A DNA stretch of 63,599 nucleotides from Candidatus Falkowbacteria bacterium UBA917 (lineage in GTDB: Bacteria; Patescibacteriota; Patescibacteriia; Patescibacteriales; Patescibacteriaceae): contig DBEB01000010.1 of NCBI GenBank assembly GCA_002293855.1, positions 1 to 63,599 of the forward strand, read 5' to 3'. The position numbers and the translations under genes are program-made. The notes beneath the pieces were generated by a model. It was not told where the DNA came from. It did not search any database and saw nothing but the letters and a program-made list of their open reading frames with translations. Below are positions 1-63,599 of the stretch, piece after piece (positions within the stretch are counted from its first letter, which is position 1; each line of letters begins with the position of its first letter).

Positions 1-947
1 GGGAAGAACTTGAGATTGCGATAGAGCCAAAGCAGACGACTCAAAAGATCTTTGTCGGTGGACGCAAGGAACTTGGCACTAGCAGAATTAATCAAGAAGT
101 CAGAGAGCGTAACAGCGTCAAACATAATACTCCCCTTTTGATTGATAAAGTAATTAATCCAAGCGCCAATACTCGGCAGGATTTGTCGGCCATCGATCAC
201 GATAGTCTCAGTACCGATCTGAAGACTGTTAGTTAATAATACACTAATTAGCGCATCTTTAAAATCAGGATGATCAACTAACAAATTAATCAAGCGATAA
301 TTGAACTCTGAGATAAAGAGCTGATCACTACTAGCGAGTAAAACTAGTAAATTACTAGAGAGTAAGTCTTTGAACTGTTCGAGAGCGAGTTCTGGACTGA
401 TAGCCGACTCGGTACCAGCTGATGCATCAAGATCAGTAGTCTCCTCGCTAATAGCGCGTAAGTAATCAGGATCATCAGGATAGACGTTCATCGGCTCGCC
501 ATCATCAGGAATGGGAGCTGGCTCAGGATCAGCTTGCCAGAGCATGGTGTCAGCGGCTAACTCAGTGGCGGCTAATTTCCTAAGCTCTTCAACTTCAGCC
601 AAGTAGTCGCTAGCATTAGCGCCGAGTGAGCGGATATAGTTGGCTACATCCTCACCGAGCCAATCAGAGATAGCGAGGAACTTGTAACCAGCTAGATCAC
701 AGATGAATTGACGGAGTTTGGTATCATCAAAATTAAAGACAGCTTTGACTTGATTGTAGAGCTCAGCGAGACGCAGTTCTTTGAGATAGACTGCTTCAAC
801 CAACTCCACCATAGCCGAGCTTTGAATGCCGTCTAAGTCGTATTTTTCAATCAGCAAGACGCTCAAGTCAGCAGCTTTATCGGCAGTTAGCAAATAGAAA
901 ACTTCCTGAGGTAATTGTTTGATTTTAGCTTTGTTAGCGTTATTCAT
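1..947 (-). CDS. hypothetical acidic protein, 3' end cut by window edge (at least 315 aa)
   Basis: This ORF is absent from the track because no stop lies inside the window. I translated the minus strand from the ATG at 947-945 (MNNANKAKIKQLPQEVFYLLTADKAADLSVLLIEKYDLDG...) and found an open frame down to position 1. It starts 6 nt after the stop of the 1061-aa gene. It is D/E-rich, has no obvious TM segment, and matches no family I recognise. Confidence 0.6.
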   Translation of the reverse strand, partial: MNNANKAKIKQLPQEVFYLLTADKAADLSVLLIEKYDLDGIQSSAMVELVEAVYLKELRLAELYNQVKAVFNFDDTKLRQFICDLAGYKFLAISDWLGEDVANYIRSLGANASDYLAEVEELRKLAATELAADTMLWQADPEPAPIPDDGEPMNVYPDDPDYLRAISEETTDLDASAGTESAISPELALEQFKDLLSSNLLVLLASSDQLFISEFNYRLINLLVDHPDFKDALISVLLTNSLQIGTETIVIDGRQILPSIGAWINYFINQKGSIMFDAVTLSDFLINSASAKFLASTDKDLLSRLLWLYRNLKFF

Positions 948-953
948 AGATGA

Positions 954-3900
954 TTATTTACCCCAAGTGCCGTTAGTGATAGCGCTTCTGATCTTCCTAG
1001 CTAGTTCTTCGTTTTTATCAACTGACAAGGAACCGTTCTTACCTTTTTTGAAATTAGTATCTTGTAGATTATTAGCGGCTGAGAAGTCATTGACTGCCTT
1101 AATATTATTTAGATCGAGCTCGGCGATACTTGGATCGCTACCGCCATTTTCAGACTTAAGCTGACGAATGAAATCAACAATGGCCTTGTTGTGTTTGGCG
1201 GTTTTGACATTGATCACAATTGAAGAATTCATATTTAACGCCTTGAGACTTTCGGGGTGATTGTATTTAGCCCAGCGTTCGATAATGGTATTAACTAAGC
1301 CTGGATTATTGTCTTGGCGATTTAGCTGTTCTAATTTGGAAGAACTGACTTGATTGGATAAAATATCAGCTAATCGATCATCTAATTCAGAGCTATCAAT
1401 TTGTTCCAGTTGTTTGGCAGAAGCACTTTGAATAAACTTCTTGACTGCTGATTCATCAAGTACACCGTTTATACCAGTAAAGGCCTTTTTGAGATCGCCC
1501 TTGAGAGCAACATAATGAGTGCGATAGGACTGAGACTCCTTGAGAGCCTTGGCAGCTTCTGATTCAAACTTCAGTTTGTCTGCAGGACTAAGGCCCGGAA
1601 CAATTGATTTGGCCAAAGCATCTTCGGCAGCTTGCTCATGTTTGGTAGCTTCTAACAAAGAAGCATCAGCAATCTTGCCAGCAAAATCTTTACTGCCCTC
1701 CGTATCAATCTTGTTAATAGCGGCGTTATAGCGTCCTGGATCGAGAGCGCCCTTGAAGGCGGAAAGAATCTCAGCTAAGTTATTGGCATCCATATGATTA
1801 ACCTTAAGCTCATCGAGCTTCAGTTTGCCTTTTTTGATCATACCAGACATAGCTTTTTGATCAGATTCTTTTTTCATGTCCCAAATTAGATCAGGTCTGG
1901 TTTTAGCAGTACCGTCTATCAAATCGCGATAGAGAGCGGGGCGATATTTGGCAAGACCGGCAAAATCGTTGAAGGACTTGCGTTGGTCGGTGTTTTCTCG
2001 GTGGTTAACATCATCAAGACGAGCTATCTTGTCATGATGGATAGCACTGAGAACTTCACCATGAAACTTAGCCATGCTAGCTGCTTCATCTTTAGCTGCC
2101 TGTTCTTGACTTCTGTTGCCGAGACGACGGAGATAAGCATCCCAAGCACCGGTTTCCATCATCTTTTGCTGAATAGCATAACGTTCGGCCAGATTTTGAT
2201 TGGCAGCTTGATCAGCGGCGGCGGTAGATTTAAAGTTCTTAGCATCAAAGTTAGCAGAGACAGCACTGGTAGATGCAAAGGCAGTTTCTAGCTCGCTAGC
2301 AGTCATGCTGGCAATAGCGGCAATTTTATCCTTGTGGAGCTTAGAGTATTGAGCTTCTTCTTTGTTAATCACTTCGCGTTCTTTTTTGTACTTATCAGCA
2401 TCGCTATTGAACCAAGTAGCGGTATAGCCCTTGTCTTTGGCTGATAAACCGATGGCGAGGCGCTGTTTGACGTCGCCAGTGTTTCTGTAGGCAGTTTCTA
2501 GTTCGGCTTCAGTAGTTAGATGCTTATATAGACCTTGAGTTTTTTCAATCTCGTCTTTGTCTTTTTTGAAATCTTCGGCACGAGCTTTGGCAGCACCTGG
2601 ACGAGCCTGCCAGCCAGCTAGACCACGAGCAGCCCACTCCGACATAGCCTTAACCTCGACAGCCTTGCCATTGATAGTTGGTAAGAGTTTTTTAGCTTCT
2701 TCGGGATTGAGACCAAGCAAACTCTTGCCGTCAGCTGTAATTTTACCTTCGGCATTTTTTTGATATTTAACACCGTTTTTCATCCAAGAACCAGTATTAC
2801 CGATGGACTGACGCATCTTGGAGACCTCACTGTTGGCATTAGTCCAAGTATTCATAGCCAGAGAATCCTTGGTGCGCTTGAGACCTTGGAGATTGAGATT
2901 GTCCTTAACAAAACCCAGGCCACGACTGCCTGCTCCCTTGAAAAAAGCACTGTCAGCAAATTTAGCAGCACCGACACCAGCTGCACCAACGCCCAGAGCT
3001 CCTTTGCCAACCAGCTTAGCCGCTGATGAACCATAACTCTTGCCCTTTTTCTTGATCCAGCCGGAACCGGCCTTAAGCTGACCCATGCCCCAGACAGCAG
3101 CACCACCAATCAGACCGCCGTAGGACTTGGAAACAATCAGGCCACCAACCAAGAGAGCGATGGCAACGATGTAGCCGATAAAAAACTCAATGCCACTAAT
3201 CTCAGAGATACCGACGACTGGATTAGGATTATTCATGTTACCAAGCAGACCTGAAGCGACACGATTGGGATTGCTGCTAGTAGCGCTATCGAGTGTCGAT
3301 AATGAAAGCCAGATAAAGAAAGCGAGTACCGGACCACTGACAACGGCGTTGGTAAAATCTCCCCACCACTTAGAATAATATTTAGAACTTGGTAGAGCAT
3401 AGGCTAGCCAAGCAAATGGTGAGACAGTGACGTAAATCCAGATCATAATGATGCGCCAGAGCAACATAAAGAGCATCGAGATCAAAACCACACCAGCGAC
3501 GAGTAGATAAGCAAAAGCAAAGAGATAGGTCAGCAAGAGCGAAGTGCCATCAATCTCATAGCCACGGACTTGTGGTGTGTCAACACTCTCCAGATTGGAG
3601 TTGACGCCAGACAGGCTGAGCATCTTATCAATGCCGAGTACTTGAGTTAACTTGGCACCACCAAAGTCACTGAAGCCGTTAACAAAGGTCAACATCACGA
3701 CACTGGAAGCGTCGAGGATAATGCCACAAATAGACTTGGAGAAGTTAATAAATATAGCTGCAATCACTACCTTGGGCAGCATTTTTTTCATGGGATAGCC
3801 ATCGATACCCAAAACAGTAGTAAAGGCAACTACCAAGAGAATCAAAATAAAGAACATGTTGCAGAGATCGCGGATAATCACCCAACCCTTTACTACGACT

Positions 3901-4139
3901 TGAGAGTCAATAAAATCATTGTACTGAGCGAGATAGATAATGCCGGAGATAACCAGAGTGATCAGCCAGCCCATGAACCAAATGATGACACCGAGCAATT
4001 TGGAAATAGCTGACAAAAACCAGCCCTCGACAGTGCCGGTTTGAGCAAAGACTTGAGGGGCAAAAGCAAAAAGTAAAACTAAGCTAAGAACTAGTATTAG
4101 AGAGAGCTGAGTTTTAGTAAGCTTGGTAAAAAAATGCAT
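954..4139 (-). CDS. giant envelope protein: signal peptide, about 8 TM helices (possibly TrbL/VirB6-like topology), then a roughly 650-aa K/E/A-rich helical tail
   Basis: Track ORF, 1061 aa. The N-terminus LSLILVLSLVLLFAFAPQVFAQTG looks like a signal peptide. Hydrophobic runs continue to about residue 350 (LLGVIIWFMGWLITLVISGIIYL, LLLTYLFAFAYLLVAGVVLISMLFMLLWRIIMIWIYV, IEFFIGYIVAIALLVGGLIV). The remainder is charged and contains an internal repeat (TTEAELETAYRNTG / MTASELETAFASTS). The TrbL/VirB6 comparison is recollection only and has not been searched. Confidence 0.75.
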   Translation of the reverse strand: MHFFTKLTKTQLSLILVLSLVLLFAFAPQVFAQTGTVEGWFLSAISKLLGVIIWFMGWLITLVISGIIYLAQYNDFIDSQVVVKGWVIIRDLCNMFFILILLVVAFTTVLGIDGYPMKKMLPKVVIAAIFINFSKSICGIILDASSVVMLTFVNGFSDFGGAKLTQVLGIDKMLSLSGVNSNLESVDTPQVRGYEIDGTSLLLTYLFAFAYLLVAGVVLISMLFMLLWRIIMIWIYVTVSPFAWLAYALPSSKYYSKWWGDFTNAVVSGPVLAFFIWLSLSTLDSATSSNPNRVASGLLGNMNNPNPVVGISEISGIEFFIGYIVAIALLVGGLIVSKSYGGLIGGAAVWGMGQLKAGSGWIKKKGKSYGSSAAKLVGKGALGVGAAGVGAAKFADSAFFKGAGSRGLGFVKDNLNLQGLKRTKDSLAMNTWTNANSEVSKMRQSIGNTGSWMKNGVKYQKNAEGKITADGKSLLGLNPEEAKKLLPTINGKAVEVKAMSEWAARGLAGWQARPGAAKARAEDFKKDKDEIEKTQGLYKHLTTEAELETAYRNTGDVKQRLAIGLSAKDKGYTATWFNSDADKYKKEREVINKEEAQYSKLHKDKIAAIASMTASELETAFASTSAVSANFDAKNFKSTAAADQAANQNLAERYAIQQKMMETGAWDAYLRRLGNRSQEQAAKDEAASMAKFHGEVLSAIHHDKIARLDDVNHRENTDQRKSFNDFAGLAKYRPALYRDLIDGTAKTRPDLIWDMKKESDQKAMSGMIKKGKLKLDELKVNHMDANNLAEILSAFKGALDPGRYNAAINKIDTEGSKDFAGKIADASLLEATKHEQAAEDALAKSIVPGLSPADKLKFESEAAKALKESQSYRTHYVALKGDLKKAFTGINGVLDESAVKKFIQSASAKQLEQIDSSELDDRLADILSNQVSSSKLEQLNRQDNNPGLVNTIIERWAKYNHPESLKALNMNSSIVINVKTAKHNKAIVDFIRQLKSENGGSDPSIAELDLNNIKAVNDFSAANNLQDTNFKKGKNGSLSVDKNEELARKIRSAITNGTWGK

Positions 4140-4166
4140 GTTTCTAAACGACCAAGTTGTTATAAA

Positions 4167-5120
4167 TTATTTAACCACAGAACTAATTGTATCAATCGGA
4201 TGAGCAATCGTATCAACTAAGGCAAGGAGTAAAGCGCTAATGACCAAAAGAATAACCAAGACAATGATATCAAGCAGAGCGACAATAGTAAGCTCTAGAA
4301 AACCAATCCGATCAGAAACTGATTTGAGCAAATATTCTGAAAAACCACTTCCTGCGGCTTTGCTCGCAACTTTAGTTTCAAGCCTTGTCAAACCGGATCC
4401 GAGCCATTCTTGACCAAGCTTGCTAAAGTAATTGGAACCGATGGTAAAGCTCAAAAAAATATGAATATTAATCCAGATCAGTGTTAGCCCCCAGCTCGGA
4501 ACTAGAGCCAGCCAAGATTCTCTAAGTAGAGTGTCAGTGCCTAGACTGACAGCACTCGACACTAGAGAAGATCCAGAGCCATCAGAGTCAGACAATCTGC
4601 TTAGTAATTTATTTTTGATAGCTTGACGCTTGGCGGAGCGGAGTGAGTCACTAGCCTGCTCTAGACGATCGCCTTGTTTGACGATCTGCGAGCCTTCTTT
4701 GCGGATAGCTCGACCAGCACTGTCAACTGCTTGTCCGCTTTCGGCTAAGGCAGTGCCGCCAGCTTGAGCGACAGCTCCAGTGGCAGTAGTGACAGCCCCA
4801 ACAGCGGCAAGTGGCACACCGATGATAGCCCCAGCGCCGGTAGCACTGAGAGCGACACCAGACTCAGTCAGAGAGGCGCCACCACGTTCTAGACCACGAC
4901 CAGTGGCAGCTACGGCTTTACCAGTGACTTTCATAGTCTTGCCAGTAGCTTGGGTAGCAACCCCAGCAGCCTCTACACTGCGACCAGTGTTTTTGACCAC
5001 TTGAACTTTGCGCTGGCGACGAGTGGCTAGCTTTTGTTTACGCAAAAGCTCAGCTCTAGACTGCTCATCAGATTCGTCAGTATCGGATTGTGCTTCAAAC
5101 TCAGAGGCGCTTATTGCCAT
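4167..5120 (-). CDS. hypothetical membrane protein with acidic N-terminus, Gly/Ala/Thr-rich periodic region and two C-terminal TM helices
   Basis: Track ORF, 317 aa. The N-terminus is SEFEAQSDTDESDEQ. Then comes an ATG/TGK-type periodic stretch (ATQATGKTMKVTGKAVAATGRGLERGGASLTESGVALSATGAGAIIGVPLAAVGAVTTATGAVAQAGG). The C-terminus has the hydrophobic runs WGLTLIWINIHIFLSFTIG and LTIVALLDIIVLVILLVISALLLALV. It is the first gene behind its own promoter. Confidence 0.7.
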   Translation of the reverse strand: MAISASEFEAQSDTDESDEQSRAELLRKQKLATRRQRKVQVVKNTGRSVEAAGVATQATGKTMKVTGKAVAATGRGLERGGASLTESGVALSATGAGAIIGVPLAAVGAVTTATGAVAQAGGTALAESGQAVDSAGRAIRKEGSQIVKQGDRLEQASDSLRSAKRQAIKNKLLSRLSDSDGSGSSLVSSAVSLGTDTLLRESWLALVPSWGLTLIWINIHIFLSFTIGSNYFSKLGQEWLGSGLTRLETKVASKAAGSGFSEYLLKSVSDRIGFLELTIVALLDIIVLVILLVISALLLALVDTIAHPIDTISSVVK

Positions 5121-5138
5121 AGCTTTAGCCTATGGCTA

Positions 5139-5167
5139 ATTATAGCATTAAGCGATTTGTATTTCAA
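5139..5167 (-). promoter_or_regulatory. sigma70-type promoter of the three-gene operon (TTGAAA-17 nt-TATAAT)
   Basis: The minus strand reads ttgaaa tacaaatcgcttaatgc tataat. The -10 is at 5144-5139 and the -35 at 5167-5162, with exactly 17 nt between them. The ATG at 5120 lies 18 nt below the -10. Confidence 0.55.
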
Positions 5168-5205
5168 ATAAAAAAACACCGCTAGAGCCAGTTGTTTAGC
5201 GGTGT
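5168..5205 (-). terminator. rho-independent terminator after hpf
   Basis: The minus strand has the stem acaccgcta...tagcggtgt (9 bp) followed by tttttttatttg. It lies directly downstream of the hpf stop. Confidence 0.7.
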
Positions 5206-5227
5206 AAAAATGAAAATGACAAGAGCT

Positions 5228-5533
5228 TTAGGAACGCTTGTCCTTGTATTTTTTAATTGACTCGAGGACATGATCCTTGACCTTGTCGATAGCCTTGTAG
5301 AGATCAGCTTCGGTTTTTTGGATAAAGATATGTTCGCCAGCTAAGACTAGATTGATTTCAGCTTGGAAGATGTCGCCTTTTTGGTGATGTTTGGTAGTGA
5401 GAGCAATCTCAAAATCACAATTAGTAACAGTTTGATTAACTAAATATTTGTCTAACATATCCAGCTTGGCCTGAATATAGTCAGTGATAGCTGGAGTAAG
5501 CTTCAAACCTGTGGCTTTGATTTGGGCGCGCAT
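5228..5533 (-). CDS. hpf: ribosome hibernation promoting factor / RaiA family (short form)
   Basis: 101 aa. MRAQIKATGLKLTPAITDYIQAKLDMLDKYL...FEIALTTKHHQKGDIFQAEINL...ADLYKAIDKVKDHVLESIKKYKDK has the typical YfiA/HPF layout. Confidence 0.85.
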   Translation of the reverse strand: MRAQIKATGLKLTPAITDYIQAKLDMLDKYLVNQTVTNCDFEIALTTKHHQKGDIFQAEINLVLAGEHIFIQKTEADLYKAIDKVKDHVLESIKKYKDKRS

Positions 5534-5537
5534 ATCA

Positions 5538-6713
5538 TTAAAACTTAGTGAATAAACTTTTAATTTGGCAGGATAAACAACCTAACTTACTGATGTCAGC
5601 AATGCTAACAAAAACAATCATAATAATTAAGAGCAAAAAGAAGACATTATTAAAGATCATTTCCAGTTGCCGGTTCATAACCTTGCCACGAATTTTTTCA
5701 ATCAAGAGGAAAAAGAGTCGACCGCCATCAAGAGCCGGAATCGGCAAGATATTGAGGACGGCGAGGTTAACTGATAGAGCGGCCGAGAATTGCAAGACAT
5801 AGGCTAGTCCTAGATCAACCATCTGACCAGTGATGCCGTAGATACCGATCGGTCCAGCGACAGCTTGGCCACTCGCCTGGCCTTGGAAGAGTTTAGCAAA
5901 GAATTGCCAGAGGCCGATAATAATCATAGCAAGGAGCATGTAGACCGAGATAGCCGCCTGATAAATAGCACGGTACCAAGGGTAACGGACAGTAGCAATC
6001 TGATCGAGACCCACACCGACACCAATAATCTCTTCGCTGGCGCTGACACTTAGTTTACGAGGGGTTAACTCTTTGCTGAGGAACTGATTGCCACGACGAA
6101 CCTGATAAATGACCGGAGTATCTAGTTTGGTCTTGATGAAGTTTTGGATATCTGCAGTACTAGCAAAGTTCTGACCGTCGATGCTGACAATGATGTCGCC
6201 GGCCTTGATACCGCCAGTTTCAGCCGGAGAATCAGCAATTACTGAGGTGATTTGAATGCGAGGATCTTGATAATTTTTGAGATGAGCCTGACTCTGGTCA
6301 TAGGATTCTGGCAAACCAGTGATAGCAAAAGCGCAGAAAAGAATAAACCAAGCCAGAATGACATTCATGATCACGCCAGCGGATAGGATAAGAGCACGTT
6401 TCCAGATGACTTGAGCGCCAAAACTATCAGAATCATGGTTACCATTGTCATTTTCGCCCTTGATTTTGACAAAGCCGCCGAGAGGGATCCAGTTGAGAGA
6501 ATAGACAGTTGAATCATGATCAGTGATCTCTCGCCCACCCCAGACGCGCACCCATTTGCCTTGGCGTTTGTAGAGGCCGCAGAGACGTGGTGGAAAACCG
6601 AAGCCAAACTCGTCACAAGCGACTTTGAAGTAGCGAGCAACAGCGAAGTGGCCGAGTTCGTGGACAAAAACTAGTAGTCCGAGGATGAGGAAAAAAGTAA
6701 TGAAAGTAAGCAT
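5538..6713 (-). CDS. rseP: RIP metalloprotease RseP (site-2 protease, M50) with PDZ domain
   Basis: 391 aa. It has HELGH near the N-terminus (FVHELGHFAVA), a PDZ-like segment (AETGGIKAGDIIVSIDGQ) and the C-terminal NLAVLNILPIPALDGGR motif. Confidence 0.9.
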   Translation of the reverse strand: MLTFITFFLILGLLVFVHELGHFAVARYFKVACDEFGFGFPPRLCGLYKRQGKWVRVWGGREITDHDSTVYSLNWIPLGGFVKIKGENDNGNHDSDSFGAQVIWKRALILSAGVIMNVILAWFILFCAFAITGLPESYDQSQAHLKNYQDPRIQITSVIADSPAETGGIKAGDIIVSIDGQNFASTADIQNFIKTKLDTPVIYQVRRGNQFLSKELTPRKLSVSASEEIIGVGVGLDQIATVRYPWYRAIYQAAISVYMLLAMIIIGLWQFFAKLFQGQASGQAVAGPIGIYGITGQMVDLGLAYVLQFSAALSVNLAVLNILPIPALDGGRLFFLLIEKIRGKVMNRQLEMIFNNVFFLLLIIMIVFVSIADISKLGCLSCQIKSLFTKF

Positions 6714-6714
6714 A

Positions 6715-7269
6715 TTAAATAGTCATGATGTCTTTTTCTTTTTTATCGCTAATTTCTTTGAGATTGTTATTACGATCAGAGATTTCTTCTTCTAACTCCT
6801 TGAGGAAGCGGAATTTATCATCCTCGCCTAACTCCTTGGCAGCAAAGGCCTTTTCAATCTCAGTTTTAATCTCATCTCTAAGTTTACGCAATTCAACACG
6901 AGCTTGTTCAAACTTGACGCCCAATTTCTTGACCAATTCGCGACGGTTTTCTTCGGTCAGTGGCGGCATGGAGAGACGGAGGCGTTCACCTTCATTGACG
7001 ATAGAAAAGCCCAGATCAGCGATGACTAGAGCTTTTTCGATGTCTTTGAGAACGCTCTTGTCCCAAGCAGAAATCAGAATGCTAGAACTATCAGAGAGTG
7101 AAATATTACCGAGAGCATTGATAGGACTACGAGTCCCATAGGCTTCGACCTGCACAGCGTCGAGCATAGCAGGATTGATACGGCCAGTACGGAGTCCAGC
7201 GATATCTTTTTTGAAATAGTCTTCTAGTTGAGTAAAGGCGCTTTGACGATCGCTAATGTATTGATTCAT
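6715..7269 (-). CDS. frr: ribosome recycling factor
   Basis: 184 aa. LRTGRINPAMLDAVQVEAYG...LSMPPLTEENRRELVK is the classic RRF pattern. Confidence 0.95.
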   Translation of the reverse strand: MNQYISDRQSAFTQLEDYFKKDIAGLRTGRINPAMLDAVQVEAYGTRSPINALGNISLSDSSSILISAWDKSVLKDIEKALVIADLGFSIVNEGERLRLSMPPLTEENRRELVKKLGVKFEQARVELRKLRDEIKTEIEKAFAAKELGEDDKFRFLKELEEEISDRNNNLKEISDKKEKDIMTI

Positions 7270-7277
7270 ATAAGTAA

Positions 7278-8348
7278 TTAATTATTCGGTTCACGAACTC
7301 CTAGATAAATTAAGCCGTCTTGATTGGGATCGGAGAGAATCTTCCAGGCCCGACGAGTAGTTGGGATAGGAGTAGTGGTCCAGTTCTCACCACCATCAAT
7401 ACTACGATAGAAGGTGGCGTCAGTGATATAGTAGAGCAACTGAGGATTTTTGTAATTAACAGCCAAAGAATTGATAGTAACTGGTTCCTTGGGCGTTAAT
7501 AGCTTGATTTCTGTCCAATCATCACCATTATTGACAGTGCGCAGTAGCCCGTATTTCAAGGCTAACAAAAATCCACCGTCTTGGGAAGGGACACTGATGA
7601 GGTCACGCAAAGAACGATCACCTTTGAATTCTTTGAGTTTGTCAGATAAATCTAGCCAAGTAACCCCAGCGTCAGTAGTGCGATAGAGCTTGCCATTGCT
7701 AAGGCCGATCATAATAGTCCGACTATCAGACTTGCTGATGACAATTTTTTTGATTTCATTCTTAAAAATTTGAATATTTTGCCAGCTCACGCCGTAATCA
7801 GAGCTCTTGATCAAATTGCCATTATCCGTACCAATATAGACAAGGGCCGGATTATAGTGATCGATAGCTAGCGAACGAACTACAGCATTAGCATTGGCAT
7901 CAGTGTAAGCAACTTGCCAGCTACGGCCACAATCTGAGCTTTTGAGTAATTTAGAGCCGATTGAGCTGTAGATTTGACACTTGTTCTTGGGATCAACCGC
8001 TAAATCGACAATCACTTGGACATTGAGAGCTTTGGAACGGCTAGGCGACCAGGATTCAGCACCGTCATAACTAGTCATAATCCCCTTTTCAAACATGCCG
8101 AGATAAAGAGCCTTACTGTCAGACGGATCCATGGCCATAGAATAAATCGCTAGATTGGTCATAGACAGATTTTGACCGTTGGTACCGAGGATGGAGTTGC
8201 GAGTTACCCAAGTCTGACCGTGATCAGTGGACTTGAAGAGACCGCCGTTACTTGGCAATTTGGTACCGCCGCCAATGCCGAGATTGAGAGTGCAACCCGA
8301 GACTAGGAAGCTCAGCACTAAAAGAATTAATAATTTGGATTTAGGCAT
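7278..8348 (-). CDS. lipoprotein with seven BNR/Asp-box repeats (beta-propeller, Ycf48/sortilin-like)
   Basis: 356 aa. The lipobox is LVSGC. There are seven SxDxGxxW-type boxes: STDHGQTW, SYDGAESW, SSDCGRSW, SSDYGVSW, TTDAGVTW, VNNGDDW, SIDGGENW. Confidence 0.8.
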   Translation of the reverse strand: MPKSKLLILLVLSFLVSGCTLNLGIGGGTKLPSNGGLFKSTDHGQTWVTRNSILGTNGQNLSMTNLAIYSMAMDPSDSKALYLGMFEKGIMTSYDGAESWSPSRSKALNVQVIVDLAVDPKNKCQIYSSIGSKLLKSSDCGRSWQVAYTDANANAVVRSLAIDHYNPALVYIGTDNGNLIKSSDYGVSWQNIQIFKNEIKKIVISKSDSRTIMIGLSNGKLYRTTDAGVTWLDLSDKLKEFKGDRSLRDLISVPSQDGGFLLALKYGLLRTVNNGDDWTEIKLLTPKEPVTINSLAVNYKNPQLLYYITDATFYRSIDGGENWTTTPIPTTRRAWKILSDPNQDGLIYLGVREPNN

Positions 8349-8349
8349 A

Positions 8350-9354
8350 TTATAGATTGATTAAAAAATTTTCTAAGGCTAGCTGCGGATTAACATTAGC
8401 GTTTAAATATAACCGAGCTTGACTAATTAGCTTAGTAGCGTCAACTAAACGTTTCAGGCTAAAACGCCCCTTACAATCATTGAGCTTCGCTCTTAAGCTG
8501 TCATTGTGAATGAGCTCTGGTTGATCGAGATTGAGTAAGAGCAAATCTCGAATGAGAGTTTGAAAAACTATCAGCAAATTAGCATGATTGGAACTGTCAG
8601 CTGAACGCTCTTTGATAAGCCGCTCAGTTAGACTGAGTCGAGCTGATAGATCAGCAGTCAGGGCTGCGAGACAAGCATCAGCCAAGCTGATTCTTTCATT
8701 ATAAAAAGTTTCGCTAGCTAAATAGCTTTCAGTTAAACCAAATTTACCCATAGAGAGATGAGCGATGGATTTGGCTAAGGTGCGCTTCAGACCGACTTCT
8801 TTAACCAAATGATCAAAGAGCGTATTAGTTGATACTTGTCGGAACTGAATGAGCTGACTACGAGAGACAATAGTGGCCGGCAAAGTCCCGAGATCCGTAA
8901 CCAAGAGCACAATGACAATGCGAGCACCTGGTTCTTCGAGAGTTTTGAGGAGGCTGTTGGCTGCTGAGATACTTAGAGTTTCGGCATTGTTGATGAGTAC
9001 AAAGCGGTAATTACCAGCAAGAGCTGAGAGGCTGAGCTGAGAGATGAGTTTTTTGATCTGCTCGATACCGATGCCTTTTTTGTCAGTTTCGATCTGTAGC
9101 TGATAGAGATCTGGGAAAAGGCCGTGGGAGAGACTGTGACAGTTAGCACAAAGACCGCAAGGATAGGCATCGGCACTGAGACAAGCTAGCGCCTGAAAGA
9201 GCCAAGCAGCAGCTCGAGCGGTCACGACGCTATCATGACCAGTGAGGATATAGGAGCCGGATAAGTGGCGGTTACGACCCAAATCAGCTAGTTTTTGGAC
9301 TAGGGAGAGAGCTGGTGCATTGCCAATAATTTGCTGCTGAAGAGATTTGGACAT
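8350..9354 (-). CDS. holB: DNA polymerase III subunit delta-prime
   Basis: 334 aa. It has an AAA+-like clamp-loader fold without an intact Walker A (GSYILTGHDS), the Zn-module cysteines CGLCANCHS, and a later SRSQ motif. Confidence 0.8.
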   Translation of the reverse strand: MSKSLQQQIIGNAPALSLVQKLADLGRNRHLSGSYILTGHDSVVTARAAAWLFQALACLSADAYPCGLCANCHSLSHGLFPDLYQLQIETDKKGIGIEQIKKLISQLSLSALAGNYRFVLINNAETLSISAANSLLKTLEEPGARIVIVLLVTDLGTLPATIVSRSQLIQFRQVSTNTLFDHLVKEVGLKRTLAKSIAHLSMGKFGLTESYLASETFYNERISLADACLAALTADLSARLSLTERLIKERSADSSNHANLLIVFQTLIRDLLLLNLDQPELIHNDSLRAKLNDCKGRFSLKRLVDATKLISQARLYLNANVNPQLALENFLINL

Positions 9355-9400
9355 AGCTCTATCCTAACACAGCCAGTAGTTAATTTCAATTGAGTTTAGC

Positions 9401-9479
9401 ACCCCGAGCTGAGGCTCAGTCCTGCTTGTTGGGAGCCGACCCCTCAGTCCTGCGGACAGCTCCCCTTAGTAAGGGGAGC
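9401..9479 (+). repeat. intergenic palindromic repeat, locus A (two related half-modules ending in a 10-bp-arm hairpin)
   Basis: Positions 9438-9479 read gacccctcagtcct gcggacag ctccccttagtaagg ggagc. This matches the reverse complement of 55468-55510 in a 14-nt block and a 15-nt block of identity. The hairpin gctcccctta-g-taaggggagc is at 9459-9479. An upstream half-copy (accccgagctgaggctcagtcctgc) is at 9401-9425. Confidence 0.7.
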
Positions 9480-9481
9480 AT

Positions 9482-9516
9482 AAAAAAATCCCCAAGACCG
9501 TTAAGGCTTGGGGATA
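9482..9516 (-). terminator. rho-independent terminator after the cohesin/dockerin-like gene
   Basis: The minus strand reads atatccccaagccttaacggtcttggggattttttt. The stem is tccccaag/cttgggga, followed by a 7-T run. Confidence 0.75.
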
Positions 9517-9534
9517 TAATGAAAGAAAGAACAA

Positions 9535-11352
9535 TTATTTAGTAATCAGTACTGAACCGTGTCCAGTAAGCGAAGTAGTGCTAAGTCGCCAAAAATAGGC
9601 GCCACTAGCTAGATTGAGCTGTATAGAACCGCTACCATCAAGCTTATCAGAATAAAGCAACTGGCCAGCGCTGGAATAAATAACCAAGCTAGCGAGTTCA
9701 TCTAACTGATAATTAACCAGGCCGTAGCTACTGATCTTGATCATGGATTTGACTACAATCTCATCAACAGAGTTGGTGCTGATCTTTTTTAAGAGCTCAT
9801 CAACATCTTTTTGATTGATCGTGCCATCACCATTGAAGTCAAAAGCCCAGAGCTGATAGAGCTTAGGGTTTTTGAGTCGACCAGCCAAGTAGTCAATCAG
9901 CCGAGTAAGATCAGCTTGATCGAGCTTGGCATTGCCAAAGTTATCATCCGAATCACCTTTTTTGAAGCTCACAAAGATTGGCTTCATGTCCATGGTCCAA
10001 TCGAGAAGCTTAGTAGAGTTAACAGACTTACCCGAGCTGTCTTTGGCGATAATGTTTTCTATCTTTAGATTAACAAAACCATAAGGTAGGTCAGTGAATC
10101 TAAAGTTTAGAATCGCGAAGAGCTTGGGATTATCCGTAGCAAGATTAGCAGGCCAAAAACTTTTGGCGACTAATTCAACGAGATAGCTGTTAGTACCGAC
10201 AGTCGAGGAAGTTTTTTTAACAGTCCCAAAGGAGCCGTCAAAAGAACTAACCACATTATCTAGACTCATATAGTCAGCTACAGTTAATTGAAAAGTAACT
10301 GACCTGATCTTTTTGTCTAGATTGTCAATTTTTAAGCCAGTAATCAGCTCACCGTAGCCTGTCAACTTGTATTTATCCAAGCTAACAATAGGCGCCGATG
10401 CATCAGCCAAGAACTTAACGGTTTCAGTGACCATAGAGAAAGGCTCTTTGAGATCAACCGCCAGACTAATTTCTGTAGCTGTAGTCAGAGCTTTACCAGC
10501 AGACTGAGCAAGGAAATTATTTAGCTTTAGCTCTACAGGTCCCCGGCTATCAGCTGGGAAATTAAGAGTGAGGCTAAATAACTTTTTGTAATCGCTGCTA
10601 GCCGGCACAACTGCATTCATGACGAGTCGCCATTTGCCGTTACCGAGACCGGTAACTGAGGCAACTGCCGGCGAAACGACTGGCTTTGGCCAAGTACTAG
10701 GCAGAATCAAATCTGCAGCTAGACTGTCAAAGCTTTTGCCAGAATACTCGAGATCTAGATTAACTAGATTAAGAGTTTCGGTTCTAGATACTTGAGCATT
10801 GACCAATCTGAGGTTTAATTCAGAGGGTGGTAAATTACCAAGCTCGATAATGATTGAGCGACTTGTTGGAACTGGCAAAGACTTACCACTAGCATCAGTC
10901 ACTCGGAAATTATCGAAGATTACCTTGAGTTGACCAGTTGTTGGAATTGGTTTTTTTGTTTTAAGAAAAAAACTCATAATCTTGCGCAGCTGTGAACTCT
11001 CAGCGAGAAAGTCCGCAGCCTTACCAGGATCCATCCAATAATGAAACTCAAAGCCGGCGCTTTTTGATGTGGGCTGAGTCCATTTAGACTCATCTTTTTT
11101 GCCATCGGCACCGAAGCATTCAGCTGGAATTGGCTCAGCGCCAAAATCCTCACACTGAATGTATTCAAACTTGAGATCAAAGACAAGATCTTTGATGGCT
11201 GGGCTATTGGCCACATGCACATCAAACCAGATGATATTATCCTTGCGATTCACCGGGTAGGACGATTGGTTCATAGACAGGTCAAAGGATTGACCAAACA
11301 CAGAAACAGCACTGACGAGCAGTGCAAACAGAACAGAAACAGAAAGTTTCAT
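9535..11352 (-). CDS. secreted protein: three cohesin-like modules + dockerin-like EF-hand pair + C-terminal T9SS-CTD/FlgD-Ig-like beta-sandwich
   Basis: 605 aa. The signal peptide is MKLSVSVLFALLVSAVSVFGQ. Three modules end in related motifs: LKVIFDNFRVTDASGKSLPV, VELKLNNFLAQSAGKALT and VNLKIENIIAKDSSGKSVNS. The dockerin-like duplicate is GDSDDNFGNAKLDQADLTRLIDYLAG / DFNGDGTINQKDVDELLKKI. The tail is LVIYSSAGQLLYSDKLDGSGSIQLNLASGAYFWRLSTTSLTGHGSVLITK. An AGGAG SD sits 6 nt before the ATG. Confidence 0.8.
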   Translation of the reverse strand: MKLSVSVLFALLVSAVSVFGQSFDLSMNQSSYPVNRKDNIIWFDVHVANSPAIKDLVFDLKFEYIQCEDFGAEPIPAECFGADGKKDESKWTQPTSKSAGFEFHYWMDPGKAADFLAESSQLRKIMSFFLKTKKPIPTTGQLKVIFDNFRVTDASGKSLPVPTSRSIIIELGNLPPSELNLRLVNAQVSRTETLNLVNLDLEYSGKSFDSLAADLILPSTWPKPVVSPAVASVTGLGNGKWRLVMNAVVPASSDYKKLFSLTLNFPADSRGPVELKLNNFLAQSAGKALTTATEISLAVDLKEPFSMVTETVKFLADASAPIVSLDKYKLTGYGELITGLKIDNLDKKIRSVTFQLTVADYMSLDNVVSSFDGSFGTVKKTSSTVGTNSYLVELVAKSFWPANLATDNPKLFAILNFRFTDLPYGFVNLKIENIIAKDSSGKSVNSTKLLDWTMDMKPIFVSFKKGDSDDNFGNAKLDQADLTRLIDYLAGRLKNPKLYQLWAFDFNGDGTINQKDVDELLKKISTNSVDEIVVKSMIKISSYGLVNYQLDELASLVIYSSAGQLLYSDKLDGSGSIQLNLASGAYFWRLSTTSLTGHGSVLITK

Positions 11353-11421
11353 GTAAAACTCCTAAAATATAATGAAGAAAAACAGAATAGAGATTTAATT
11401 TTCAATGAACTTTAATGGTCT

Positions 11422-11450
11422 ATTATATCATAATTGACTGTTTTTGTCAA
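11422..11450 (-). promoter_or_regulatory. consensus sigma70 promoter (TTGACA-17 nt-TATAAT) for the cohesin/dockerin-like gene
   Basis: The minus strand reads ttgaca aaaacagtcaattatga tataat. The -35 is at 11450-11445 and the -10 at 11427-11422. Confidence 0.7.
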
Positions 11451-11490
11451 TAGTTAGGCTCTTTGGCCTTATTTTGGCTAATTTTAATAT

Positions 11491-11517
11491 AAAATAAAGG
11501 CTATCTACTGATAGCCT
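11491..11517 (-). terminator. rho-independent terminator after the AT-rich orphan gene
   Basis: The minus strand reads aggctatcagtagatagcct (8-bp stem) followed by ttattttat. Confidence 0.6.
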
Positions 11518-11524
11518 GAATAAT

Positions 11525-12061
11525 TTAGTTGTTAGTGCCAGAATTAAAATGATTGAGACTTTGATTGGTTTGACTCAATAAAGACTCCATTTTTTTCTCA
11601 TCTTTGAGATAAGTTCTCTTAGCCATAGTTCTCAGATCGCTGATCGTGCTTAATCGATATCTGTAAACCAAGATCAAGAGACAAGTCTGTATACCGATAT
11701 AATATGGCAACTGCTCGCAAAAATAAAAATTGTTGTAGCGAAAATTAAAACGCCAGATGATTAGCTCGATGCTAAATATACCAAAACAGATAAGCCAGAA
11801 AGACTGAGACCAAAAACTACTACAAAGAGCCTTTACAAAACTATTGCGGATAGAATCTTCTTGTCTAGTCAAAGTAACTATAAAATGCTTATTGATGAGA
11901 TTGTAGTCAGCGTGTCTTTGGTACTGATGTGTTATGTCTAGCATAATTTCATCAACCAAAGCGCGTCGAGAACGCCAATTAAAATCATAGATCACGAGTA
12001 GCCAATGCCAACAAAGGGCAATAAAACAAAAATCGCTTAAAGCTAAAAAAATTGTTTTCAC
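11525..12061 (-). CDS. hypothetical membrane protein (AT-rich orphan, GTG start)
   Basis: 178 aa. It starts at a GTG preceded by AAGGA 7 nt upstream. It has three or four hydrophobic segments and is rich in W/F/Y/C. No family was recognised. Sampled lines inside the gene are about 33% G+C, against about 53% in the neighbouring gene. Confidence 0.55.
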   Translation of the reverse strand: MKTIFLALSDFCFIALCWHWLLVIYDFNWRSRRALVDEIMLDITHQYQRHADYNLINKHFIVTLTRQEDSIRNSFVKALCSSFWSQSFWLICFGIFSIELIIWRFNFRYNNFYFCEQLPYYIGIQTCLLILVYRYRLSTISDLRTMAKRTYLKDEKKMESLLSQTNQSLNHFNSGTNN

Positions 12062-12143
12062 GATCTAATCCTTTCACAATAAATAAAAAGAACTGAGTTT
12101 ATTACTAATAATAAACCACAGTAGTTTTAAAAAAGCAAATTGA

Positions 12144-13400
12144 TTAGCTCTGGAGAATATCCAGTGTTTCGCTGGCACATTTGCGCCAACTAAAATCATT
12201 AACACGAGCTAGACCACTGGCGCTTAGCTTTGACTGCAGAGCTTGATCACTAATCAGAGCGAAGATTTTGTCAGCCATGTCGGCAGGAGAATTAGGATCA
12301 AAGAGTACAGCGCAGTCAGCGACGACTTCACGAACTGGAGCAATGTCAGAAGCGGCAATGGGCGTGCCACAGGCCATGGCTTGGAGAAGTGGGATACCAA
12401 AGCCTTCGTAGTTAGACGGGAAGATAAAGGCGCTAGCGGCGTTATAAATATCTGGGAGAGACTTTTCTTCGATCCAACCCGGCATCAAGACTTCGCGTTC
12501 TAAATTGTATTCACTGATGTTGTATTTGACTTCATCAAAACCATAACTAGCATCCCCTACCAAGACTAGCTTGTGCTTGATTTCCGGATGATGATGCTTG
12601 ATGAGTGCAAAGGCCTCGATCAACTCAGAGATGTTTTTCTTTTTTTCTAAACGGCCAACATAAAAAATAAAAGGCGTTGTGATGCCATTAACTCGAAGAG
12701 TTGCTTCAGCGTCAGAGCGATCAAGCTGACGATAGATTTGGTTATTGTAACCATTGTGCACGACTGCAATCTTGGCTGGATCAGCCTGATAGACAGAGAT
12801 GAGCTCCTGGCGTGAGAACTCAGAAATAGTAATGACTTTGTGCGCCGCTTTGAGTGCAAAGGCAGTTGACCAGTCAAGATAATCAGTCTGCGTAGCACCA
12901 AAGCGACCGAGAGTAAACAGGCGTACCAGAGTATTGATAAAATTATTACGATAAGCGACACGATCTTGTTCGTAGAGTTTGAGATTGCGCTTGAAACCTA
13001 TGTCATGAATAGTGACAACCGAGCGACGAGGATGAATCAGTGGCAAGGTGTGCGCTGGCACAAAGAGTAAATCTGGCTTATGAAAAAGCATCTCTAGCGA
13101 CAAACCACCGAGAGTCCAAAAGAACTTAAAGGGCCAAGACAGAACCTTGGCACGGAAATTGTGATGAGGACTTACTAGGGTTTGAAAACCATACTGATCA
13201 AAAGTAGCCGGACCAGTCATAGGATCAACCTCCTCGGCAGAGAGATCAGCTAGACCGCCGATCAATGGTCGATCAGTATAGAGAATGTATTGATTGTCTT
13301 TATCCAAACGAGCAAGCTCACGGATGAGATAAAAGGCGTACCATTCGGTACCACTTTTGTGTAATTTATTAGCACGACTAGCATCAATACCAATGAGCAT
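12144..13400 (-). CDS. glycosyltransferase family 4 (GT-B, GT1-type C-terminal domain)
   Basis: The track ORF starts at a TTG at 13415, which overlaps mreB. I prefer the ATG at 13400 (MLIGIDASR...), 1 nt after the mreB stop. The C-terminal EGFGIPLLQAMACGTPIAASDIAPVREV is the typical EX7E glycosyltransferase motif. Confidence 0.85.
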   Translation of the reverse strand: MLIGIDASRANKLHKSGTEWYAFYLIRELARLDKDNQYILYTDRPLIGGLADLSAEEVDPMTGPATFDQYGFQTLVSPHHNFRAKVLSWPFKFFWTLGGLSLEMLFHKPDLLFVPAHTLPLIHPRRSVVTIHDIGFKRNLKLYEQDRVAYRNNFINTLVRLFTLGRFGATQTDYLDWSTAFALKAAHKVITISEFSRQELISVYQADPAKIAVVHNGYNNQIYRQLDRSDAEATLRVNGITTPFIFYVGRLEKKKNISELIEAFALIKHHHPEIKHKLVLVGDASYGFDEVKYNISEYNLEREVLMPGWIEEKSLPDIYNAASAFIFPSNYEGFGIPLLQAMACGTPIAASDIAPVREVVADCAVLFDPNSPADMADKIFALISDQALQSKLSASGLARVNDFSWRKCASETLDILQS

Positions 13401-13401
13401 A

Positions 13402-14409
13402 TTATTTGGTAGCAAAGATGCTACGTTTATAAGAATTTAAGTTTTCTAAAGAAATGCCGGTGCCACGAGCGACGCAGAGCTGAGCTTCGTCGGCAATGAA
13501 GACTGGCACATCAGTGGTGCGATAGATTAGCTGATCAATATTACGTAGCAAGGAAGTGCCACCGGATAAGACCATACCTTTATCCATAATATCCGCTGAC
13601 AATTCTGGTGGAGTTTGTGAGAGGACATTTTTGATAGTATTGATAATGAGCTCTAGAGAGCTTTGTAAAGCTTCGGTTACGTCATCGGAATTAACGATGA
13701 TATTACGAGGTAAGCCCGTGAGAATGTCACGACCTTTGATTTCGAGGGTTAATTTGTCTTCGAGATAGAGGGCACTGCCGATATTAATTTTGACGTCTTC
13801 GGCAGTTCGTTCACCGATCGAGAGATTGTATTTGCGGCGAATATGATCAGTGATAGCAGCGTCAAATTTGTTGCCACCGACACGCACAGAAGTAGCTACG
13901 ACCACACCGCCGAGCGAAATGACAGCCATTTCAGCAGTACCGCCACCGATGTCGACAATCATATGACCAGAGGCTGAACCAATCGGAATGTCAGCGCCGA
14001 TAGCAGCGGCAATTGGCTCCTTGATGATATAAGCCGCTTTGGCGCCAGCGGCGATAGTAGCATCAATAACAGCACGACGTTCAGTTGAAGTAATACCAGC
14101 AGGGACTGCTACCATGACTTCAGGACGAAAGAGTCGCATACCACCCAGAGCTTTGTTGATGAAGTAGCGTAACATGGCTTCAGTAGTGTGATAATCAGCA
14201 ATAACACCATCTTTGAGTGGTTTAACCGCCAAGATATTGTCAGGTGTGCGACCTAACATGTCTTTGGCTTCGTTGCCAACAGCGATGATTTTTTTATCAA
14301 TAGTAGAAATAGCTACGACACTAGGCTCATTGATAATAATCCCCTTCTTGGGGACATAAACTAGAGTATAAGTGGTACCGAGATCAATGCCAATGCGTTT
14401 GATAAACAT
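13402..14409 (-). CDS. mreB: rod shape-determining protein MreB
   Basis: 335 aa. IGIDLGTTYTLVYV...VVAVPAGITSTERRAV...MIVDIGGGTAEMAVISLGG are actin-fold phosphate and adenosine motifs. Confidence 0.95.
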   Translation of the reverse strand: MFIKRIGIDLGTTYTLVYVPKKGIIINEPSVVAISTIDKKIIAVGNEAKDMLGRTPDNILAVKPLKDGVIADYHTTEAMLRYFINKALGGMRLFRPEVMVAVPAGITSTERRAVIDATIAAGAKAAYIIKEPIAAAIGADIPIGSASGHMIVDIGGGTAEMAVISLGGVVVATSVRVGGNKFDAAITDHIRRKYNLSIGERTAEDVKINIGSALYLEDKLTLEIKGRDILTGLPRNIIVNSDDVTEALQSSLELIINTIKNVLSQTPPELSADIMDKGMVLSGGTSLLRNIDQLIYRTTDVPVFIADEAQLCVARGTGISLENLNSYKRSIFATK

Positions 14410-14421
14410 AAGATGATGAAG

Positions 14422-16425
14422 CTAATAGAAAGAAACTGAGAAATTTTTATCGAGATCAAGGTTGTCACGCCAAGTGATTTGGTTATTAGCCAAAGTAGCA
14501 TGTAAACTCTGAGGGTCAAAAGCCCGAATCGACTTAACAAAATTGAGATTAACTCGCAGATCATTGACTGTGCTACCTGGTTGTTTTTGGATAGTCAACT
14601 GATATTTTTTGGCACGGACACTTTGCCAAATACTATCAGGCAAAAGGTATTCAAAAGATAGATGGCCGATTTTACCCGGCTCTATCTCTAGCCAGCCACC
14701 GAAGTAAGTTTTACCTAATTCTGTGCCGACAGTCAAATCCTGCTCCGAACCAAAGAAACCAGCGGCTTTACGTAATTTACTTCCTTCTGGCACAAAGACT
14801 CTGGTGTAACTCCTGTACTTGGTAGTTTTCCAAGTATAAGAGCCAGTGTTAGCATAATTGACAGTTAGCTTGGCGACTAAGCCCTCTGGAGTTTCTTGTA
14901 ATTGATAATCTAGATTGCGATTAATCACAGCATCGGTTTTGAGAGCAGCCAGGTTAGCGTCGACCACCATCACATAATCATCTTTGCTTTGACTGATGTG
15001 ACCATCCCAGTTACTAGATCGGAGGTAACTGGCCAAATCAGGATCAGTAGCGTAGACAAGGATGTTTTTGCGATTAAGATTGTTTTGCAAGGTTGTGAGT
15101 ATTTCAGGACGACGAGAGTCGAGACTAGTAATTAATTTGTCATACATAACAGCGGAGATACGACCAATGTCAGCTTTACGATTCCAACTAGAGAGACCGA
15201 GGGCTTGGTAGTCTTTCTCAGTGGTGGACTGTAAAAGCTCCATAAAATTAGTCTTGGTATAGACACGATTATCAACCTTGATCGGACCAGTGATATCCAA
15301 AAAATCTGTGATCAAGTCAGGTGTCACAGCGACGATGAAATCAAACTGGTCGGGCCTCGCTGGACTTGCCAGCAACTTATTTTCTTCACGATAAAACCAA
15401 GCTATTTTTTCAGCTGAACTAGGCCAATCCGGTGACCAGTTAGCATCACGGAAATACCAATAATTAACCCCGAGATATTTTTTGAGTGGAGCTGGTGGAT
15501 CGATCTTAAACTTATCCTTGACCGGCATATCTAAATGATAAGAGTCATGAGTACTGAGCTTGGTAATTTCACCATTGTTGATCTCCATCACGCCGTAACT
15601 ACCGATAAAACCACCGGTGGGGCGTAACTCGTGGTTGTTTTGCAAGATAATTAACCAACGACTAGGCTCTGGATAACCCATGGCTCTCGGTAGGGTTTGA
15701 GCATAAAAATTAGCCGAACTGACAGTTTGACTAAATTTGTCTAAATGATCGGTGATAATGTCAAAATCAATTTGTGCTAGCTTAAAAAAATCTGGTTCGC
15801 CGATAGCAGCGAGCTCAACACTGATGGCAGCGAGATCTTTTTGAGCTTGAGCTAACTCGGGAGCAGCAGCAGTAACCGATTGCCAAAAAGCTCGCTTGTC
15901 AGTTGGACTGAGCTTGGTATAATTGGGCAGCGAATAATCTGGCAAAATAGATAGAACACCGATTGAACTATCGGTCAAAGTTGAGGCGGTAGTAGTAAGA
16001 CGCAATGACAATTCAACAAGTCGCTCTAGATCAGAGAGCTGGGAGTGAAAATAAGGAGTCCAAGCAATTGGAGTAGAACGAATCAGCTTCAAGCTAGTGC
16101 CGGTGCGCTCAAGCAATGACCGAGCCTCACCAAGATCACTTTGAGCAGTCACTAAGTCACGATTTTGATAGGCAATTAGACTTTGTTCGAGCTTGACTTT
16201 GGCTAAAGTAGCGTTGTGATAAGCGTCTTTGACAGCTGGTAAAATATACCAGAGATTAATAAGACTGGTGATCACTATGATCACTGCTGCCCAGATAGCC
16301 AGATTCAAAAACCGCAGCCAAGGGCCAGCTGGCTTAGCGGGCCTCGAGTGTGATTGAGAAGAACTACGATTTAATTCGTGATGATAAATATCTAGCAGTT
16401 TCTTGGGTTTATGAAAATTAAACAT
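14422..16425 (-). CDS. DUF4012-like membrane-anchored envelope protein
   Basis: I trimmed the track ORF to the Met at 16425 (MFNFHKPKKLL...), which removes the overlap with the upstream permease. It has a single N-terminal TM (WLRFLNLAIWAAVIIVITSLINLWYIL) and the motif ILQNNHELRPTGGFIGSYGV, which I recall as the DUF4012 signature. Confidence 0.7.
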   Translation of the reverse strand: MFNFHKPKKLLDIYHHELNRSSSQSHSRPAKPAGPWLRFLNLAIWAAVIIVITSLINLWYILPAVKDAYHNATLAKVKLEQSLIAYQNRDLVTAQSDLGEARSLLERTGTSLKLIRSTPIAWTPYFHSQLSDLERLVELSLRLTTTASTLTDSSIGVLSILPDYSLPNYTKLSPTDKRAFWQSVTAAAPELAQAQKDLAAISVELAAIGEPDFFKLAQIDFDIITDHLDKFSQTVSSANFYAQTLPRAMGYPEPSRWLIILQNNHELRPTGGFIGSYGVMEINNGEITKLSTHDSYHLDMPVKDKFKIDPPAPLKKYLGVNYWYFRDANWSPDWPSSAEKIAWFYREENKLLASPARPDQFDFIVAVTPDLITDFLDITGPIKVDNRVYTKTNFMELLQSTTEKDYQALGLSSWNRKADIGRISAVMYDKLITSLDSRRPEILTTLQNNLNRKNILVYATDPDLASYLRSSNWDGHISQSKDDYVMVVDANLAALKTDAVINRNLDYQLQETPEGLVAKLTVNYANTGSYTWKTTKYRSYTRVFVPEGSKLRKAAGFFGSEQDLTVGTELGKTYFGGWLEIEPGKIGHLSFEYLLPDSIWQSVRAKKYQLTIQKQPGSTVNDLRVNLNFVKSIRAFDPQSLHATLANNQITWRDNLDLDKNFSVSFY

Positions 16426-16429
16426 AGAG

Positions 16430-17695
16430 TTATTCGCTGCGTAAGGCTTCAATTGGATCAAGCTTAGCAGCACGACGAGCCGGATAGACGCCAAAGACTA
16501 CACCAAAAATAAAAGAAAAAAATAAAGCGACCACATAAGCCTTGATAGGAATAATAAAACGCCAATCCAGTCCATAAGCTCGAGCTCCCAAGGCCAGTAA
16601 CCAAGACAAGCTAACACCAATAACGATACCGACTAGTCCACCAATAAGAGTGATGAGGATAGCTTCAAAGAGGAACTGACGCATAATCTGATCATAGGTA
16701 GCGCCAACGGCTTTGCGCAGACCGATCTCGGAGGTACGTTCAGAAACAATAACATACATAATATTCATAATACCAACACCGCCGACAATCAGAGAAATAA
16801 CCACGATAGCAAGTAGTAGCAGAGTAATGGCGCCAGTAATAGTCTTGAGAGTATCAAGTTGCTCAGTCATAGTGCTGACTCGGAAATCATCACGAGCCTC
16901 ATCGGTGATATCATGGTTAGTGCGAATGATATAAGCTGCTTCCATAGCAGTGTCTTCGGCTAGATCAGGATTGCGCAATTGATGAACCATCATGGTGATG
17001 TGATCTACGCCCATGATTTTCTTTTGCAAGCTACGGATTGGCATGTAGATAAAATCATCAAAATCAACAAACATAAAAGCGCCTCGTGGAGCCATAACAC
17101 CGATGACTTGAAACTTTTCACGACGGATCTGGACATAGCGACCCAGTGGCTCAGCGTCACCAAACAACTTCTCAGCTATTTTATCACCCAAGACAACAAC
17201 AGGAGTGAGACCACGATCCTCGGCCTCGGTAAAAAAACGACCGCGAGCCAGCTTGGTAGCATCAATATCTAGGAAACTAGCCGAGACACCGTAAACCATA
17301 GAGCGACGCAACTCGGAACGATAAGAAACTTGCTCTTGGCTAATCATAGCGCCATAAGCAGCCTTGATGTTTTTGGACTCAGCAACAGCTTCCATATCAT
17401 CCAAAGTGAGCGAGGTGATTTGTACGCCTTGGACAATGGCATTAGCTGACTCTGATTGACCAGCATCACCGCTTTTGGCGTTGGGCACTTTAACTTCAGT
17501 TTGAATAATATCAGTACCAAAAGATTCAACCTGACCCAAGACCAAAGAATAAATACCCTCACCTGCTGAATAAACAATAATGACCGAAGCAATACCGATG
17601 ACGATACCCAAAATAGTCAACGCTGTTCGAGCTTTGTTAGCGATCATGGTTCTGAGAGCCAGAACAATAGAATGTAGGAGGGCGCGATTATTCAT
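16430..17695 (-). CDS. ABC transporter permease, MacB/FtsX family
   Basis: It has an N-terminal TM, a large extracytoplasmic domain and a C-terminal FtsX 3-TM bundle (...SERTSEIGLRKAVGAT...). The ATG at 17695 overlaps the upstream stop as ATGAATAA. The track start at 17710 is a TTG. Confidence 0.85.
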   Translation of the reverse strand: MNNRALLHSIVLALRTMIANKARTALTILGIVIGIASVIIVYSAGEGIYSLVLGQVESFGTDIIQTEVKVPNAKSGDAGQSESANAIVQGVQITSLTLDDMEAVAESKNIKAAYGAMISQEQVSYRSELRRSMVYGVSASFLDIDATKLARGRFFTEAEDRGLTPVVVLGDKIAEKLFGDAEPLGRYVQIRREKFQVIGVMAPRGAFMFVDFDDFIYMPIRSLQKKIMGVDHITMMVHQLRNPDLAEDTAMEAAYIIRTNHDITDEARDDFRVSTMTEQLDTLKTITGAITLLLLAIVVISLIVGGVGIMNIMYVIVSERTSEIGLRKAVGATYDQIMRQFLFEAILITLIGGLVGIVIGVSLSWLLALGARAYGLDWRFIIPIKAYVVALFFSFIFGVVFGVYPARRAAKLDPIEALRSE

Positions 17696-18941
17696 AACGT
17701 AGAGCTTCAATAGGGCTTAAGCGACTGGCTTTGCGAGCCGGATAGAGACCAAAGATTAAACCAACTGCAATAGAAACTGAAAAGGCTAGCAAAATAGACC
17801 AGATGGAGATGGAGAATTGCCAATCATAGCCTAGAGCGCCGGCAATCACAGCGATTAACAAAGAAACTAATTCACCGATAATAATACCGATTAGGCCGCC
17901 GCTGACAGTAATACTACTTGACTCTACCAAAAACTGGAACATGATATCACGATGAGTAGCGCCCACGGCCTTGCGAAGGCCAATTTCACGAGTCCGACTA
18001 CTGACACGCACTAACATAATATTCATAATACCAACACCGCCGACAATCAGAGATAAGGAGGCCATGGCAGCAAGGAAAAAACGCAAAGCATTGGTAATGT
18101 TAGTTAACATATCTAGAGCTTGAGCGGCACTCCTAACTGAGAAGTCATCACTCTCACCGCTTTGATCACGAATATCATGACGATCACGCAAGACATAGCG
18201 AATATTATCCATGACTTCAGCCAGATACTTTTCGTTATCAATCTTGATACGCATAATCGCCAAATGATTAACACCAGCAACTAAACGTTGCATGGTTTTA
18301 GCCGGCACAATAATCTGATTGTCGTTGTCTTGAAAGGCAACAGTGCCACGACGAGCGAGAGTACCAATGATTTCGTAGTTTTGACTTTTGATTTTAATGG
18401 TCTGGCCAATAGGATCAGTCTGGCCAAAAATCTCATTAACAGCCGTATAGCCGATGACAGCTACTTTGGCCATGCCACGTTCTTCGGCTTCGGTAAAAAA
18501 ACGACCAGTAGCTATTTCCATACCTTCAACGGTCAGATAATCAGCAGTCACGCCATTGAGATTGGGACTATACTGCTCACCCCGCCAAGTAACTGGAGCA
18601 GAGCCACGAACATAACCACTGACAGCAGTCACCCTTGGTAAGAGCTTGATAGCTTCACCGTCTTCGTAAGTTAGGGTAGTAATATTGATGCCGTAGACAG
18701 CGGCTGGCGGGCCTTTTTCTTCTGATTTACCTGGTGTAATACCAATGACATTGGAACCTAGACTTTTGACCTGACTGAGAATTAGGCTTTGCGCTCCATC
18801 GCCAATACTGATGATGATAATGACTGAAGCGACGCCAATAATGACGCCCAACATAGTCAAAAGACTACTTTTCTTATTGTGCAGTAAACTACGAAAAGAA
18901 TTACTAATCTGATTAATGAAGAAATGATAAGTCTGAGACAT
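17688..18941 (-). CDS. ABC transporter permease, MacB/FtsX family (paralog)
   Basis: 417 aa with the same architecture (SSRTREIGLRKAVGATHRDI). Confidence 0.9.
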   Translation of the reverse strand: MSQTYHFFINQISNSFRSLLHNKKSSLLTMLGVIIGVASVIIIISIGDGAQSLILSQVKSLGSNVIGITPGKSEEKGPPAAVYGINITTLTYEDGEAIKLLPRVTAVSGYVRGSAPVTWRGEQYSPNLNGVTADYLTVEGMEIATGRFFTEAEERGMAKVAVIGYTAVNEIFGQTDPIGQTIKIKSQNYEIIGTLARRGTVAFQDNDNQIIVPAKTMQRLVAGVNHLAIMRIKIDNEKYLAEVMDNIRYVLRDRHDIRDQSGESDDFSVRSAAQALDMLTNITNALRFFLAAMASLSLIVGGVGIMNIMLVRVSSRTREIGLRKAVGATHRDIMFQFLVESSSITVSGGLIGIIIGELVSLLIAVIAGALGYDWQFSISIWSILLAFSVSIAVGLIFGLYPARKASRLSPIEALRYE

Positions 18942-18963
18942 GAATTTAAATAGACACTCTAGT

Positions 18964-19683
18964 CTATTTCAATAGCTCATCGCCGTTAGCGTGGCGACGA
19001 TTTTTAACTGGAGTATCCGCTAGCAATGATCCGTCATGAATCTTGAGAATACGCTTGGCGTGCTCAGAAGTAAAAGTTTCGTGAGTGACTAAGATAATGG
19101 TATTACCTGCCTCATTTAAATCTTGGAGCATTTTCATAACAGCTAGACCAGACTTGGAATCGAGGTTGCCAGTTGGCTCATCAGCAAAGATAATAGAAGG
19201 TTTATTGACAAGAGCACGAGCAATGGCGACACGTTGTTTTTCACCGCCGGAAATTTGATTGGTGTAATAATCTAAACGATGAGAAAGACCAACTTGCTCC
19301 AAGACTTCAGTCGCAATTTTGGCAGGATCCGCTATCTTGCGATGGCTGTACAGCAAAGGCAGCATAACGTTTTCTAGTACAGTAGTACGCGGCAAGAGGT
19401 TAAAGGACTGAAAGACGAAGCCAATTTTTTCATTGCGCATGCGAGCGAGCTCGAGGTCCGTCAAATCTGTTACATCTTCATTGTCAAAGAAATACTTACC
19501 AGAACTAGCTCGATCTAAAAAGCCCAAAATATGCATGAGTGTTGATTTACCTGAGCCTGATGGCCCCATGATGGAGATGAACTCACCTGGTTCAATAGAA
19601 AAACTAACGCCATGCAAAACTTGAGTAACCAAATCGTCACTGTGAAAAGATTTTTTGAGATTATCAATGCTAATGAGAGACAT
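18964..19683 (-). CDS. ABC transporter ATP-binding protein (MacB/LolD-type)
   Basis: 239 aa. Walker A is GPSGSGKST, the signature is [15 protein letters not shown], and Walker B is [12 protein letters not shown]. Confidence 0.95.
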
Positions 19684-21504
19684 TTATTTGCTAGTGGTTT
19701 TAGTGGAAGTGATAACTTGATCACCAGATTTGATACCGGATAGAACCTCTACCAAGCCGTTGTCGCCACTCATACCCAGAGTAACTTTATGCTCGGTAAC
19801 AAGATCGCCATCGAGAGTTTTAACAATCTTGAAATTATCTTGATCAATGACAGCTCGCTCTGGAATAATCACGACATTGGAGCGACGATCAGTAGAAATC
19901 TTGGCGGTAGCAGTCATACCTGACTTAATCTCTCGACCAGCATCTGGTGTAAAGCTAATTTTGACCTTGTAATAAGTCACGCCTTGAATAACGGTTTCAG
20001 CTGGTTCGATGAAATTAACCAAACCATCAAATTTGACATCTTCACCAAAGGCATCCAAATAAATCGAAGCGTGATTACCGACTTTAAGCTTAGAAATATC
20101 AGTCTCAGAGACATCGATATCAATAGAGAAATTGTTATCAGCGATCATAAAGATTACTGGCTGAGCAGGCGTGGTTTGTTCGCCGATTTGATTGGCGATC
20201 TTGGTGATAATACCCTCGCTAGGAGCAATGATTTGATTGTTACTAATCTGATTACTGATTAGATCAACACTAGCTTCAGCTTGGCGAACTTGAGCTTGTT
20301 CGAGCATAATGTCCTCAACACGAGCTGGAGCGAGAGTCTTTTTGAGTTGAGCTTCAGCGACAGCCAGACGCGCCTGAGAAGCGGACATTAGCTGTTCGCG
20401 ACTAGAGCGGGCATTGGTCAGAGCATTAGCAGTCTTGGTCATGGCTTCGGAGAGCGCAGCACTAGCAGCATTAACATTTGACTCATAGGCGAGCTCAGCA
20501 TCATTGAGAGCTTGGTGAGCTGATTCGAGAGAATTGATAGCAGTGGTAACAGCTGACTGCTGAGCGCTGATCACTGACTTGGCGGTATCAATCGAACTCT
20601 GAGGGAACTCTGAAGAAACGATACTTGATTCTAGAGCAGCAAAACAGTAATTAAGAGCAGTAGCAGTGTCATTTAGAGCCTTGATGACATTGTTATAATT
20701 AGCATCGAGATTATTGTCGTCGCTAGCACTGAGACTAGTGAGAGCTGTTTGAGCAAGCTTGATGGAGTTTTTGGAACTATTATAAGAATCGGTTGTCAGA
20801 CTCAGATAACTGCTGTTTTTCTTGCTAAAAGAACTGGCGATACTAATGTCGTTGAGATAACGATTAACAGCATCAGCGCCGGTACTTGCTGTAGGCAATT
20901 TGGTTTGCAGAGCAGTGACCAAGGAAGAACGCTTGTTATCAATAGCCTTTTGATAGGTTTTTTTGGCATTAGCTAGATTGGTTTGAGCTTGGCTGACACT
21001 CTGAGAGCCGCCAGTTTGACCAGAGCTTAGATCTTGGTTGTCTTTTTCGGCTTGAGAGACAGCTTCTTTGGTCTTGAGATCGGTGCTAGCGAGGTCTTTG
21101 ACGGCGGCATCGTAGTTAGCCTGAGCAACAGCTTTGTCTTCGGCGCTAGCTCCGGAAAGCAACTTGCTTAAGCGAGCGCGAGAGACACTGAGACTAGCAC
21201 TCGCCTCTTTGAGCCTGATGGCTAAGTCACTTTTGTCTAATTCGGCTAAGATAGCTGAACTGCTGACTTTGTCACCAACTTTGACATTGATCAAAGCGAT
21301 TTTGCCAGAAGCAGCAAAATTAAGTTCTAGTTCTTTGTCTGGCTTAATCGTACCAGTTTCTGAAACAGTCTGTTCTAGATCGGCCTGAACGGCAGCGGCG
21401 GTATTGTACTCGAGCTTGGGCTTTTGATTGCCTTTAAAAATAAAAAAGGCTATCAGCAAAGTAGCGCCAACACCAGCATAAATTAGTTTACGTTTTGTAG
21501 TCAT
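19684..21504 (-). CDS. HlyD/MacA-family periplasmic adaptor with greatly expanded alpha-helical hairpin
   Basis: 606 aa. It has an N-terminal TM anchor, the lipoyl half-motif GKIALINVKVGDKVSSSAILAELD, and about 300 aa of S/A/N/Q-rich helical sequence. The second lipoyl half (IIAPSEGIITKI) and the beta-barrel/MP domains follow. Its stop abuts the ATPase start. Confidence 0.85.
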   Translation of the reverse strand: MTTKRKLIYAGVGATLLIAFFIFKGNQKPKLEYNTAAAVQADLEQTVSETGTIKPDKELELNFAASGKIALINVKVGDKVSSSAILAELDKSDLAIRLKEASASLSVSRARLSKLLSGASAEDKAVAQANYDAAVKDLASTDLKTKEAVSQAEKDNQDLSSGQTGGSQSVSQAQTNLANAKKTYQKAIDNKRSSLVTALQTKLPTASTGADAVNRYLNDISIASSFSKKNSSYLSLTTDSYNSSKNSIKLAQTALTSLSASDDNNLDANYNNVIKALNDTATALNYCFAALESSIVSSEFPQSSIDTAKSVISAQQSAVTTAINSLESAHQALNDAELAYESNVNAASAALSEAMTKTANALTNARSSREQLMSASQARLAVAEAQLKKTLAPARVEDIMLEQAQVRQAEASVDLISNQISNNQIIAPSEGIITKIANQIGEQTTPAQPVIFMIADNNFSIDIDVSETDISKLKVGNHASIYLDAFGEDVKFDGLVNFIEPAETVIQGVTYYKVKISFTPDAGREIKSGMTATAKISTDRRSNVVIIPERAVIDQDNFKIVKTLDGDLVTEHKVTLGMSGDNGLVEVLSGIKSGDQVITSTKTTSK

Positions 21505-21669
21505 AAATATTGTGATTATAGATAATATAGCATAGTTACCAGAACTCTTAAAGCTATTTTATCCGTTATGATGTTAAAACCTTGATTGTGAATGATTTTA
21601 AACAAAATGAAATTTTGACTTTACACCTTAAAGCCTAAATGGTCAATAATTAGCTAATTATTACTAAAA

Positions 21670-22743
21670 TTAATTGAGAGCCTTGAGTATAAGGTTGAGT
21701 AATTTTTGATTGGAGCCGGATCCCAAGGACTTGTGCAACTTAGCGCCATAGTCAGTCAGTGCAGCTCGGTCAGCCAAAGCAGCCTTGAGCTCGGAAACAA
21801 AAGTCCAGGCAGTGGTTTTGGATTGATCTAGTCTAATAGCAGCGCCACGTTTGACAAAGTAATCAGCATTAGCTTCCTGATGAGAATTGGGCAAAGGAAT
21901 TAAGACAACTGGCTTGCTCAGATAAGCTAATTCGGTGATGACACCCATGCCAGCCCGAGAGACGATCAGATCTGCTGCGCTATAAGCCTTGGCCATGGCG
22001 CTAGAATCAGATAATTCTAGAGCGTGATAGCGTGGATTCTTGTCGATGGCTAGCTGTTTGGAGCGACCAGTAATATGAATAACCTGACAGAGTTGAGTTA
22101 GGTTATAAAGATTATCTAAGACCAGTTTGTTAATAGCAATTGAGCCAGTGCCACCGGCTAAGATCAGGATGGTTGGCAGCTTGGGGTCTAAATTAAAAGC
22201 CGCCCGAGCAAGTGCTGGATCTAGATCAGCGGCGCCACTGATCGCCAAGCGAACTGGACAGCCAGTCACTTGACCCTGCGGATAATGAGCCTTGGACTCT
22301 GGCAAAGTTAAAGCAACTTGAGCACCAAAAAAAGCCATAATCCGATTAGCGAGCCCTGGTAAGACATCGAGCTGCAAGATAATCACCTTGACTGAACAGA
22401 GCTTGGCGGCAGCAGCTAAAGGAACACTGACAAAGCTACCAGCACTAACAATCAGTCGTGGTCGATATTTAAAAATAAGTAAAAGTGATTGAAAAAAAGC
22501 GTAAATGACAAAAAAAGGATCGATAAAATTACGGAGTGAAAAATAACGACGTAATTTACCGCTGGCAATAGCATGATAAGCCAGCTGATGTTCGGCGACT
22601 AGAGATTTTTCAACCCCGTTTTCGGTGCCAACAAACTGACAAACAACTCGATCGCCTAAATCTTCAGCGAGAGCAAGTAGTGGTGTGACTGAGCCAAGCG
22701 TGCCGCCACCACTCAAAAAAATAACTTCTTTAGAGTGATCCAT
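21670..22743 (-). CDS. murG: undecaprenyldiphospho-muramoylpentapeptide beta-N-acetylglucosaminyltransferase
   Basis: 357 aa. It has the GT28 layout (SGGGTLGSVTPLLALAE...ILAGGTGS...ADLIVSRAGMGVITELAYLSKPVVLIPLP) and sits next to ftsW and mraY. Confidence 0.8.
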   Translation of the reverse strand: MDHSKEVIFLSGGGTLGSVTPLLALAEDLGDRVVCQFVGTENGVEKSLVAEHQLAYHAIASGKLRRYFSLRNFIDPFFVIYAFFQSLLLIFKYRPRLIVSAGSFVSVPLAAAAKLCSVKVIILQLDVLPGLANRIMAFFGAQVALTLPESKAHYPQGQVTGCPVRLAISGAADLDPALARAAFNLDPKLPTILILAGGTGSIAINKLVLDNLYNLTQLCQVIHITGRSKQLAIDKNPRYHALELSDSSAMAKAYSAADLIVSRAGMGVITELAYLSKPVVLIPLPNSHQEANADYFVKRGAAIRLDQSKTTAWTFVSELKAALADRAALTDYGAKLHKSLGSGSNQKLLNLILKALN

Positions 22744-23875
22744 ATTTTTGGTGACGACTAATATTAGCTAAAATGCCCAGAGCAAAGAGCGAAGAGATGA
22801 GTGAAGATCCACCATAGCTAATCAATGGCAAAGGAATGCCGGTCATAGGTAATAGATTAATGATGCCACCGATATTAAAAATAGTTTGAATAGCTAGCCA
22901 AGCGGTAATGCCAGTAGCCAGATTTTTGGCAAAATCATCAGAGCTATTTTTGGCAATGGCAAAACCTTTGGCAAAAAGAGCAAAAAAAGTAGCAAGTAGT
23001 AACAGACAAAAAACTAAACCGATTTCTTCGGCTATGACCGCAAAGATAAAATCATTATGAACTTCGGGAATATTGAGATATTTTTGACGACTATTACCAA
23101 TACCTCGACCAAAGAAGCCGCCAGAACCAATAGCGATCAGGGATTGATTAACCTGATAGCAAGCCCCCATAGAATCATAACTAGCATCGATTACACAATG
23201 AAAACGTTTTTGCTGACGCTCGCTAAAAGAAACCAAAGCAGCGAGAGCGAGCAAGGCCAAGAGACAAATGGCTAGAAGCTTCCTCAGCGGCACGCCACTG
23301 ATAAAAAAAACTACAAAAGAGGCGCCGGAAATAATGATCAAAGTGCCAAGATCCGGTTGCAGTAAAATCAGAGTAGCAATAAGGCCATAAATAGCTAAAA
23401 AGGGATATAGACTGTCGCTGTGATTAGAATGACCAGCAGAGCGATGCTTGGCAAACCAAGCTGATAAATAAACTATAAATAATAATTTAATCAGCTCAGT
23501 TGGCTGAAAAGTAACAAAACCAAGATTGAGCCAACTACGTGAGCCATTGACTAACTTGCCTAAGCCCGGTAAAAAAAGCGCAATCAAAAGAAGTAAAGAA
23601 ACAATCAGAGCGGGTAGAGCCAGTTTTTTCCATAGTTGATGAGGCGTGCGAGAGCCAATCCAAAAAGCCAGAGCACCAATGGCAGCAAAAAAAAGTTGGC
23701 GTTTAAAAAAATAATAGGCATCCTGATGATTTTCGTAAGCAATAACCGAAGAAGCAGAAGACAACATGATCAAACCAAAAACCAAGAGTCCAGTGACCAG
23801 TAAGAGTAACCAACGATCAATAGTATATTGGCGAGATTGAACTTTATTTAATTGGCTGAAAAAATTGCTAAACAT
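22730..23875 (-). CDS. ftsW: SEDS family peptidoglycan glycosyltransferase FtsW/RodA
   Basis: 381 aa and polytopic. It carries FQPTELIKL, PEVHNDFIFAVIAEEIG and PLPLISYGGSS motifs. Confidence 0.9.
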   Translation of the reverse strand: MFSNFFSQLNKVQSRQYTIDRWLLLLVTGLLVFGLIMLSSASSVIAYENHQDAYYFFKRQLFFAAIGALAFWIGSRTPHQLWKKLALPALIVSLLLLIALFLPGLGKLVNGSRSWLNLGFVTFQPTELIKLLFIVYLSAWFAKHRSAGHSNHSDSLYPFLAIYGLIATLILLQPDLGTLIIISGASFVVFFISGVPLRKLLAICLLALLALAALVSFSERQQKRFHCVIDASYDSMGACYQVNQSLIAIGSGGFFGRGIGNSRQKYLNIPEVHNDFIFAVIAEEIGLVFCLLLLATFFALFAKGFAIAKNSSDDFAKNLATGITAWLAIQTIFNIGGIINLLPMTGIPLPLISYGGSSLISSLFALGILANISRHQKYGSL

Positions 23876-23909
23876 TAGTAAAGTGATAACAAGCTAAAGG
23901 ATCCACGAC

Positions 23910-24962
23910 TTAAATCATGCGGTCTAAAATAAACAGAGCAATACCTAGTGCTGAACTAACACCAGCGATAACCCAGAAACGCATTACAATCTTGGACTCT
24001 AACCAACCGATGGCTTCAAAATGATGGTGTATAGGAGCGGACAAAAAGACTTTTTTGCCATGACGGAGTTTTTTGGAGCTGAGCTGAATGATGACTGACA
24101 GTGACTCGATAACAAAGACTGAGCCGATAATCAACAAAAAGGGAGCTGTATCAGTTAACATGGCAATGATCCCCAAGGTAATACCAAGGCTCATAGCCCC
24201 TGTATCGCCCATATAAAAACGCGCTGGGGTAATATTGAACCAAAGAAAGGCAAGTAGCGCGCCGACGATAACGGCACAAAAAACGGCTAGATTCGCCTTG
24301 CCCATCATCAGGGCAATCACACCATAAGCCATGTAGCTGTTGAGTAGGACGCCACCAGCCAAACCATCTAAACCATCAGTTTCATTGACACTAAAGGCAG
24401 TAGCTACAATGACGATAATAAAGACTGGAATATAAAACCAACCGAGATCAAAGCTTTGCCAAAAAGGGATGGTAAATAATGTTTTACCAAGCTTGAAATA
24501 AAACCAAGCAGCGCCAATAGAGGCGATGAGAGTGTAAATAGCCAGACGATGCTTAATAGTTAAGCCTCCCCCACCCAGAGCCCCCTTGCCACGTACATCG
24601 AGCCAGTCATCAAAAAGACCTACTAGCGCCGAAGCAACCAAGGCACCGATAGGCAGCCAAGTTTCGGTGCGCTCCAAGAAATTCATATGCCCCCAAAAAC
24701 TGCTAGGCCACAGGATTGATAAACAATTAAAGATAATGGCTAGAGCGAGCACAGTCCCCCAGATCAGTACGCCACCCATAGTAGGGGTACCGCTTTTTTT
24801 GGCGTGGAGCTGTGAAAAAATTGGCGTATTACCGCTATTACGAATTTGCTTACCGAGTTTGAATTTGTAAAGAAACTTAGTCCAGAGCGGAGTCCAGGCC
24901 ATGGCCACAACAAAGGCTAAAGAACCGAGTAACAAAATCCTGATAATTGCAGCTTTGTCCAT
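23910..24962 (-). CDS. mraY: phospho-N-acetylmuramoyl-pentapeptide transferase
   Basis: 350 aa. It carries GTPTMGG, NETDGLDGLAGG and PIHHHFE motifs. Confidence 0.95.
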   Translation of the reverse strand: MDKAAIIRILLLGSLAFVVAMAWTPLWTKFLYKFKLGKQIRNSGNTPIFSQLHAKKSGTPTMGGVLIWGTVLALAIIFNCLSILWPSSFWGHMNFLERTETWLPIGALVASALVGLFDDWLDVRGKGALGGGGLTIKHRLAIYTLIASIGAAWFYFKLGKTLFTIPFWQSFDLGWFYIPVFIIVIVATAFSVNETDGLDGLAGGVLLNSYMAYGVIALMMGKANLAVFCAVIVGALLAFLWFNITPARFYMGDTGAMSLGITLGIIAMLTDTAPFLLIIGSVFVIESLSVIIQLSSKKLRHGKKVFLSAPIHHHFEAIGWLESKIVMRFWVIAGVSSALGIALFILDRMI

Positions 24963-24965
24963 ATT

Positions 24966-25385
24966 TTAGAATAAGTTAACAAAATTAATTAAATAAAGTG
25001 AATAAATACCTAAGGCTACCAAGATATTAATAATGATAGCTGAGCCAGCAGTCAGATAAGCTAATAACCGATGATACTTCAGTAAATAGACGGACAGGAG
25101 CAAGTTAACTGAGCCTATTAACAAACTACTAACTGGCAAGAAATAGAGACGAGCGGGCGGTCCAATCAGATCAGTGCCAAAGAGAATATTATAGTGCAGG
25201 TTAATATTGTCTTGATCAAGTTGGCTATAAAGGGAGTAGCTTAAAAAACAACAGATAAAAAAACTGATGAGCCACAAAAACAGATGTATCCGCAAAGGTA
25301 GATAAGCCCAAAAGCTATGCCAGTGAGCCTGAAAATTAGAGCGAGCTAGACTAACAAAAGCCAGACTTTTCTGAGCAAAATTCAT
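24966..25385 (-). CDS. hypothetical membrane protein (4 predicted TM)
   Basis: 139 aa, hydrophobic and AT-rich. It lies immediately upstream of mraY in the same orientation. No family was recognised. Confidence 0.5.
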   Translation of the reverse strand: MNFAQKSLAFVSLARSNFQAHWHSFWAYLPLRIHLFLWLISFFICCFLSYSLYSQLDQDNINLHYNILFGTDLIGPPARLYFLPVSSLLIGSVNLLLSVYLLKYHRLLAYLTAGSAIIINILVALGIYSLYLINFVNLF

Positions 25386-25491
25386 ATTAGGCTAGTGTAT
25401 CACAAAGTTTTGGAAAATAAAACATACTTTTATTAGACTATAATACTCTTTGTAAGTCAACTAAAATGATCTGCTTAACTATATTTTATAC

Positions 25492-25520
25492 TTAGCTAAT
25501 TAGTCGCTTTGTGGTATAAT
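25492..25520 (+). promoter_or_regulatory. extended -10 promoter (TGgTATAAT) placed 6 nt before the ATG at 25527, implying a leaderless transcript
   Basis: tgg tataat is at 25512-25520. A weak -35 (ttagct) is at 25492-25497 with a 17-nt spacer. The ATG at 25527 is where the TSS is expected. Confidence 0.5.
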
Positions 25521-25526
25521 AGAGTT

Positions 25527-26684
25527 ATGTCTAAAAGTTTAGAAAAGAATTCACTGGCTGGAAAATTGATTCATAATTTGATTAATTTTGCCGTTTACCA
25601 TGAGGCTGATCGGATTCAATTGCAATCAGCTCAGCCAGGCCAGAAAATCGCTGTACGATATTTTAATGCTGGTAAACAATTATCAGAATGGTCGATGCCC
25701 GCTATCTTTAGCGAAGTCTTGTGGTCAAGACTATCAGTAGCAAAGGATATTGGCGAAGGTTATTTTTTGGTGTCCGGACCGACAAGTGCTATTCATTGTC
25801 AAGTTGAGAAGCTAAATACTGATGATGGTGAAAACTTATTAATTCAGCTCCGTGAAGGATCGACTGATCATAGTTGGTCTAGCGCCCAATTTGACCAAGA
25901 AATGACTGATAATCTACTGACAGCACTAGACGGCAAGGGCTTGGGCCTGATCAGTGGCGAGACTCATGCTTGGACCAATCAACTAGCCTATACACTCCTA
26001 AACACTCTCGCTGACGAACAACACTGCTTAGCTAGTCTAGAGGATCCAATCATCAAAAAAATAACTGGAGTCAATCAATACGAGTGGCAACTAGGCAAAG
26101 GCCAAAGCTACCAGAGATTATTTGAATTGATACTAGCCCAAGACCCTGATTTGATTTATATCAGTGAGTTTGCGAGAGTAAGCAGGCACAGCTTGGCGAT
26201 AGCTGCGACCGGTAAATTTGTGCTAGCCAGAACCCAACAACACTCAGTGTCAGAATTAATCAAGAATTTGATTAATGGTAGCGATGGCAAGGCGGTGATA
26301 GAAAGACTGCGTTTTGTTTTGCAAGTTTATCTGGTTAAGCAAAACTGCCCCCACTGCTTAGTGGTTTGTAGACTATCTGATAGCGACAAAGAAAAATTAG
26401 CTAGCATAAGTGGACTGAGCTTGGAAGCGATCAATGCCATTGACTTTGCTGAAAGCCAAGGCTGCGAGCACTGTAGCTTTAGAGCTAGTAGCGGCGAGAT
26501 GCCTCTCTACGACGCTTGGTTTTTATCAACTGAGCAAGCCAAAAAACTAAGCACTGCTACTTTTAATAACAAAACTAGGCAATTTATAGCTGAAGCTATG
26601 CAATTAAACGCACTAGAGGACGCCTGGCTCAAAGCGCAATTACAATTAATAAGCCCACTGGAAATTATTAATAGATTTGGCTAA
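25527..26684 (+). CDS. PilB/GspE-family secretion ATPase homolog with degenerate catalytic motifs (predicted pseudo-ATPase)
   Basis: The family-typical order is kept: ADRIQLQS...AVRYF (ASDIHIEP-like), LEDPII (Asp box), DPDLIYISEFAR (Walker B region), and the tetracysteine CPHC...CEHC. Walker A reads GLISGETHAWTN instead of GPTGSGKT, so the lysine is lost. The His box reads TGKFVLARTQQH. I prefer the start at ATG 25527 (MSKSLEKN) over the track TTG at 25509. Confidence 0.65.
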   Translation: MSKSLEKNSLAGKLIHNLINFAVYHEADRIQLQSAQPGQKIAVRYFNAGKQLSEWSMPAIFSEVLWSRLSVAKDIGEGYFLVSGPTSAIHCQVEKLNTDDGENLLIQLREGSTDHSWSSAQFDQEMTDNLLTALDGKGLGLISGETHAWTNQLAYTLLNTLADEQHCLASLEDPIIKKITGVNQYEWQLGKGQSYQRLFELILAQDPDLIYISEFARVSRHSLAIAATGKFVLARTQQHSVSELIKNLINGSDGKAVIERLRFVLQVYLVKQNCPHCLVVCRLSDSDKEKLASISGLSLEAINAIDFAESQGCEHCSFRASSGEMPLYDAWFLSTEQAKKLSTATFNNKTRQFIAEAMQLNALEDAWLKAQLQLISPLEIINRFG

Positions 26685-26692
26685 ACGGCTTT

Positions 26693-29173
26693 ATGGAAAA
26701 CCTTAAAAAACTATACAAAGAATTAGCCACTTCAGCCAAAGGCTTGAGTAGTTTGGAGGCAGCCAAAAGACTAAAAAAATATGGCCCCAATGAAGTTGCT
26801 AAAGCTCAAAAACTAGCACCAGTCTGGCAGTTTTTGGCTAGTTTTAAAAACCCTTTGATTATTATCCTGATTATTGCAGCAGTGATCTCGGGGGCAACTG
26901 GATCGATTAAAAATGCTTTGATAATTTTATTCATGATCTTGCTGAGTACGGTTTTGAATTTTTATCAGGAATTCAAGTCAGCTAAAGCGGCAGCTAAAAT
27001 TGCTAAGCAGTTACAACTGCAGGTCACAGCACTCAGAGACTCTAAACAAAGAGAGATTTTAAACAAAGAAGTTGTCCCTGGCGATGTGCTTTGCCTAGAT
27101 GCTGGCTCAATTATCGCCGCTGATGGATTACTGATTGAAGCTGATGATTTTTTTGTCAATGAGTCGAGCTTAACTGGTGAAAGTTTTCCAGTTGAAAAAA
27201 GAGCAAATGAAAGCAAAGAAGCGATAATCTTGGCTGGGAGCACCGTAGTATCAGGCTTTGCCAAGATGCTGGCGGCCAAAACTGGCATCAACACACAAAT
27301 CGGCAAAGTAACTCAAAGTCTAGTAAAAAAAGAAGAAATTAATGCTTTTGAAAAAGGCTTGGTAAGCTTTGGCATGATCATTGTCAAAGTTATTATATTT
27401 ATCATCTTGATTGTCTTTTTGATTAATGCCGTACTTGATCGTAACCTCATAGAATCCTTTCTGTTTTCACTAGCGATTGCGGTCGGCGTGACACCAGAGC
27501 TACTACCAGTCATTCTGGCTATTAACATGGGCAAGGCTTCGGTCAATATGGCCAAGCGTGGCGTAATCGTCAAAAGACTCGACTGCATTCCAGACTTTGG
27601 CTCGATGGATCTACTCTGCACTGATAAAACCGGCACCTTGACTCAAGACAAAATCACCTTGGTACGTTTTACTGATCTAGCTGGAACTGAAGATGAAAGC
27701 GTCTTGCGACTCGCCTACATCAACGGCTACTTTGAAACTGGTATCAAAAGCTTACTAGATAAAGCGATTATTGATTTCCGGACACTAGCAGTCGATGGCC
27801 TGCAAAAAATCGATGAGATCCCTTATGACTTCATGCGTCGCCGATCTTCGATTATCTATGAGGACAAAAATCAAAAAATAATGGTAACCAAAGGCGCTCC
27901 AGAGGAGATTTTTAAAATTTGTACTCAGTATCATCTTGATCGTGATGAGCAAATGAGTGTAGCCCGTTTACAACAATTCAAGAATTATTATGAAGATCTC
28001 AGTCGCCAAGGCTTCCGAGTCTTAGCAATCGCTACCAAATATCTAGCCGGACATGAGACTAGCCATATTGAAAACAACATGACCTTGCGTGGCTTTGTAG
28101 CCTTTTATGATCCACCTAAAAAAGATATTAAGCCAACTCTAGACTTGATCAAAAACCACGGTGTGGAGATCAAGATTTTGACTGGTGATAGCGCTCTAGT
28201 AACAACCAAAATATGCGAAGAGCTTGGCCTAAAGGTTAGCGGCATCATTAGTGGTGAGGAGCTAGATATTAATAATCTCAGTGATCAGGCACTAGCCATC
28301 AAAGTAGCTGGAGCAACAATTTGCGCTCGACTCTCCCCTAGTCAAAAAGAGCGAATAATTTTGGCTCTCAAAAAACAGGGCCGAGTGATTGGCTATCTAG
28401 GTGACGGTATTAATGATGCGCCAGCCCTCAAAGCGGCTGATGTCGGCATCAGCGTTGATAATGCCGTCGATGTAGCCAAAGAAGCGGCGGATATCATCCT
28501 AATGAAAAAGGGTCTTGCTGAAATAATGGACGCGGTAATCGAGGGTCGAAGAACCTTTGGCAATGCTATGAAGTACATGCTGATGAGTTTGTCATCAAAC
28601 TTTGGCAATATGTTTTCAATGATTGGAGCTGCTTTATTTCTCCCCTTTTTACCGATGACAGCAGGGCAAATATTACTCAATAACTTTGTCTACGATGTAG
28701 CACAATTGTCGATCCCCTCTGATAATGTTGATTCAGAATATTTAGCCAAACCAAAGCAGTGGAATTTGAAATTTATTATTCGCTACATGTTAGTCTTTGG
28801 TCCGATTTCTTCAGTCTTTGATTTTTTTACCTTTTGGATACTGTATAGCTCAATGAACTTACAGGCTGGAGCCTTTCAAGCGGGCTGGTTCCTAGAGTCA
28901 CTTGCCACTCAAGTCTTGGTGATTTATGTGATTCGAACTCGCAAGATTCCGTTTATTCAGTCCCGACCAAGCGGGCTACTAGCCCTCACAACAGTCTTAG
29001 CGGTTTTCTTTGCCTTACTAGTAGTTATGACTGGTTTAGGAGAGGTATTTGGCTTCGCTGTCTTAACTCTGCCAACAGTCCTGATGATTGGAGCGCTGGT
29101 ACTTGCTTATTTAGTGATCGTAGAAGTAGCTAAGCAAATCTTCTATCGCAAATTTCATCAGCCAGATGCTTGA
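26693..29173 (+). CDS. mgtA: P-type ATPase, MgtA-like magnesium-importing type
   Basis: 826 aa. It has the N-terminal GLSSLEAAKRLKKYGPNEV, the phosphorylation site CTDKTGTLT, TGDS, GDGINDAPALKAADVGISV, and the MgtA-like LLNNFVYDVAQLSIPSDNVD. Confidence 0.8.
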   Translation: MENLKKLYKELATSAKGLSSLEAAKRLKKYGPNEVAKAQKLAPVWQFLASFKNPLIIILIIAAVISGATGSIKNALIILFMILLSTVLNFYQEFKSAKAAAKIAKQLQLQVTALRDSKQREILNKEVVPGDVLCLDAGSIIAADGLLIEADDFFVNESSLTGESFPVEKRANESKEAIILAGSTVVSGFAKMLAAKTGINTQIGKVTQSLVKKEEINAFEKGLVSFGMIIVKVIIFIILIVFLINAVLDRNLIESFLFSLAIAVGVTPELLPVILAINMGKASVNMAKRGVIVKRLDCIPDFGSMDLLCTDKTGTLTQDKITLVRFTDLAGTEDESVLRLAYINGYFETGIKSLLDKAIIDFRTLAVDGLQKIDEIPYDFMRRRSSIIYEDKNQKIMVTKGAPEEIFKICTQYHLDRDEQMSVARLQQFKNYYEDLSRQGFRVLAIATKYLAGHETSHIENNMTLRGFVAFYDPPKKDIKPTLDLIKNHGVEIKILTGDSALVTTKICEELGLKVSGIISGEELDINNLSDQALAIKVAGATICARLSPSQKERIILALKKQGRVIGYLGDGINDAPALKAADVGISVDNAVDVAKEAADIILMKKGLAEIMDAVIEGRRTFGNAMKYMLMSLSSNFGNMFSMIGAALFLPFLPMTAGQILLNNFVYDVAQLSIPSDNVDSEYLAKPKQWNLKFIIRYMLVFGPISSVFDFFTFWILYSSMNLQAGAFQAGWFLESLATQVLVIYVIRTRKIPFIQSRPSGLLALTTVLAVFFALLVVMTGLGEVFGFAVLTLPTVLMIGALVLAYLVIVEVAKQIFYRKFHQPDA

Positions 29174-29200
29174 AATCCGATGACCTAAGCCTCTCTATAC

Positions 29201-29232
29201 AAAAAAGCCACTTGTTAAAAGTGGCTTTTTTT
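29201..29232. terminator. bidirectional terminator between convergent mgtA and cysteine desulfurase genes
   Basis: aaaaaagccacttgttaaaagtggcttttttt has the stem gccactt/aagtggc, flanked by an A-run and a T-run. Confidence 0.75.
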
Positions 29233-29235
29233 AAA

Positions 29236-30459
29236 TTAAGCTCGAAATTTGGCTACAATATCTGGTAGAACTTTGAGTAAAAGATCGACTTCGGAGCGAG
29301 TGTTATTTTTACCAAAAGTAAAGCGTAGCGAAGAACGAGCAGTTGAGTCTGATAGACCTAGAGCCAAGATGGCACTAGAAACTTTGCTAGTATTGTTAGC
29401 GCAAGCTGAACCGGTGGAGACGGCAATACCCGCTTCCATAGCGAGTGCCATTAAAATTGATTCGCCACTGGCACCAGTAAACGAGAGATGAGCATGAGCT
29501 GGTGAACTATTATCAAGATCAGTGTTTAAAATAATGTTGGGAATCTCCTTTTGTACACGACTGACAAAATAGTTTCTGAGCTCAGTGAGATGTTGATTGT
29601 TTTGCTCTTGATCACGCTGGACGATTTCTAGCGCCTTGGCAAGGCCGAGTACTCCTGGAACATTGATGGTACCACTGCGTAGATTGCGCTCGTGATGACC
29701 ACCGTAAATGAGGGGCAAGAGTGGTACGGACTGCCTAGCGATCAAAGCGCCGACTCCCTTGGGCCCATAAATCTTGTGAGCTGATAGCGAGAGCATATCT
29801 AGCTTGAGCTCAGCAAAGTCAGTAGTGAAGAAGTTAATGGCTTGGGTAGCATCAGTATGAAAATAGAGCTTGGTAGCTGGCTTGAGACGCTTGCCCGTTG
29901 GCAAAGCTTGCCAAGCTTTGAATCTTTGTTCATTAACCTTTTCTATCAAGCGTCCGATTTGTTTGATTGGTTGAAGAGTGCCGAGCTCGCTACTCACATA
30001 GACGATAGAAACCAAAACGGTATTATCTTGAATAGCCGATTGCAAAGCTTCTAGCTCAACTAGACCTCTGCCATTAACTGGCAAATAAGTGAGTTCTGCG
30101 AGTCCCTGGAGCTCTAACTGCTTACAAGGCTCTAAAATAGCGTCATGTTCGAGAATGCTAGTGATGATATGAGGCTTATTGATACCATTGCCAGAGAGAG
30201 CCTTAACCAAACCAAATAAAGCTAAGTTATTAGCTTCTGTAGCCCCAGAACAGAAAAGTACTTCAGAGGGACTGACATTAAAAAATTGAGCAGTGGTAGC
30301 CCTGGCCTGATCAACAGCCAAAGCTGCTTCTTGACCATAGCCATGCACTGAGGAGGCATTGGCAAATTTCTCGCTAAAGTATGGCAAGATCGCTGATAGG
30401 ACTTCTGGGTCGGTAGGCGTAGTGGCACTATGATCGAAATAAATCTTAGACATAGCCAA
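29236..30459 (-). CDS. cysteine desulfurase, NifS/IscS type
   Basis: 407 aa. The PLP-lysine context is SLSAHKIYGPKGVGAL and the active-site loop is STGSACANN. Confidence 0.9.
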   Translation of the reverse strand: MAMSKIYFDHSATTPTDPEVLSAILPYFSEKFANASSVHGYGQEAALAVDQARATTAQFFNVSPSEVLFCSGATEANNLALFGLVKALSGNGINKPHIITSILEHDAILEPCKQLELQGLAELTYLPVNGRGLVELEALQSAIQDNTVLVSIVYVSSELGTLQPIKQIGRLIEKVNEQRFKAWQALPTGKRLKPATKLYFHTDATQAINFFTTDFAELKLDMLSLSAHKIYGPKGVGALIARQSVPLLPLIYGGHHERNLRSGTINVPGVLGLAKALEIVQRDQEQNNQHLTELRNYFVSRVQKEIPNIILNTDLDNSSPAHAHLSFTGASGESILMALAMEAGIAVSTGSACANNTSKVSSAILALGLSDSTARSSLRFTFGKNNTRSEVDLLLKVLPDIVAKFRA

Positions 30460-30699
30460 TTATTCTTCGAGAGCTTCTACGGCCGTGACACCTGGCACTT
30501 CAGCTTTGAGCTGTGGCTCAACAGCTTCTTTGATGCTGATAGCTGCCATGGCACAGCCACTACAAGCACCGGTTAGACGCAAAGTAGCGACACCGGTAGC
30601 TGGATTAAAGCTAATAAACTCCATATTACCACCGTCAGCCTGGATAGCTGGCCGTAATTTAGCAAGTGAAGCCTCGATTTGTTCGGGAATAGTAGTCAT
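30460..30699 (-). CDS. NifU C-terminal-domain (Nfu-type) Fe-S cluster protein
   Basis: 79 aa. IQADGGNMEFISFNPATGVATLRLTGACSGCAMAAISIKEAVE is the classic Nfu CxxC domain. Confidence 0.85.
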   Translation of the reverse strand: MTTIPEQIEASLAKLRPAIQADGGNMEFISFNPATGVATLRLTGACSGCAMAAISIKEAVEPQLKAEVPGVTAVEALEE

Positions 30700-30709
30700 A
30701 ATGGTTTAT

Positions 30710-30738
30710 ACTATACTAATAATTATCTTTTATGTCAA
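30710..30738 (-). promoter_or_regulatory. sigma70 promoter (TTGACA-17 nt-TATAGT) for the nifU-nifS operon, 10 nt from the ATG
   Basis: The minus strand reads ttgaca taaaagataattattag tatagt ataaaccatt ATG. The -35 is at 30738-30733 and the -10 at 30715-30710. Confidence 0.6.
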
Positions 30739-30817
30739 TAATTAAGGCGCTGGCTCAGTGGCTATAGACAAGTTATTAAAAAGTGATTTTAGACCACGAT
30801 TAGCTTGCTTTTACAAG

Positions 30818-30846
30818 TTGAAAAAAGCCACTCAGCTTGTTAAGAT
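30818..30846 (+). promoter_or_regulatory. sigma70 promoter (TTGAAA-17 nt-TAAGAT) for dnaB
   Basis: The plus strand reads ttgaaa aaagccactcagcttgt taagat, ending 27 nt before the ATG at 30874. Confidence 0.5.
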
Positions 30847-30873
30847 ATAGGAAATAATTTTAGCTTTGACGAC

Positions 30874-32259
30874 ATGGAGAGCTTGAGAGAAAAAATCGCC
30901 CCACAAAACCTAGAAGCTGAGACGTATGTGCTCGGCGCTTTACTGGTAGACAAAAACAGCATGATCAGAATTGCTGACATGCTCAGACCAGAAGATTTTT
31001 ATAGTGATGCCAATGCCCTCGTCTACGGCACGATGCTCGAGCTCTATGCTAAGCATAGTCCGATTGACATTATCAGCCTCTCCAGCAAATTAACTGAGAA
31101 AAATAAATTAACGGAAGTCGGTGGTCGCAGTTATCTAGCGGGCCTCGCTAGCGCAATCGGCTCCTCGTCAAACCTCGAATACTATGCTCAGTTGGTGCAG
31201 AAAAAAGCGACATTACGTCGTTTGATTGACGCCGCTAATCAGATCTCTAACCTTGGCTATCAAGAAGACGAAGAACTAGATGCGATCTTGGATGCTGCTG
31301 AACAGAAGCTGTTTAATGTCTCACAAAATGTTTTGAAACAAAACTTTGCACCGATTGACAGCTTATTAACCAGCGCCTTTGATCGTATTGACGAACTGCA
31401 TAAGCAAAGTGGTAAATTACGAGGACTACCAACTGGCTTTCACGAACTAGACAATCTCCTCGCTGGCTTACAAAACTCTGACTTAATTATTTTGGCAGCC
31501 AGACCGTCAGTTGGTAAGACTTCGCTAGCTATGGATCTAGCTCGCCAAGTGGCGATTAAAAATAAAAAAGCAGTAGGAGTGTTTAGCTTAGAAATGAGCA
31601 AAGAGCAGCTAGTAGACAGAATGCTCTGTGCTCAAGCTAATGTCAGCTTGTGGAAGATGCGCACTGGCAAACTCTCGGACAATGATGCTGAAGATGATTT
31701 TGCCAAGATCGGCCAAGCGATGGGTGAACTATCAGAAGCACCGATTTATATTGACGACTCCCCTGGCCTCAATATCATGGAGATCAGAACTAAGGCACGA
31801 CGACTGCAGATGGAAAAAGGACTAGCCTTGCTAATCATTGACTACTTGCAATTAATGGAAGGTCGCGGTAAATATAAGGATAACCGTGTTAATGAAGTAT
31901 CAGAAATCTCTCGGTCGCTCAAAATCATTGCTAAGGAATTGAATATTCCGGTAATCGCCCTGTCTCAGCTATCTCGAGCCGTGGAGCAATCCAAGCCAGC
32001 GATTCCGAAGCTGTCACACTTGCGTGAATCTGGATCTATTGAACAAGATGCGGATGTGGTAATGTTTGTCTACCGTCGTGGAGCGGATCGCAACTACGAT
32101 CTCAACAATCTGACGGATGACGAAAAGAGTCACGCGACGATTTATGTAGCGAAGCACAGAAACGGACCAATTGGCATGGTCAACCTGCGCTTTGATGGTG
32201 ACACAGTTAGCTTCAAAAATGATGCGAGTCTAAAAGGCATAGAAGCACCAGAATTTTAA
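30874..32259 (+). CDS. dnaB: replicative DNA helicase
   Basis: 461 aa. PQNLEAETYVLGALL, Walker A ARPSVGKTSLAMD, and IDYLQLM...ALSQLSRAVE... are typical DnaB motifs. There is no intein. Confidence 0.95.
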   Translation: MESLREKIAPQNLEAETYVLGALLVDKNSMIRIADMLRPEDFYSDANALVYGTMLELYAKHSPIDIISLSSKLTEKNKLTEVGGRSYLAGLASAIGSSSNLEYYAQLVQKKATLRRLIDAANQISNLGYQEDEELDAILDAAEQKLFNVSQNVLKQNFAPIDSLLTSAFDRIDELHKQSGKLRGLPTGFHELDNLLAGLQNSDLIILAARPSVGKTSLAMDLARQVAIKNKKAVGVFSLEMSKEQLVDRMLCAQANVSLWKMRTGKLSDNDAEDDFAKIGQAMGELSEAPIYIDDSPGLNIMEIRTKARRLQMEKGLALLIIDYLQLMEGRGKYKDNRVNEVSEISRSLKIIAKELNIPVIALSQLSRAVEQSKPAIPKLSHLRESGSIEQDADVVMFVYRRGADRNYDLNNLTDDEKSHATIYVAKHRNGPIGMVNLRFDGDTVSFKNDASLKGIEAPEF

Positions 32260-32278
32260 TAATTAATCAAATAGCATT

Positions 32279-32566
32279 ATGTTTAACAAATTGAAACAAA
32301 TCAAAGACCTACGTAGCCAAGCCAAAATGATGCAGAGCGCTCTTGCTAGTGAAACTGTTACTCATGAAAAAAATGGCATCACTATCACTATGGATGGCAA
32401 TATGACTGTGACAAAAATCAGTATTGCTGACAAAAATCGTGATGATTTGGAAAAGTCTTTGGCTGAAGCTTATAACAGCACTATCAAAGAAGCGCAAAAA
32501 GTGATGGCTAAGAAGATGCAAGAAATGGGTGGACTAGCTAATCTTGGCGATTTACTCAAAGGTTAA
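32279..32566 (+). CDS. ybaB: YbaB/EbfC family nucleoid-associated protein
   Basis: 95 aa. It has the MQ...L pattern followed by GGxV tweezer-like ITITMDGNMTVTKISI, and it precedes recR as in many bacteria. Confidence 0.8.
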   Translation: MFNKLKQIKDLRSQAKMMQSALASETVTHEKNGITITMDGNMTVTKISIADKNRDDLEKSLAEAYNSTIKEAQKVMAKKMQEMGGLANLGDLLKG

Positions 32567-32568
32567 TT

Positions 32569-33168
32569 ATGAGATATCCGGCCGTAGTCCAAAAGCTAAT
32601 TGAACAACTAGCCCAGTGGCCAACAGTCGGACCAAAGACAGCGGAGCGCTTTGCTTTTTATCTCATCAAGCAAAGGCCAGAGTTTTTGAGAGCGCTTGCC
32701 CAAAGCCTATTGGACTTACAAGGACAACTGACTCAATGCCAAGTTTGTCACAATATCACCGTCGAAAATCCCTGTGCCATTTGCCGTGATCACAATCGTG
32801 AACGAAGCATCTTGTGCGTAGTGGCGGACAGTCGTGATCTAGCAGCGATTGAAGAAACTGGTCAGTATAAGGGCCTCTTTCATGTCTTGAATGGGACGAT
32901 TAGTTCGGTAGCCAGCGGTCAACGTGAAGGTCTAACTATTAACCATCTACTAGAAAGAGTTGCCAGTCAAAGTATCAGCGAAGTGATACTCGCCTTTAAT
33001 CCGGATATCGAAGGTGAAACGACCGCCCTTTATCTAATCCGAATGATGAATAGCACTAAAGTGCGTATCACTCGGCTTGCTAGAGGCTTGCCAGCTGGAG
33101 CGAGTCTAGACTATGCTGACCCAATGACACTCAGTCATGCCCTAAACTATCGTAATAATATTAAATAA
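32569..33168 (+). CDS. recR: recombination protein RecR
   Basis: 199 aa. The Zn finger is CQVCHNITVENPCAICRD and the Toprim region is ILCVVADSRDLAAIE...EVILAFNPDIEGETTA. Confidence 0.95.
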   Translation: MRYPAVVQKLIEQLAQWPTVGPKTAERFAFYLIKQRPEFLRALAQSLLDLQGQLTQCQVCHNITVENPCAICRDHNRERSILCVVADSRDLAAIEETGQYKGLFHVLNGTISSVASGQREGLTINHLLERVASQSISEVILAFNPDIEGETTALYLIRMMNSTKVRITRLARGLPAGASLDYADPMTLSHALNYRNNIK

Positions 33169-33195
33169 TTTTGTTCATTTACAAAGGAGTGCCCA

Positions 33196-33633
33196 ATGAT
33201 GACAAGCAAAGACTTTGAAGATGTGCTACAGACTATAGCGGCTCTAGACAAAGAATTTAATGACTACACTGATAAACTCTGTCAGTATTTACTAAGCTTA
33301 TCTGGAGCTAAAACAAGTTACGGCTCGCCACTAAGTAGAATGAAGATAGTCGAAGATTTTGAGCAAAAAGCTAAGCTAAACAAGCAAGCAGTAGCTAAAC
33401 TCATTGACCGTAACAGATTGATAAATGAAGAGCTACTAGGGATTTGCCAAGCAAACGGTGGAGAGATCAATGAAGTGGCTAGTAACTACTGCTATGTTGC
33501 AAAGAAAATACTCTGCGATTCTATTGACATGAGAGTACTAGTACTACAGCGAGCCTGCAAAACACAGGCATTAAAAATTATTGCCTTGAATACTTGGCCA
33601 GTGAGCATAGATCAAAAAAACCGCCTCAATTAA
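33196..33633 (+). CDS. hypothetical protein
   Basis: 145 aa. An AGGAG SD lies 6 nt upstream of the ATG. It looks helical and soluble. No family was recognised. The stop codon lies in the loop of the terminator hairpin. Confidence 0.6.
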   Translation: MMTSKDFEDVLQTIAALDKEFNDYTDKLCQYLLSLSGAKTSYGSPLSRMKIVEDFEQKAKLNKQAVAKLIDRNRLINEELLGICQANGGEINEVASNYCYVAKKILCDSIDMRVLVLQRACKTQALKIIALNTWPVSIDQKNRLN

Positions 33634-33646
33634 GGCGGTTTTTTCT
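33614..33646. terminator. bidirectional terminator between convergent genes
   Basis: aaaaaaaccgcctcaattaaggcggttttttc has the stem aaccgcc/ggcggtt, with an A-run and a T-run on either side. Confidence 0.75.
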
Positions 33647-33659
33647 TTGTCTAGTCAGA

Positions 33660-34238
33660 TTATTTCTTGCTAGTCTTTTTGGCTTTTGGCTCAGCCTTAG
33701 CTCTGGTCTTTTTGACTGGAGCTTCAGCTTGAGCGATCTCTTCGATCAGTTCTTCAATTTCGTCATTGAAGACCTTAGGAGTAGCTGGGATATTGAGAGC
33801 CTTGATAATAGTATCAAGCTTAGCATGCAGAGAGCTAAACTGATCTTTACACTGGCAAGAACCACCAGACTTAGGAGCAGCAGAGCTACCACCACGACCG
33901 AAACAATTGTCACAGAAAACTGGCTTACCGCTGGTAGGGCGGAAAGGCACTTGGCAGCGATTGCCACAAGTGTCACAGCTAGCTGGGAACATTTTCTTTT
34001 CAGCGCGATCAAAGCTGTTGTAACGATCACGACCGAAATCACGATCATCATAATCGTTATCACGTTGCTGACCAAAACATTCACTGCAATAAACTGGTTT
34101 GTCACCAGTTGGGCGGAAAGGCACTTCACAGCTACGACCACAGTCGGAGCAAGTAGCACGGTGCATAGTCTTTTCACGATCGCCGCCGAAGCGCTTAGAG
34201 CCACCGAAGGAGCGATTTTCTCGTCTAAATTGTCCCAT
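33660..34238 (-). CDS. tandem CxxC-x17-CxxC zinc-ribbon protein with RGG-like N-terminus and lysine-rich tail
   Basis: 192 aa. It has two copies of C(S/D)xCGxxCxVPFRPTxxKPV(Y/F)CxxCF (CSDCGRSCEVPFRPTGDKPVYCSECF and CDTCGNRCQVPFRPTSGKPVFCDNCF). The C-terminal tail is KKTRAKAEPKAKKTSKK. Confidence 0.8.
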   Translation of the reverse strand: MGQFRRENRSFGGSKRFGGDREKTMHRATCSDCGRSCEVPFRPTGDKPVYCSECFGQQRDNDYDDRDFGRDRYNSFDRAEKKMFPASCDTCGNRCQVPFRPTSGKPVFCDNCFGRGGSSAAPKSGGSCQCKDQFSSLHAKLDTIIKALNIPATPKVFNDEIEELIEEIAQAEAPVKKTRAKAEPKAKKTSKK

Positions 34239-34379
34239 ATTTATTAAAAAATTATTTATAAGCTATTAGTTCAGTTGGATCGCCAAATAGAGAAAATAGC
34301 TAATTAAGCGCAAAGTGAAGAATAGTAAGTCACTATTATCACATATTTTTGATAAAAAAGCAAGAGTGGCCTCGAGTGG

Positions 34380-35258
34380 CTAAAGCTTGAAGCCTAGTTT
34401 GAGTCTGCGGACCAAGAAATACAGGCCGATTAGCCCAAAAATTACCAAAACGATAAAACCAGCCAGTCCAGCTGAACGAATCAATAATTTACTACCGGTA
34501 GCAAAAATTAAGAGCCAAAAGGCATAAGAACCAGCATTAAAGGTAGCGTGCATAAAGGCAGTCAGAATAGTGCTGGTAGTCTTGAGCCAGACATAGCTAA
34601 GCCAGAGGCCAAAGGCCAGCAACATAAAGAAGCTAAGTGCTACAGCTGGCCAAGTAGCAGTCACCGAAGCAAAACCAAGCAGGCTGATAATAGCCAAGTG
34701 CCAGAGTGCCCAGAGAGTAGAGCTAATGACAATGGCCCTGACAGTGCCGAGTGGCGCAAGAGCTGGTAAAAGAAAGCCACGCCAGCCGATCTCTTCGCCG
34801 AGCGCTGGGATCATATTGATGATAGGAGCTAAAATAAATGTTAAAAGTGGCACAATGATAATGAGCAAAGGCGTTGGCAAAGGCAAGCTAGGCGCGTAGC
34901 TATCTAGAAAATTAGCCAGAGTCCAATTAGTCGGGATGATGAAGGCCCAGGTCAAGCCATAGTTAATAATAAAGCCCAGAGCAATGGTGGCGTAACTCTG
35001 AAGATAAAGCCTGAGTGGTCCCAGTCGCCAACCTAGATCATGAACTGGTCGATGAAAGAGTAAGCGCTGAACCAAGATCGCCGAAGCCGCTGGAATGAAC
35101 ATAGCGAGCAAAAGCAGTAACTGACGAATGATGGCACGATCAAGGCCACTCGCTAGATGAGCAAGGAAATACTGAGCGGCAAATAAAAAGACGGCTGTAC
35201 CCAGAATAGTCAGTAGTAAAAAGATAATGATGGCGCGTCTGGTAATAGAAGCTAACAT
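34380..35258 (-). CDS. CPBP family intramembrane glutamic endopeptidase (CAAX protease-like)
   Basis: 292 aa and polytopic. Motifs are EEIGWRGFLLP, LWALWHL and FMHATFN. Confidence 0.85.
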   Translation of the reverse strand: MLASITRRAIIIFLLLTILGTAVFLFAAQYFLAHLASGLDRAIIRQLLLLLAMFIPAASAILVQRLLFHRPVHDLGWRLGPLRLYLQSYATIALGFIINYGLTWAFIIPTNWTLANFLDSYAPSLPLPTPLLIIIVPLLTFILAPIINMIPALGEEIGWRGFLLPALAPLGTVRAIVISSTLWALWHLAIISLLGFASVTATWPAVALSFFMLLAFGLWLSYVWLKTTSTILTAFMHATFNAGSYAFWLLIFATGSKLLIRSAGLAGFIVLVIFGLIGLYFLVRRLKLGFKL

Positions 35259-35301
35259 AGACTAATTGTAACAAGATTAAAATAAGCTTTCAATCATCAC
35301 C

Positions 35302-35335
35302 AAAAACAAAAGACCCCACGAGGGTGGAGTCTTTT
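35302..35335 (-). terminator. rho-independent terminator after the cold-shock gene
   Basis: The minus strand reads aaaagactccaccctcgtggggtcttttgttttt. The stem is 9 bp with one mismatch, followed by a T-run. Confidence 0.65.
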
Positions 35336-35352
35336 GTAAGATCAGGTGCTAA

Positions 35353-35553
35353 TTAAGCACGAGAAACTTTGGTAGCGTTCAAGCCCTTAGGGCCTTGACC
35401 GACTTCAAACTGAACTTTGTCGCCTTCCTTCAAGCTGTTGAATTCTACACCTTGTAGTTCACTAGCATGAAAAAATAGATCGTCCTGACCGCCCTCACGA
35501 GCGATAAAGCCGAAACCACGATCTGTCAGTCTCTTGATATTTCCTAGTTCCAT
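35353..35553 (-). CDS. cspA: cold-shock protein (CspA family)
   Basis: I trimmed the track ORF to the internal Met at 35553. MELGNIKRLTDRGFGFIAREGGQDDLFFHASELQGVEFNSLKEGDKVQFEVGQGPKGLNATKVSRA is 66 aa, with RNP1 GFGFI and RNP2 LFFHAS. Confidence 0.9.
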   Translation of the reverse strand: MELGNIKRLTDRGFGFIAREGGQDDLFFHASELQGVEFNSLKEGDKVQFEVGQGPKGLNATKVSRA

Positions 35554-35641
35554 TTTAAATGCAATAAGAATTTGAATTAAAGACACAGTTTGAATTGCAA
35601 TTTGAGTTCGACTACGCTTTTGCAAGACATGTGATAAGGTC

Positions 35642-35670
35642 AATATAGCACAGTTAAGCCAGAAAGTCAA
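35642..35670 (-). promoter_or_regulatory. sigma70 promoter (TTGACT-17 nt-TATATT) giving an about 80-nt csp leader
   Basis: The minus strand reads ttgact ttctggcttaactgtgc tatatt. The -35 is at 35670-35665 and the -10 at 35647-35642. It lies inside the spurious N-terminal extension of the track ORF. Confidence 0.6.
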
Positions 35671-35777
35671 TGAAAAGAGCCTAAAACAGATAACTGTTCA
35701 AAAAATGGCTAAGTTTGACAAATAAGCTTGATTATTATAAGATTTTGAATAAAATCACCAAAAGACAAGTTTATATT

Positions 35778-35848
35778 TCGGGGATCGTCTAAAGGTAGGA
35801 CAGCGGGTTTTGGTCCCGTCAATCGGGGTTCGAATCCCTGTCCCCGAG
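35778..35848 (+). tRNA. tRNA-Gln (anticodon UUG)
   Basis: I folded a 71-nt cloverleaf by hand. The acceptor is tcgggga/tccccga with U1-A72 and G73 (Gln identity features). U8 is present. The D stem is gtct/ggac. The anticodon stem is gcggg/cccgt with loop tt-TTG-gt. The T arm is cgggg-ttcgaat-ccctg. CCA is not encoded. Confidence 0.9.
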
Positions 35849-35865
35849 CAGAAAGTTATTTAGAT

Positions 35866-35893
35866 AAAAGACCATCCTTGTTATGGTCTTTTA
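35866..35893 (+). terminator. terminator after tRNA-Gln
   Basis: aaaagaccatccttgttatggtcttttatt has the stem agaccat/atggtct followed by ttttatt. Confidence 0.6.
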
Positions 35894-35920
35894 TTGTGGT
35901 AGAATTAAACTGCAAAGCAA

Positions 35921-36811
35921 ATGATTAATAAAAATATGGAAACAGCATACAAAGTCATTCTTTTTTATAAATTCATCAACTTAGATAATCCTGAGTCTGT
36001 TCGTGATGAGCAAAGAGCTCTATGTCAAAGCCTTAATCTCAAAGGCCGGATTTTGGTTGGCGTAGAAGGTATTAACGGCACATTGGAAGGCAGCTCAACT
36101 GACACCGATAAGTACAGACAAGCGATGGCGGCTGATAGCCGTTTTGCTGATATGGCGATCAAAGAAAGCGCCGGCACTGGCAAGGCCTTTGCCAAACTAA
36201 AGGTCAAAGTCAGAGAAGAAATAGTGACACTAGGAGCTGGGCGCTTTGATGTTGCCCGAGAAACTGCTCCAGAGCTAAGCGCTGAAGAACTAGCCGAGCT
36301 GTATAAAAATAATGATGATTTTGTAATACTAGACTTGCGTAATGACTACGAGGTCAAGGCTGGCTACTTTGACAAGACTGTTAATCCAGAACTGAGAAAT
36401 TTCCGAGACTTAACAGCCAAGATCAAGGAGTTAGCTCATCTCAAAGATAAAAAAGTGGTATCGGTTTGCACTGGTGGTATTCGCTGTGAAAAGGCTACTT
36501 GCCTACTAAAACGAGAGGGCTTCAATAATATCTATCAACTCAAAAACGGTATTCATGATTATATGGTCAAATATCCGGGTCAAAACTTCAAAGGCACTTT
36601 ATTTGTCTTTGATGATCGCATGGTGACCGATGTGGTGCCGGAAATTGCTAACAAGGTAGTGGTGGGCAGATGTAGTTACTGTGGCGCTGCCTCAGAAAGT
36701 TTTTATAATGATGACAGCTACAGCCCATCACTAAAGATAATTGCCTGTGAGCAGTGCTTTGCTATTAACGCCGCTAGCTTGCGTCCTGTAGTAGCCGATA
36801 CTAAGCTTTAA
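35921..36811 (+). CDS. trhO: rhodanese-domain tRNA U34 hydroxylase TrhO (UPF0176/YceA family)
   Basis: 296 aa. It has YKVILFYKF at the N-terminus, a rhodanese active-site loop CTGGIRCEKA, and a C-terminal Cys cluster CSYCG...CEQC. The true start could be the Met at 35936. Confidence 0.8.
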   Translation: MINKNMETAYKVILFYKFINLDNPESVRDEQRALCQSLNLKGRILVGVEGINGTLEGSSTDTDKYRQAMAADSRFADMAIKESAGTGKAFAKLKVKVREEIVTLGAGRFDVARETAPELSAEELAELYKNNDDFVILDLRNDYEVKAGYFDKTVNPELRNFRDLTAKIKELAHLKDKKVVSVCTGGIRCEKATCLLKREGFNNIYQLKNGIHDYMVKYPGQNFKGTLFVFDDRMVTDVVPEIANKVVVGRCSYCGAASESFYNDDSYSPSLKIIACEQCFAINAASLRPVVADTKL

Positions 36812-36815
36812 ATAG

Positions 36816-37235
36816 ATGTCCGAACTAAAAACCAAAGCGACCAATATCAAGGCTGAGGCTTTGTTAGATAAAATTAGCCCAGAAGCTAAGCGCAAGGACG
36901 GATTGATGTTGCTGGCAATGTTTAAAAAAGTAACCGGTGAAGAACCGGTAGTTTGGGGTGCAAACATCATAGGCTTTGGACAATACCACTATAAATCCGA
37001 ACGAAGCACTCAAGAGGGAGATTGGCCGCTAGTTGCCTTTGCAGTTCGCAAACAAAATCTGACACTTTATCTAATGTCTATCAAAGCTTATGAGGAGCTA
37101 CTAGCCAAACTTGGTAAGCACAAAGTCAGCGTTGGTTGTCTTTATATTAATAAGCTAGCGGACACTGATCAGAAAGTTTTGCAGATATTGATCAAAAAAG
37201 CTTTTGTAAATAATAAAAAAACTCTCGGCAAATAA
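36816..37235 (+). CDS. DUF1801 (YdhG-like) domain protein
   Basis: 139 aa. GEEPVVWGANIIGFGQYHYKSERSTQEGDWPLVAFAVRKQNLTLYL matches my recollection of the DUF1801 core. Confidence 0.65.
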   Translation: MSELKTKATNIKAEALLDKISPEAKRKDGLMLLAMFKKVTGEEPVVWGANIIGFGQYHYKSERSTQEGDWPLVAFAVRKQNLTLYLMSIKAYEELLAKLGKHKVSVGCLYINKLADTDQKVLQILIKKAFVNNKKTLGK

Positions 37236-37255
37236 GGAGCTTAATTAATTTTGTC

Positions 37256-37678
37256 TCAGAGACAATGCCGGCAGAGTCCAAAAAACTCTAAACTATGACT
37301 ATGGATAGCAAAGTTTTTTTCTTTGGCAATCTTTTTTTCTAATTTGACTAGATCTTGGTCAACAAAAACATCTTCGACACCTTGGCAATTATTACAAATT
37401 AAATGATGATGGTGTGCCAGACCAGCGATTTCGTAGCGTCGCTTATTGTCGCCAAAATTAATTTCGACGATAATCCCCCGCTCTAAGAGGAATTGCAATT
37501 CACGATAGACAGTAGTTTTGTTAACTGCTAGCTTTTGGTCGCTCAAAAAGTCTTGGAGAGCTTGAGCGTCCAGTGGTTTTTTGAGCTTGAGTAGCTCGCC
37601 AATTAAAAGCTCGCGAACTTTGGTTTTTTTGAAACCTTGGTCACTGAGCTGTTGTAAAATTGTTTGAGTATTTAGCAT
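37256..37678 (-). CDS. Fur family transcriptional regulator
   Basis: I trimmed the ORF to the Met at 37678 (MLNTQTILQQL...), because the predicted promoter lies inside the longer track ORF. It has a winged-helix (TVYRELQFLLERGII), HHHHLICNNCQGVEDV and a C-terminal CRHC. Confidence 0.85.
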   Translation of the reverse strand: MLNTQTILQQLSDQGFKKTKVRELLIGELLKLKKPLDAQALQDFLSDQKLAVNKTTVYRELQFLLERGIIVEINFGDNKRRYEIAGLAHHHHLICNNCQGVEDVFVDQDLVKLEKKIAKEKNFAIHSHSLEFFGLCRHCL

Positions 37679-37692
37679 ATAAAGATAGTTAA

Positions 37693-37721
37693 ATAATACG
37701 CAACTCAATTGCGTTTGTCAA
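37693..37721 (-). promoter_or_regulatory. fur promoter (TTGACA-17 nt-TATTAT) with an inverted repeat ACGCAA-N5-TTGCGT filling the spacer (candidate operator)
   Basis: The minus strand reads ttgaca aACGCAAttgagTTGCGt attat. The inverted repeat is at 37698-37714, the -10 at 37698-37693 and the -35 at 37721-37716. The ATG lies 14 nt below the -10. Confidence 0.55.
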
Positions 37722-37732
37722 TAATTTTGGTC

Positions 37733-37760
37733 AAATAAAAACCCGCCTGGTAGACGGGTG
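37733..37760 (-). terminator. terminator after the 37-aa small ORF
   Basis: The minus strand reads cacccgtctaccaggcgggtttttattt. It has a 5-bp GC-rich stem acccg/cgggt, a 9-nt loop and a T-run. Confidence 0.5.
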
Positions 37761-37778
37761 GTGAGTTAATCTAGCAAA

Positions 37779-37892
37779 TCAGAATTCGCCATTGTTTTGA
37801 TTGAATAAAGAAATGATGATAAGGACCCAGTTACAGACACCGGCTACAGCAATACTAGCTAAGAAGATAATTAAAAATACTTCATCAAACAT
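37779..37892 (-). CDS. small hydrophobic protein, 37 aa (below the ORF-track size cut-off)
   Basis: Hand translation gives MFDEVFLIIFLASIAVAGVCNWVLIIISLFNQNNGEF, ending in TGA. An AAGGAG SD sits 6 nt upstream of the ATG. It has its own promoter upstream and a terminator downstream. Confidence 0.6.
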   Translation of the reverse strand: MFDEVFLIIFLASIAVAGVCNWVLIIISLFNQNNGEF

Positions 37893-37938
37893 CAATAACT
37901 CCTTTTTTGTTAAAAAACTAAATGATTATATGATTATA

Positions 37939-37967
37939 ATTATGTCATATATTTATTATTTTGTCAA
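37939..37967 (-). promoter_or_regulatory. sigma70 promoter (TTGACA-17 nt-CATAAT) for the small ORF
   Basis: The minus strand reads ttgaca aaataataaatatatga cataat. The -35 is at 37967-37962 and the -10 at 37944-37939. Confidence 0.55.
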
Positions 37968-38048
37968 GCTATCAATGCCTAGAGTGTGAGAAAAATAAAA
38001 TTGACGCAAGGACTGATTACCGCTAAACTAAGCCTATAATTTATATCT

Positions 38049-38762
38049 ATGCAAATATTACTTCTGGACACTGAGACGACCGATTTACAAAATGCCAGAC
38101 TGGTACAACTGGCTTACAAAGACCTGACTAGTGGTCAGATGGTTAATGAATTATTTAAAGCGCCGGTAGCAATTGGCTATGGAGCAATGTCTATTCATCA
38201 TATTACCAATGAGATGGTAGCAGAGAAGCCAAGCTTTGCTGGTAGTGTCCAATATCAAGAGTTAGCCAGCTTAGCTCAAGCTGGAGTGATCATCGTGGCT
38301 CACAATGCGCCTTTTGATTTGCAAGTACTAAAAAACGAAGGTTTGAGCTTTCCGATTTTTATCGATACTTGTCGAGTAGCTCAACACTTAATCCCGAGCG
38401 AGCAGCACAAGTTACAATATTTGCGCTACTTCTTACAATTCCCACCAGTAGTCGCTGAAGCTCACGATGCTCTAGGCGATGTCTTGGTCTTAGAATTACT
38501 CTTTAATCATTTGAAGACCGTGGTGGCAGAAAAATTTGCCTTGGAGGAATCAGAAGCGGTCATTAACAAGATGATACAGTTGTCACAAGAACCACTTCTA
38601 ATTAAGAGTCTGGGCTTTGGTAAGCACAAAGGCGTGCCATTGGAAGAATTGGTCATGAATGATCGTGGCTATTTGCAATGGCTCTATGATAATGAGAGTA
38701 AAAAAGCTGAGAACGAGCAAAATGCTAATTTAATTTATACGCTGAGATATTATCTAGCTTAA
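38049..38762 (+). CDS. DEDDh 3'-5' exonuclease (DnaQ/ExoX-like) with DUF3820-like C-terminal domain
   Basis: 237 aa. Exo I is LLDTETTD, Exo II is VAHNAPFDLQVL and Exo III is HDALGDV. The C-terminal FGKHKGVPLEELVMNDRGYLQWL resembles the ExoX/DUF3820 tail. Confidence 0.8.
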   Translation: MQILLLDTETTDLQNARLVQLAYKDLTSGQMVNELFKAPVAIGYGAMSIHHITNEMVAEKPSFAGSVQYQELASLAQAGVIIVAHNAPFDLQVLKNEGLSFPIFIDTCRVAQHLIPSEQHKLQYLRYFLQFPPVVAEAHDALGDVLVLELLFNHLKTVVAEKFALEESEAVINKMIQLSQEPLLIKSLGFGKHKGVPLEELVMNDRGYLQWLYDNESKKAENEQNANLIYTLRYYLA

Positions 38763-38763
38763 T

Positions 38764-41700
38764 ATGTCTTTTGAAACACGTTATCAAAATCTAAATGATG
38801 AGCAGAGACTAGCTGTCGACACGATCGATGGACCAGTGATGGTGGTAGCGGGTCCTGGCACAGGCAAGACAGAGTTACTGGGCCTGCGAGTAGCCAATAT
38901 CCTGAGACAAAGTGACGCACTGCCGTCCAATATACTATGTCTAACTTTTACCGAGTCCGGAGCGAGTAATATGCGAGCGCGTTTAGTGGGCCTGATTGGT
39001 AATGAGGCTTACAAAGTAGCTATCCATACCTTTCATAGTTTTGCGCTCGACATCAGTCAACGTTTTCGTGAAGAGTTTTATGAAGCCCGACAAATGTCGC
39101 CAGCCGATGAAATCAGGCAAATCGAAACACTAGGCAGAATCCTAGCCAAAGCCCCCTACGGCGACGCGCTAGCTAGTAAAAATGAACAAGGCTTTGTCTA
39201 TCTCAAAAGCGTCAGAGATCGAATCAGCAAATTAAAAAGAGCCGGTCTAACGCCGGCAGAGTTTGCCATGATTTTACAAAGTAATCTAGCGAGTTACGAA
39301 CAGATCGAAAGCTTGCTACTGCCGGTCTTTGATAGCACTGTTTCCAAAAAAACTCGTGAAGCGATACCGGAATTACTAGCCGAGCTAAAATCCTTACCGA
39401 GACAAGGGTCAGCGATTAGTCATAGCAGCTTACTGGATTATACTGAGCTCTTAATCGTTAGCCTGGAGCTTGCTTACACCGAAGCAGTTGAAGAAGCTAA
39501 CACCAAGGCTCTAACGGCTTGGAAAAATAGCTGGTTTAAAAAAGACACTGATAACAAAGAGCTACATCTGAAAGACAAGCATCAGCTGAAGAGAAACTTG
39601 TCGCTTGCTGCCGTCTATGCCGAGTACCAACAAATCATGAACGCGGAAGCTTGCGTGGACTTTGATGATATGATCATGGATTTGATTCAAATCCTGATTA
39701 AAAAACCCGGCCTAATGGCCGAACTCCAAGAGCAGTATCAATATATCTTGGTTGATGAGTTTCAAGATACTAACGAAGCTCAGATGAGGATTATAAATCT
39801 ACTTGCTGATAATCCAGTCAATGAAGGTCGTCCCAATCTGATGGTAGTCGGTGATGATGATCAGGCGATTTACAAATTCCAAGGTGCGGAACTAAATAAT
39901 GTTTTGCAATTTCAAAAAACTTATCCAGCCACCCAATTTATCAGTCTCAATAAAAACTACCGTTCAACTGCGCCGATTGTAGATTTTGCTCAGATTATCA
40001 TCAAGCAAGGTCAAGAAAGATTAGATAAGCATTTGCCTGAGCTGAAGAAATTTTTACAAGCCGCCAATAGCCAGTTGCGTCCCGGCCAAATCAAAGTCTT
40101 GAGCTTTGACACAGTCACTCACGAATATAGTTATTTGATCGAGGAGATCAAAGCTCAATTAGCAAAGGGTACGCCAGCTACAGAAATTGCCGTCATTGCC
40201 CGCAATCATCGTCAGCTACTCGGTCTAGTACCGCAATTGCAGGCAGCTGGCATAACTATCGCCTATGAAAAACAACGCAATGTCCTCGAAGAAGAACATA
40301 TTATTCAATTAATTAATCTGGCTAAATTAGTACAGGCTCTTGCCAGTGAGGGACTCGCCTACGCTCAAGAACTACTGACTGAAGTAATTGGCTATAAGTT
40401 TTGGGGCCTAGCACGCAAAACAGTTTGGCAACTAGCTATTGAAGCGAGTGAGCATCGCAAAGATCTCAGCAAGGGTCGCTGGCTCGACGCTATGCTCGCT
40501 AACTCTGATCCAGACCTGGTAGCGCTAGCCGAATGGCTACTAGAACTCGCTGCTCGAGCCAAGACTCAGAGTCTAGCGCAACTACTTGATGAACTGATCG
40601 GACCAGAACAAGAGACAGTAGAGTTTAGCTCGCCTTTTCGTCGTTATTATTTTAATCGTGAGAATTACCAAAAAAATCCAAGCGCCTATCTAGACTTTTT
40701 GGCAGCCCTCAATAGCTTTGTTAATAGGATTCGTAGCTACGCTAATACAGTTGACTCACCGAGATTACAAGACTTGATTGACTGCGTGGCGGCACACCAA
40801 AAACACGGCGTCGCCATCACTGATACTAGTCCAAGCCTAGGCGGCGAACAAGCTATCAATCTACTGACTGCTCACAAAGCTAAAGGCCTAGAATTTGACA
40901 CAGTCTTTGTAGTTAATTGCCAAGAAAATATCTGGACTAAAGGGCAAAAAAACGAGCTCATAGCATTCCCCAAAAATCTACCGATTGATCCAACCGCAGA
41001 AAGTATGGATGACTATTTGCGATTATTTTTTGTGGCAATCACCCGTGCTCGTAGGCAGCTCTACTTGACTGGTTACCGAGCCGAAAACAATGGTAAAGAG
41101 GCTCTAGGTTTGCCGTTTTTGGCACCAGATAATTTTAGCCAGTTTGCTCATCAACTAGATCTGAGCGAACAAAAAATAAATCAAGAGTCATTGATTACTA
41201 GTCTAGCAATGATCAATGCACCGGCGCCAATTAATTTACAAACTGACGAAAAAGCTTTGCTCGCTCCCCTGCTCGAACATTATGCGATGAGTGTGACCCA
41301 TTTGAATAATTTCTTGAATGTGACTCAAGGCGGTCCGCACAGCTTCTTGGAGCAAAACTTATTACATTTTCCACAAGCTAAAAGTGTTTTTACTAGCTAT
41401 GGCACAGCGATGCATGCGACCATTGAAGCAATCTATCATCATCTCAAAACCAGAGAGGCCCTACCAAGTCTAGAAGAAGTACAAAACTATTTTGCTGAGA
41501 AACTAGGCAAAGAAAAAATGTCAGAACTGGATTATAAAGATTATTTAGCCAAGGGTCGAGAAGTTTGGCAGAGCTACTGGATGCAAGCCAAACAGAGAAT
41601 AGCCAAAGAACACTGGATTGAAACTGATTTTAAACAACAGCAGGTAGTGGTTGATGGGGTTTTGATTACCGGTAAGATTGACAAGATTGTCGTCGATGAA

Positions 41701-42084
41701 GAGTCCAAAATGATGCGGGTCTATGATTTTAAGACCGGCAATCCAACTCAGAATTGGCAAGGTCATGATGAGAAGGAAAAAATCAAGCTCCATGGCTATA
41801 AACGACAACTGGCTTTCTATAAACTACTGGTCGAAAATAGTCGAGACTACCATCAGTATCAAGTAGCTGAAGGAGCGCTGGAGTTTCTCAGTCTGAGTAA
41901 TCGAGGCGAGATGATAGTACTCAATCACACTATCACCGAGCCAGAGCTAGAGAGATTAAAGACTCTCATCAAAGCAGTTGATCACAAAATCAGATCCTTG
42001 GACTTTCCTGATACTAGTCACTATGAACAGTCACTAGCTGGCATGATAGCCTTTGAAGATGATTTGCTCACAGGGCTCAGCTAA
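38764..42084 (+). CDS. UvrD/PcrA-type SF1 helicase fused to a C-terminal PD-(D/E)xK (RecB/AddA-like) nuclease
   Basis: 1106 aa. Helicase motifs are AGPGTGKT, LCLTFTESGA, ILVDEFQDTN, VVGDDDQAIYKFQGA, TAHKAKGLEFDTVFV and FFVAITRARRQLYL. The nuclease tail is GTAMHATIE...GKIDKIVVDEESKMMRVYDFKTG...YKRQLAFYKLL. It starts 1 nt after the exonuclease stop. Confidence 0.85.
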   Translation: MSFETRYQNLNDEQRLAVDTIDGPVMVVAGPGTGKTELLGLRVANILRQSDALPSNILCLTFTESGASNMRARLVGLIGNEAYKVAIHTFHSFALDISQRFREEFYEARQMSPADEIRQIETLGRILAKAPYGDALASKNEQGFVYLKSVRDRISKLKRAGLTPAEFAMILQSNLASYEQIESLLLPVFDSTVSKKTREAIPELLAELKSLPRQGSAISHSSLLDYTELLIVSLELAYTEAVEEANTKALTAWKNSWFKKDTDNKELHLKDKHQLKRNLSLAAVYAEYQQIMNAEACVDFDDMIMDLIQILIKKPGLMAELQEQYQYILVDEFQDTNEAQMRIINLLADNPVNEGRPNLMVVGDDDQAIYKFQGAELNNVLQFQKTYPATQFISLNKNYRSTAPIVDFAQIIIKQGQERLDKHLPELKKFLQAANSQLRPGQIKVLSFDTVTHEYSYLIEEIKAQLAKGTPATEIAVIARNHRQLLGLVPQLQAAGITIAYEKQRNVLEEEHIIQLINLAKLVQALASEGLAYAQELLTEVIGYKFWGLARKTVWQLAIEASEHRKDLSKGRWLDAMLANSDPDLVALAEWLLELAARAKTQSLAQLLDELIGPEQETVEFSSPFRRYYFNRENYQKNPSAYLDFLAALNSFVNRIRSYANTVDSPRLQDLIDCVAAHQKHGVAITDTSPSLGGEQAINLLTAHKAKGLEFDTVFVVNCQENIWTKGQKNELIAFPKNLPIDPTAESMDDYLRLFFVAITRARRQLYLTGYRAENNGKEALGLPFLAPDNFSQFAHQLDLSEQKINQESLITSLAMINAPAPINLQTDEKALLAPLLEHYAMSVTHLNNFLNVTQGGPHSFLEQNLLHFPQAKSVFTSYGTAMHATIEAIYHHLKTREALPSLEEVQNYFAEKLGKEKMSELDYKDYLAKGREVWQSYWMQAKQRIAKEHWIETDFKQQQVVVDGVLITGKIDKIVVDEESKMMRVYDFKTGNPTQNWQGHDEKEKIKLHGYKRQLAFYKLLVENSRDYHQYQVAEGALEFLSLSNRGEMIVLNHTITEPELERLKTLIKAVDHKIRSLDFPDTSHYEQSLAGMIAFEDDLLTGLS

Positions 42085-42096
42085 AGCTGAGAACAT

Positions 42097-42128
42097 AAAA
42101 ACACGACTTACTAGTAAGTCGTGTTTTT
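42097..42128. terminator. bidirectional terminator between convergent genes
   Basis: aaaaacacgacttactagtaagtcgtgttttt is a perfect palindromic stem flanked by an A-run and a T-run. Confidence 0.8.
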
Positions 42129-42146
42129 AATTGATCAAGAAGTAGC

Positions 42147-42941
42147 TTAGCGAATGTAGTAAGTAATACCCATTTCCATTACTAGTTCATTGTCAGCAGT
42201 ATTGATCTGAGGAGTGGAGCCGGTATTGATAGCGCCAGCATTCATACCGCCCTTGCCGTAATCCATGACATTGCCCTGACCGGAGATGAAGTTTTCGTAC
42301 CAGCCACTGATTTTGTCGAGCCTAACCCGAGCAGTCCTAGCTAGATCAAGGCCTTTTTTCTCAGCGTCCTTGAGAGCGAGCACACGAGCCTGCTGCTTCA
42401 AGTCCTCTAGATTGGAGGCATCAAAGACCACACCGTTGACTTGGTTAGCACCGGCCTTGGTGGCTTCGGCAATCACCTTGGTTACTAAATCCTTGTTGGT
42501 GTTGAGATTTTTGACTTTGATAGCGAGTTGTTGATTGGCATTGTAGCCGGAGACGACAGAGATATTGTCTTTGAAGTCGTATTGAGTGTAGAGAGAATAG
42601 TTACTGGTTTTGATATCAGCCTCAGTTATGCCGAGTTTCTTGACAGCTTCACTGATAGCAAGGATCTTGGCGTTGAGTTGGTTGAGAGCGTCTTCAGCCT
42701 TGGCAGTTTTGTCGATTTGAACGCCGAGATTGATAGTCGCTTGATCGGGCTGATAAACAATACGACCCTGACCAGTGACAGTGACCTGACGATATTGTTG
42801 ATTGACGATACGATCACGGAGAATAGCAAAAGAAACAATGGCACCAATGACTAAGATGGCGATGATAGCCACTAAATGACCACGACTAGCACCGCATAGA
42901 TTACCCCAGCAGCAATCACTGGAAGTATTATTGTTTTTCAT
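42147..42941 (-). CDS. SIMPL/DUF541 domain protein (membrane-anchored)
   Basis: 264 aa. It has an N-terminal TM (LVAIIAILVIGAIVSFAIL). TVTGQGRIVYQPDQATINLGVQ...ALNQLNAKILAISEAVKKLGI...IKTSNYSLY has the typical DUF541 layout. Confidence 0.75.
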   Translation of the reverse strand: MKNNNTSSDCCWGNLCGASRGHLVAIIAILVIGAIVSFAILRDRIVNQQYRQVTVTGQGRIVYQPDQATINLGVQIDKTAKAEDALNQLNAKILAISEAVKKLGITEADIKTSNYSLYTQYDFKDNISVVSGYNANQQLAIKVKNLNTNKDLVTKVIAEATKAGANQVNGVVFDASNLEDLKQQARVLALKDAEKKGLDLARTARVRLDKISGWYENFISGQGNVMDYGKGGMNAGAINTGSTPQINTADNELVMEMGITYYIR

Positions 42942-42992
42942 AATTAAATAATTAAAGCTCTCATCAAGCTGATGTTTTAATAAGTTGCCTTG

Positions 42993-43021
42993 ATTATAGC
43001 ATTTTTGTGTTAGTCGGACAA
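42993..43021 (-). promoter_or_regulatory. promoter (TTGTCC-17 nt-TGcTATAAT) for the SIMPL gene
   Basis: The minus strand reads ttgtcc gactaacacaaaaatgc tataat. It has an extended -10 TG. Confidence 0.5.
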
Positions 43022-43024
43022 TCT

Positions 43025-43969
43025 TTAGAAAAATAGATACTTGTTTACCATGGCTCGGTAAACACGATAAGGCTTGGGGCCGACAGCCGCCTGACCATTG
43101 ATAAAGATGGTAGGAGTACCGTAGAACTTGGTGGTCTTAGCTTCGCTATATTGAGAACGCACTTGGTCGAGAGTAGCCTGATCGAGAGCACAAGACAATA
43201 GAGCCTGGCCATCAAGGCCGAGATTGCTAGCGAGAGTGGCGACAAATTCTGGCTTATCTAAATCGGATTTACTAGCCGCAAACATCTGCTCATTCCAAGC
43301 CCAGAACTTTTCGGGACTAGATTTATAAACACAGTTACCAAAGGCGGACATAAAAGTCTCGGACTCACCTGCTTTGACTGGAAAATGAATAAAAGTAAAG
43401 TCTAGGTTATACTTGGCAACTAATTTGGCAATATCAGGATAAACAGCACGGCTGTAGTCACATTCATAACAAGCGATCATGACCAATTTGTCTTTGGCAC
43501 TTTCATTTTGACGAGGGAAAAGCGAAAGGTCGAGACCAGCTAGAGTCAGATCAGACTCAGTAGAATTAACTAAACTGCAAGTCTCGCTATCCTGCATACT
43601 AGAAACTTTGTTATTGGTGCCACTAGGGTCAAAGGCACAAAAACTAGTCGAATTAAGGCCGTTGCAAGAACCGTAGAGATAGTAGCGATAGATACCTTGA
43701 GCAGTCCATATAGTGCTTGCCACCATAGCGATCATAAAAATCCAAGCAAAGACCTCGAAGTATTTGTTAAACATTTTAGCTGCCCAAACGCTGCGACCAA
43801 GTAGACGAGCTAAAATCTGACTGCGTACTTGTTCACTAAAACCAGTGTTACAAGGCCTGAGCGTGACTCGACGAAAAACGCAATCGAGGGCTCGCCTAGC
43901 ATACTCACGATGCGTAGCGCTAAAAATACCAAGGATAGAAAAAACCACGAGGGCAGCGACACAAAACAT
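43025..43969 (-). CDS. DsbA-family thiol:disulfide oxidoreductase fused to an N-terminal two-TM cysteine-containing domain
   Basis: 314 aa. The thioredoxin-fold part has a CYEC active site (VMIACYECDYS) and a C-terminal GTPTIFINGQ (the cis-Pro loop). The N-terminal membrane part has CVFRRVTLRPC. Confidence 0.7.
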   Translation of the reverse strand: MFCVAALVVFSILGIFSATHREYARRALDCVFRRVTLRPCNTGFSEQVRSQILARLLGRSVWAAKMFNKYFEVFAWIFMIAMVASTIWTAQGIYRYYLYGSCNGLNSTSFCAFDPSGTNNKVSSMQDSETCSLVNSTESDLTLAGLDLSLFPRQNESAKDKLVMIACYECDYSRAVYPDIAKLVAKYNLDFTFIHFPVKAGESETFMSAFGNCVYKSSPEKFWAWNEQMFAASKSDLDKPEFVATLASNLGLDGQALLSCALDQATLDQVRSQYSEAKTTKFYGTPTIFINGQAAVGPKPYRVYRAMVNKYLFF

Positions 43970-43972
43970 AGA

Positions 43973-45181
43973 TTAGAAAATTTGATTGATTTTAGTAAGA
44001 GTTTTAATAAACTGCTCCGCCTCCTCCATAGTATTGTAAAAGGCTAAAGAGACGCGGGCGCTACCGGTAAGTTTGTGAGCATGAAACCAAGAATGCACAC
44101 AGTGCTGGCCAGACCTGATCATAATACCAGACATATTGTCGAGCATCAAAGCGATTTGATGAGCGTCAACGCCGTCAAAATAAAAGGATAGCACGCCGCT
44201 ACGCTGACGCGGGTCCTCTGGGCCAATCAAACGGAACTTAGCTAGCTTCTGAACTTCGCTAGTCAAATAATGATTGAGCTGATACTCATGTTCACGAATG
44301 GCGCTGAAGTCCAGAGCCGAGAGATAGTCAATGGCTGCTCCCAATCCCAGTAAGCCAGCATAGTCCTGCAGACCAGCTTCAAAGCGCTCCGGAACTGGTA
44401 AAAACTTGTGATCAGTATAAGTAACTGACTCAACCGTGTCACCGCCAACTAGAAATGGTTCGAGCGAATTAAGTAAAGATGCTTTGCCGTAGAGTACGCC
44501 AGTGCCAGTCGGACCAAGCATCTTGTGACCTGAAAAAGCTAGATAATCGAGGTCTAGTGCACGGACATCGAGGCGCTGATGAAGCATAGCCTGAGCGCCA
44601 TCGACAAGCACTTGGGCGCCAGCACTATGAGCGAGGCGAATGATCTCAGAGATTGGCACAGTGACGCCGTCGAGGTTGGCCGTGTGACCAATAGCAACGA
44701 GTCTAGCACCGGTAATGACTTGAGCGAAATGGTCGAGGTCAAAAGTGTTATCAGCTCGCGAAGGCAAGACTTCTAAAGTGGCTCCAGTTTGCTGGCAGAG
44801 TAGCTGCCAAGGAACGAGATTAGAATTATGTTCTTTGTCAGAAACCAGAATCCGATCAGTAGCCTTGATGCCGAGGCTACGAGCAACTAGATTGATGCTT
44901 TCGGTAGTATTACGAGTAAAAATGATTTCTTCTTCGCTTGATGCGTTAATGAACTTAGCGACTTTGGCGCGGACAGCTTGAACTTTTTGGCTAGCTAGTT
45001 GGCCAAGATGATGAGAACTACGACCGACACAAGCTGGGTAGTCACGATAATACTCAGTCATAGCGTCAATGACGAGGCTGGGTTTCAAACTCATGCAAGC
45101 ATTATCAAAATAAATCTGACGAGCAGAGTCGGGACGAGTTAAAAGTGGGAAGTCCTGACGGACTTGAGAAGTGTTAAACAT
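43973..45181 (-). CDS. sufS: cysteine desulfurase, SufS/class V aminotransferase
   Basis: 402 aa. It has FSGHKMLGPTGTGVLYG (PLP Lys) and RSGQHCVHS (catalytic Cys loop). Confidence 0.85.
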   Translation of the reverse strand: MFNTSQVRQDFPLLTRPDSARQIYFDNACMSLKPSLVIDAMTEYYRDYPACVGRSSHHLGQLASQKVQAVRAKVAKFINASSEEEIIFTRNTTESINLVARSLGIKATDRILVSDKEHNSNLVPWQLLCQQTGATLEVLPSRADNTFDLDHFAQVITGARLVAIGHTANLDGVTVPISEIIRLAHSAGAQVLVDGAQAMLHQRLDVRALDLDYLAFSGHKMLGPTGTGVLYGKASLLNSLEPFLVGGDTVESVTYTDHKFLPVPERFEAGLQDYAGLLGLGAAIDYLSALDFSAIREHEYQLNHYLTSEVQKLAKFRLIGPEDPRQRSGVLSFYFDGVDAHQIALMLDNMSGIMIRSGQHCVHSWFHAHKLTGSARVSLAFYNTMEEAEQFIKTLTKINQIF

Positions 45182-45231
45182 GGCCTTAAATTAGCATATT
45201 AAATAGAGAAAAACAAGTTACAGCAGGAAAT

Positions 45232-45259
45232 AAAAAGCCCGTTTCCTCAGAAACGGGAC
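45232..45259 (-). terminator. terminator after the tRNA-adjacent orphan gene
   Basis: The minus strand has the stem cccgtttc/gaaacggg with a 4-nt loop, followed by ttttta ttt. Confidence 0.7.
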
Positions 45260-45272
45260 TAGTTAAAAAATT

Positions 45273-45830
45273 TTAGTTTAAAAAGATAACCGGCCTAACC
45301 AGAAAGTCTGATTCGACTAGGCTCATCTTAAAATTGTAGCTATAACCTAGGTTATTAGCACAGATAGCTTGATTGCCCCATAACCCACCCTGAACTGTTT
45401 CAGGAAACCAAGTAGTAGTTTCTAAGTCCGGATAGCTGTGATGTGCTAGTAATATACAAGCACAATAAATAAGGTACTCACTGTAAGTCATGACAGCTCT
45501 GCCTTCGGTGAACTTGGTAGTAGCGGGTAGAACTGCTAGCCAGTAGGGTTCACTTGGACGATTAGTGCTGCGACTGGGCTGGTATTTGGGGTATATAGAA
45601 TAATGACTGAGACGGCGTTGTAGTTTTTCTACATTAGCCGTATCGACAAAAATCATCTGACACTCGTCCCCGTAAATGGAGACTGGGGGTATTGGATAAT
45701 CAAAAGGATTATCCTTGATTCTGAACTTAGCATAAAAGCTTTTTGTTAAAGCCTCATCTAGATCAGAATAAGGCTCGCTAACAAGCAGTGGATTATGCCG
45801 ACCAATCAGATAGTCGATGGTGGCTGTCAT
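45273..45830 (-). CDS. hypothetical protein (orphan, 185 aa)
   Basis: I trimmed the ORF to the Met at 45830 (MTATIDYLIGRHN...), which is preceded by GGAGGG. It is flanked by its own terminator and by the tRNA-Thr terminator. No family was recognised. Confidence 0.6.
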   Translation of the reverse strand: MTATIDYLIGRHNPLLVSEPYSDLDEALTKSFYAKFRIKDNPFDYPIPPVSIYGDECQMIFVDTANVEKLQRRLSHYSIYPKYQPSRSTNRPSEPYWLAVLPATTKFTEGRAVMTYSEYLIYCACILLAHHSYPDLETTTWFPETVQGGLWGNQAICANNLGYSYNFKMSLVESDFLVRPVIFLN

Positions 45831-45902
45831 AAGCCCTCCAAAAATTGTTAAACAACAAGAAAGATTAATGCCATTAGCATAGCATAAAAAGTTGCAAAAG
45901 GC

Positions 45903-45929
45903 AAATAAAAACACCTCAATTGAGGTGTT
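45903..45929 (-). terminator. terminator after tRNA-Thr
   Basis: The minus strand reads aaacacctcaattgaggtgtttttattt. It is a palindromic stem acacctc/gaggtgt followed by a T-run. Confidence 0.7.
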
Positions 45930-45933
45930 TCAT

Positions 45934-46009
45934 TGGAGCCGTCACGGGGATTTGAACCCCGGACCCCCACCTTACCATGGTGGTGCTCTACCAACTGAGC
46001 TACAACGGC
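45934..46009 (-). tRNA. tRNA-Thr (anticodon GGU), CCA encoded
   Basis: The reverse complement is GCCGTTG-TA-GCTC-AGTTGGTA-GAGC-A-CCACC-AT-GGT-AA-GGTGG-GGGTC-CGGGG-TTCAAAT-CCCCG-TGACGGC-T-CCA. It is 76 nt and all four stems pair, with two G-U pairs in the acceptor. Confidence 0.85.
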
Positions 46010-46018
46010 CTATTTAAA

Positions 46019-46849
46019 TTATGCGGGCTGATCACTGACCAAGTCACGGATCTGCTCTTTGATGTCTTTGAGCTTTTTATTACTTGGATTAGAAGCTTCT
46101 AGCTGGCGACAAAAAATAGCAGCCCTAGAACCATCTTTAGTCATTATACACAAATCTATAATTTTATCAAGATATTTGGGATTGGCTGGTTCTATAGCCA
46201 AAGCTTGCTCTAAATAATCCAAAGCCCGGTCGTTTTCGTTAATTTTTTGATAAACACTGGCTAAACTATAATAGTTTTTGGCTAATTCCGCCTGAGGCAA
46301 AGCATCTTTATCATGTTTCAAAAGCTGATTTTTGAGCTTAATGACATGCAAAAGAGTTTGTTCGGCGTCTTCGTTATTTTCACGAACAAAGTAATTATCA
46401 GCTAGCAGCTCGTAGGCCTTGAAGTTCTTTGCATCTAGGCCAATGACTTCGATGTATTTGTGCTCAGCCTTGACCAACTCGTCTTTACGAGTTAAATCTT
46501 CGGCTTCAGCGAGCAGAATGTCGACTTGCTGATCGAGATCGTATTTGGTTTGTACGACGATTTTGGTGTGACTTTGCTGAAGATTAACTAACTTATCATA
46601 GAGCAAATGAGCCTTGTCAGCAATGAAATGACCGATTGGCGCCATAAATTTGAGAAAATAGCCAAAAAAACGACTTAGATCTCGTTTAAACTTATCATGG
46701 AGGATTTTTTGTTTGAGCTCGGCTTGGCGTTCAGCATTAATTTGTTCGATATTAATGCTCGCAAGCAAAGGAAACTTGCGTAAAACAATAGTTAAAATTA
46801 GCAAAAAACTAATGACTAACAAGCTCCAAACAATGATATTAAGAATCAT
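46019..46849 (-). CDS. membrane-anchored TPR-repeat protein
   Basis: 276 aa. It has an N-terminal TM (IIVWSLLVISFLLILTIVL). The C-terminal half has TPR-like A/Y/L periodicity (AELAKNYYSLASVYQKINENDRALDYLEQALAIEPANPKYL). Confidence 0.7.
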   Translation of the reverse strand: MILNIIVWSLLVISFLLILTIVLRKFPLLASINIEQINAERQAELKQKILHDKFKRDLSRFFGYFLKFMAPIGHFIADKAHLLYDKLVNLQQSHTKIVVQTKYDLDQQVDILLAEAEDLTRKDELVKAEHKYIEVIGLDAKNFKAYELLADNYFVRENNEDAEQTLLHVIKLKNQLLKHDKDALPQAELAKNYYSLASVYQKINENDRALDYLEQALAIEPANPKYLDKIIDLCIMTKDGSRAAIFCRQLEASNPSNKKLKDIKEQIRDLVSDQPA

Positions 46850-46896
46850 AGGACTTTAGTGTAGCTGATAAAACAGGCACTGGCAATAAGTATTTT

Positions 46897-47637
46897 TTAT
46901 TTAATATTAGCTATTTTATAGAAATTACTAGCTGATAGCGAAGCGCCGCCGATCAAAAAACCGTCAATTTCTGACTCGGCTAGGAGACTGGCTGCATTAT
47001 CAAGATCCACACTACCACCATAAATAACTTTGATTTTGGTGTTTGCACCCAAGATTTTGGTGGCAACACGACGAATTAACTGATGAATAACAACAGTATC
47101 AGCGGCTTTACTGACTTTACCAGTGCCAATCGCCCAGATTGGCTCATAGGCTATCACTAAGGAGTTATTTTTGGCTAATTTCAGGCCCTTGAGAGCTCGT
47201 TGGACTTGACCAGTGATAAAAGAGGCACTACGACCGGCTTTGCGCTTAGCCGCATCCTCACCGACGCAAATAATAGGGGTTAGACCAGCATCTAGGGCGC
47301 TCTGGGCTTTGGCATTGATCATACGGCAAGACTCAGCTAAATACTGACGACGTTCACTGTGACCGAGGATGACATGAGTACAAGCAAGTGAGCGGAGGCT
47401 GGCGGCAGAAATCTCACCCGTGTAAGCACCTTTGAGAGTCCAAAAAGCGTCTTGAGCACCGAGTGATAAAAGTGAATTTTTGAAGTTAGCGGCTAACTGA
47501 GCTAGTGGTAAAAATGATGGGCAGACTACAACTTGGTTGGGAGATTTTTTGAAAAGCTTGAGATAATCCCCTCCCAGCTTAAGAGACTCAGCACAATCAA
47601 GATTCATTTTCCAATTGGCGACAATTAATTTATTCAT
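46897..47637 (-). CDS. tpiA: triosephosphate isomerase
   Basis: 246 aa. It has ANWKMN, ILGHSERR, AYEPIWAIGTG and IYGGSV. Confidence 0.95.
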   Translation of the reverse strand: MNKLIVANWKMNLDCAESLKLGGDYLKLFKKSPNQVVVCPSFLPLAQLAANFKNSLLSLGAQDAFWTLKGAYTGEISAASLRSLACTHVILGHSERRQYLAESCRMINAKAQSALDAGLTPIICVGEDAAKRKAGRSASFITGQVQRALKGLKLAKNNSLVIAYEPIWAIGTGKVSKAADTVVIHQLIRRVATKILGANTKIKVIYGGSVDLDNAASLLAESEIDGFLIGGASLSASNFYKIANIK

Positions 47638-47643
47638 ATAATT

Positions 47644-48642
47644 TTAATTAGTGTCTTTAAAATACCAATGTAATAATTTGGCAGTTTCGCTAAAACGAGC
47701 CTTGATGGTGCCTGCACCGAGAACCACACTAATCACCTCTTGCTCGTGATTACTAAAATTACCAACAAAGCAGTAGCCAGCCTTGTCAACATAACCAGTT
47801 TTACCGCCTAGGATTTCAATAGTGCCTAGATCACCGCCCAAGAGATCGTCAGTGCTGTAAATACGTCGTTTGGTATCTGGCAAAAGAGTAAGATCATAGC
47901 CCTTGGTCAGGACTGCAGCTCGGATGTCGCTATGCAAAAAAGCCTGACGAGCAAAAACACTAACCTCAGCAGCAGTAGAGACGTTGCCGGACGACAAGCC
48001 GGTCGGGTCAGTAAAAACAGTTTCGACTAGACCCATAGAGACAGCTCGTTGATTCATACGATCGACAAATTGTTCTTCGGACAAGCCAGTTAGATTAACC
48101 AAGGCAATAATAGCAGCATTATCAGAAGCGACTAGAGCATCATAAAAAAGGTCACGAGCAGTGATGCGTTCGCCAGCCTTGATATTGGGAGTAGCGCCTG
48201 GACGAGCGTCAGTGGCACGCACAGTGTAAACAGTTTCCCAACCTGGATTATTATCAACAAAAACTAAAGCAGCCATGAGCTTGGAGATACTAGCAATAGC
48301 GTGTTGGTAATCAGCGTTTTGTTCAAAGAGTCGTGCGCCAGTTTGAGTATCGATGAGAATGGCACTCGTGGCTTCGATAACTAATTCGGGCTCAGAGCTA
48401 ATCTTTTCACCAGCGACAGCGGAGGCAGCGACTTTCCAAGGTCCTTTGTGAGGGATTGGTAAAGCAGAGTTAGGATCAAGAGCGCCAGAACGCAAAACTG
48501 CTAGCTGATCCTGAACCAAGTGCTCCATGCTGGCCATGGTAGTATTGATAAAATAACGATCCAAAGCAGAAGCCAGAAAAAAATTATGACCAAAAGTGAT
48601 TTGAAGCAAAGACACAAAACTAATTAATAACGTAGAAATCAT
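47644..48642 (-). CDS. D-alanyl-D-alanine carboxypeptidase (S11, PBP5/DacB-like)
   Basis: 332 aa. It has SxxK (ASISKLM), SxN (ASDNAA) and KTG (GKTGY). Confidence 0.85.
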   Translation of the reverse strand: MISTLLISFVSLLQITFGHNFFLASALDRYFINTTMASMEHLVQDQLAVLRSGALDPNSALPIPHKGPWKVAASAVAGEKISSEPELVIEATSAILIDTQTGARLFEQNADYQHAIASISKLMAALVFVDNNPGWETVYTVRATDARPGATPNIKAGERITARDLFYDALVASDNAAIIALVNLTGLSEEQFVDRMNQRAVSMGLVETVFTDPTGLSSGNVSTAAEVSVFARQAFLHSDIRAAVLTKGYDLTLLPDTKRRIYSTDDLLGGDLGTIEILGGKTGYVDKAGYCFVGNFSNHEQEVISVVLGAGTIKARFSETAKLLHWYFKDTN

Positions 48643-48643
48643 A

Positions 48644-49240
48644 TTAATCAGTAGTAGTTAGAGTCTCTAGATCAGACTGTGCGACTGACTCAGCTGAGAC
48701 ATCGTCGTGACTTAAAAATTTGGCAACAACAGTGTCGTTATGCAAGCGGTCATAGTCAGGCAACTGTTCCAGTGAGCTAACACCAAGGAATTTGAGGAAA
48801 TCAAAAGTAACTTGATAGTAAGTATCGCCGTCTTTTTTATCGCCTCTAGATTCGACTAAACCTCGCAAGAGTAAATTGCGTAAAATCATCGAACAATTAA
48901 TGCCGCGAATACGATCTAAATCAGCTTTAGCAATCGGACCACGATAGGCAATGATGGTCAGAGTTTCCAAGCTAGGACGACTGAGATCACTATTGATTTC
49001 TTGATCCAAGAACTTTTTAATCAATTCAGAATTGTCAGTCTTGGTCACTAACTGATACTTACTGTTGTTATGCAGAAGAGCTAAGCCAGAGTCAGCGGCA
49101 GCATAACGCTCAGTCAAAACTAGGAGCGCAGCTTCTAAATCGGCGTTAGTCGCCCCAGTCAAGTCAACAAGCTGTTTAAGTGCCACAGGCTTGGCGCTGA
49201 CAAAAAGTAAAGATTCAAGTTGTGAGGATAGATTGGTCAT
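48644..49240 (-). CDS. scpB: segregation and condensation protein B
   Basis: 198 aa. LESLLFVSAKPV...LSRPSLETLTIIAYRGPIAKADLDRIRGINCSMILRNLLLRGLV matches the family pattern. Confidence 0.9.
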   Translation of the reverse strand: MTNLSSQLESLLFVSAKPVALKQLVDLTGATNADLEAALLVLTERYAAADSGLALLHNNSKYQLVTKTDNSELIKKFLDQEINSDLSRPSLETLTIIAYRGPIAKADLDRIRGINCSMILRNLLLRGLVESRGDKKDGDTYYQVTFDFLKFLGVSSLEQLPDYDRLHNDTVVAKFLSHDDVSAESVAQSDLETLTTTD

Positions 49241-49266
49241 AGATCATTAAAAATCTGGACTGTAAG

Positions 49267-49965
49267 TTAGAGTAATTTTTGAACTTCGATCTCTCCAAAA
49301 GTAGCGACTTGCTCAATCAATACTTCTCGCTGTTTCATTAATTCGAGAATAGCGAGAAAGCCAACAATGACTTCGGTTTTGGATTTAGCTTTGCCAACAA
49401 AATCACGAAAGAAGAAATTAATCTTTTGAGTGAGAATCTTTTTGACCTCATTCATCTTATCATCAATATTGACATGTTCAATGATAGTGCCGACGCCTAG
49501 TTCTTCTACTGGTTTGAGACGAGCATAGACTTCATAACAGATATTTGGCAAATCCCCTAGCATCAGAGTCTTGGGTGGTGTAAAAGAGTCAAGCAAGAGT
49601 GATTGCTTACTAAACTCTCGCCCAAACATGCTTTTTTGGCTGCCGATCAGCTGACTAATGAGCTTGGTAGCATCCAAAAACTCTTTATACATCTTGATCT
49701 GAGATTCAAAGTCATCAACTTCTTCATCTTCGCTAGGATAGAGGTAGGGTAGCAGTGCTCGTGACTTAAGCAAGAGCAACTTGGCGGCAACAACTAAAAA
49801 ATCAGCAATATGTTCAGGATCAATATCGACACTGGATTTAATGTAAGCAATGTATTGATCAGCAATTTTAACCAAGCTGACCTCGGTGATATCCAACTTG
49901 TCATCTTCGATCATTTGCAAGAGCAGATAGAGCGGGCCTTCGAATTTGTCGATCTTGATAATCAT
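49267..49965 (-). CDS. scpA: segregation and condensation protein A
   Basis: 232 aa. FEGPLYLLLQMIEDDKLDITEVSLVKIADQY is the hallmark N-terminus. Confidence 0.9.
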   Translation of the reverse strand: MIIKIDKFEGPLYLLLQMIEDDKLDITEVSLVKIADQYIAYIKSSVDIDPEHIADFLVVAAKLLLLKSRALLPYLYPSEDEEVDDFESQIKMYKEFLDATKLISQLIGSQKSMFGREFSKQSLLLDSFTPPKTLMLGDLPNICYEVYARLKPVEELGVGTIIEHVNIDDKMNEVKKILTQKINFFFRDFVGKAKSKTEVIVGFLAILELMKQREVLIEQVATFGEIEVQKLL

Positions 49966-50012
49966 TGAGCCTGTTTATTATAACACAGCAAAGCGCGCTG
50001 TCTATTGGTGAT

Positions 50013-50927
50013 TTATTTGATGGGAGTGATAATGGGAGCTTCGGCAGATTTGACAAGTACTAGATCAAAACAATCTTCACCGGCCTGATGATCCCACCTT
50101 GGTTCCGAGTAATTAAACTTATCAGAACGGTCGGTAGCGAGCTTAAAGTTAGCGCAGAGCTGGTAACTCTCAGCTGTCAAAACTTGATAACGGTAAGCTT
50201 GACTAGAATCATCAGTCAGACTCTCCTCTCGGAGGTAGATACCAGCAGAATTAACGAGCACTGAAAGATCTACGGGCAACTGCTTATTGGCAGCGTAGTA
50301 TTGATTAATAGCGCTATCAATAGTCATCAAGTCGCTAAGAGTGTTTTGATCTTGGCGCTGGCTACGCACCACACTTGGCTTATCCATGACACAAAGAGCA
50401 GAAACAAAGATGCCGGCAATGATAGCCAAACTAGCGATCCAAAAAATTCTGCGAACCAAATCAGTGCTAGCAACTTTGTCTTTGCGAATATCATAAAAGT
50501 AATAACCAAAGACTGAGCCGGCAATCAGCAAAATAGTTAGAGTTTTGAGAATAGCTTTGAGAGTTAACTCACCGTTTAAAAAGCTAGTGGTGGTCATGAT
50601 CAACCAAACGAGAATAACGACACTGGAAATAAAGATGATCAGATAAGTTAGCCAACGACGGATTGGAGCGGCAAGCGCGATGTCTTTTTTAACTAGACCT
50701 TGATTAATGAGCATCTGCATCCAGTAAAAAACTGGGGTCGCAAAGATAAGCGAAGCGATAGCAAAACGGATCATTTCTTGACTAACGCTGTCAGAATAAT
50801 TACTGAGAGTATCCGGAATAAAGTGATTGATTAATTGAAAGACAATGATACCACTGTTGATACTGACAAAGATCAGTGCCACTAGTGACAAGAGATAATA
50901 AAAAGCGTATTTGGCATTATTATTCAT
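50013..50927 (-). CDS. polytopic membrane protein (DUF5671-like) with a C-terminal pilin-like globular domain
   Basis: 304 aa with about five TM segments. Then comes RSQRQDQNTLSDLMTIDSAINQYYAANKQLPVDLSVL...YRYQVLTAESYQLCANFKL. This resembles the post-helix region of type IV pilin / pseudopilin-like proteins. Confidence 0.6.
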   Translation of the reverse strand: MNNNAKYAFYYLLSLVALIFVSINSGIIVFQLINHFIPDTLSNYSDSVSQEMIRFAIASLIFATPVFYWMQMLINQGLVKKDIALAAPIRRWLTYLIIFISSVVILVWLIMTTTSFLNGELTLKAILKTLTILLIAGSVFGYYFYDIRKDKVASTDLVRRIFWIASLAIIAGIFVSALCVMDKPSVVRSQRQDQNTLSDLMTIDSAINQYYAANKQLPVDLSVLVNSAGIYLREESLTDDSSQAYRYQVLTAESYQLCANFKLATDRSDKFNYSEPRWDHQAGEDCFDLVLVKSAEAPIITPIK

Positions 50928-50936
50928 ATAATTAAA

Positions 50937-52076
50937 TTAAATATAAAATCTTTTAATCAAAGGATTGAGTCGGGTGATAATTTCGTAAGCAGAAGTCTCC
51001 GCCCTGTCAGCCAAGTCAGTAGCACCGATGCAACGAGTCCCCTGAGTCCCGATTAAGACAACTTCATCACCGACAGCACTATGACTAACTCGAGTTAAGT
51101 CAATAATCAACATATCCATAGAAACTCGGCCAAGGACACGGGCATATTGACCATTAACTAGAACTCGACCAATGCTAGAGAGACTACGATCATAACCATG
51201 CCAATAACCAACGGGCAAGATACCAATAACAGAATCGCGCTCCAAGCGCTCAGTAAAATCATAACCTACTCGACTGCCAGCTGGAACACTTTTGATCTCG
51301 CTAATAACAGTCTTCCAAGACAGTATAGGCCTGAGCGTTAGATGGTCATTCATAGCTGATTCAACTTGTAGCGAAGGCCAGAGACCATAGAGTCCAATAC
51401 CGACACGGACCATATCTAGATGTGACTGAGGATAAATAAGGGTGCCCGCGCTAGCAGCAGCATGCCTAATGACTGATAAACCGCGTCTAGCAAACTCTGC
51501 GGTAATTATAGCAAACTTTGCTAATTGTTGCTCTGTATCATCAGCAAAGGCAGGGTTTTTGGCAGCAGCTAAATGTGTAAAGACGCCTTGGACTTTAACT
51601 TGTGGTAATTCATCAGCTAAAAAATCTAAGACTTTGTTAAGATCAGCAGGAAAGAAGCCTTGACGACACATGCCAGTATCAAACTTGAGATGGATACTTA
51701 AATCTTGATCAGACAACTGACGCAAAGCAGAGAGAGCTTCAAAACTAGAAATAGTTAAACTAACTTGATGAGCGACAGCTAGAGCTAATACACTTGGCAA
51801 AGTATAACCAAGAACCAGAATAGGTTTAGTGAGTCCAGCTTGACGTAGTTTGACGGCTTCGATGATCGAGTCAACCATCAAATAATCAGCACCGAGTCGA
51901 GATAATTCAAGCGAATAATCAACTAGCGAATGACCATAGGCATTGGACTTGGTGACAGCAGCAAGTAAGCAAGAGTCAGCCAAGAGATCACGAAACATGT
52001 GATAGTTGTAGCGCAAATGATCACGATCAATTTCTATCCAAGTCCGCAACTTAGCTTTTTCATTAACGATTGACAT
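50937..52076 (-). CDS. alr: alanine racemase
   Basis: 379 aa. It has the PLP-Lys context AAVTKSNAYGHS, plus VRVGIGLYG and GYWHGY. Confidence 0.9.
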   Translation of the reverse strand: MSIVNEKAKLRTWIEIDRDHLRYNYHMFRDLLADSCLLAAVTKSNAYGHSLVDYSLELSRLGADYLMVDSIIEAVKLRQAGLTKPILVLGYTLPSVLALAVAHQVSLTISSFEALSALRQLSDQDLSIHLKFDTGMCRQGFFPADLNKVLDFLADELPQVKVQGVFTHLAAAKNPAFADDTEQQLAKFAIITAEFARRGLSVIRHAAASAGTLIYPQSHLDMVRVGIGLYGLWPSLQVESAMNDHLTLRPILSWKTVISEIKSVPAGSRVGYDFTERLERDSVIGILPVGYWHGYDRSLSSIGRVLVNGQYARVLGRVSMDMLIIDLTRVSHSAVGDEVVLIGTQGTRCIGATDLADRAETSAYEIITRLNPLIKRFYI

Positions 52077-52443
52077 GGCGATGACTCAAATAAAGATAGT
52101 CTTTGACAGTATTAATCAGACCCTTTTCAGTCCTCGTCACATGATCAAAAAAAGGCGTGAGCGAAGCTGGGAAATCCTCAGTCTCCGCTAGAGCGACAGT
52201 TAACCGAACTGGGCTACGAGAGTCGCTCGCTTTGAGCTGATAAAAATAACCAAGAGCGGTGTAGAGATAAGGATCGGTCGCTCGCCCATCAAAGAGTAAA
52301 ACTAGAACTTGAGCCTGCTCAAGATCGGAGAGATCAGGGTTAATCGAAACCTGCGTACCGATGCGTGTAAATTCATCAGCCCAGCGGTCTAGCCAGCCTT
52401 GTTCGCGTTGATTTACCTGAGAGCCAAGAATAGCGATCCGCAT
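52063..52443 (-). CDS. hypothetical protein, possibly nucleoside 2-deoxyribosyltransferase-like fold
   Basis: 126 aa. MRIAILGS...AQVLVLLFDGRATDPYLYTALGYFYQL is reminiscent of the NDT/YtoQ pattern (vvAxldGxxxDxGTxxElGyA), but with Ala where the catalytic Glu sits. It overlaps alr by 14 nt. Confidence 0.4.
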   Translation of the reverse strand: MRIAILGSQVNQREQGWLDRWADEFTRIGTQVSINPDLSDLEQAQVLVLLFDGRATDPYLYTALGYFYQLKASDSRSPVRLTVALAETEDFPASLTPFFDHVTRTEKGLINTVKDYLYLSHRHVNR

Positions 52444-52451
52444 AAAAATCC

Positions 52452-54248
52452 TTACTTTAAATTGACACCAATTTCTTTGAGTTGTTCAGGACTAACTTCA
52501 TTAGGACTGTCCATCAAGAGGTCACGACCTTGGCCGTCCTTAGGGAAGGCGTACATATCACGAATACTATCCCAGTCATTGAGGACCATGATGAGACGGT
52601 CAAGACCTGGAGCGTTACCGGCATGAGGTGGAGCACCATAACGGAAGGCATTGATCATGCCACTAAACTTTTGATCAACCTCCTCCTGACTGTAGCCAGC
52701 AATGGCGAAAGCCTTGTACATTAGCTCAGGATTTTGATTGCGAACAGCGCCCGAAGAAATCTCAAAACCGTTTAAAACTAAGTCGTATTGATAAGCCAAG
52801 ATCTCCAAAGGATTTTTTTGGATTAGAGCCTCGAGGCCACCTTGAGGCATGGAGAAGGGATTGTGACCAAAGTCGACGGCCTTGCCTTGTTTGGCAGCTA
52901 GACTCCCCTCCTCAACGGCTTCGTACATTGGATAGTCAACGATCCAACACCAAGCAGCCTTGGTATTATCAAGCAGATTTAAGCGGCTAGCCAGATCAAG
53001 ACGTAGAGTGCCCATAGCGCCACAGAGCTTGAGCCAAGGACCAGCACCAACCAAGACGGCATCACCAGACTTGGCACCGATAGTGTCAAGGAAGGCTTGG
53101 AACTTATGCTCACCAATGAATTTAGTCAGACTAGACTTAATGCCTTCATCAGTGATCTGAACATAGGCAAGTCCCGCTAGACCTTTTTTCTTGGCAAGTT
53201 CAACTAATTCATCAAAAACTTTACGACTGAAGCTGGCGCCAGTTGGAACGACTAGAGCATGAATAGCGCCACCGCTAGCGGCAATCTCATCAAAGACTGT
53301 GAAGCCAGAATTAGCGAGTAGCGGTGTGACGGCCTGAATGGATAAATCAAAACGTAAGTCCGGCTTGTCAGAACCGTAGCGTGTCATTGCCTCACGCCAA
53401 GGCAAACGACGGAAAGAATTATCCGCTTCTAAATTAATGATGCTTTTGTTAGAAAACTTTTCAGTCAACTCAATCATTAGTGGCTCCATGATCCCAAAAA
53501 CGTCATCTTGACCAGCGAAGCTCATCTCCATGTCGAGTTGATAGAACTCACCGTAATGACGATCGACACGAGTGTCTTCGTCACGGAAGCAAGGCGCAAT
53601 TTGGAAATACCGATCAAGACCACCAACCATTAGGAGCTGTTTGAATTGTTGTGGTGCCTGAGGTAGAGCATAAAACTTACCTGGATATAGTCGAGATGGG
53701 ACAAGGAAGTCACGAGCGCCTTCTGGTGAAGAGTTAGCTAGAATCGGGGTCTGAACTTCGGTGAAGCCATGACTATGGAAATAAGCACGGATCTGAGTAA
53801 AATAGCGATCTTTGACAGCCAGCATCTCCTGAAGCTTCGGACGACGGAGGTCAAGGAAACGATACTTGAGACGTAGAGATTCACTCACCTCACCTAATTT
53901 GTCATCATTATGGATTTCAAAAGGCAAGACTTCAGCGACGCTGAGAATTTCTAGATTATCAACTCGGACTTCGATCTCACCAGTAGCCAGCTTGGGATTG
54001 ATCATTTTTTCAGGTCGCAGTGCTACAACACCTTTGACTTTGATGACCCATTCATGCCGTAATTTACAAGCCTCAGCAAAGCTAGGATCAGTGTCATTCC
54101 AAGAAAGCTGAGTGAGGCCATACTTGTCACGCAGGTCAATAAAAAGCAAAGAGCCAAGATTGCGATAAGAGGCTACCCAACCAGATAATTCAACGATTTG
54201 GCTAAGATTAGATTTATTTAACTGTCCACAGGTATGAGTTCTCAGCAT
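52452..54248 (-). CDS. aspS: aspartate--tRNA ligase (bacterial type with GAD insertion)
   Basis: 598 aa. MLRTHTCGQL..., FRDEDTRVDRH (motif 2 region) and GNAPGLDRLIM (motif 3 region). Confidence 0.95.
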   Translation of the reverse strand: MLRTHTCGQLNKSNLSQIVELSGWVASYRNLGSLLFIDLRDKYGLTQLSWNDTDPSFAEACKLRHEWVIKVKGVVALRPEKMINPKLATGEIEVRVDNLEILSVAEVLPFEIHNDDKLGEVSESLRLKYRFLDLRRPKLQEMLAVKDRYFTQIRAYFHSHGFTEVQTPILANSSPEGARDFLVPSRLYPGKFYALPQAPQQFKQLLMVGGLDRYFQIAPCFRDEDTRVDRHYGEFYQLDMEMSFAGQDDVFGIMEPLMIELTEKFSNKSIINLEADNSFRRLPWREAMTRYGSDKPDLRFDLSIQAVTPLLANSGFTVFDEIAASGGAIHALVVPTGASFSRKVFDELVELAKKKGLAGLAYVQITDEGIKSSLTKFIGEHKFQAFLDTIGAKSGDAVLVGAGPWLKLCGAMGTLRLDLASRLNLLDNTKAAWCWIVDYPMYEAVEEGSLAAKQGKAVDFGHNPFSMPQGGLEALIQKNPLEILAYQYDLVLNGFEISSGAVRNQNPELMYKAFAIAGYSQEEVDQKFSGMINAFRYGAPPHAGNAPGLDRLIMVLNDWDSIRDMYAFPKDGQGRDLLMDSPNEVSPEQLKEIGVNLK

Positions 54249-54327
54249 ATGATTGAAGGGTCTTTTCGCTTTAGTTTTAGTAAAAATTATTAATTTAGCT
54301 TAGCAAAAGTGGGCTTTTTTTTCAAGA

Positions 54328-54356
54328 TTGACGAGCTAGTCAAGATGACGCATAAT
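54328..54356 (+). promoter_or_regulatory. sigma70 promoter (TTGACG-17 nt-CATAAT) for the plus-strand orphan gene
   Basis: The plus strand reads ttgacg agctagtcaagatgacg cataat. It lies inside the N-terminal extension of the track ORF. Confidence 0.5.
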
Positions 54357-54398
54357 GGAAACTCGTTCTTTTGGCTAGTAACATCTTTGGGGGAATTA

Positions 54399-54686
54399 AT
54401 GAACTCACAAATAGAGGAAACTCGTTTGAATAATTTGCAAGAGCAGTTTGTAGTAGAAATGATTACAAATAGAACCTTGCGAAGCGTCGTATTAAAAGAA
54501 AGCTCATTATTCTGGCACTACAAAAAAAATCGACTTATTAAAGCCGACGAAAGAGAATTGAGGACCTTTGTGTTAGTACGGATTGATGACAAAAATTCGA
54601 GGCCCATCAGGTCTAATCGAGTTGAACAATTCAGATCAGATAGCTACTTACTGTTACAGCTATCCGACCAAGGCGTAACAAACTAA
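54399..54686 (+). CDS. hypothetical protein (95 aa, opposite-strand orphan)
   Basis: I trimmed the ORF to the Met at 54399 (MNSQIEETRLNNLQEQF...), which is preceded by GGGGGA 4 nt upstream. It has its own promoter and terminator. No family was recognised. Confidence 0.5.
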   Translation: MNSQIEETRLNNLQEQFVVEMITNRTLRSVVLKESSLFWHYKKNRLIKADERELRTFVLVRIDDKNSRPIRSNRVEQFRSDSYLLLQLSDQGVTN

Positions 54687-54700
54687 TTGTTACGCTTTTT
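54673..54700 (+). terminator. terminator of the plus-strand orphan gene (overlaps the recO stop)
   Basis: gcgtaacaaactaattgttacgcttttt has a 9-bp stem followed by 5 T. Confidence 0.65.
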
Positions 54701-55304
54701 AATTGGCCAAAGTGTTAGCTAATTCGTTAATGAAACGAGCCTGAACTTTGGTCAGGCGTGGTGCGCCGAGATAGAGCTGATCAAGCAAGTTTTTAATTGA
54801 AAGTAGCGTCGAAGCAGGAAAGCGCAGACTGAGACTGTCCCAGTCTAAACCGGCGCCGAGCAAGCTATGTAATTTGATAATATAGAGATTAACTAAAGCT
54901 TGATAATAGATGGCGCTGGCACGAATAGTATTAAAAACGGTTAGTGAGTGGCTAAGCAGGGCGTAGAGCTTGAGATCAGCTTGATTGACTTCTACTTGAC
55001 GATTGAAGTTAGTCAGCCAAACACCCACCCAAAGCAATTTATCCAAATCTTGCTTGAGATGATAAAAACAATCCAGCGTACGAGCAGATCCAACATAGGA
55101 CAGACTGCGACCGTTAATAATCATTAGAGAGGCCCGATTGGCTGGCTCTAGGTGGCCAGCGAGTTTGGAGCTAGATTTCTTGAGACCACGAGCAACCAGA
55201 TCTAATTTACCTTGCTCACGAGTATAGATACTGAGACGACTGTCGGACTCGCGCCAGACTTGTCTAGTCAAAATAATGCCTTCGACAGTGTAAGTAGCTT
55301 CCAT
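54699..55304 (-). CDS. recO: DNA repair protein RecO
   Basis: 201 aa. It has an N-terminal OB fold (EGIILTRQVWRESDSRLSIYTREQGKLDLVARG), then a helical domain. Confidence 0.8.
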   Translation of the reverse strand: MEATYTVEGIILTRQVWRESDSRLSIYTREQGKLDLVARGLKKSSSKLAGHLEPANRASLMIINGRSLSYVGSARTLDCFYHLKQDLDKLLWVGVWLTNFNRQVEVNQADLKLYALLSHSLTVFNTIRASAIYYQALVNLYIIKLHSLLGAGLDWDSLSLRFPASTLLSIKNLLDQLYLGAPRLTKVQARFINELANTLAN

Positions 55305-55345
55305 AAAAGTCTAAGCTGATTAAATAAACTTTATCACCATTGAAA

Positions 55346-55510
55346 GACCACCCCGAACTTCGCTCACCCCTCCTTATTAAGGAGGGGAAAACCTATAAAT
55401 CCCGCTTTTATGAGCTTAAACCTGTTTTGTTAGGAGGAGGAAGAGTAAAAATGACACTGGTTCTTAGCTCACCTTACTAAGGGGAGCTGCTTGCTAGGAC
55501 TGAGGGGTCT
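55346..55510. repeat. intergenic palindromic repeat, locus B (about 165-bp MITE-like unit bounded by imperfect inverted ends, each with a CCTTA-N-TAAGG hairpin)
   Basis: The left end is gaccaccccgaacttcgctca-cccctccttattaaggagggg (hairpin at 55367-55387). The right end, reverse-complemented, is agacccctcagtcctagcaagcagctccccttagtaaggtgagc (hairpin at 55467-55487). The right end matches locus A (9438-9479). Confidence 0.65.
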
Positions 55511-55513
55511 GTT

Positions 55514-55903
55514 TTAATTTCGCGCTAGGTAAGTTTCCAAAATCAACATAGCCGCGATAGCATCTTCAGCGGCAGCGGCTTTGTGCTTAGCTGTACCAGG
55601 AGCTTGATGACGTAACTCTATAGCGAGACGAGTAGTAAGTCGCTCATCAACTATTTCAATAGGCAAGCCAGAGAGCTTGCTTAACTCAGCTTGAAAATCA
55701 GCCAGAGCCTGATGCTCAGCACGACCATCTTTGGCAATAGGATGACCGAGGATAATTTTAGTGATGCCCTGAGATTTGATTTCAGAGACTAACTCAGCGA
55801 GATTTTTAACCACGCCAATTGGCACTGCAACACGAGTTTCGCTATCAGCAATAGCTAAACCAATTTTACTAATCCCCCAATCAACGCCGAGATAGATGTC
55901 CAT
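55514..55903 (-). CDS. ruvX: Holliday junction resolvase-like / pre-16S rRNA nuclease RuvX (YqgF)
   Basis: 129 aa. LGVDWGISKIGLAIAD...VDERLTT matches the family. Confidence 0.9.
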   Translation of the reverse strand: MDIYLGVDWGISKIGLAIADSETRVAVPIGVVKNLAELVSEIKSQGITKIILGHPIAKDGRAEHQALADFQAELSKLSGLPIEIVDERLTTRLAIELRHQAPGTAKHKAAAAEDAIAAMLILETYLARN

Positions 55904-55908
55904 ACAAA

Positions 55909-56688
55909 TTAATAATCTGTTAATACCTCTACGCCGTCATCAGTGACAACGATAGTATTTTCAAATTGAGCAGCAAGTGATCCGTCACGAGTGATAATGG
56001 TAAAATTATCGGGAGCGATTTTGATCCGCCAATCGCCGATCGTAACCATTGGCTCGATAGCGAGGACCATACCTGACTCGAGACGGACATTGGGCATGCC
56101 GGCTTCTTTGATATTGTAATGAGGAACCTGAGGATCCTCATGGACGGCAAGACCGACACCGTGACCGACCAACTCACGAACGACACCTAAGCCCTCGCCT
56201 TCGACGTATTTTTGAATAGCGGAACCAATGTCATTGAGAGTGTTACCTGGCTTGATTTGCTTGATACCGATAGAGAGAGCTTCACGAGTAACATTAATGA
56301 GATGCTGAGCTGGTTTACTGATAGCACCAACCGCAAAGGTACGAGCCATATCACTAAAATAACCATCCAAAACCATGCCACAATCGAGCTTAATAATGTC
56401 ACCGGCTTTGAGAACCCGAGACGGTAGAGCTGGTGCGTGGACAATTTCGTTATTTAAAGAAGCGCAAAGAGCAGTGGGAAAGGCTGGTGAGCGACGGTCA
56501 GATTTGTAACCCTTGAAAGAAGGCTTGCCGCCAGCTGCCTCAATCATAGCCAAGGCCGCTAACTCTAGGTCACCAGTACTAACACCCGGCTTAACCAAAG
56601 CTTCTAACTCGCGAAAAATAGCCGCCATAGCGTGACAGCTTTTGCGGATACCAGCAATTTGATTTTTGGATTTGATGTATTTAGGCAT
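55909..56688 (-). CDS. map: type I methionine aminopeptidase
   Basis: 259 aa. The metal ligands are in context: IIKLDCG, YFSDMARTF, GHGVG, LAIEP and QFENT. Confidence 0.95.
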   Translation of the reverse strand: MPKYIKSKNQIAGIRKSCHAMAAIFRELEALVKPGVSTGDLELAALAMIEAAGGKPSFKGYKSDRRSPAFPTALCASLNNEIVHAPALPSRVLKAGDIIKLDCGMVLDGYFSDMARTFAVGAISKPAQHLINVTREALSIGIKQIKPGNTLNDIGSAIQKYVEGEGLGVVRELVGHGVGLAVHEDPQVPHYNIKEAGMPNVRLESGMVLAIEPMVTIGDWRIKIAPDNFTIITRDGSLAAQFENTIVVTDDGVEVLTDY

Positions 56689-57342
56689 TTATTTGAGTAG
56701 TTTTTTAATAGCTTGCCAGATTTCGGCCTTAATTACTTTAATTGGTTGCTTGCCATCAAAGGCAAGTAATTTAGCATTTTCAGCACCATAGGTCAATAAG
56801 GGTTTGGCAGTATTTTTATAAGCCTTAAGTCGATCACGAATGACCTTGGGTCGGTCATCTTCACGTAGATAGAGAGCTTTGCCGCAGAGATCGCAAATAC
56901 CAGCCTTGCGTGAGGGCTTGTAAACCAAATGGTAACTTGCTCCACAATCACAAACTCGCCTACCTACTAGACGATTAATAATCTCCTTATCTGGGACTTT
57001 AATCTCGATAATATAAAGCTGATCGTTTTTCTTGAGCCAAGTTAGGAGCTTGGCTAATTGCTTGGCATCACGAGGAAAGCCATCAAAAATAACACCATGC
57101 TTGGTATCGGGTTTGGCTAGTCGATGAGCTACTAAGTCTTCAACTACTTTGTCCGGTACCAATTTGCCAGCGTCCATGTATTTTTTGGCTTGTTTACCTA
57201 GATCAGTTTGGTGATGAAGATGCCAACGCAAAAGCTCACCAGTCGAAATAACTGGCCAAGCTAGCTTCTCAGCCAGCAGATCAGACTGAGTCCCCTTGCC
57301 GGAGCCAGGGGCACCGATAAAAATTAAAAGCAGTCGAGACAT
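56689..57342 (-). CDS. adk: adenylate kinase (Zn-lid type)
   Basis: 217 aa. It has the P-loop GAPGSGKGTQ and the lid cysteines CDCGASYH...CDLCG. Confidence 0.95.
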   Translation of the reverse strand: MSRLLLIFIGAPGSGKGTQSDLLAEKLAWPVISTGELLRWHLHHQTDLGKQAKKYMDAGKLVPDKVVEDLVAHRLAKPDTKHGVIFDGFPRDAKQLAKLLTWLKKNDQLYIIEIKVPDKEIINRLVGRRVCDCGASYHLVYKPSRKAGICDLCGKALYLREDDRPKVIRDRLKAYKNTAKPLLTYGAENAKLLAFDGKQPIKVIKAEIWQAIKKLLK

Positions 57343-57344
57343 AA

Positions 57345-57851
57345 TTAGAGGCCGTGATTGAGAGGGATGGAGTTATGATGAGCTGGCGTTTGACCAGTGT
57401 CAGCAGTTTGGTGAGAGCTATGGTCCAAAGCAGAAGTATGAGCATGGTCATGAGTGAGATTAGTCTCGACATGATGATGCTCATTGGGATTTAACCTAAT
57501 CTGATCTTCTTCACGTAAACGATCCAAACGAGTATGCGCTAGGTTGCGTGCCTTGAGACGCTCAGCTAATTCGGTGTCAGGTTTGTCAGTTAGAATATCT
57601 TTAACTTGGCGCTTAAAACGAAAGCCATGATCGTCATACATTTTTTCAAGGATTTGTTTGCCACGAATGGTTTGGCCGGTTTTAAGAGGCTCTTTGTTCA
57701 TGGTGTCGAGAAACTTCTTTTTGTCGTAATGATCAAAACGTTTAGCGACTTTTTTGATGTCTAATTTGTTGTATTTTTTGTATTGTTCAAAATGAGGAAC
57801 TTTTTCTTGGTTAGAAGAATCTTGATTAAAAAGTGAGCCAAAGAGAGACAT
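57345..57851 (-). CDS. hypothetical protein with histidine-rich C-terminus
   Basis: 168 aa. It is basic and helical at the N-terminus. The tail is NEHHHVETNLTHDHAHTSALDHSSHQTADTGQTPAHHNSIPLNHG. Its stop lies 2 nt before the adk start. Confidence 0.6.
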   Translation of the reverse strand: MSLFGSLFNQDSSNQEKVPHFEQYKKYNKLDIKKVAKRFDHYDKKKFLDTMNKEPLKTGQTIRGKQILEKMYDDHGFRFKRQVKDILTDKPDTELAERLKARNLAHTRLDRLREEDQIRLNPNEHHHVETNLTHDHAHTSALDHSSHQTADTGQTPAHHNSIPLNHGL

Positions 57852-57875
57852 AGAAATAGTATTTAAAGTACTATC

Positions 57876-57904
57876 AGTATAGTTTAAAGGTCAGAAATAA
57901 ACAA
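57876..57904 (-). promoter_or_regulatory. promoter (TTGTTT-17 nt-TATACT) for the His-rich gene-adk-map unit
   Basis: The minus strand reads ttgttt atttctgacctttaaac tatact. Confidence 0.45.
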
Positions 57905-57912
57905 ATTGGCTA

Positions 57913-57941
57913 TAAAAAAGTCCATTCTTATAGAATGGACT
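57913..57941 (-). terminator. terminator after the 57950-58456 orphan gene
   Basis: The minus strand reads agtccattctataagaatggacttttttat. It has a 9-bp stem followed by a T-run. Confidence 0.7.
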
Positions 57942-57949
57942 TGATGAAA

Positions 57950-58456
57950 TTATACATAGACTCTTTTGCCTCTGGGATGAAAGTGGACTCGACTAACGCT
58001 ATCCATAAACTTTTCATCATGACCAAATTTCTGTTTCACGACTCTCTTAACAGCAGACTTGGCGATCAAACCAAGGTACTCTAATTGTTGATTATTAAAG
58101 AGAGTTTTGACTTTTTGTCTAAAGACACTCCATTCGGATCGATGAGCTTTGATAATAGTGTCCAGATTAACCTCACCATTCTCAATTGAATGACCGGGAA
58201 ATAAGGTTTGAAACCTAGCTTCGTTGAAATTAACCAACTTGATATGAATCGAGATGATTTGTTGGCCACTGCCTTCAGTGAGCAGATTGAGTGGTGATTT
58301 TTCGATACTGGCATGCCAAAGATTCCAAAAATCACCATTAACAGGAAAGTTGAACTCCAGAAAGACTTTGTGATCCCCTAGAAAAAAACGATCCTTAACA
58401 AAGCAATAACTCAGATCAGATAAACTGACCAAACTGGACTTAGATTGAGAAGACAT
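57950..58456 (-). CDS. hypothetical protein (168 aa orphan between secY and adk)
   Basis: Track ORF. It looks soluble and matches no family I recognise. It is bracketed by its own consensus promoter and terminator. Confidence 0.6.
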   Translation of the reverse strand: MSSQSKSSLVSLSDLSYCFVKDRFFLGDHKVFLEFNFPVNGDFWNLWHASIEKSPLNLLTEGSGQQIISIHIKLVNFNEARFQTLFPGHSIENGEVNLDTIIKAHRSEWSVFRQKVKTLFNNQQLEYLGLIAKSAVKRVVKQKFGHDEKFMDSVSRVHFHPRGKRVYV

Positions 58457-58505
58457 GAATTACCCCCAAAAAATATAAGACAAAATAACAAAGAACTGAG
58501 CGCTT

Positions 58506-58534
58506 ATCATAGTATTAAAATATCTATTTGTCAA
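58506..58534 (-). promoter_or_regulatory. sigma70 promoter (TTGACA-17 nt-TATGAT) for the 57950-58456 gene
   Basis: The minus strand reads ttgaca aatagatattttaatac tatgat. The -35 is at 58534-58529 and the -10 at 58511-58506. Confidence 0.65.
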
Positions 58535-58539
58535 TAACT

Positions 58540-58564
58540 AAAAGAACCGTCCGAGGACGGTTCT
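58540..58564 (-). terminator. terminator after secY
   Basis: The minus strand reads agaaccgtcctcggacggttcttttag. It has a 9-bp stem and a short T-run. Confidence 0.6.
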
Positions 58565-58584
58565 TGGTACTTGATGATGAGGTT

Positions 58585-59859
58585 TTAGACAGTGTCGTAC
58601 TCACGCATGGAGAGCTGAGCTTCGATTTGTTTGATGCTTTCGATAACGACGCTAACGACGATGAGGATACTGGTACCGCCAATGGTGAGCAGTGGAATAT
58701 TACCAGCAAAGAGTCGAACGAGCATTGGCAGCACGGCAATTAAAGCGAGGAAGAGAGCGCCACCAAAGACGATTTTGTGAACAGTGTCAGTCAGATATTC
58801 AGTGGTGTGACGACCAGGACGAATACCAGGGATAAAGCCACCTTGGTTTTGGAGGTTTTCGGCAATACGCTTGGGATGGAAGATAATCTCAGTGTAAAAA
58901 TAAGTAAAGCCAAAGACTAGGACAAAATAACCAAGACCGTAAACTAGACTGTGATTAGACCACTTGATAATAAACTCTGCGGCCTGTTGCAACCAAACTG
59001 ATTGTGCCTTGGTAAAGAATTGAGCAATCATTTGAGGTAAAGTAATAATACTGACCGCAAAGATGATAGGCATAACACCAGCCATATTGACACGTAGTGG
59101 CAAATGACTAACGCCGCCGGCTCTAGCACCACGAATCTGACGAGCGTATTGAACAGGGATATTACGTTGAGCTTCATTAACAACCACGACACCGACAACC
59201 GTAGCAAGCACCACTAGGGCGAAGGCAATCACAGTGAAGAGCATTGATTGATCATAGGTACCGATCAACTGAGCAATAGTAGAAACTAGACCGGAGATAA
59301 TGCCGGCAAAAATCATAATAGAAATACCATTACCGATTTTCTTTTCACTAATAATCTCACCCATCCACATCAGGACAACAGTACCGGCAGTGATAGTCAT
59401 GACATTAACAAAAATACCAAAGAGAGAAATGTTGCCAAAGATGGCTGAGGAAGAACGTTGCAAAAGCAAGATGACGCTATAAGACTGCAACATAGCAATT
59501 GGCACAGTTAACCAACGAGTCCATTGGTTAATCTTGGCGCGGCCGGACTCTTCTTTGTTCATTTCCTCAAACTTTGGCACAATCATGCCGAGCAACTGGA
59601 AAATAATAGAAGCAGTAATGTAAGGGGCTACACCCATAGTGACAATGGACATTTTTTCCATACCGCCACCAGAGAAAAGACTTAGCAGACCAAAGACTTG
59701 ATTACCTGGATTACCCAAGAAGTCAGTCAAAGCCTGAGCATTAACACCAGGGATAGGAATATGGGCCATTAAACGAAAAAAGGCCAGCAACACCAGCACA
59801 AAAAGAATATTGTTGCGCAGGTCACGAGCCTTTAGGATTTGCTCAATTTTACTTGGCAT
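58585..59859 (-). CDS. secY: preprotein translocase subunit SecY
   Basis: 424 aa with 10 TM. It has LFSGGGMEKMSIVTMGVAPYITASIIFQLL and sits after rplO. Confidence 0.95.
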   Translation of the reverse strand: MPSKIEQILKARDLRNNILFVLVLLAFFRLMAHIPIPGVNAQALTDFLGNPGNQVFGLLSLFSGGGMEKMSIVTMGVAPYITASIIFQLLGMIVPKFEEMNKEESGRAKINQWTRWLTVPIAMLQSYSVILLLQRSSSAIFGNISLFGIFVNVMTITAGTVVLMWMGEIISEKKIGNGISIMIFAGIISGLVSTIAQLIGTYDQSMLFTVIAFALVVLATVVGVVVVNEAQRNIPVQYARQIRGARAGGVSHLPLRVNMAGVMPIIFAVSIITLPQMIAQFFTKAQSVWLQQAAEFIIKWSNHSLVYGLGYFVLVFGFTYFYTEIIFHPKRIAENLQNQGGFIPGIRPGRHTTEYLTDTVHKIVFGGALFLALIAVLPMLVRLFAGNIPLLTIGGTSILIVVSVVIESIKQIEAQLSMREYDTV

Positions 59860-59915
59860 AGATTTAAGAAATAATTCCCACCGACAAGCGGGAGTGGTTA
59901 AAAACTCCTGGTAAA

Positions 59916-60401
59916 TTACTTGCTAGCTTTTTTGACAACTTTTTTAGTCGCTACTTTAGGAGCGGCAATCTTACCACCTTGAGCAAGGATTGCAGCCTGA
60001 GCAGAAGCACTAACTAAGACTTTGGAGAAATTTAAATTGGCAACAGTCAAATCACCGTTAGAGAGAATTTTGACTTCACCGCCATTCTTGCTGATCAAAC
60101 CATGCTTAGCAAGAGACAAAGGATTGACCAAGTCACCAGCCTTGAACTTCAAATTGATAGCCTTGAAATTAACGACTTGCTTCTTGGCAAAGTGGGATTT
60201 GAAACCACGAACTTTAGGTACCTGCAAGAGCATTTGTCTCATACCGAGACGCTTCAAGCCACTGACACCAGAGCGAGCCTTTTGACCCTTGATACCACGA
60301 GTAGCAGAAGTACCGTGACCAGAAGCGTTACCGCGACCGACACGCTTAGGCTTATGGTAAGCACCAGCTGATGGCTTGAGATTACTTAATGATAATGACA
60401 T
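59916..60401 (-). CDS. rplO: 50S ribosomal protein L15
   Basis: 161 aa. KRVGRGNASGHGTSATRGIKGQKARSG matches the family. Confidence 0.95.
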   Translation of the reverse strand: MSLSLSNLKPSAGAYHKPKRVGRGNASGHGTSATRGIKGQKARSGVSGLKRLGMRQMLLQVPKVRGFKSHFAKKQVVNFKAINLKFKAGDLVNPLSLAKHGLISKNGGEVKILSNGDLTVANLNFSKVLVSASAQAAILAQGGKIAAPKVATKKVVKKASK

Positions 60402-60422
60402 ATGGATAATTGATTATAGATA

Positions 60423-61094
60423 TTAAGCCTTAACCTCGACAGTTTCAGCAACTGGCAATTTTAAAGCCTTAGCTTTTTTGACTTTGAGAGAAGCGAGAGC
60501 GAGCATAACACACTTAGCGTTAGTAACATTGTTGTTAGTGCCAAGGATCTTACTGCTGATGTTGTGAATACCGGCTAGTTCCGCAATCATACGGACGACG
60601 CTACCGCAGATGATACCTTGACCCTTACGACCAGGCTTCAAAAGAATAAGAGAAGCACCGAATTTCTGACGAATTTCATGAGGAATAGTGTCGTTGGCTA
60701 GAGGTACATCAAGCATCTGCTTCTTGGCTTGGTTAACAGCTTTGGTAATAGCCATAGTAACGTCAGCGCCCTTAGCTAAACCCAAACCTACTTTGCCTTT
60801 GCCATTACCAATAGCAACACAAGCACGGAAACGCATACGCTTACCGCCGGCCATAACACGAGTTACGCGAGCAAGGTCAATGATCTTTTGTTCGAACTCA
60901 CTGTCTTGAGCAAAGGCATCATTGCGACCACCGCGCTGATTGCCACCACGACCGTGACCAGTACCATTGCCAGCAGAGCCAGAGTTAGTTTTATTAGAAC
61001 CACCAAAGGAACGGCGGTTAGCACCGGCAGCTCCAGCTGGTCGAGACTGAGCGCTAGGAGCGGCGGCAGGTTTTTTAGTTGATTGATTATCCAT
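60423..61094 (-). CDS. rpsE: 30S ribosomal protein S5 with an about 55-aa Gly/Asn/Arg-rich N-terminal extension
   Basis: 223 aa. The core is KIIDLARVTRVMAGGKRMRFRACVAIGNGKGKVGLGLAKGADV. It is preceded by the low-complexity stretch ...RRSFGGSNKTNSGSAGNGTGHGRGGNQRGGRND. Confidence 0.95.
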   Translation of the reverse strand: MDNQSTKKPAAAPSAQSRPAGAAGANRRSFGGSNKTNSGSAGNGTGHGRGGNQRGGRNDAFAQDSEFEQKIIDLARVTRVMAGGKRMRFRACVAIGNGKGKVGLGLAKGADVTMAITKAVNQAKKQMLDVPLANDTIPHEIRQKFGASLILLKPGRKGQGIICGSVVRMIAELAGIHNISSKILGTNNNVTNAKCVMLALASLKVKKAKALKLPVAETVEVKA

Positions 61095-61102
61095 ATAGTA
61101 TA

Positions 61103-61456
61103 TTAAAATTCTAAGCCGCCTTCACGAGCACCATCAGCCAAAGCCTTGATACGACCGTGATAGAGATTGGCGCCACGGTCAAAAACTACCTGAGTAACTT
61201 TGGCTGCCTTAGCTTTTTCAGCCAATTTCTTGCCGAGAGCCAAAGCGGCTTCAGTCTTGGTTAATTTGGTAGTCAGTTCCTTAGCATGAGCGCTAGCTAA
61301 AGTCACACCAAGATCATCATTGATAATCTGAGCAAATAGATAGCGGTTGGATTTAAAGACGGACAAACGTGGACGAAGCGCAGTACCAAAAATCTTAGAA
61401 CGTACGCGAGCGGCGCGTCTAGCCTTAGTTTTTCCTTGCATAACAACTTTGTTCAT
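61103..61456 (-). CDS. rplR: 50S ribosomal protein L18
   Basis: 117 aa. RPRLSVFKSNRYLFAQIIND...VFDRGANLYHGRIKALADGAREGGLEF matches the family. Confidence 0.95.
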   Translation of the reverse strand: MNKVVMQGKTKARRAARVRSKIFGTALRPRLSVFKSNRYLFAQIINDDLGVTLASAHAKELTTKLTKTEAALALGKKLAEKAKAAKVTQVVFDRGANLYHGRIKALADGAREGGLEF

Positions 61457-61467
61457 ATGATTTAAGA

Positions 61468-62007
61468 TTATTTGGCTGAAGTCTTACCAGCTTTACGTCT
61501 GATAACTTCGTCAACATATTTAATACCCTTACCCTTATATGGCTCGGGTTCTTTGAGACGACGGATACTAGCAGCAGTCTCACCTACTAATTGCTTGTCA
61601 AAGCCAGCGATGGTAATAAACTTACCTTCAACCACGGCAGTGATGCCTTTTGGTAGATTGAAGACAACTGGATGAGAAAAGCCAAGGCTCAAATTAACCT
61701 TGTCACCAGCGGAGGCCATTTTGTAACCGACACCGTTGATTTCTAATTTCTTTTCAAAGCCCTTGTTAACACCTTCGACCATATTGCGGATCAAAGAGCG
61801 CATCAAACCCCAGAGAGCGCGTTGCTTTTTGTCATCAGCATCCATCACAGTCACGCTGATTTGCTCGTCAGTGATAGCTAGTTTTACTTCAGCGGGAATC
61901 AACTGAGTCAAAGTGCCTTTTGGACCTTTGACGCTCAAAAGATCGCCTGTAAGCAAGACGGTAGTACCCTTAGGGATAGCGATTGGTAATTTTCCTAAAC
62001 GTGACAT
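61468..62007 (-). CDS. rplF: 50S ribosomal protein L6
   Basis: 179 aa. MSRLGKLPIAIPKG...EPYKGKGIKY matches the family. Confidence 0.95.
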   Translation of the reverse strand: MSRLGKLPIAIPKGTTVLLTGDLLSVKGPKGTLTQLIPAEVKLAITDEQISVTVMDADDKKQRALWGLMRSLIRNMVEGVNKGFEKKLEINGVGYKMASAGDKVNLSLGFSHPVVFNLPKGITAVVEGKFITIAGFDKQLVGETAASIRRLKEPEPYKGKGIKYVDEVIRRKAGKTSAK

Positions 62008-62026
62008 ATGATCTTATGATTAAAAA

Positions 62027-62440
62027 TTAATAAATTTCGCAAATCAACTCGCCGCCAATTTTACGCTTGCCAGCTTCTTTGTTGGTCATTAGTCCTTCGG
62101 AAGTGGACAAGATAGCGATACCAAGACCGTTCAAAACACGAGGCAACTCATCTTTACCAACATAGACACGACGACTAGGTTTAGAAGCACGTTCAATAGA
62201 AGTGATGGCACTTTCACCATTGTCCTTGTACTTCAAAGTGATTTTCAACTCGTCGAACATCATGTTCTTGTTCTTTTTGCTAGGGACCTTAAGCTGTTCA
62301 ACTTTTTCAATCCAATGAGTTTCTTGCAAGATTTTGGCGATTTGTAATTTCAGTTTGCTCATAGGCAAGACGACCTCAGCCTTTTTGATGGCGGCGGCAT
62401 TCCTGATTCTTGTGAGCATGTCTGCGATTGGATCTGTCAT
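62027..62440 (-). CDS. rpsH: 30S ribosomal protein S8
   Basis: 137 aa. MTDPIADMLTRIRNA...GGELICEIY matches the family. Confidence 0.95.
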   Translation of the reverse strand: MTDPIADMLTRIRNAAAIKKAEVVLPMSKLKLQIAKILQETHWIEKVEQLKVPSKKNKNMMFDELKITLKYKDNGESAITSIERASKPSRRVYVGKDELPRVLNGLGIAILSTSEGLMTNKEAGKRKIGGELICEIY

Positions 62441-62507
62441 AATTATTTATAAATTATTGCTACGAATTATCCGATAAGGATGTTCGTAGACGATTGTTTT
62501 CAATAAA

Positions 62508-62693
62508 TTACCAACTGGCTTTTCTGATACCAGGCAAGTCGGCGTTGTTTGCTAATTCCCGGAAACAAATACGGCACAAACCAAAATCTCTCATAAAACC
62601 GTGGTTGCGACCACAGCGCCAGCAACGGCGCACCACGCGGGTGGAGAACTTGGGAGGTCTGATAGCTTTAATTAGTAATGCTTTTCTTGCCAT
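62508..62693 (-). CDS. rpsN: 30S ribosomal protein S14, type Z (zinc-binding)
   Basis: 61 aa. It has CWRCGRNHGFMRDFGLCRICFRE. Confidence 0.95.
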   Translation of the reverse strand: MARKALLIKAIRPPKFSTRVVRRCWRCGRNHGFMRDFGLCRICFRELANNADLPGIRKASW

Positions 62694-62703
62694 ATGTAAT
62701 TTA

Positions 62704-63243
62704 TTAATCTTTCTTAAAGGGGAAACCTAGAGCACGCCAGAGTGCGAGGCCTTCTTCGGCAGTCTGGGCATTGGTGCTTAAGTTCACTTCTAAACCATGA
62801 ACCTTGTCAACTTGTTCGACTTTGATTTCAGCAAAAGCAGTGTGATCTCTGAAACCGATGCTGATATTACCAGTCTTGTCTACGCTAGCGGCATTAATAC
62901 CACGGAAGTCACGGACACGAGGGAAAGTAATGTTGATCAGCTTTTCAACGAAGTCATACATCTTTTCGCCACGCAAGGTAACGGCCACACCAACTACTTC
63001 GCCTTCACGAACCTTGAAAGCTGAGATAGACTTCTTGGCCTTGGTCAGAACCGGTTTTTGACCGGAGATGGCTTCTAAGTCTTTGATCACGCTTTCGATA
63101 TAAGCTTTGTCTTTGGTCATTTTACCAACGCCGACGTTGATGGAGACCTTTAGCAACTTAGGCACAGCCAAGACAGACTTGTAGCCGAACTGGGTGCGCA
63201 GAGCTGGGGCGATCTCTTTTTTGTATAACTCTCTTAATCTCAT
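62704..63243 (-). CDS. rplE: 50S ribosomal protein L5
   Basis: 179 aa. MRLRELYKKEIAPAL...ITFPRVRDFRG matches the family. Confidence 0.95.
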   Translation of the reverse strand: MRLRELYKKEIAPALRTQFGYKSVLAVPKLLKVSINVGVGKMTKDKAYIESVIKDLEAISGQKPVLTKAKKSISAFKVREGEVVGVAVTLRGEKMYDFVEKLINITFPRVRDFRGINAASVDKTGNISIGFRDHTAFAEIKVEQVDKVHGLEVNLSTNAQTAEEGLALWRALGFPFKKD

Positions 63244-63252
63244 AAGCTTTTA

Positions 63253-63585
63253 TTAATCAATGGTTTTTTTACATTTTTTACAAATTCTGATCTTCTTGTG
63301 CTTGGTAGCATCACCGACCTTGATCTCCTGATTTTCAAAAGCGATGCGAGTTGGTTTGGCACACTTAGGGCAAATCAATTGCAAATTAGACAAGTGAAGA
63401 GCGGCAGGAAATTCGACACGCTGACCTTTCTCGCCTTTCTTTTGAGGGCGCAAATGCTTGACCAACAAATTAAGACCTTCAACGCTGGCACGATTATCCT
63501 GAGGGAAAACTTGCAAAACCTTACCGACTTTGCCCTTGTCTTTACCGGCGATAATTTTTACTTGATCATTAGACTTTATCTTCAT
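63253..63585 (-). CDS. rplX: 50S ribosomal protein L24 (with C-terminal Cys4 zinc ribbon)
   Basis: 110 aa. It has a KOW motif (IIAGKDKGKVGKVLQV) and CPKCAKPTR...CKKCKK, as in Thermus-type L24. Confidence 0.95.
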   Translation of the reverse strand: MKIKSNDQVKIIAGKDKGKVGKVLQVFPQDNRASVEGLNLLVKHLRPQKKGEKGQRVEFPAALHLSNLQLICPKCAKPTRIAFENQEIKVGDATKHKKIRICKKCKKTID

Positions 63586-63599
63586 ATGAGCATTTATAC

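Follow-up and report, generated by a model that had tools for sequence, protein, structure and literature searches.

The promoter and first three genes of a probable nine-gene type IV secretion operon in a Patescibacteria chromosome

The locus and its first three genes

The window, which is the whole 63,599-nucleotide stretch of DNA analysed here, opens with three close-packed minus-strand genes behind a predicted promoter (Table 1). The genes encode proteins of 317 aa and 1061 aa followed by 315 codons of a frame that is open at the window edge, with spacings of 27 nt between genes 1 and 2 and 6 nt between genes 2 and 3. The promoter matches the consensus at 11 of 12 positions, carries a TG-extended -10 element and is the top-scoring site within positions 1-7500. 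It is found directly 3' of the hairpin of the hpf terminator (hpf, upstream of the operon, is assigned to PF02482 among the called genes of a near-identical contig), and this predicted terminator would mark the upstream limit of the operon. The -10 hexamer ends only 18 nt from the ATG of gene 1, and the leader is therefore very short.

Table 1. Features of the locus, in window coordinates
Feature	Position	Strand	Basis
hpf intrinsic terminator	5170..5204	-	GC stem CACCGCTA...TAGCGGTG then T-run, read from sequence
Predicted sigma-70-type promoter, TTGAAA-17-TATAAT	5139..5167	-	Sequence match; function inferred
Gene 1, conserved T4SS-cluster membrane protein, 317 aa	4167..5120	-	Synteny and alignment
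Gene 1 Gly/Ala/Thr-rich stretch, about aa 45-150	4671..4988	-	Period scan and alignment A3
Gene 2, 1061 aa	954..4139	-	Open reading frame
Gene 2 N-terminal domain, aa 1-345, VirB6/TrbL-like polytopic	3105..4139	-	AF2, Foldseek and profiles of relatives
Gene 2 tail, aa 346-1061, stop included	954..3104	-	Composition and homologue alignment
Gene 3, first 315 of 399 codons (full length, P0121)	1..947	-	

In the product of gene 1, a charged head is followed by a Gly/Ala/Thr-rich stretch, in which a weak period of 7 residues is seen, and by a pair of C-terminal hydrophobic helices at approximately residues 204-228 and 275-305. Within its family the charged N-terminal region is variable and the C-terminal module is conserved (alignment A3), the latter consisting in order of TM1 (W..N.I.SFGLTL..I..HVFL), a loop motif (FCKLGxEW) and TM2. 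Alignment columns of about 160-250 are occupied by the window protein alone and are empty in its 34 aligned relatives; the Gly/Ala/Thr-rich stretch is a lineage-specific insertion. No Pfam or PDB match was obtained for the 35 family members. The small double-TM protein had been likened in an earlier note on this DNA to a VirB2-type pilin, a candidate that was rejected, as the protein has no leader peptide, is 317 aa long and has its helices about 45 residues apart, and as the TrbC/VirB2 and T4SS_pilin models match 0 of the 35 members.

Gene 3 encodes an acidic (pI 4.27), soluble protein with no hydrophobic segment; its AF2 model (pLDDT 75.9) is all-helical, with two domains and a disordered acidic linker, and has no match among PDB folds (best E 1.5). 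About 90 aa at the N-terminus of the protein share homology with the N-terminus of the product of gene 4, which follows in the operon (hhalign probability 97.5%, E 6.5e-12), and the two soluble proteins have this domain in common.

Searched directly against Pfam, NCBIfam and PDB sequences, the window proteins of genes 1, 2 and 3 give no match, in keeping with the view of the earlier note that none carries a placeable family motif. Its account of the locus is otherwise accurate with respect to the near-consensus promoter right behind the hpf terminator, the three packed genes and their gaps, the three-part layout of gene 1, the signal peptide, multi-TM part and charged tail of gene 2, and the acidic, soluble gene 3 of at least 315 aa running off the edge. 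The term "envelope proteins" is doubtful for gene 3, which has neither a signal peptide nor a TM segment.

The operon beyond the window edge

Two further contigs carry the same locus: L085 is identical to the window across 5200 nt, and the 467-kb contig L084 differs at 1 nt. On both, gene 3 (399 aa) is followed by gene 4 (489 aa), by proteins of 155, 220 and 634 aa, by gene 8 (194 aa) and by a 238-aa protein, after which comes a convergent gene; the intergenic gaps in this continuation are 2-9 nt. The locus had been described as a stand-alone three-gene operon, an appearance that arises because the window edge truncates an operon of nine genes.

The downstream genes were searched against Pfam on a 99%-identical copy of the locus. 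With a score of 35.9 bits for PF12666 (E 1.1e-8, cut-off 27), the 155-aa protein is PrgI, and the 634-aa protein, which matches P-loop_TraG (2.4e-28), AAA_10 and DUF87, is therefore VirB4. The 220-aa protein is TrsD/TraC-like, with a weak TraC_F_IV match (7.8e-4) and PF26593 (TraC-like) among precomputed matches. The bitopic gene 8 product is possibly VirB8-like and has a weak match to PrgL of pCF10 in profile comparison. The 238-aa protein combines a double zinc ribbon with a phosphoribosyltransferase domain and is therefore ComF-like; its gene, preceded by a 3-nt gap, is the last of the operon. The order is thus promoter, gene 1, gene 2, gene 3, gene 4, PrgI/VirB3, TrsD/TraC-like, VirB4, gene 8 and ComF, and leftward extension, which had been proposed as a search for a VirB4-like ATPase, recovers one in the same operon together with PrgI/VirB3 and the TrsD/TraC-like gene. 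The close spacing suggests that the nine genes would be co-transcribed.

Gene 2, an extended VirB6-like protein

The N-terminus of the gene 2 protein is signal-peptide-like, and six to seven more hydrophobic helices lie within residues 37-341. When the AF2 model of the N-terminal domain (pLDDT 71.8) was compared with 350,542 PDB chains using Foldseek, a check that the earlier note had called for, the best five matches were all to TrwI/VirB6 of R388, with probabilities of 0.98-1.00 and target-normalised TM scores of 0.42-0.50; the same matches are modest by E value (0.014-0.12) and query-normalised TM score (0.33-0.40). On this modelling, the N-terminal 345 aa are predicted to form a VirB6-like domain. 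Among 27 relatives, 7 match TrbL (PF04610) below the Pfam cut-off, at residues 149-302 in the case of P0051, and 6 match the NCBIfam CD3337/EF1877 mobilome membrane protein; the NCBIfam models for the Mbov_0396 ICE transmembrane protein (5.7e-11) and the MMCAP2_0566 conjugal transfer protein (1.3e-7) are also matched by relatives. The window protein itself has no TrbL/VirB6 profile match, the family profile found nothing among PDB sequences, and hhalign comparisons with single TrwI and PrgH sequences were not significant. The protein is nevertheless no "orphan", as it had been called, since at E<=1e-3 the profile of its N-terminal domain recovers 23,418 cluster representatives, and at E<=1e-10 still about 18,600. 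There are 28 invariant residues among 96 aligned homologues, all of which are 779-1160 aa long.

The remaining 716 aa form a hydrophilic tail with a basic pI of 9.4; it has no repeats, is weakly conserved and diverges fast, to about 10% identity in distant members. With a basic tail of approximately 700 aa, the protein is therefore an "extended VirB6", examples of which are TraG of the F plasmid and the VirB6 paralogues of the Rickettsiales. Extended VirB6 proteins are a recognised class (PMC12857230), with which gene 2 shares at least five hydrophobic helices and a large C-proximal hydrophilic domain; its tail, by contrast, showed no relationship in sequence to theirs, and in the gene 2 family the tail is non-repetitive and fast-diverging. 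The segment next to the membrane is strongly basic family-wide, and by the positive-inside rule the tail is most likely cytoplasmic; helix parity in the N-terminal third favours neither side, and in the R388 structure hydropathy mispredicts VirB6 topology.

Conservation of the gene order

Conservation was followed in 80 related loci, each from the genome of a different species. The collinear, one-strand order of gene 1, gene 2, gene 3, gene 4, PrgI, TrsD, VirB4 and gene 8 is found in 36 of the 80, with 10 of these running on into ComF, and most of the remainder are truncated forms of the same order. In the 54 loci where the DNA extends 7.5 kb or more downstream, gene 3 is present in 50, gene 1 in 49, PrgI in 45 and VirB4 in 44; of the 69 loci with enough upstream DNA, 62 have gene 1 immediately before the VirB6-like gene. 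The synteny of genes 1 to 3 across Patescibacteria, raised as a question in the earlier note, is accordingly kept in most of these loci, as part of a longer cluster.

Comparison with known systems

A clade of T4SSs related to MPF-FATA has been surveyed in Patescibacteria by Quinonero-Coronel et al. 2025 (PMC12102498), with a component set of VirB4, TrsD, PrgI and VirB6, no relaxase, and comF nearby in class ABY1. In Southlakia epibionticum ML1, the T4SS cluster SEML1_0006-0019 is essential (Wang et al. 2023, PMC10633639); it encodes two VirB6-like proteins of about 1000 aa, SEML1_0011 (998 aa) and SEML1_0013 (1088 aa), whose C-terminal domains are ARM-repeat-like. The window operon resembles these systems in being chromosomal, in the absence of a relaxase or coupling protein among the large window ORFs, and in its core order of VirB6-like gene, PrgI/VirB3, TrsD-like gene and VirB4, and it shares the nearby comF of the ABY1 systems. 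Gene 2, likened to the Southlakia proteins by size and description only, is similarly VirB6-like, has a length near 1000 aa and carries a helical extension at its C-terminus. In contrast to Southlakia, the window operon has one VirB6-like gene rather than two, has no VirB2-like pilin array, lysozyme or peptidase genes inside or adjoining the cluster, and has conserved extra genes (1, 3 and 4) without a named counterpart.

TrwI of plasmid R388 (PDB 7O3V, 8RT9, 8RTD), a representative of VirB6/TrbL (PF04610), is likewise all-helical and polytopic with approximately seven long helices, and is encoded with VirB3 and VirB4. However, TrwI is only 342 aa, without the signal-peptide-like helix and 716-aa C-terminal domain of gene 2; sequence similarity of the gene 2 family to PF04610 is under the family cut-off; and the window host is a monoderm without VirB5, VirB7, VirB9 or VirB10. 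The Gram-positive conjugation T4SS of pCF10, with the order PrgF-PrgG-PrgH-PrgI-PrgJ-PrgK-PrgL, similarly presents small membrane proteins, a VirB6-like PrgH, PrgI (VirB3) and a VirB4-type ATPase in sequence, and the PrgI of the operon is matched above the Pfam threshold. PrgH, by contrast, is a tail-less 266 aa, pCF10 carries a coupling protein, relaxase, hydrolase (PrgK) and adhesins, and profiles of genes 1, 3 and 4 have no significant match to the Prg proteins of pCF10.

Interpretation and proposed mechanism

Taken together, it is very probable that positions 1-5167 comprise the promoter and the opening three genes of a chromosomal T4SS operon with nine genes, of the monoderm (MPF-FATA-related) type, which is widespread among the Patescibacteria. 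The earlier suggestion of a type IV system stands in respect of VirB4, PrgI/VirB3, the TrsD/TraC-like gene and the VirB6 fold of gene 2, whereas the stand-alone character falls, and with it the VirB2-like half of the proposed VirB6/TrbL and VirB2 pairing.

The same T4SS could, with a lesser probability that leaves it unlikely, serve in DNA uptake rather than export, in the manner of the Helicobacter ComB T4SS coupled to ComF/ComEC. The ComF-like gene at the end of the operon and the lack of a relaxase or coupling protein among the large ORFs of the window are in line with such a competence-type role, as is the frequent occurrence of comF, recG and radA near T4SS genes in class ABY1, where import of DNA or macromolecules has been proposed (PMC12102498). 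ComF follows the cluster, however, in a minority of loci (11 of the 54 whose downstream DNA reaches 7.5 kb or more), and in Southlakia the T4SS is essential but comEC is not, so that DNA uptake does not explain essentiality there.

It is very improbable that the genes are an integrated conjugative element or its decaying remnant: VirB4, PrgI and TrsD are conjugation-type components, and relatives of gene 2 match ICE and mobilome membrane proteins, but the cluster is flanked by housekeeping genes (hpf, rseP, frr, holB-like, malic enzyme), the remaining large ORFs of the window are also housekeeping (SecY, AspRS, DnaB and others) and include no coupling protein, relaxase or integrase, GC content is uniform along the window, and the gene order, with 455 matches in the genome collection, is kept in hundreds of species genomes. 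A self-contained, undescribed CPR apparatus for the cell surface or for attachment, with no relation to known secretion systems, a reading that the lack of direct matches for genes 1-3 and of a recognisable family or fold for genes 1 and 3 had favored, is hardly tenable: contig extension refutes it with six more operon genes, including PrgI/VirB3 and VirB4, the nine-gene order is kept across species, the best folds of gene 2 are VirB6, and the system type is already published, both surveyed (PMC12102498) and found essential in Southlakia (PMC10633639). Equally remote is a transporter permease merely adjoining T4SS genes, as might be read from the polytopic domain of gene 2, the source name "DMT family transporter" of homologues P0050 and P0056, and the KEGG assignment of SEML1_0011 and SEML1_0013 to K01992 (ABC permease), for neither the window protein nor its 27 relatives match DMT/EamA or ABC-2 in Pfam, no ABC ATPase adjoins, the top fold matches are VirB6 rather than transporters, and the place of gene 2 upstream of PrgI-VirB4 is fixed.

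For the T4SS operon, solved T4SSs suggest a mechanism by analogy. In the cytoplasmic membrane, the polytopic domain of gene 2 would oligomerise into a central platform or channel. The VirB4 ATPase would lie beneath it, tethered to the membrane by PrgI/VirB3, and gene 1 would provide a small conserved membrane partner of the platform. The tail of gene 2 would be a fast-evolving accessory domain that, together with genes 3 and 4, could provide docking or assembly functions where a coupling protein or relaxase is absent nearby. Candidate substrates are protein, and DNA or further macromolecules that would be exchanged with a host cell. Because the cluster has neither a VirB2-like pilin nor a coupling protein or cell-wall hydrolase, the machine may differ functionally from the Southlakia system. 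This type of T4SS is already known in Patescibacteria, and the window operon would represent a further instance of it, equipped with an extended VirB6.

Organization of the operon

Nine close-packed genes follow a σ70-type promoter near the start of the window, and they include genes for VirB3, VirB4 and a VirB6-like protein, the three universal inner-membrane parts of type IV secretion systems (T4SS). Only the first three, the minus-strand genes g1, g2 and g3, are seen in the window, the last of them running off its edge. The earlier note had described these three as a stand-alone module of orphan envelope proteins, and its account of their reading frames and protein features is borne out by the ORF list and by hydropathy. 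Searched directly, g1, g2 and g3 give no Pfam or NCBIfam match with hmmscan and no match to a PDB sequence. The promoter is the top promoter-like site within the first 7.5 kb, and its -10 hexamer ends 18 nt from the ATG of g1 (window 5120-5139, minus strand), so that the mRNA leader would be very short, at roughly a dozen bases; no clear Shine-Dalgarno sequence is found in this leader. Gaps of 27 nt and 6 nt separate g1 from g2 and g2 from g3, respectively. Across the operon the counts of internal promoters and terminators are at chance level and none stands out. The positions of all these features are collected in the table.

The continuation of the operon was found on related contigs. A g2 protein with 99% identity is encoded on a 21-kb contig that extends past the window edge, and full-length g3 (protein P0121), of 399 aa, is carried by contigs that are near-identical to the window. 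One of these, L085, is identical to the window over 5200 nt, and another, L084, taken from a 467-kb contig, differs from it by 1 nt. On the extending contigs g3 is followed by six further genes, with gaps of 2-9 nt, and then by one convergent gene. Positions 1-5167 of the window therefore hold only the third next to the promoter of a T4SS operon of nine genes, the rest being cut off by the edge, and the idea of a stand-alone orphan module has to be given up, as the added genes include those for PrgI/VirB3 and VirB4. The suggestion of a T4SS made in the same note, together with the checks that it proposed, was sound, since VirB3, VirB4 and a VirB6-like protein lie in one operon. The genes for PrgI/VirB3 and the TrsD-like protein are found directly upstream of virB4, and the assignment of the 220-aa protein as TrsD rests on this position and on weak TraC-type matches. 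The case illustrates how a window edge can disguise a known system as an orphan module.

Features of the operon in the window and on the extending contig L084
Feature	Position	Strand	Length	Basis or remark
GC-stem hairpin and T-run, after hpf	window, about 5204..5170	-		sequence reading
Promoter TTGAAA-17-TATAAT, TG ahead of -10	window 5167..5139	-		11 of 12 positions matched
g1	window 5120..4167	-	317 aa	ORF list
Gly/Ala/Thr stretch of g1, weak 7-residue period	window 4671-4988	-		insertion in the window's protein only, among 35 aligned
g2	window 4139..954	-	1061 aa	ORF list
g3	open frame, window 947 to window edge	-	315 codons	ORF list
g4	L084:11204-12673		489 aa	no identification
PrgI/VirB3			155 aa	PF12666, E 1.1e-8, above curated cut-off
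TrsD/TraC-like			220 aa	weak TraC_F_IV 7.8e-4; precomputed PF26593 TraC-like
VirB4			634 aa	P-loop_TraG 2.4e-28, AAA_10, DUF87
g8	L084:15729-16313		194 aa	bitopic, no identification
ComF-like	L084:16317-17033		238 aa	double zinc ribbon and phosphoribosyltransferase; 3-nt gap, last in operon

The N-terminal domain of g2 as the probable VirB6 component

The g2 protein begins with a signal-peptide-like helix, which is followed by six to seven hydrophobic helices up to residue 341, as judged from a hydropathy scan and from an AlphaFold2 model of residues 1-365. This model, generated from a 27-sequence alignment (pLDDT 71.8), contains long helices at residues 37-71, 80-109, 120-157, 198-238, 253-288 and 317-341. 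Among 96 homologues broad conservation is limited to the first ~345 residues, where 28 positions are invariant, and residues 1-345 are all-helical and polytopic with the at least five hydrophobic helices expected of a VirB6/TrbL protein. When the model was compared with 350,542 PDB chains using Foldseek, ranks 1-5 were occupied by the VirB6 protein of plasmid R388, TrwI (probability 0.98-1.00, E 0.014-0.12, target-normalised TM 0.42-0.50, 284-301 aligned columns), and the lower-ranked matches were either more TrwI chains or of low probability. The fold match of the model to TrwI is modest but specific.

At the level of sequence, g2 itself gives no match to the TrbL model PF04610 at the curated cut-off. 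Below the cut-off this model is matched by 7 of 27 relatives (best E 8.1e-4), one of which aligns over residues 149-302 and scores 16.2 bits where 25.9 are required. With NCBIfam, 6 of the 27 relatives match the CD3337/EF1877 mobilome membrane protein, and there is one match each to the Mbov_0396 ICE transmembrane family (5.7e-11) and to the MMCAP2_0566 conjugal-transfer family (1.3e-7). Searches against PDB sequences returned nothing with the N-domain profile and nothing usable with phmmer, and hhalign of the profile against the single sequences of TrwI and PrgH was not significant, single-sequence templates having little power. In its source genome g2 is found in one operon with VirB4 and VirB3, as it is in 44-45 of 54 informative loci. 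On the strength of the fold, the weak sequence matches and the fixed position upstream of PrgI-VirB4, we take the g2 N-domain to be the VirB6 component, and a divergent relative of the Pfam TrbL/VirB6 family rather than a member by the family threshold.

Some other matches were set aside. Those of the full-length g2 family profile to SMC and dynactin in the PDB were rejected as compositional, arising from coiled-coil and low-complexity sequence in the tail. PF19590, which is precomputed on many g2 homologues, was not reproduced with the Pfam copy used, is without mention in the literature and is not relied on. Two homologues of g2, P0050 and P0056, carry the source name "DMT family transporter", for which the domain evidence gives no support.

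The term orphan does not suit g2, whose N-domain belongs to a very large family: at E<=1e-3 its profile hits 23,418 representatives of clusters built at 50% identity, at E<=1e-10 it still hits 18,626, and the count at E<=1e-30 is 5,256. Nearly all of these proteins are 780-1200 aa in length and carry the domain N-terminally. In this lineage the VirB6 component is formed by large polytopic proteins, named "hypothetical", that standard annotation misses.

The C-terminal tail of g2

Beyond the N-domain, g2 has a tail of 716 aa that is hydrophilic (GRAVY -0.62) and basic (pI 9.4), contains much Ala and Lys but little Pro, and shows no internal repeats in a self-BLAST. Identity in the tail is about 35-50% among close relatives and about 10% to distant ones, and the lengths of the 96 aligned homologues run from 779 to 1160 aa. 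The term "extended VirB6" refers to proteins with at least five hydrophobic helices and a large central or C-proximal hydrophilic domain whose role is not known (PMC12857230, a review), and g2 fits this definition.

In the g2 family, residues 338-420, just past the last hydrophobic helix, contain 13.5 K+R against 3.3 D+E, acidic loops of variable sequence lie at 156-197 and 281-318, and 111-123 is basic. Under the positive-inside rule this distribution would place the tail in the cytoplasm, a pattern that is consistent from residue 111 onward. This placement is held loosely, because helix parity does not close within the first 110 residues and because only two hydrophobic VirB6 helices in the R388 structure are truly in the membrane.

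The accompanying proteins g1, g3, g4 and g8

The g1 protein starts with a charged head, continues with a stretch rich in Gly, Ala and Thr, and has two hydrophobic helices toward its C-terminus, at about residues 204-228 and 275-305. The conserved part of the family is the C-terminal module, in which a helix with the pattern W..N.I.SFGLTL..I..HVFL and a strongly hydrophobic second helix are separated by ~45 residues that harbor the conserved FCKLGxEW loop. Toward the N-terminus both sequence and length are variable, with family members ranging from 115 to 377 aa (317 aa in g1), and in the relatives the place of the Gly/Ala/Thr stretch is taken by short and charged sequence that varies. No hydrophobic leader is present, the N-terminus being charged (MAISASEFEAQSDTDESDEQ...). 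At E<=1 none of the 35 family members matches the TrbC/VirB2 (PF04956) or T4SS_pilin (PF18895) models, no other Pfam model and no PDB sequence is matched by the family, and hhalign against R388 TrwL gives no signal. VirB2 pilins are small proteins matured by cleavage of an N-terminal leader, with a short loop between two hydrophobic helices. Lacking both a leader and any match to the pilin models, g1 does not qualify as such a pilin, and the analogy with VirB2 that had been drawn previously does not hold. We regard g1 instead as a small membrane subunit that is conserved in the T4SS complex.

The g3 protein is soluble and acidic (pI 4.27), without a hydrophobic segment, and is modelled (pLDDT 75.9) as two helical domains with a disordered acidic linker between them, for which the PDB offers no fold match (best E 1.5). 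Its N-terminal ~90 residues are homologous to those of g4 (hhalign probability 97.5%, E 6.5e-12), so the cluster encodes two domain-sharing proteins, both without a signal peptide; the shared domain has no Pfam match. For g8, relatives give weak NTF2-like and SpoIIIAH Pfam matches. When the g1, g3, g4 and g8 families were compared by hhalign with PrgD-M of pCF10 and TrwL/M/J/I/G of R388, the sole signal was a weak one between g8 and PrgL (probability 11.8%, E 0.0025), and g8 is a candidate VirB8 analogue, nothing more.

Conservation of gene order

One genome per species was searched for relatives of the g2 N-domain, which are encoded in 455 genomes whose titles, where informative, are Candidatus Falkowbacteria or Patescibacteria group. 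Many related contigs are titled "uncultured Gammaproteobacteria bacterium" yet encode the Patescibacteria-type cluster, and such titles look unreliable. From the 455, a set of 80 loci was kept and searched with the nine operon proteins. The order g1-g2-g3-g4-PrgI-TrsD-VirB4-g8 is fully collinear on one strand in 36 of the 80 loci, with ComF next in 10 of these 36, and most of the remainder have the same order in truncated form. Where at least 7.5 kb is available downstream (n=54), g3 is present in 50 loci, g1 in 49, g4 and PrgI in 45 each, the TrsD-like protein and VirB4 in 44 each, and g8 in 41. Directly upstream of the VirB6-like gene, g1 is found in 62 of 69 informative loci. The synteny that the earlier note proposed to test is therefore kept across species, although the unit that is kept is the nine-gene cluster and not the trio. 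The three uncharacterised genes g1, g3 and g4 thus accompany the T4SS core in a fixed order.

Other features of the window

A 605-aa protein encoded at 9535-11352 on the minus strand is possibly a surface protein; the one signal that it gives, to a dockerin type I repeat, is borderline, at 22.8 bits where the cut-off is 22.9 (E 1.1e-4). The region 33594-34247 contains three long overlapping ORFs, one on the plus strand (217 aa) and two on the minus strand (192 and 152 aa), and no Rfam family or tRNA is found within it. The 1106-aa fusion of a UvrD-family helicase with a PD-(D/E)XK nuclease at 38764-42084 (plus strand) is an ordinary repair gene.

Relation to known systems and proposed function

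Judged from its sequence, the operon is a Patescibacteria-type (MPF-FATA-related) T4SS, with VirB4 recognized by its Pfam matches. Among known systems the nearest is the T4SS of Patescibacteria (PMC12102498; tested in PMC10633639), which shares with the operon the core components in their order, a VirB6-like protein of giant size and a chromosomal location, and which likewise has no associated relaxase. The operon differs in having no pilin array, no hydrolase genes in the cluster and a single VirB6-like gene, and in the conserved extras g1, g3 and g4. VirB2-like pilin genes are common near virB4 in Patescibacteria T4SS, though not universal, and no small pilin-like gene is present in the operon or in the flanks on L084. 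The T4SS cluster of Southlakia epibionticum encodes SEML1_0011, of 998 aa, and SEML1_0013, of 1088 aa, the latter having TrbL/VirB6 as its closest structural match and an ARM-repeat-like C-terminal region. Both genes, which are upstream of those for PrgI, a hypothetical protein and VirB4, were scored as essential.

By analogy with the R388 structure and the T4SS literature, the g2 N-domain would oligomerise in the membrane to form a central platform above the VirB4 ATPase, which would be anchored to the membrane by PrgI, and g1 would belong to this membrane assembly. The g2 tail, g3 and g4 may work in the cytoplasm, where they could stand in for the coupling protein that the cluster lacks. A more far-reaching proposal, which we consider rather improbable, is that g1, g3, g4 and the basic g2 tail make up a lineage-specific cytoplasmic and membrane module in a Falkowbacteria/ABY1-like lineage that replaces the coupling protein and perhaps the pilus. 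Such a module would be a novel substrate-recruitment or assembly platform for a T4SS that trades macromolecules with a host cell, and may couple to ComF-dependent DNA processing.

A live rival is that the T4SS is a DNA-uptake variant, in favor of which is the ComF-like gene that ends the operon, matching the comF-T4SS association reported for class ABY1. For the Patescibacteria systems in general, macromolecule import or another non-conjugative role has been proposed, relaxases being found in only about 100 genomes and near virB4 in only 15 cases (PMC12102498). That the locus is an integrated conjugative element is unlikely, since its flanks are hpf, rseP, frr and a malic enzyme gene and since neither a relaxase nor a coupling protein is encoded in the operon, in the 10 kb flanking it or in the ten largest of the window's other ORFs; the other large ORFs encode SecY, AspRS, DnaB, the helicase-nuclease fusion, a P-type ATPase and similar proteins.

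As a chromosomal T4SS operon of Patescibacteria type, the locus brings little that is new in kind, the type of system being already known. To our knowledge, the T4SS is the sole secretion machinery so far shown to be indispensable to a cultivated Patescibacterium in its life as an epibiont. In the present operon, the fast-evolving g2 tail and the genes g1, g3 and g4 are the obvious places to look for functions particular to the lineage, for example contact with the host or the choice of substrate.

What the first reader, a model, noticed from the sequence alone, without database searches (positions are those of the whole stretch)
25492..26684. Catalytically degenerate PilB/GspE-like protein (predicted pseudo-ATPase)
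The protein keeps the family scaffold in order: an N-terminal ASDIHIEP-like ADRIQLQS, the Asp box LEDPII, the Walker B region DPDLIYISEFAR, and the tetracysteine CPHC...CEHC zinc site. The Walker A loop is GLISGETHAWTN where GPTGSGKT is expected, so the invariant Lys is replaced by Thr. The His box TGHLVLSTLHTN is TGKFVLARTQQH. A secretion or pilus ATPase that can no longer bind or hydrolyse ATP, yet retains fold-defining motifs, suggests a regulatory or structural paralog. It might cap or modulate a bona fide PilB/PilT hexamer. Type IV pili are reported as central to episymbiotic lifestyles in at least some CPR lineages (Saccharibacteria).
Basis: partly seen in the sequence, partly recalled or inferred. 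Interest (0 to 1): 0.62.

Follow-up and report, generated by a model that had tools for sequence, protein, structure and literature searches.

The report
Conserved PilB-derived pseudo-ATPase family
This gene encodes a well-folded copy of the motor that normally powers pilus assembly, but it has lost every residue needed to bind or split ATP; it is kept intact by selection in a small group of ultrasmall (Patescibacteria) bacteria, always at one fixed place next to the cell-wall/division genes and never in a pilus locus, so it is a motor fold reused for an unknown non-enzymatic job.

Summary
Window 25527-26684 (+) encodes a 385-aa PilB/GspE-core protein. It has the N2 and C-terminal ATPase domains and the zinc tetracysteine, but no N1 domain.

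- **Fold:** the predicted structure has pLDDT 92 and matches PilB/PilF cores at TM about 0.8.
- **Lost residues:** the Walker A Lys and glycines, the Mg-binding Asp-box Glu, both His-box histidines and both N2 arginine fingers are replaced. There is no P-loop elsewhere in the protein.
- **Not a pseudogene:** dN/dS is 0.13, and all relatives, down to about 20% identity, are full-length.
- **A distinct family:** the gene fills a fixed slot, divergent from a 140-aa membrane protein-mraY-ftsW-murG operon, in 4 of 7 genera of one Patescibacteria family. On a tree these slot proteins split from canonical PilB modules with 100/99 support. The whole family lacks the hydrolysis residues. Some members keep Walker A; the window's clade lost it too. 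The four cysteines are invariant.
- **Genome context:** the genome has three PilB-PilC pairs and a tandem PilB-PilB fusion elsewhere. In the window's clade an MgtA Mg2+ pump follows 4-9 nt downstream, except in one relative.

The pseudo-ATPase status is well supported. Function is unknown.

The parts
25527..26684 (+). Gene for the 385-aa PilB/GspE-core pseudo-ATPase. An alternative TTG start at 25509 gives 391 aa; residue numbers in this report count from that TTG.
   Evidence: ORF. PF00437 58 bits. AlphaFold2 pLDDT 92. Foldseek best matches are PilF/PilB cores at TM 0.8. Orthologues start at MSKS.
25947..25982 (+). Walker A remnant LISGETHAWTNQ (residues 147-158). The canonical sequence is L(V/I)TGPTGSGKTT. 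K is replaced by T, and the two glycines by H and W.
   Evidence: The loop is not conserved among orthologues (ETHAW / EDGAW / ANQAF / VNLAF).
25800..25847 (+). Positions of the two N2-domain arginine fingers (G. metallireducens PilB R271 and R286). Here they are Q98 and Q113.
   Evidence: for the columns. (PMC5424180) for their role.
26034..26060 (+). Asp box SLEDPIIKK (residues 176-184). E178-D-P is kept. The Mg-coordinating Glu (PilB E357) is I182.
26139..26180 (+). Atypical Walker B region QDPDLIYISEFARV (residues 211-224). The strand is kept. GE(I)RD has become SEFAR. Glu220 is not conserved in orthologues.
26202..26243 (+). His box remnant AATGKFVLARTQQH (residues 232-245). H413 and H420 of PilB are K236 and Q243.
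26346..26474 (+). Zinc tetracysteine module, CPHC (residues 280-283) ... CEHC (residues 319-322).
   Evidence: Invariant in all 18 aligned slot-family proteins and in canonical PilBs.
25512..25520 (+). TGGTATAAT, an extended -10-like promoter element 6 nt before ATG 25527. It implies a leaderless or very short-leader mRNA.
   Evidence: Read from the sequence. TGnTATAAT (TATACT in one) lies 6-12 nt before the start in five of the six distinct upstream regions compared, and about 100 nt upstream in the sixth. The consensus scan did not list it, because it has no -35 element.
24966..25385 (-). 139-aa polytopic membrane protein ('TM140'), first gene of the divergent mraY-ftsW-murG operon.
   Evidence: No Pfam or NCBIfam match. 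Present in all 41 genomes of the taxonomic family. Always the divergent neighbour of the slot gene.
21670..24962 (-). mraY (23910-24962), ftsW (22730-23875) and murG (21670-22743): the dcw genes of the divergent operon.
   Evidence: Pfam families of the orthologous loci. ORFs.
26693..29173 (+). MgtA-type Mg2+-translocating P-type ATPase, 8 nt downstream, with no terminator in between.
   Evidence: TIGR01524 846 bits against a cut-off of 611. No terminator-like site between the genes. The same tight arrangement is found at every locus of the Walker-A-lost clade examined except P0005 (340 nt).

Best explanation
The gene encodes a pseudo-ATPase. It is a PilB/GspE extension-motor core (N2 domain, RecA-like C-terminal domain, zinc tetracysteine module; no N1 domain) that can no longer bind Mg-ATP or hydrolyse it.

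**The family.** It is the most eroded member of a lineage-restricted orthologous family that fills one fixed slot, divergent from the TM140-mraY-ftsW-murG operon, in one family of Patescibacteria.
- The whole family had already lost the hydrolysis apparatus (His box, Arg fingers, Mg-binding Glu, and in most members the catalytic Glu).
- Some members still have a P-loop. The window's clade has lost that as well.
- Selection keeps the fold, the four zinc cysteines, the Walker B strand Asp and a family-specific Glu (E370) in the C-terminal helical subdomain.

**Inferred mechanism (not shown).** The protein works through binding rather than ATP turnover, as a rigid, zinc-stabilised PilB-core scaffold locked in a nucleotide-free state that binds a partner.

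**Partner.** The partner is unresolved. My split is:
- about 30%: the adjacent or co-occurring membrane machinery (the MgtA Mg2+ pump in this clade, or the envelope/dcw genes);
- about 25%: the type IV pilus platform or PilB motors;
- the rest: something else.

My odds are about 85% that it is a pseudo-ATPase kept by selection, and about 70% for the whole statement including a binding-only role.
For: **Shown**
- Homology and fold: PF00437 at 58 bits; PilF at E 2e-14; AlphaFold2 pLDDT 92 and pTM 0.84; Foldseek to 5tsh/5oiu/5zfr/1p9w over the whole length at TM 0.75-0.82.
- Loss of every nucleotide or Mg ligand named for PilB by McCallum 2017: R271, R286, E357, H413 and H420 are here Q98, Q113, I182, K236 and Q243, and the Walker A Lys is Thr. 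There is no other P-loop.
- The P-loop residues are free to vary among orthologues.
- Purifying selection: dN/dS 0.13 against the 96%-identical strain, compared with 0.01-0.14 for the neighbours.
- Intact reading frames: 12 cluster members from many samples, 11 of them 385 aa long; orthologues at 43-49% and 25-29% identity and slot genes of other genera are all open frames.
- Conserved synteny at every locus examined.
- The family is a separate branch: 19 slot proteins against 43 canonical modules, split support 100/99, present in 100% of bootstrap trees.
- Family-wide invariants are the four Cys, G144, D214, G318 and E370.
- A conserved promoter-like element precedes the gene.

**Bearing on the partner**
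- mgtA lies 4-9 nt downstream in both deep subclades of the Walker-A-lost clade. Between those subclades the pseudo-ATPase is 28% identical and MgtA 67%.
- MgtA scores over its cut-off in 9 of 9 genomes with the slot gene and in 2 of 32 without it.
Against:
- The structure model leans on an alignment made mostly of canonical PilBs.
- Loss of canonical motifs cannot by itself exclude an unconventional ligand site.
- The tree joins long branches, so attraction could inflate the unity of the family. Synteny supports it independently.
- The synteny and the MgtA co-occurrence sit in only four related genera and may be plain inheritance. mgtA lies elsewhere in genera g3, g5 and g6, and in P0005 it is 340 nt away.
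- The gene is absent from three genera of the same family, so it is dispensable there.
- dN/dS is higher than for mraY and ftsW, and the protein evolves fast.
Confidence: 0.7

Rival explanations
1. One reading: a poison, cap or regulatory subunit of the type IV pilus motors. The dead PilB core either co-assembles with active PilB or docks on PilC/PilM in place of PilB. In that way it would gate extension of one of the organism's three pilus systems, or substitute for the missing PilT by blocking re-extension.
For: - Its only recognisable homology is to PilB/GspE/PilF.
- The genome encodes three PilB-PilC pairs, a tandem PilB-PilB and PilM, but no PilT above the cut-off.
- Nucleotide-free PilB acts as a signal in Myxococcus, according to the review PMC11656802 and the abstract of PMC5544727.
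- The C-terminal family motif (L.ED...K...L.S..E) is partly kept.
Against: - The gene is never next to pilus genes at any locus examined.
- It has no N1 domain.
- It is only about 20% identical to the organism's own PilBs.
- The arginine fingers and the His-box residues that form the inter-subunit interface are lost.
- It is absent from genera g2, g4 and g7, which still have PilB and tandem PilB.
Confidence: 0.25
2. The protein has been recruited to the neighbouring membrane machinery. It would be an accessory or regulatory subunit of the MgtA Mg2+ pump, co-translated with it in this clade, or a factor tied to the divergently transcribed envelope/division operon. From memory, a precedent is the growth- and division-arrest role of the T2SSE-family protein ComGA in Bacillus subtilis.
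For: - An 8-nt spacer and no terminator before mgtA.
- The same junction in every locus of the Walker-A-lost clade examined, including one only 28% identical.
- MgtA in 9 of 9 genomes with the slot gene against 2 of 32 without it.
- The divergent TM140-mraY arrangement at all loci.
Against: - The co-occurrence is confounded by phylogeny: four genera against three.
- mgtA is unlinked in g3, g5 and g6.
- TM140-mraY is present in all 41 genomes whether or not the slot gene is there.
- No known P-type ATPase uses a PilB-like partner.
- No riboswitch or other shared regulatory RNA was found.
Confidence: 0.3
3. A relic on its way to loss: a duplicated PilB that became useless and has not yet decayed.
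For: - Fast evolution: 28% identity where the neighbouring MgtA keeps 67%.
- The slot is empty in three genera.
- The copies in genus g6 are shorter (341-389 aa) and extremely diverged.
- dN/dS is about 10 times that of mraY.
Against: - dN/dS of 0.13 is far below 1.
- No stop or frameshift in about 20 diverged copies.
- The four cysteines and a few other positions are invariant across the family.
- The promoter-like element is conserved.
- The fold is predicted with confidence.
Confidence: 0.05
4. A cryptic enzyme or ligand sensor: the remodelled pocket (Trp/Phe in place of the P-loop Gly, Thr in place of Lys) binds another nucleotide or metabolite.
For: - An aromatic residue is kept at position 155 and Ala at 154 in the window's subclade.
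- D212/D214 and E178 are kept.
Against: - The rest of the loop is unconserved.
- All phosphate and Mg ligands are gone, including those supplied by the neighbouring subunit.
Confidence: 0.07

Closest known systems
[quoted passage not shown]
   Same: - The same fold over the whole length (TM 0.75-0.82).
- The same domain order: N2, RecA-like C-terminal domain, zinc tetracysteine module, C-terminal helical subdomain.
- The Asp-box 'EDP' and the Walker B strand 'QDPD.I' are kept.
   Different: - No N1/GSPII domain.
- Walker A Lys and glycines, Mg-binding Glu, His box and arginine fingers are all replaced.
- It scores 78 bits against the 676-bit cut-off of the PilB equivalog model.
- It is never beside pilC or pilins.
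- It forms a separate tree branch.
Walker-A-retaining slot orthologues in sister genera (e.g. P0051, P0158, P0028; genus g3 and metagenomes)
   Same: The same length, the same genomic slot next to TM140-mraY, the same loss of His box and Arg fingers (and, in most, of the catalytic Glu), and the same tetracysteine.
   Different: They keep GP.GSGKT and so may still bind nucleotide. They are not followed by mgtA.
ArlH/FlaH of the archaellum (ATP-binding partner protein of the T2SSE-family motor ArlI/FlaI; PMC6011876, abstract only)
   Same: An accessory nucleotide-binding-fold protein that works beside a PilT/VirB11-like hexameric motor. It is a functional analogy for the 'regulatory partner' reading.
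   Different: From memory, it has a KaiC/RecA-like fold rather than a PilB fold, still binds ATP, and is encoded inside the archaellum operon.
Nucleotide-free PilB as a signal in Myxococcus xanthus (PMC5544727; review PMC11656802)
   Same: It shows that a PilB unable to bind ATP (Walker A K327A) can still have a biological output, namely regulation of exopolysaccharide.
   Different: That is a mutant state of a working motor, not a dedicated, evolutionarily fixed pseudo-ATPase.
PilT/PilU retraction ATPases
   Same: N1-less, roughly 350-400-aa hexameric T2SSE-family proteins.
   Different: They have no tetracysteine and their catalytic motifs are intact. The pilT_fam model gives only 16 bits against a cut-off of 319, and Foldseek TM is lower, about 0.6-0.65.

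Membership tests
T2SSE superfamily (Pfam PF00437) | Profile match over the gathering threshold across the N2 and C-terminal domains | tested here: met
   58.3 bits against 24.9; residues 16-362 on profile positions 7-345 of 370.
T2SSE superfamily (Pfam PF00437) | PilB/GspE core fold | tested here: met
   AlphaFold2 pLDDT 92. Foldseek E 1e-29 to 1e-25 to PilF, PilB and EpsE at TM 0.75-0.82.
PilB / GspE extension ATPase (functional enzyme; NCBIfam TIGR02538, TIGR02533) | Equivalog model score over the curated cut-off | tested here: not met
   77.8 bits against 675.65 (PilB); 59.9 against 630.25 (GspE).
PilB / GspE extension ATPase | Walker A G-x-x-G-x-G-K-[ST] | tested here: not met
   The aligned sequence is SGETHAWT. 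There is no P-loop anywhere in the protein.
PilB / GspE extension ATPase | Asp-box Glu that coordinates Mg2+ (PilB E357) | tested here: not met
   Ile182 here; I/M/V/L in the clade.
PilB / GspE extension ATPase | Catalytic Glu after the atypical Walker B (PilB E395) | tested here: inconclusive
   Glu220 is present in this species, but the position is D/H/D/N/N/N in the other members of the clade, and the flanking G and RD are lost.
PilB / GspE extension ATPase | His box (PilB H413, H420) | tested here: not met
   Lys236 and Gln243.
PilB / GspE extension ATPase | Two N2-domain arginine fingers (PilB R271, R286) | tested here: not met
   Gln98 and Gln113.
PilB / GspE extension ATPase | Tetracysteine zinc motif of the PilB/GspE clade | tested here: met
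   CPHC...CEHC, invariant across the family. Zinc binding itself was not tested.
PilB / GspE extension ATPase | N-terminal N1/GSPII domain (PF05157) that anchors the motor to PilM/GspL | tested here: not met
   The protein starts at profile position 183 of 564 of the PilB model and at position 146 of 537 of my PilB profile. No PF05157 match.
PilB / GspE extension ATPase | Encoded with pilC/gspF and pilins | tested here: not met
   The neighbours are TM140-mraY-ftsW-murG and mgtA/nifS. The genome's three pilC genes sit beside other PilBs.
PilT/PilU retraction ATPase (TIGR01420) | Model score over the cut-off | tested here: not met
   16.2 bits against 319.1.
Pseudoenzyme (pseudo-ATPase) | Homologue of an enzyme family with the catalytic and ligand-binding residues replaced | tested here: met
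Pseudoenzyme (pseudo-ATPase) | Maintained by purifying selection as an intact gene | tested here: met
   dN/dS 0.13. About 20 intact diverged copies.
Pseudoenzyme (pseudo-ATPase) | No nucleotide binding or hydrolysis by the protein | not testable with these tools
   This needs purified protein.

The most novel reading that the evidence does not exclude
A secretion-motor fold has been exapted, in one Patescibacteria lineage, into a nucleotide-free, zinc-dependent accessory subunit of membrane machinery unrelated to pili. The concrete version is a partner of the MgtA Mg2+ P-type pump, with which it is co-transcribed in the window's clade and co-distributed across the family. Alternatively it could be a link between envelope/division genes and Mg2+ supply.
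Probability: 0.15. Interest if true: 0.75.

Novelty: new variant of a known kind. Interest (0 to 1): 0.45.

Why it matters
PilB/GspE/PilT-type hexameric motors are treated as obligate ATPases. My literature searches, which are limited to open-access text, found no natural and conserved pseudo-ATPase branch of this family.

This family offers a graded natural series in one orthologous slot:
- P-loop kept but hydrolysis residues lost;
- P-loop Lys changed to Arg;
- P-loop gone.

The zinc module is the one strictly kept feature throughout. That makes the family a useful handle on what the PilB scaffold and its zinc subdomain do apart from ATP turnover. It also bears on how ultrasmall episymbiotic bacteria, which depend heavily on pili, reuse motor paralogues.

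The practical reach is limited. The family is confined to a few uncultured genera and its function is unknown.

Tried and rejected
**Searches that added nothing**
- Rfam on the locus and on two related loci found no riboswitch or leader; the only hit was a chance miRNA match at E 0.29.
- The consensus promoter/terminator scan gave no more sites than shuffled sequence. The extended -10 element was found by eye and by comparing orthologous upstream regions.
- The genome-contig scan returned a single locus, in a genome assembled from a metagenome (MAG) that is labelled Gammaproteobacteria, probably wrongly.
- The word-indexed protein search misses the 25-29% relatives. The exhaustive representative search was needed to find them.
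- Literature searches for a described PilB/GspE pseudo-ATPase, and for tandem PilB in these bacteria, found nothing relevant.

**Ideas rejected**
- An intact P-loop elsewhere in the protein.
- A decaying pseudogene.
- A PilT-type protein.
- TM140 as a dedicated partner of the slot gene: it is present in all 41 genomes of the family, including those with an empty slot.
- A short but genuine PilB like those in pilus operons (L039, L040). Those keep ASDIHIEP and all motifs, and L039 sits next to a pilC-like gene and pilin-like genes.
Full report
**1. The observation**

The finding sits on one ORF, 25509 (TTG) or 25527 (ATG) to 26684 on the + strand.
- All orthologues begin MSKS/MSKS-like at the ATG.
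- A TGGTATAAT element at 25512-25520 lies inside the TTG extension.
- I therefore take ATG 25527 as the start, giving 385 aa. Residue numbers below count from the TTG, as in P0001.

The protein matches Pfam PF00437 (T2SSE) at 58 bits against a cut-off of 24.9, over almost its whole length. It reaches only 78 of 676 bits on the PilB equivalog model, 60 of 630 on GspE, and 16 of 319 on PilT.

The best solved relatives are the Thermus PilF and Geobacter/Myxococcus PilB cores. That alignment places:
- SGETHAWT on GPTGSGKS;
- DPDLIYISEFAR on DPDIIMVGEIRD;
- TGKFVLARTQQHS on TGHLVIATLHTND.

**2. How dead is it?**

I aligned the protein and its relatives with 69 representatives that have intact Walker A and GE(I)RD motifs, then listed the 57 columns that are at least 90% conserved in the active set. 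The window protein keeps the four cysteines, structural Gly/Pro/hydrophobic positions, E178-D-P, Q190 and D212. It has lost:
- the Walker A Lys (now T156) and two glycines (H153, W155);
- E182, now Ile;
- both His-box histidines (K236, Q243);
- all eight conserved arginines.

Using the residue roles given for G. metallireducens PilB by McCallum et al. 2017 (PMC5424180), the correspondences are:

| PilB residue | Role | Here |
|---|---|---|
| R271, R286 | N2 arginine fingers | Q98, Q113 |
| E357 | Mg-binding Asp-box Glu | I182 |
| H413, H420 | His box | K236, Q243 |
| E395 | catalytic Glu | E220 |

E220 is kept only in this species and its close strain; it is D/H/D/N in the other members of the clade. 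No P-loop-like string occurs anywhere else in the protein. Among orthologues the former P-loop is free to vary (ETHAW, EDGAW, ANQAF, VNLAF), which argues against a retained ligand site.

**3. The fold**

AlphaFold2, run on a 102-row alignment, gives mean pLDDT 92 and pTM 0.84. Foldseek finds the PilF, PilB and EpsE cores over the whole length (E 1e-29 to 1e-25, TM 0.75-0.82). PilT, DotB and BfpD rank lower. The protein corresponds to the N2 domain, the C-terminal domain with its zinc module, and the C-terminal helices. There is no N1 domain. One caveat: most alignment rows are canonical PilBs.

**4. Not a pseudogene**

- A 96%-identical orthologue (L009) differs at 47 nucleotides and 15 residues. 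dN/dS is 0.13, against 0.01-0.06 for mraY, ftsW and mgtA and 0.14 for TM139.
- Its 90% cluster holds 12 sequences from many samples, 11 of them exactly 385 aa.
- Relatives at 49, 48 and 43% identity and at 25-29% are full-length and have no frameshifts.

**5. A family with a fixed address**

At every locus I could read, the gene lies divergent from a roughly 140-aa membrane protein followed by mraY-ftsW-murG-murC-murB.

A profile search of 316 genomes of the same order found strong members only in two genera of the window's own family, g1 and g3. Using the TM140 protein as an anchor (present in all 41 genomes of the family), I then inspected the slot directly:

| Genus | Slot content |
|---|---|
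| g1 (2 of 2 genomes; G000 is the window's genome) | degenerate T2SSE-like gene, Walker A lost |
| g3 (3 of 3) | T2SSE-like gene, Walker A kept |
| g5 (G074) | 409 aa, P-loop GPTNSGKM |
| g6 (G188, G091, G139) | 368, 389 and 341 aa, Walker A unrecognisable |
| g2 (G009), g4 (G123), g7 (G151) | empty in the one genome of each that I read |

On a careful maximum-likelihood tree of core regions, the 19 slot proteins and the 43 canonical modules fall on opposite sides of one branch, with support 100/99 and in 100% of bootstrap trees. The canonical set includes this genome's five modules and both halves of tandem PilBs. Long branches are involved, so synteny is the independent support for orthology.

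Motif states across the family:
- No member keeps the His box. The arginine fingers survive in only a few members, and most lack the catalytic Glu.
- The P-loop is intact in some (GPAGSGKT).
- It is weakened in others: K to R in P0025 and P0160, and GPTNSGKM in g5.
- It is gone in the window's clade and in g6.

The only positions invariant in all 18 aligned slot proteins are G144, D214, the four cysteines, G318 and a family-specific Glu (E370).

**6. Surroundings in this genome**

The 732-kb, 54-contig assembly is 89.6% complete. It holds:
- three PilB-PilC pairs (contigs C49, C16, C19);
- a 1005-aa tandem PilB-PilB with both modules intact (C17);
- PilM;
- no PilT above the cut-off.

The degenerate gene is not near any of these.

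Eight nucleotides downstream, with no terminator-like site in between, starts an MgtA-type Mg2+ P-type ATPase (TIGR01524, 846 bits against 611).
- The same tight junction (4-9 nt) occurs at every locus of the Walker-A-lost clade I examined, with one exception at 340 nt. It also occurs in the deep subclade of P0009, where the pseudo-ATPase is 28% identical to the window's protein but MgtA is 67% identical.
- The Walker-A-retaining members are not followed by mgtA.
- Across the taxonomic family, MgtA over its cut-off is present in 9 of 9 genomes with the slot gene and in 2 of 32 without it. In g3, g5 and g6 it lies on other contigs.
- These are few, related genera, so this is a lead and not a test.

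**7. Signals**

An extended -10-like TGnTATAAT (TATACT in one) lies 6-12 nt before the start codon in five of the six distinct upstream regions compared, and about 100 nt upstream in the sixth. This fits a gene with its own promoter and a leaderless or very short leader. Rfam finds no known RNA element.

**8. Interpretation**

*Shown.* This is an intact, selectively maintained PilB-core protein without any of the residues known to bind Mg-ATP or to couple subunits through the nucleotide. It belongs to a distinct, lineage-restricted orthologous family in which hydrolysis residues are gone family-wide and the P-loop has eroded stepwise, while the zinc tetracysteine is strictly kept.

*Inferred.* The protein acts by binding, as a nucleotide-free scaffold. 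The partner is open.
- Against the pilus reading: the gene's address, the missing N1 domain, the lost interface residues, and its absence from sister genera that keep PilB.
- The MgtA/envelope reading rests on operon structure in this clade, on co-distribution, and on the universal dcw adjacency. All three are confounded by shared ancestry.

My odds:

| Claim | Probability |
|---|---|
| Pseudo-ATPase kept by selection | about 0.85 |
| Partner: MgtA/envelope | about 0.30 |
| Partner: pilus machinery | about 0.25 |
| Relic on its way to loss | about 0.05 |
| Cryptic ligand binder | about 0.07 |

**9. Novelty**

Source databases annotate the protein generically as "GspE/PulE/PilB-like". My searches of open-access literature found no described natural pseudo-ATPase branch of the PilB/GspE family, and the 2024 review of PilB cofactors mentions none. 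I rate it a new variant of a known kind. It is of moderate interest: clear and clean as an observation, but narrow in distribution and without a demonstrated function.

Noticed in passing
Own genome contig C17 (locus L003 178-3195, - strand): A single 1005-aa ORF carries two complete PilB modules in tandem. The first has N1, N2 and the C-terminal domain; the second has only N2 and the C-terminal domain. Both have intact Walker A, GE(I/V)RD, His box and tetracysteine. Open frames of 1004-1033 aa with two T2SSE matches recur in many genomes of the order. I found no paper describing them.
   Followed up: partly
Whole genome G000: The genome has three PilB-PilC pairs and PilM, but no PilT/PilU-type retraction ATPase above the model cut-off. 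The assembly is 89.6% complete, so absence is not proven.
   Followed up: partly
window 25473-25488, and the same intergenic position in L046, L038, L041: A motif GCTTAAC(A/T)(T/C)ATATTTTA is conserved between the TM140 gene and the slot gene in loci whose proteins are only 20-30% identical. Read on the minus strand it contains TAAAAT. It could be the -10 element of the dcw operon promoter, or an operator.
   Followed up: no
window 24966-25385 (-): A 139-aa polytopic membrane protein with no Pfam or NCBIfam match heads the mraY-ftsW-murG operon in all 41 genomes of the taxonomic family. It has an invariant Q...LHYN..FG.D motif and a conserved C-terminal LY..Y..N.V.
   Followed up: partly
L016 (CAYSXQ010000015.1): A metagenome-assembled genome labelled 'uncultured Gammaproteobacteria bacterium' carries the same Patescibacteria-type locus (TM140-mraY..., slot gene at 49% identity, mgtA) and corresponds to the same-genus genome G135. 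The taxonomic label is probably wrong.
   Followed up: no
L054, L055, L056 (genus g6 slot genes): The slot genes of genus g6 are shorter (341-389 aa) and so diverged that only the tetracysteine, a few glycines and the C-terminal helix are recognisable. They are still open frames.
   Followed up: partly
Own genome contig C32 25962-28487: A second, more distant P-type ATPase: 364 bits on the MgtA model, below the cut-off.
   Followed up: no
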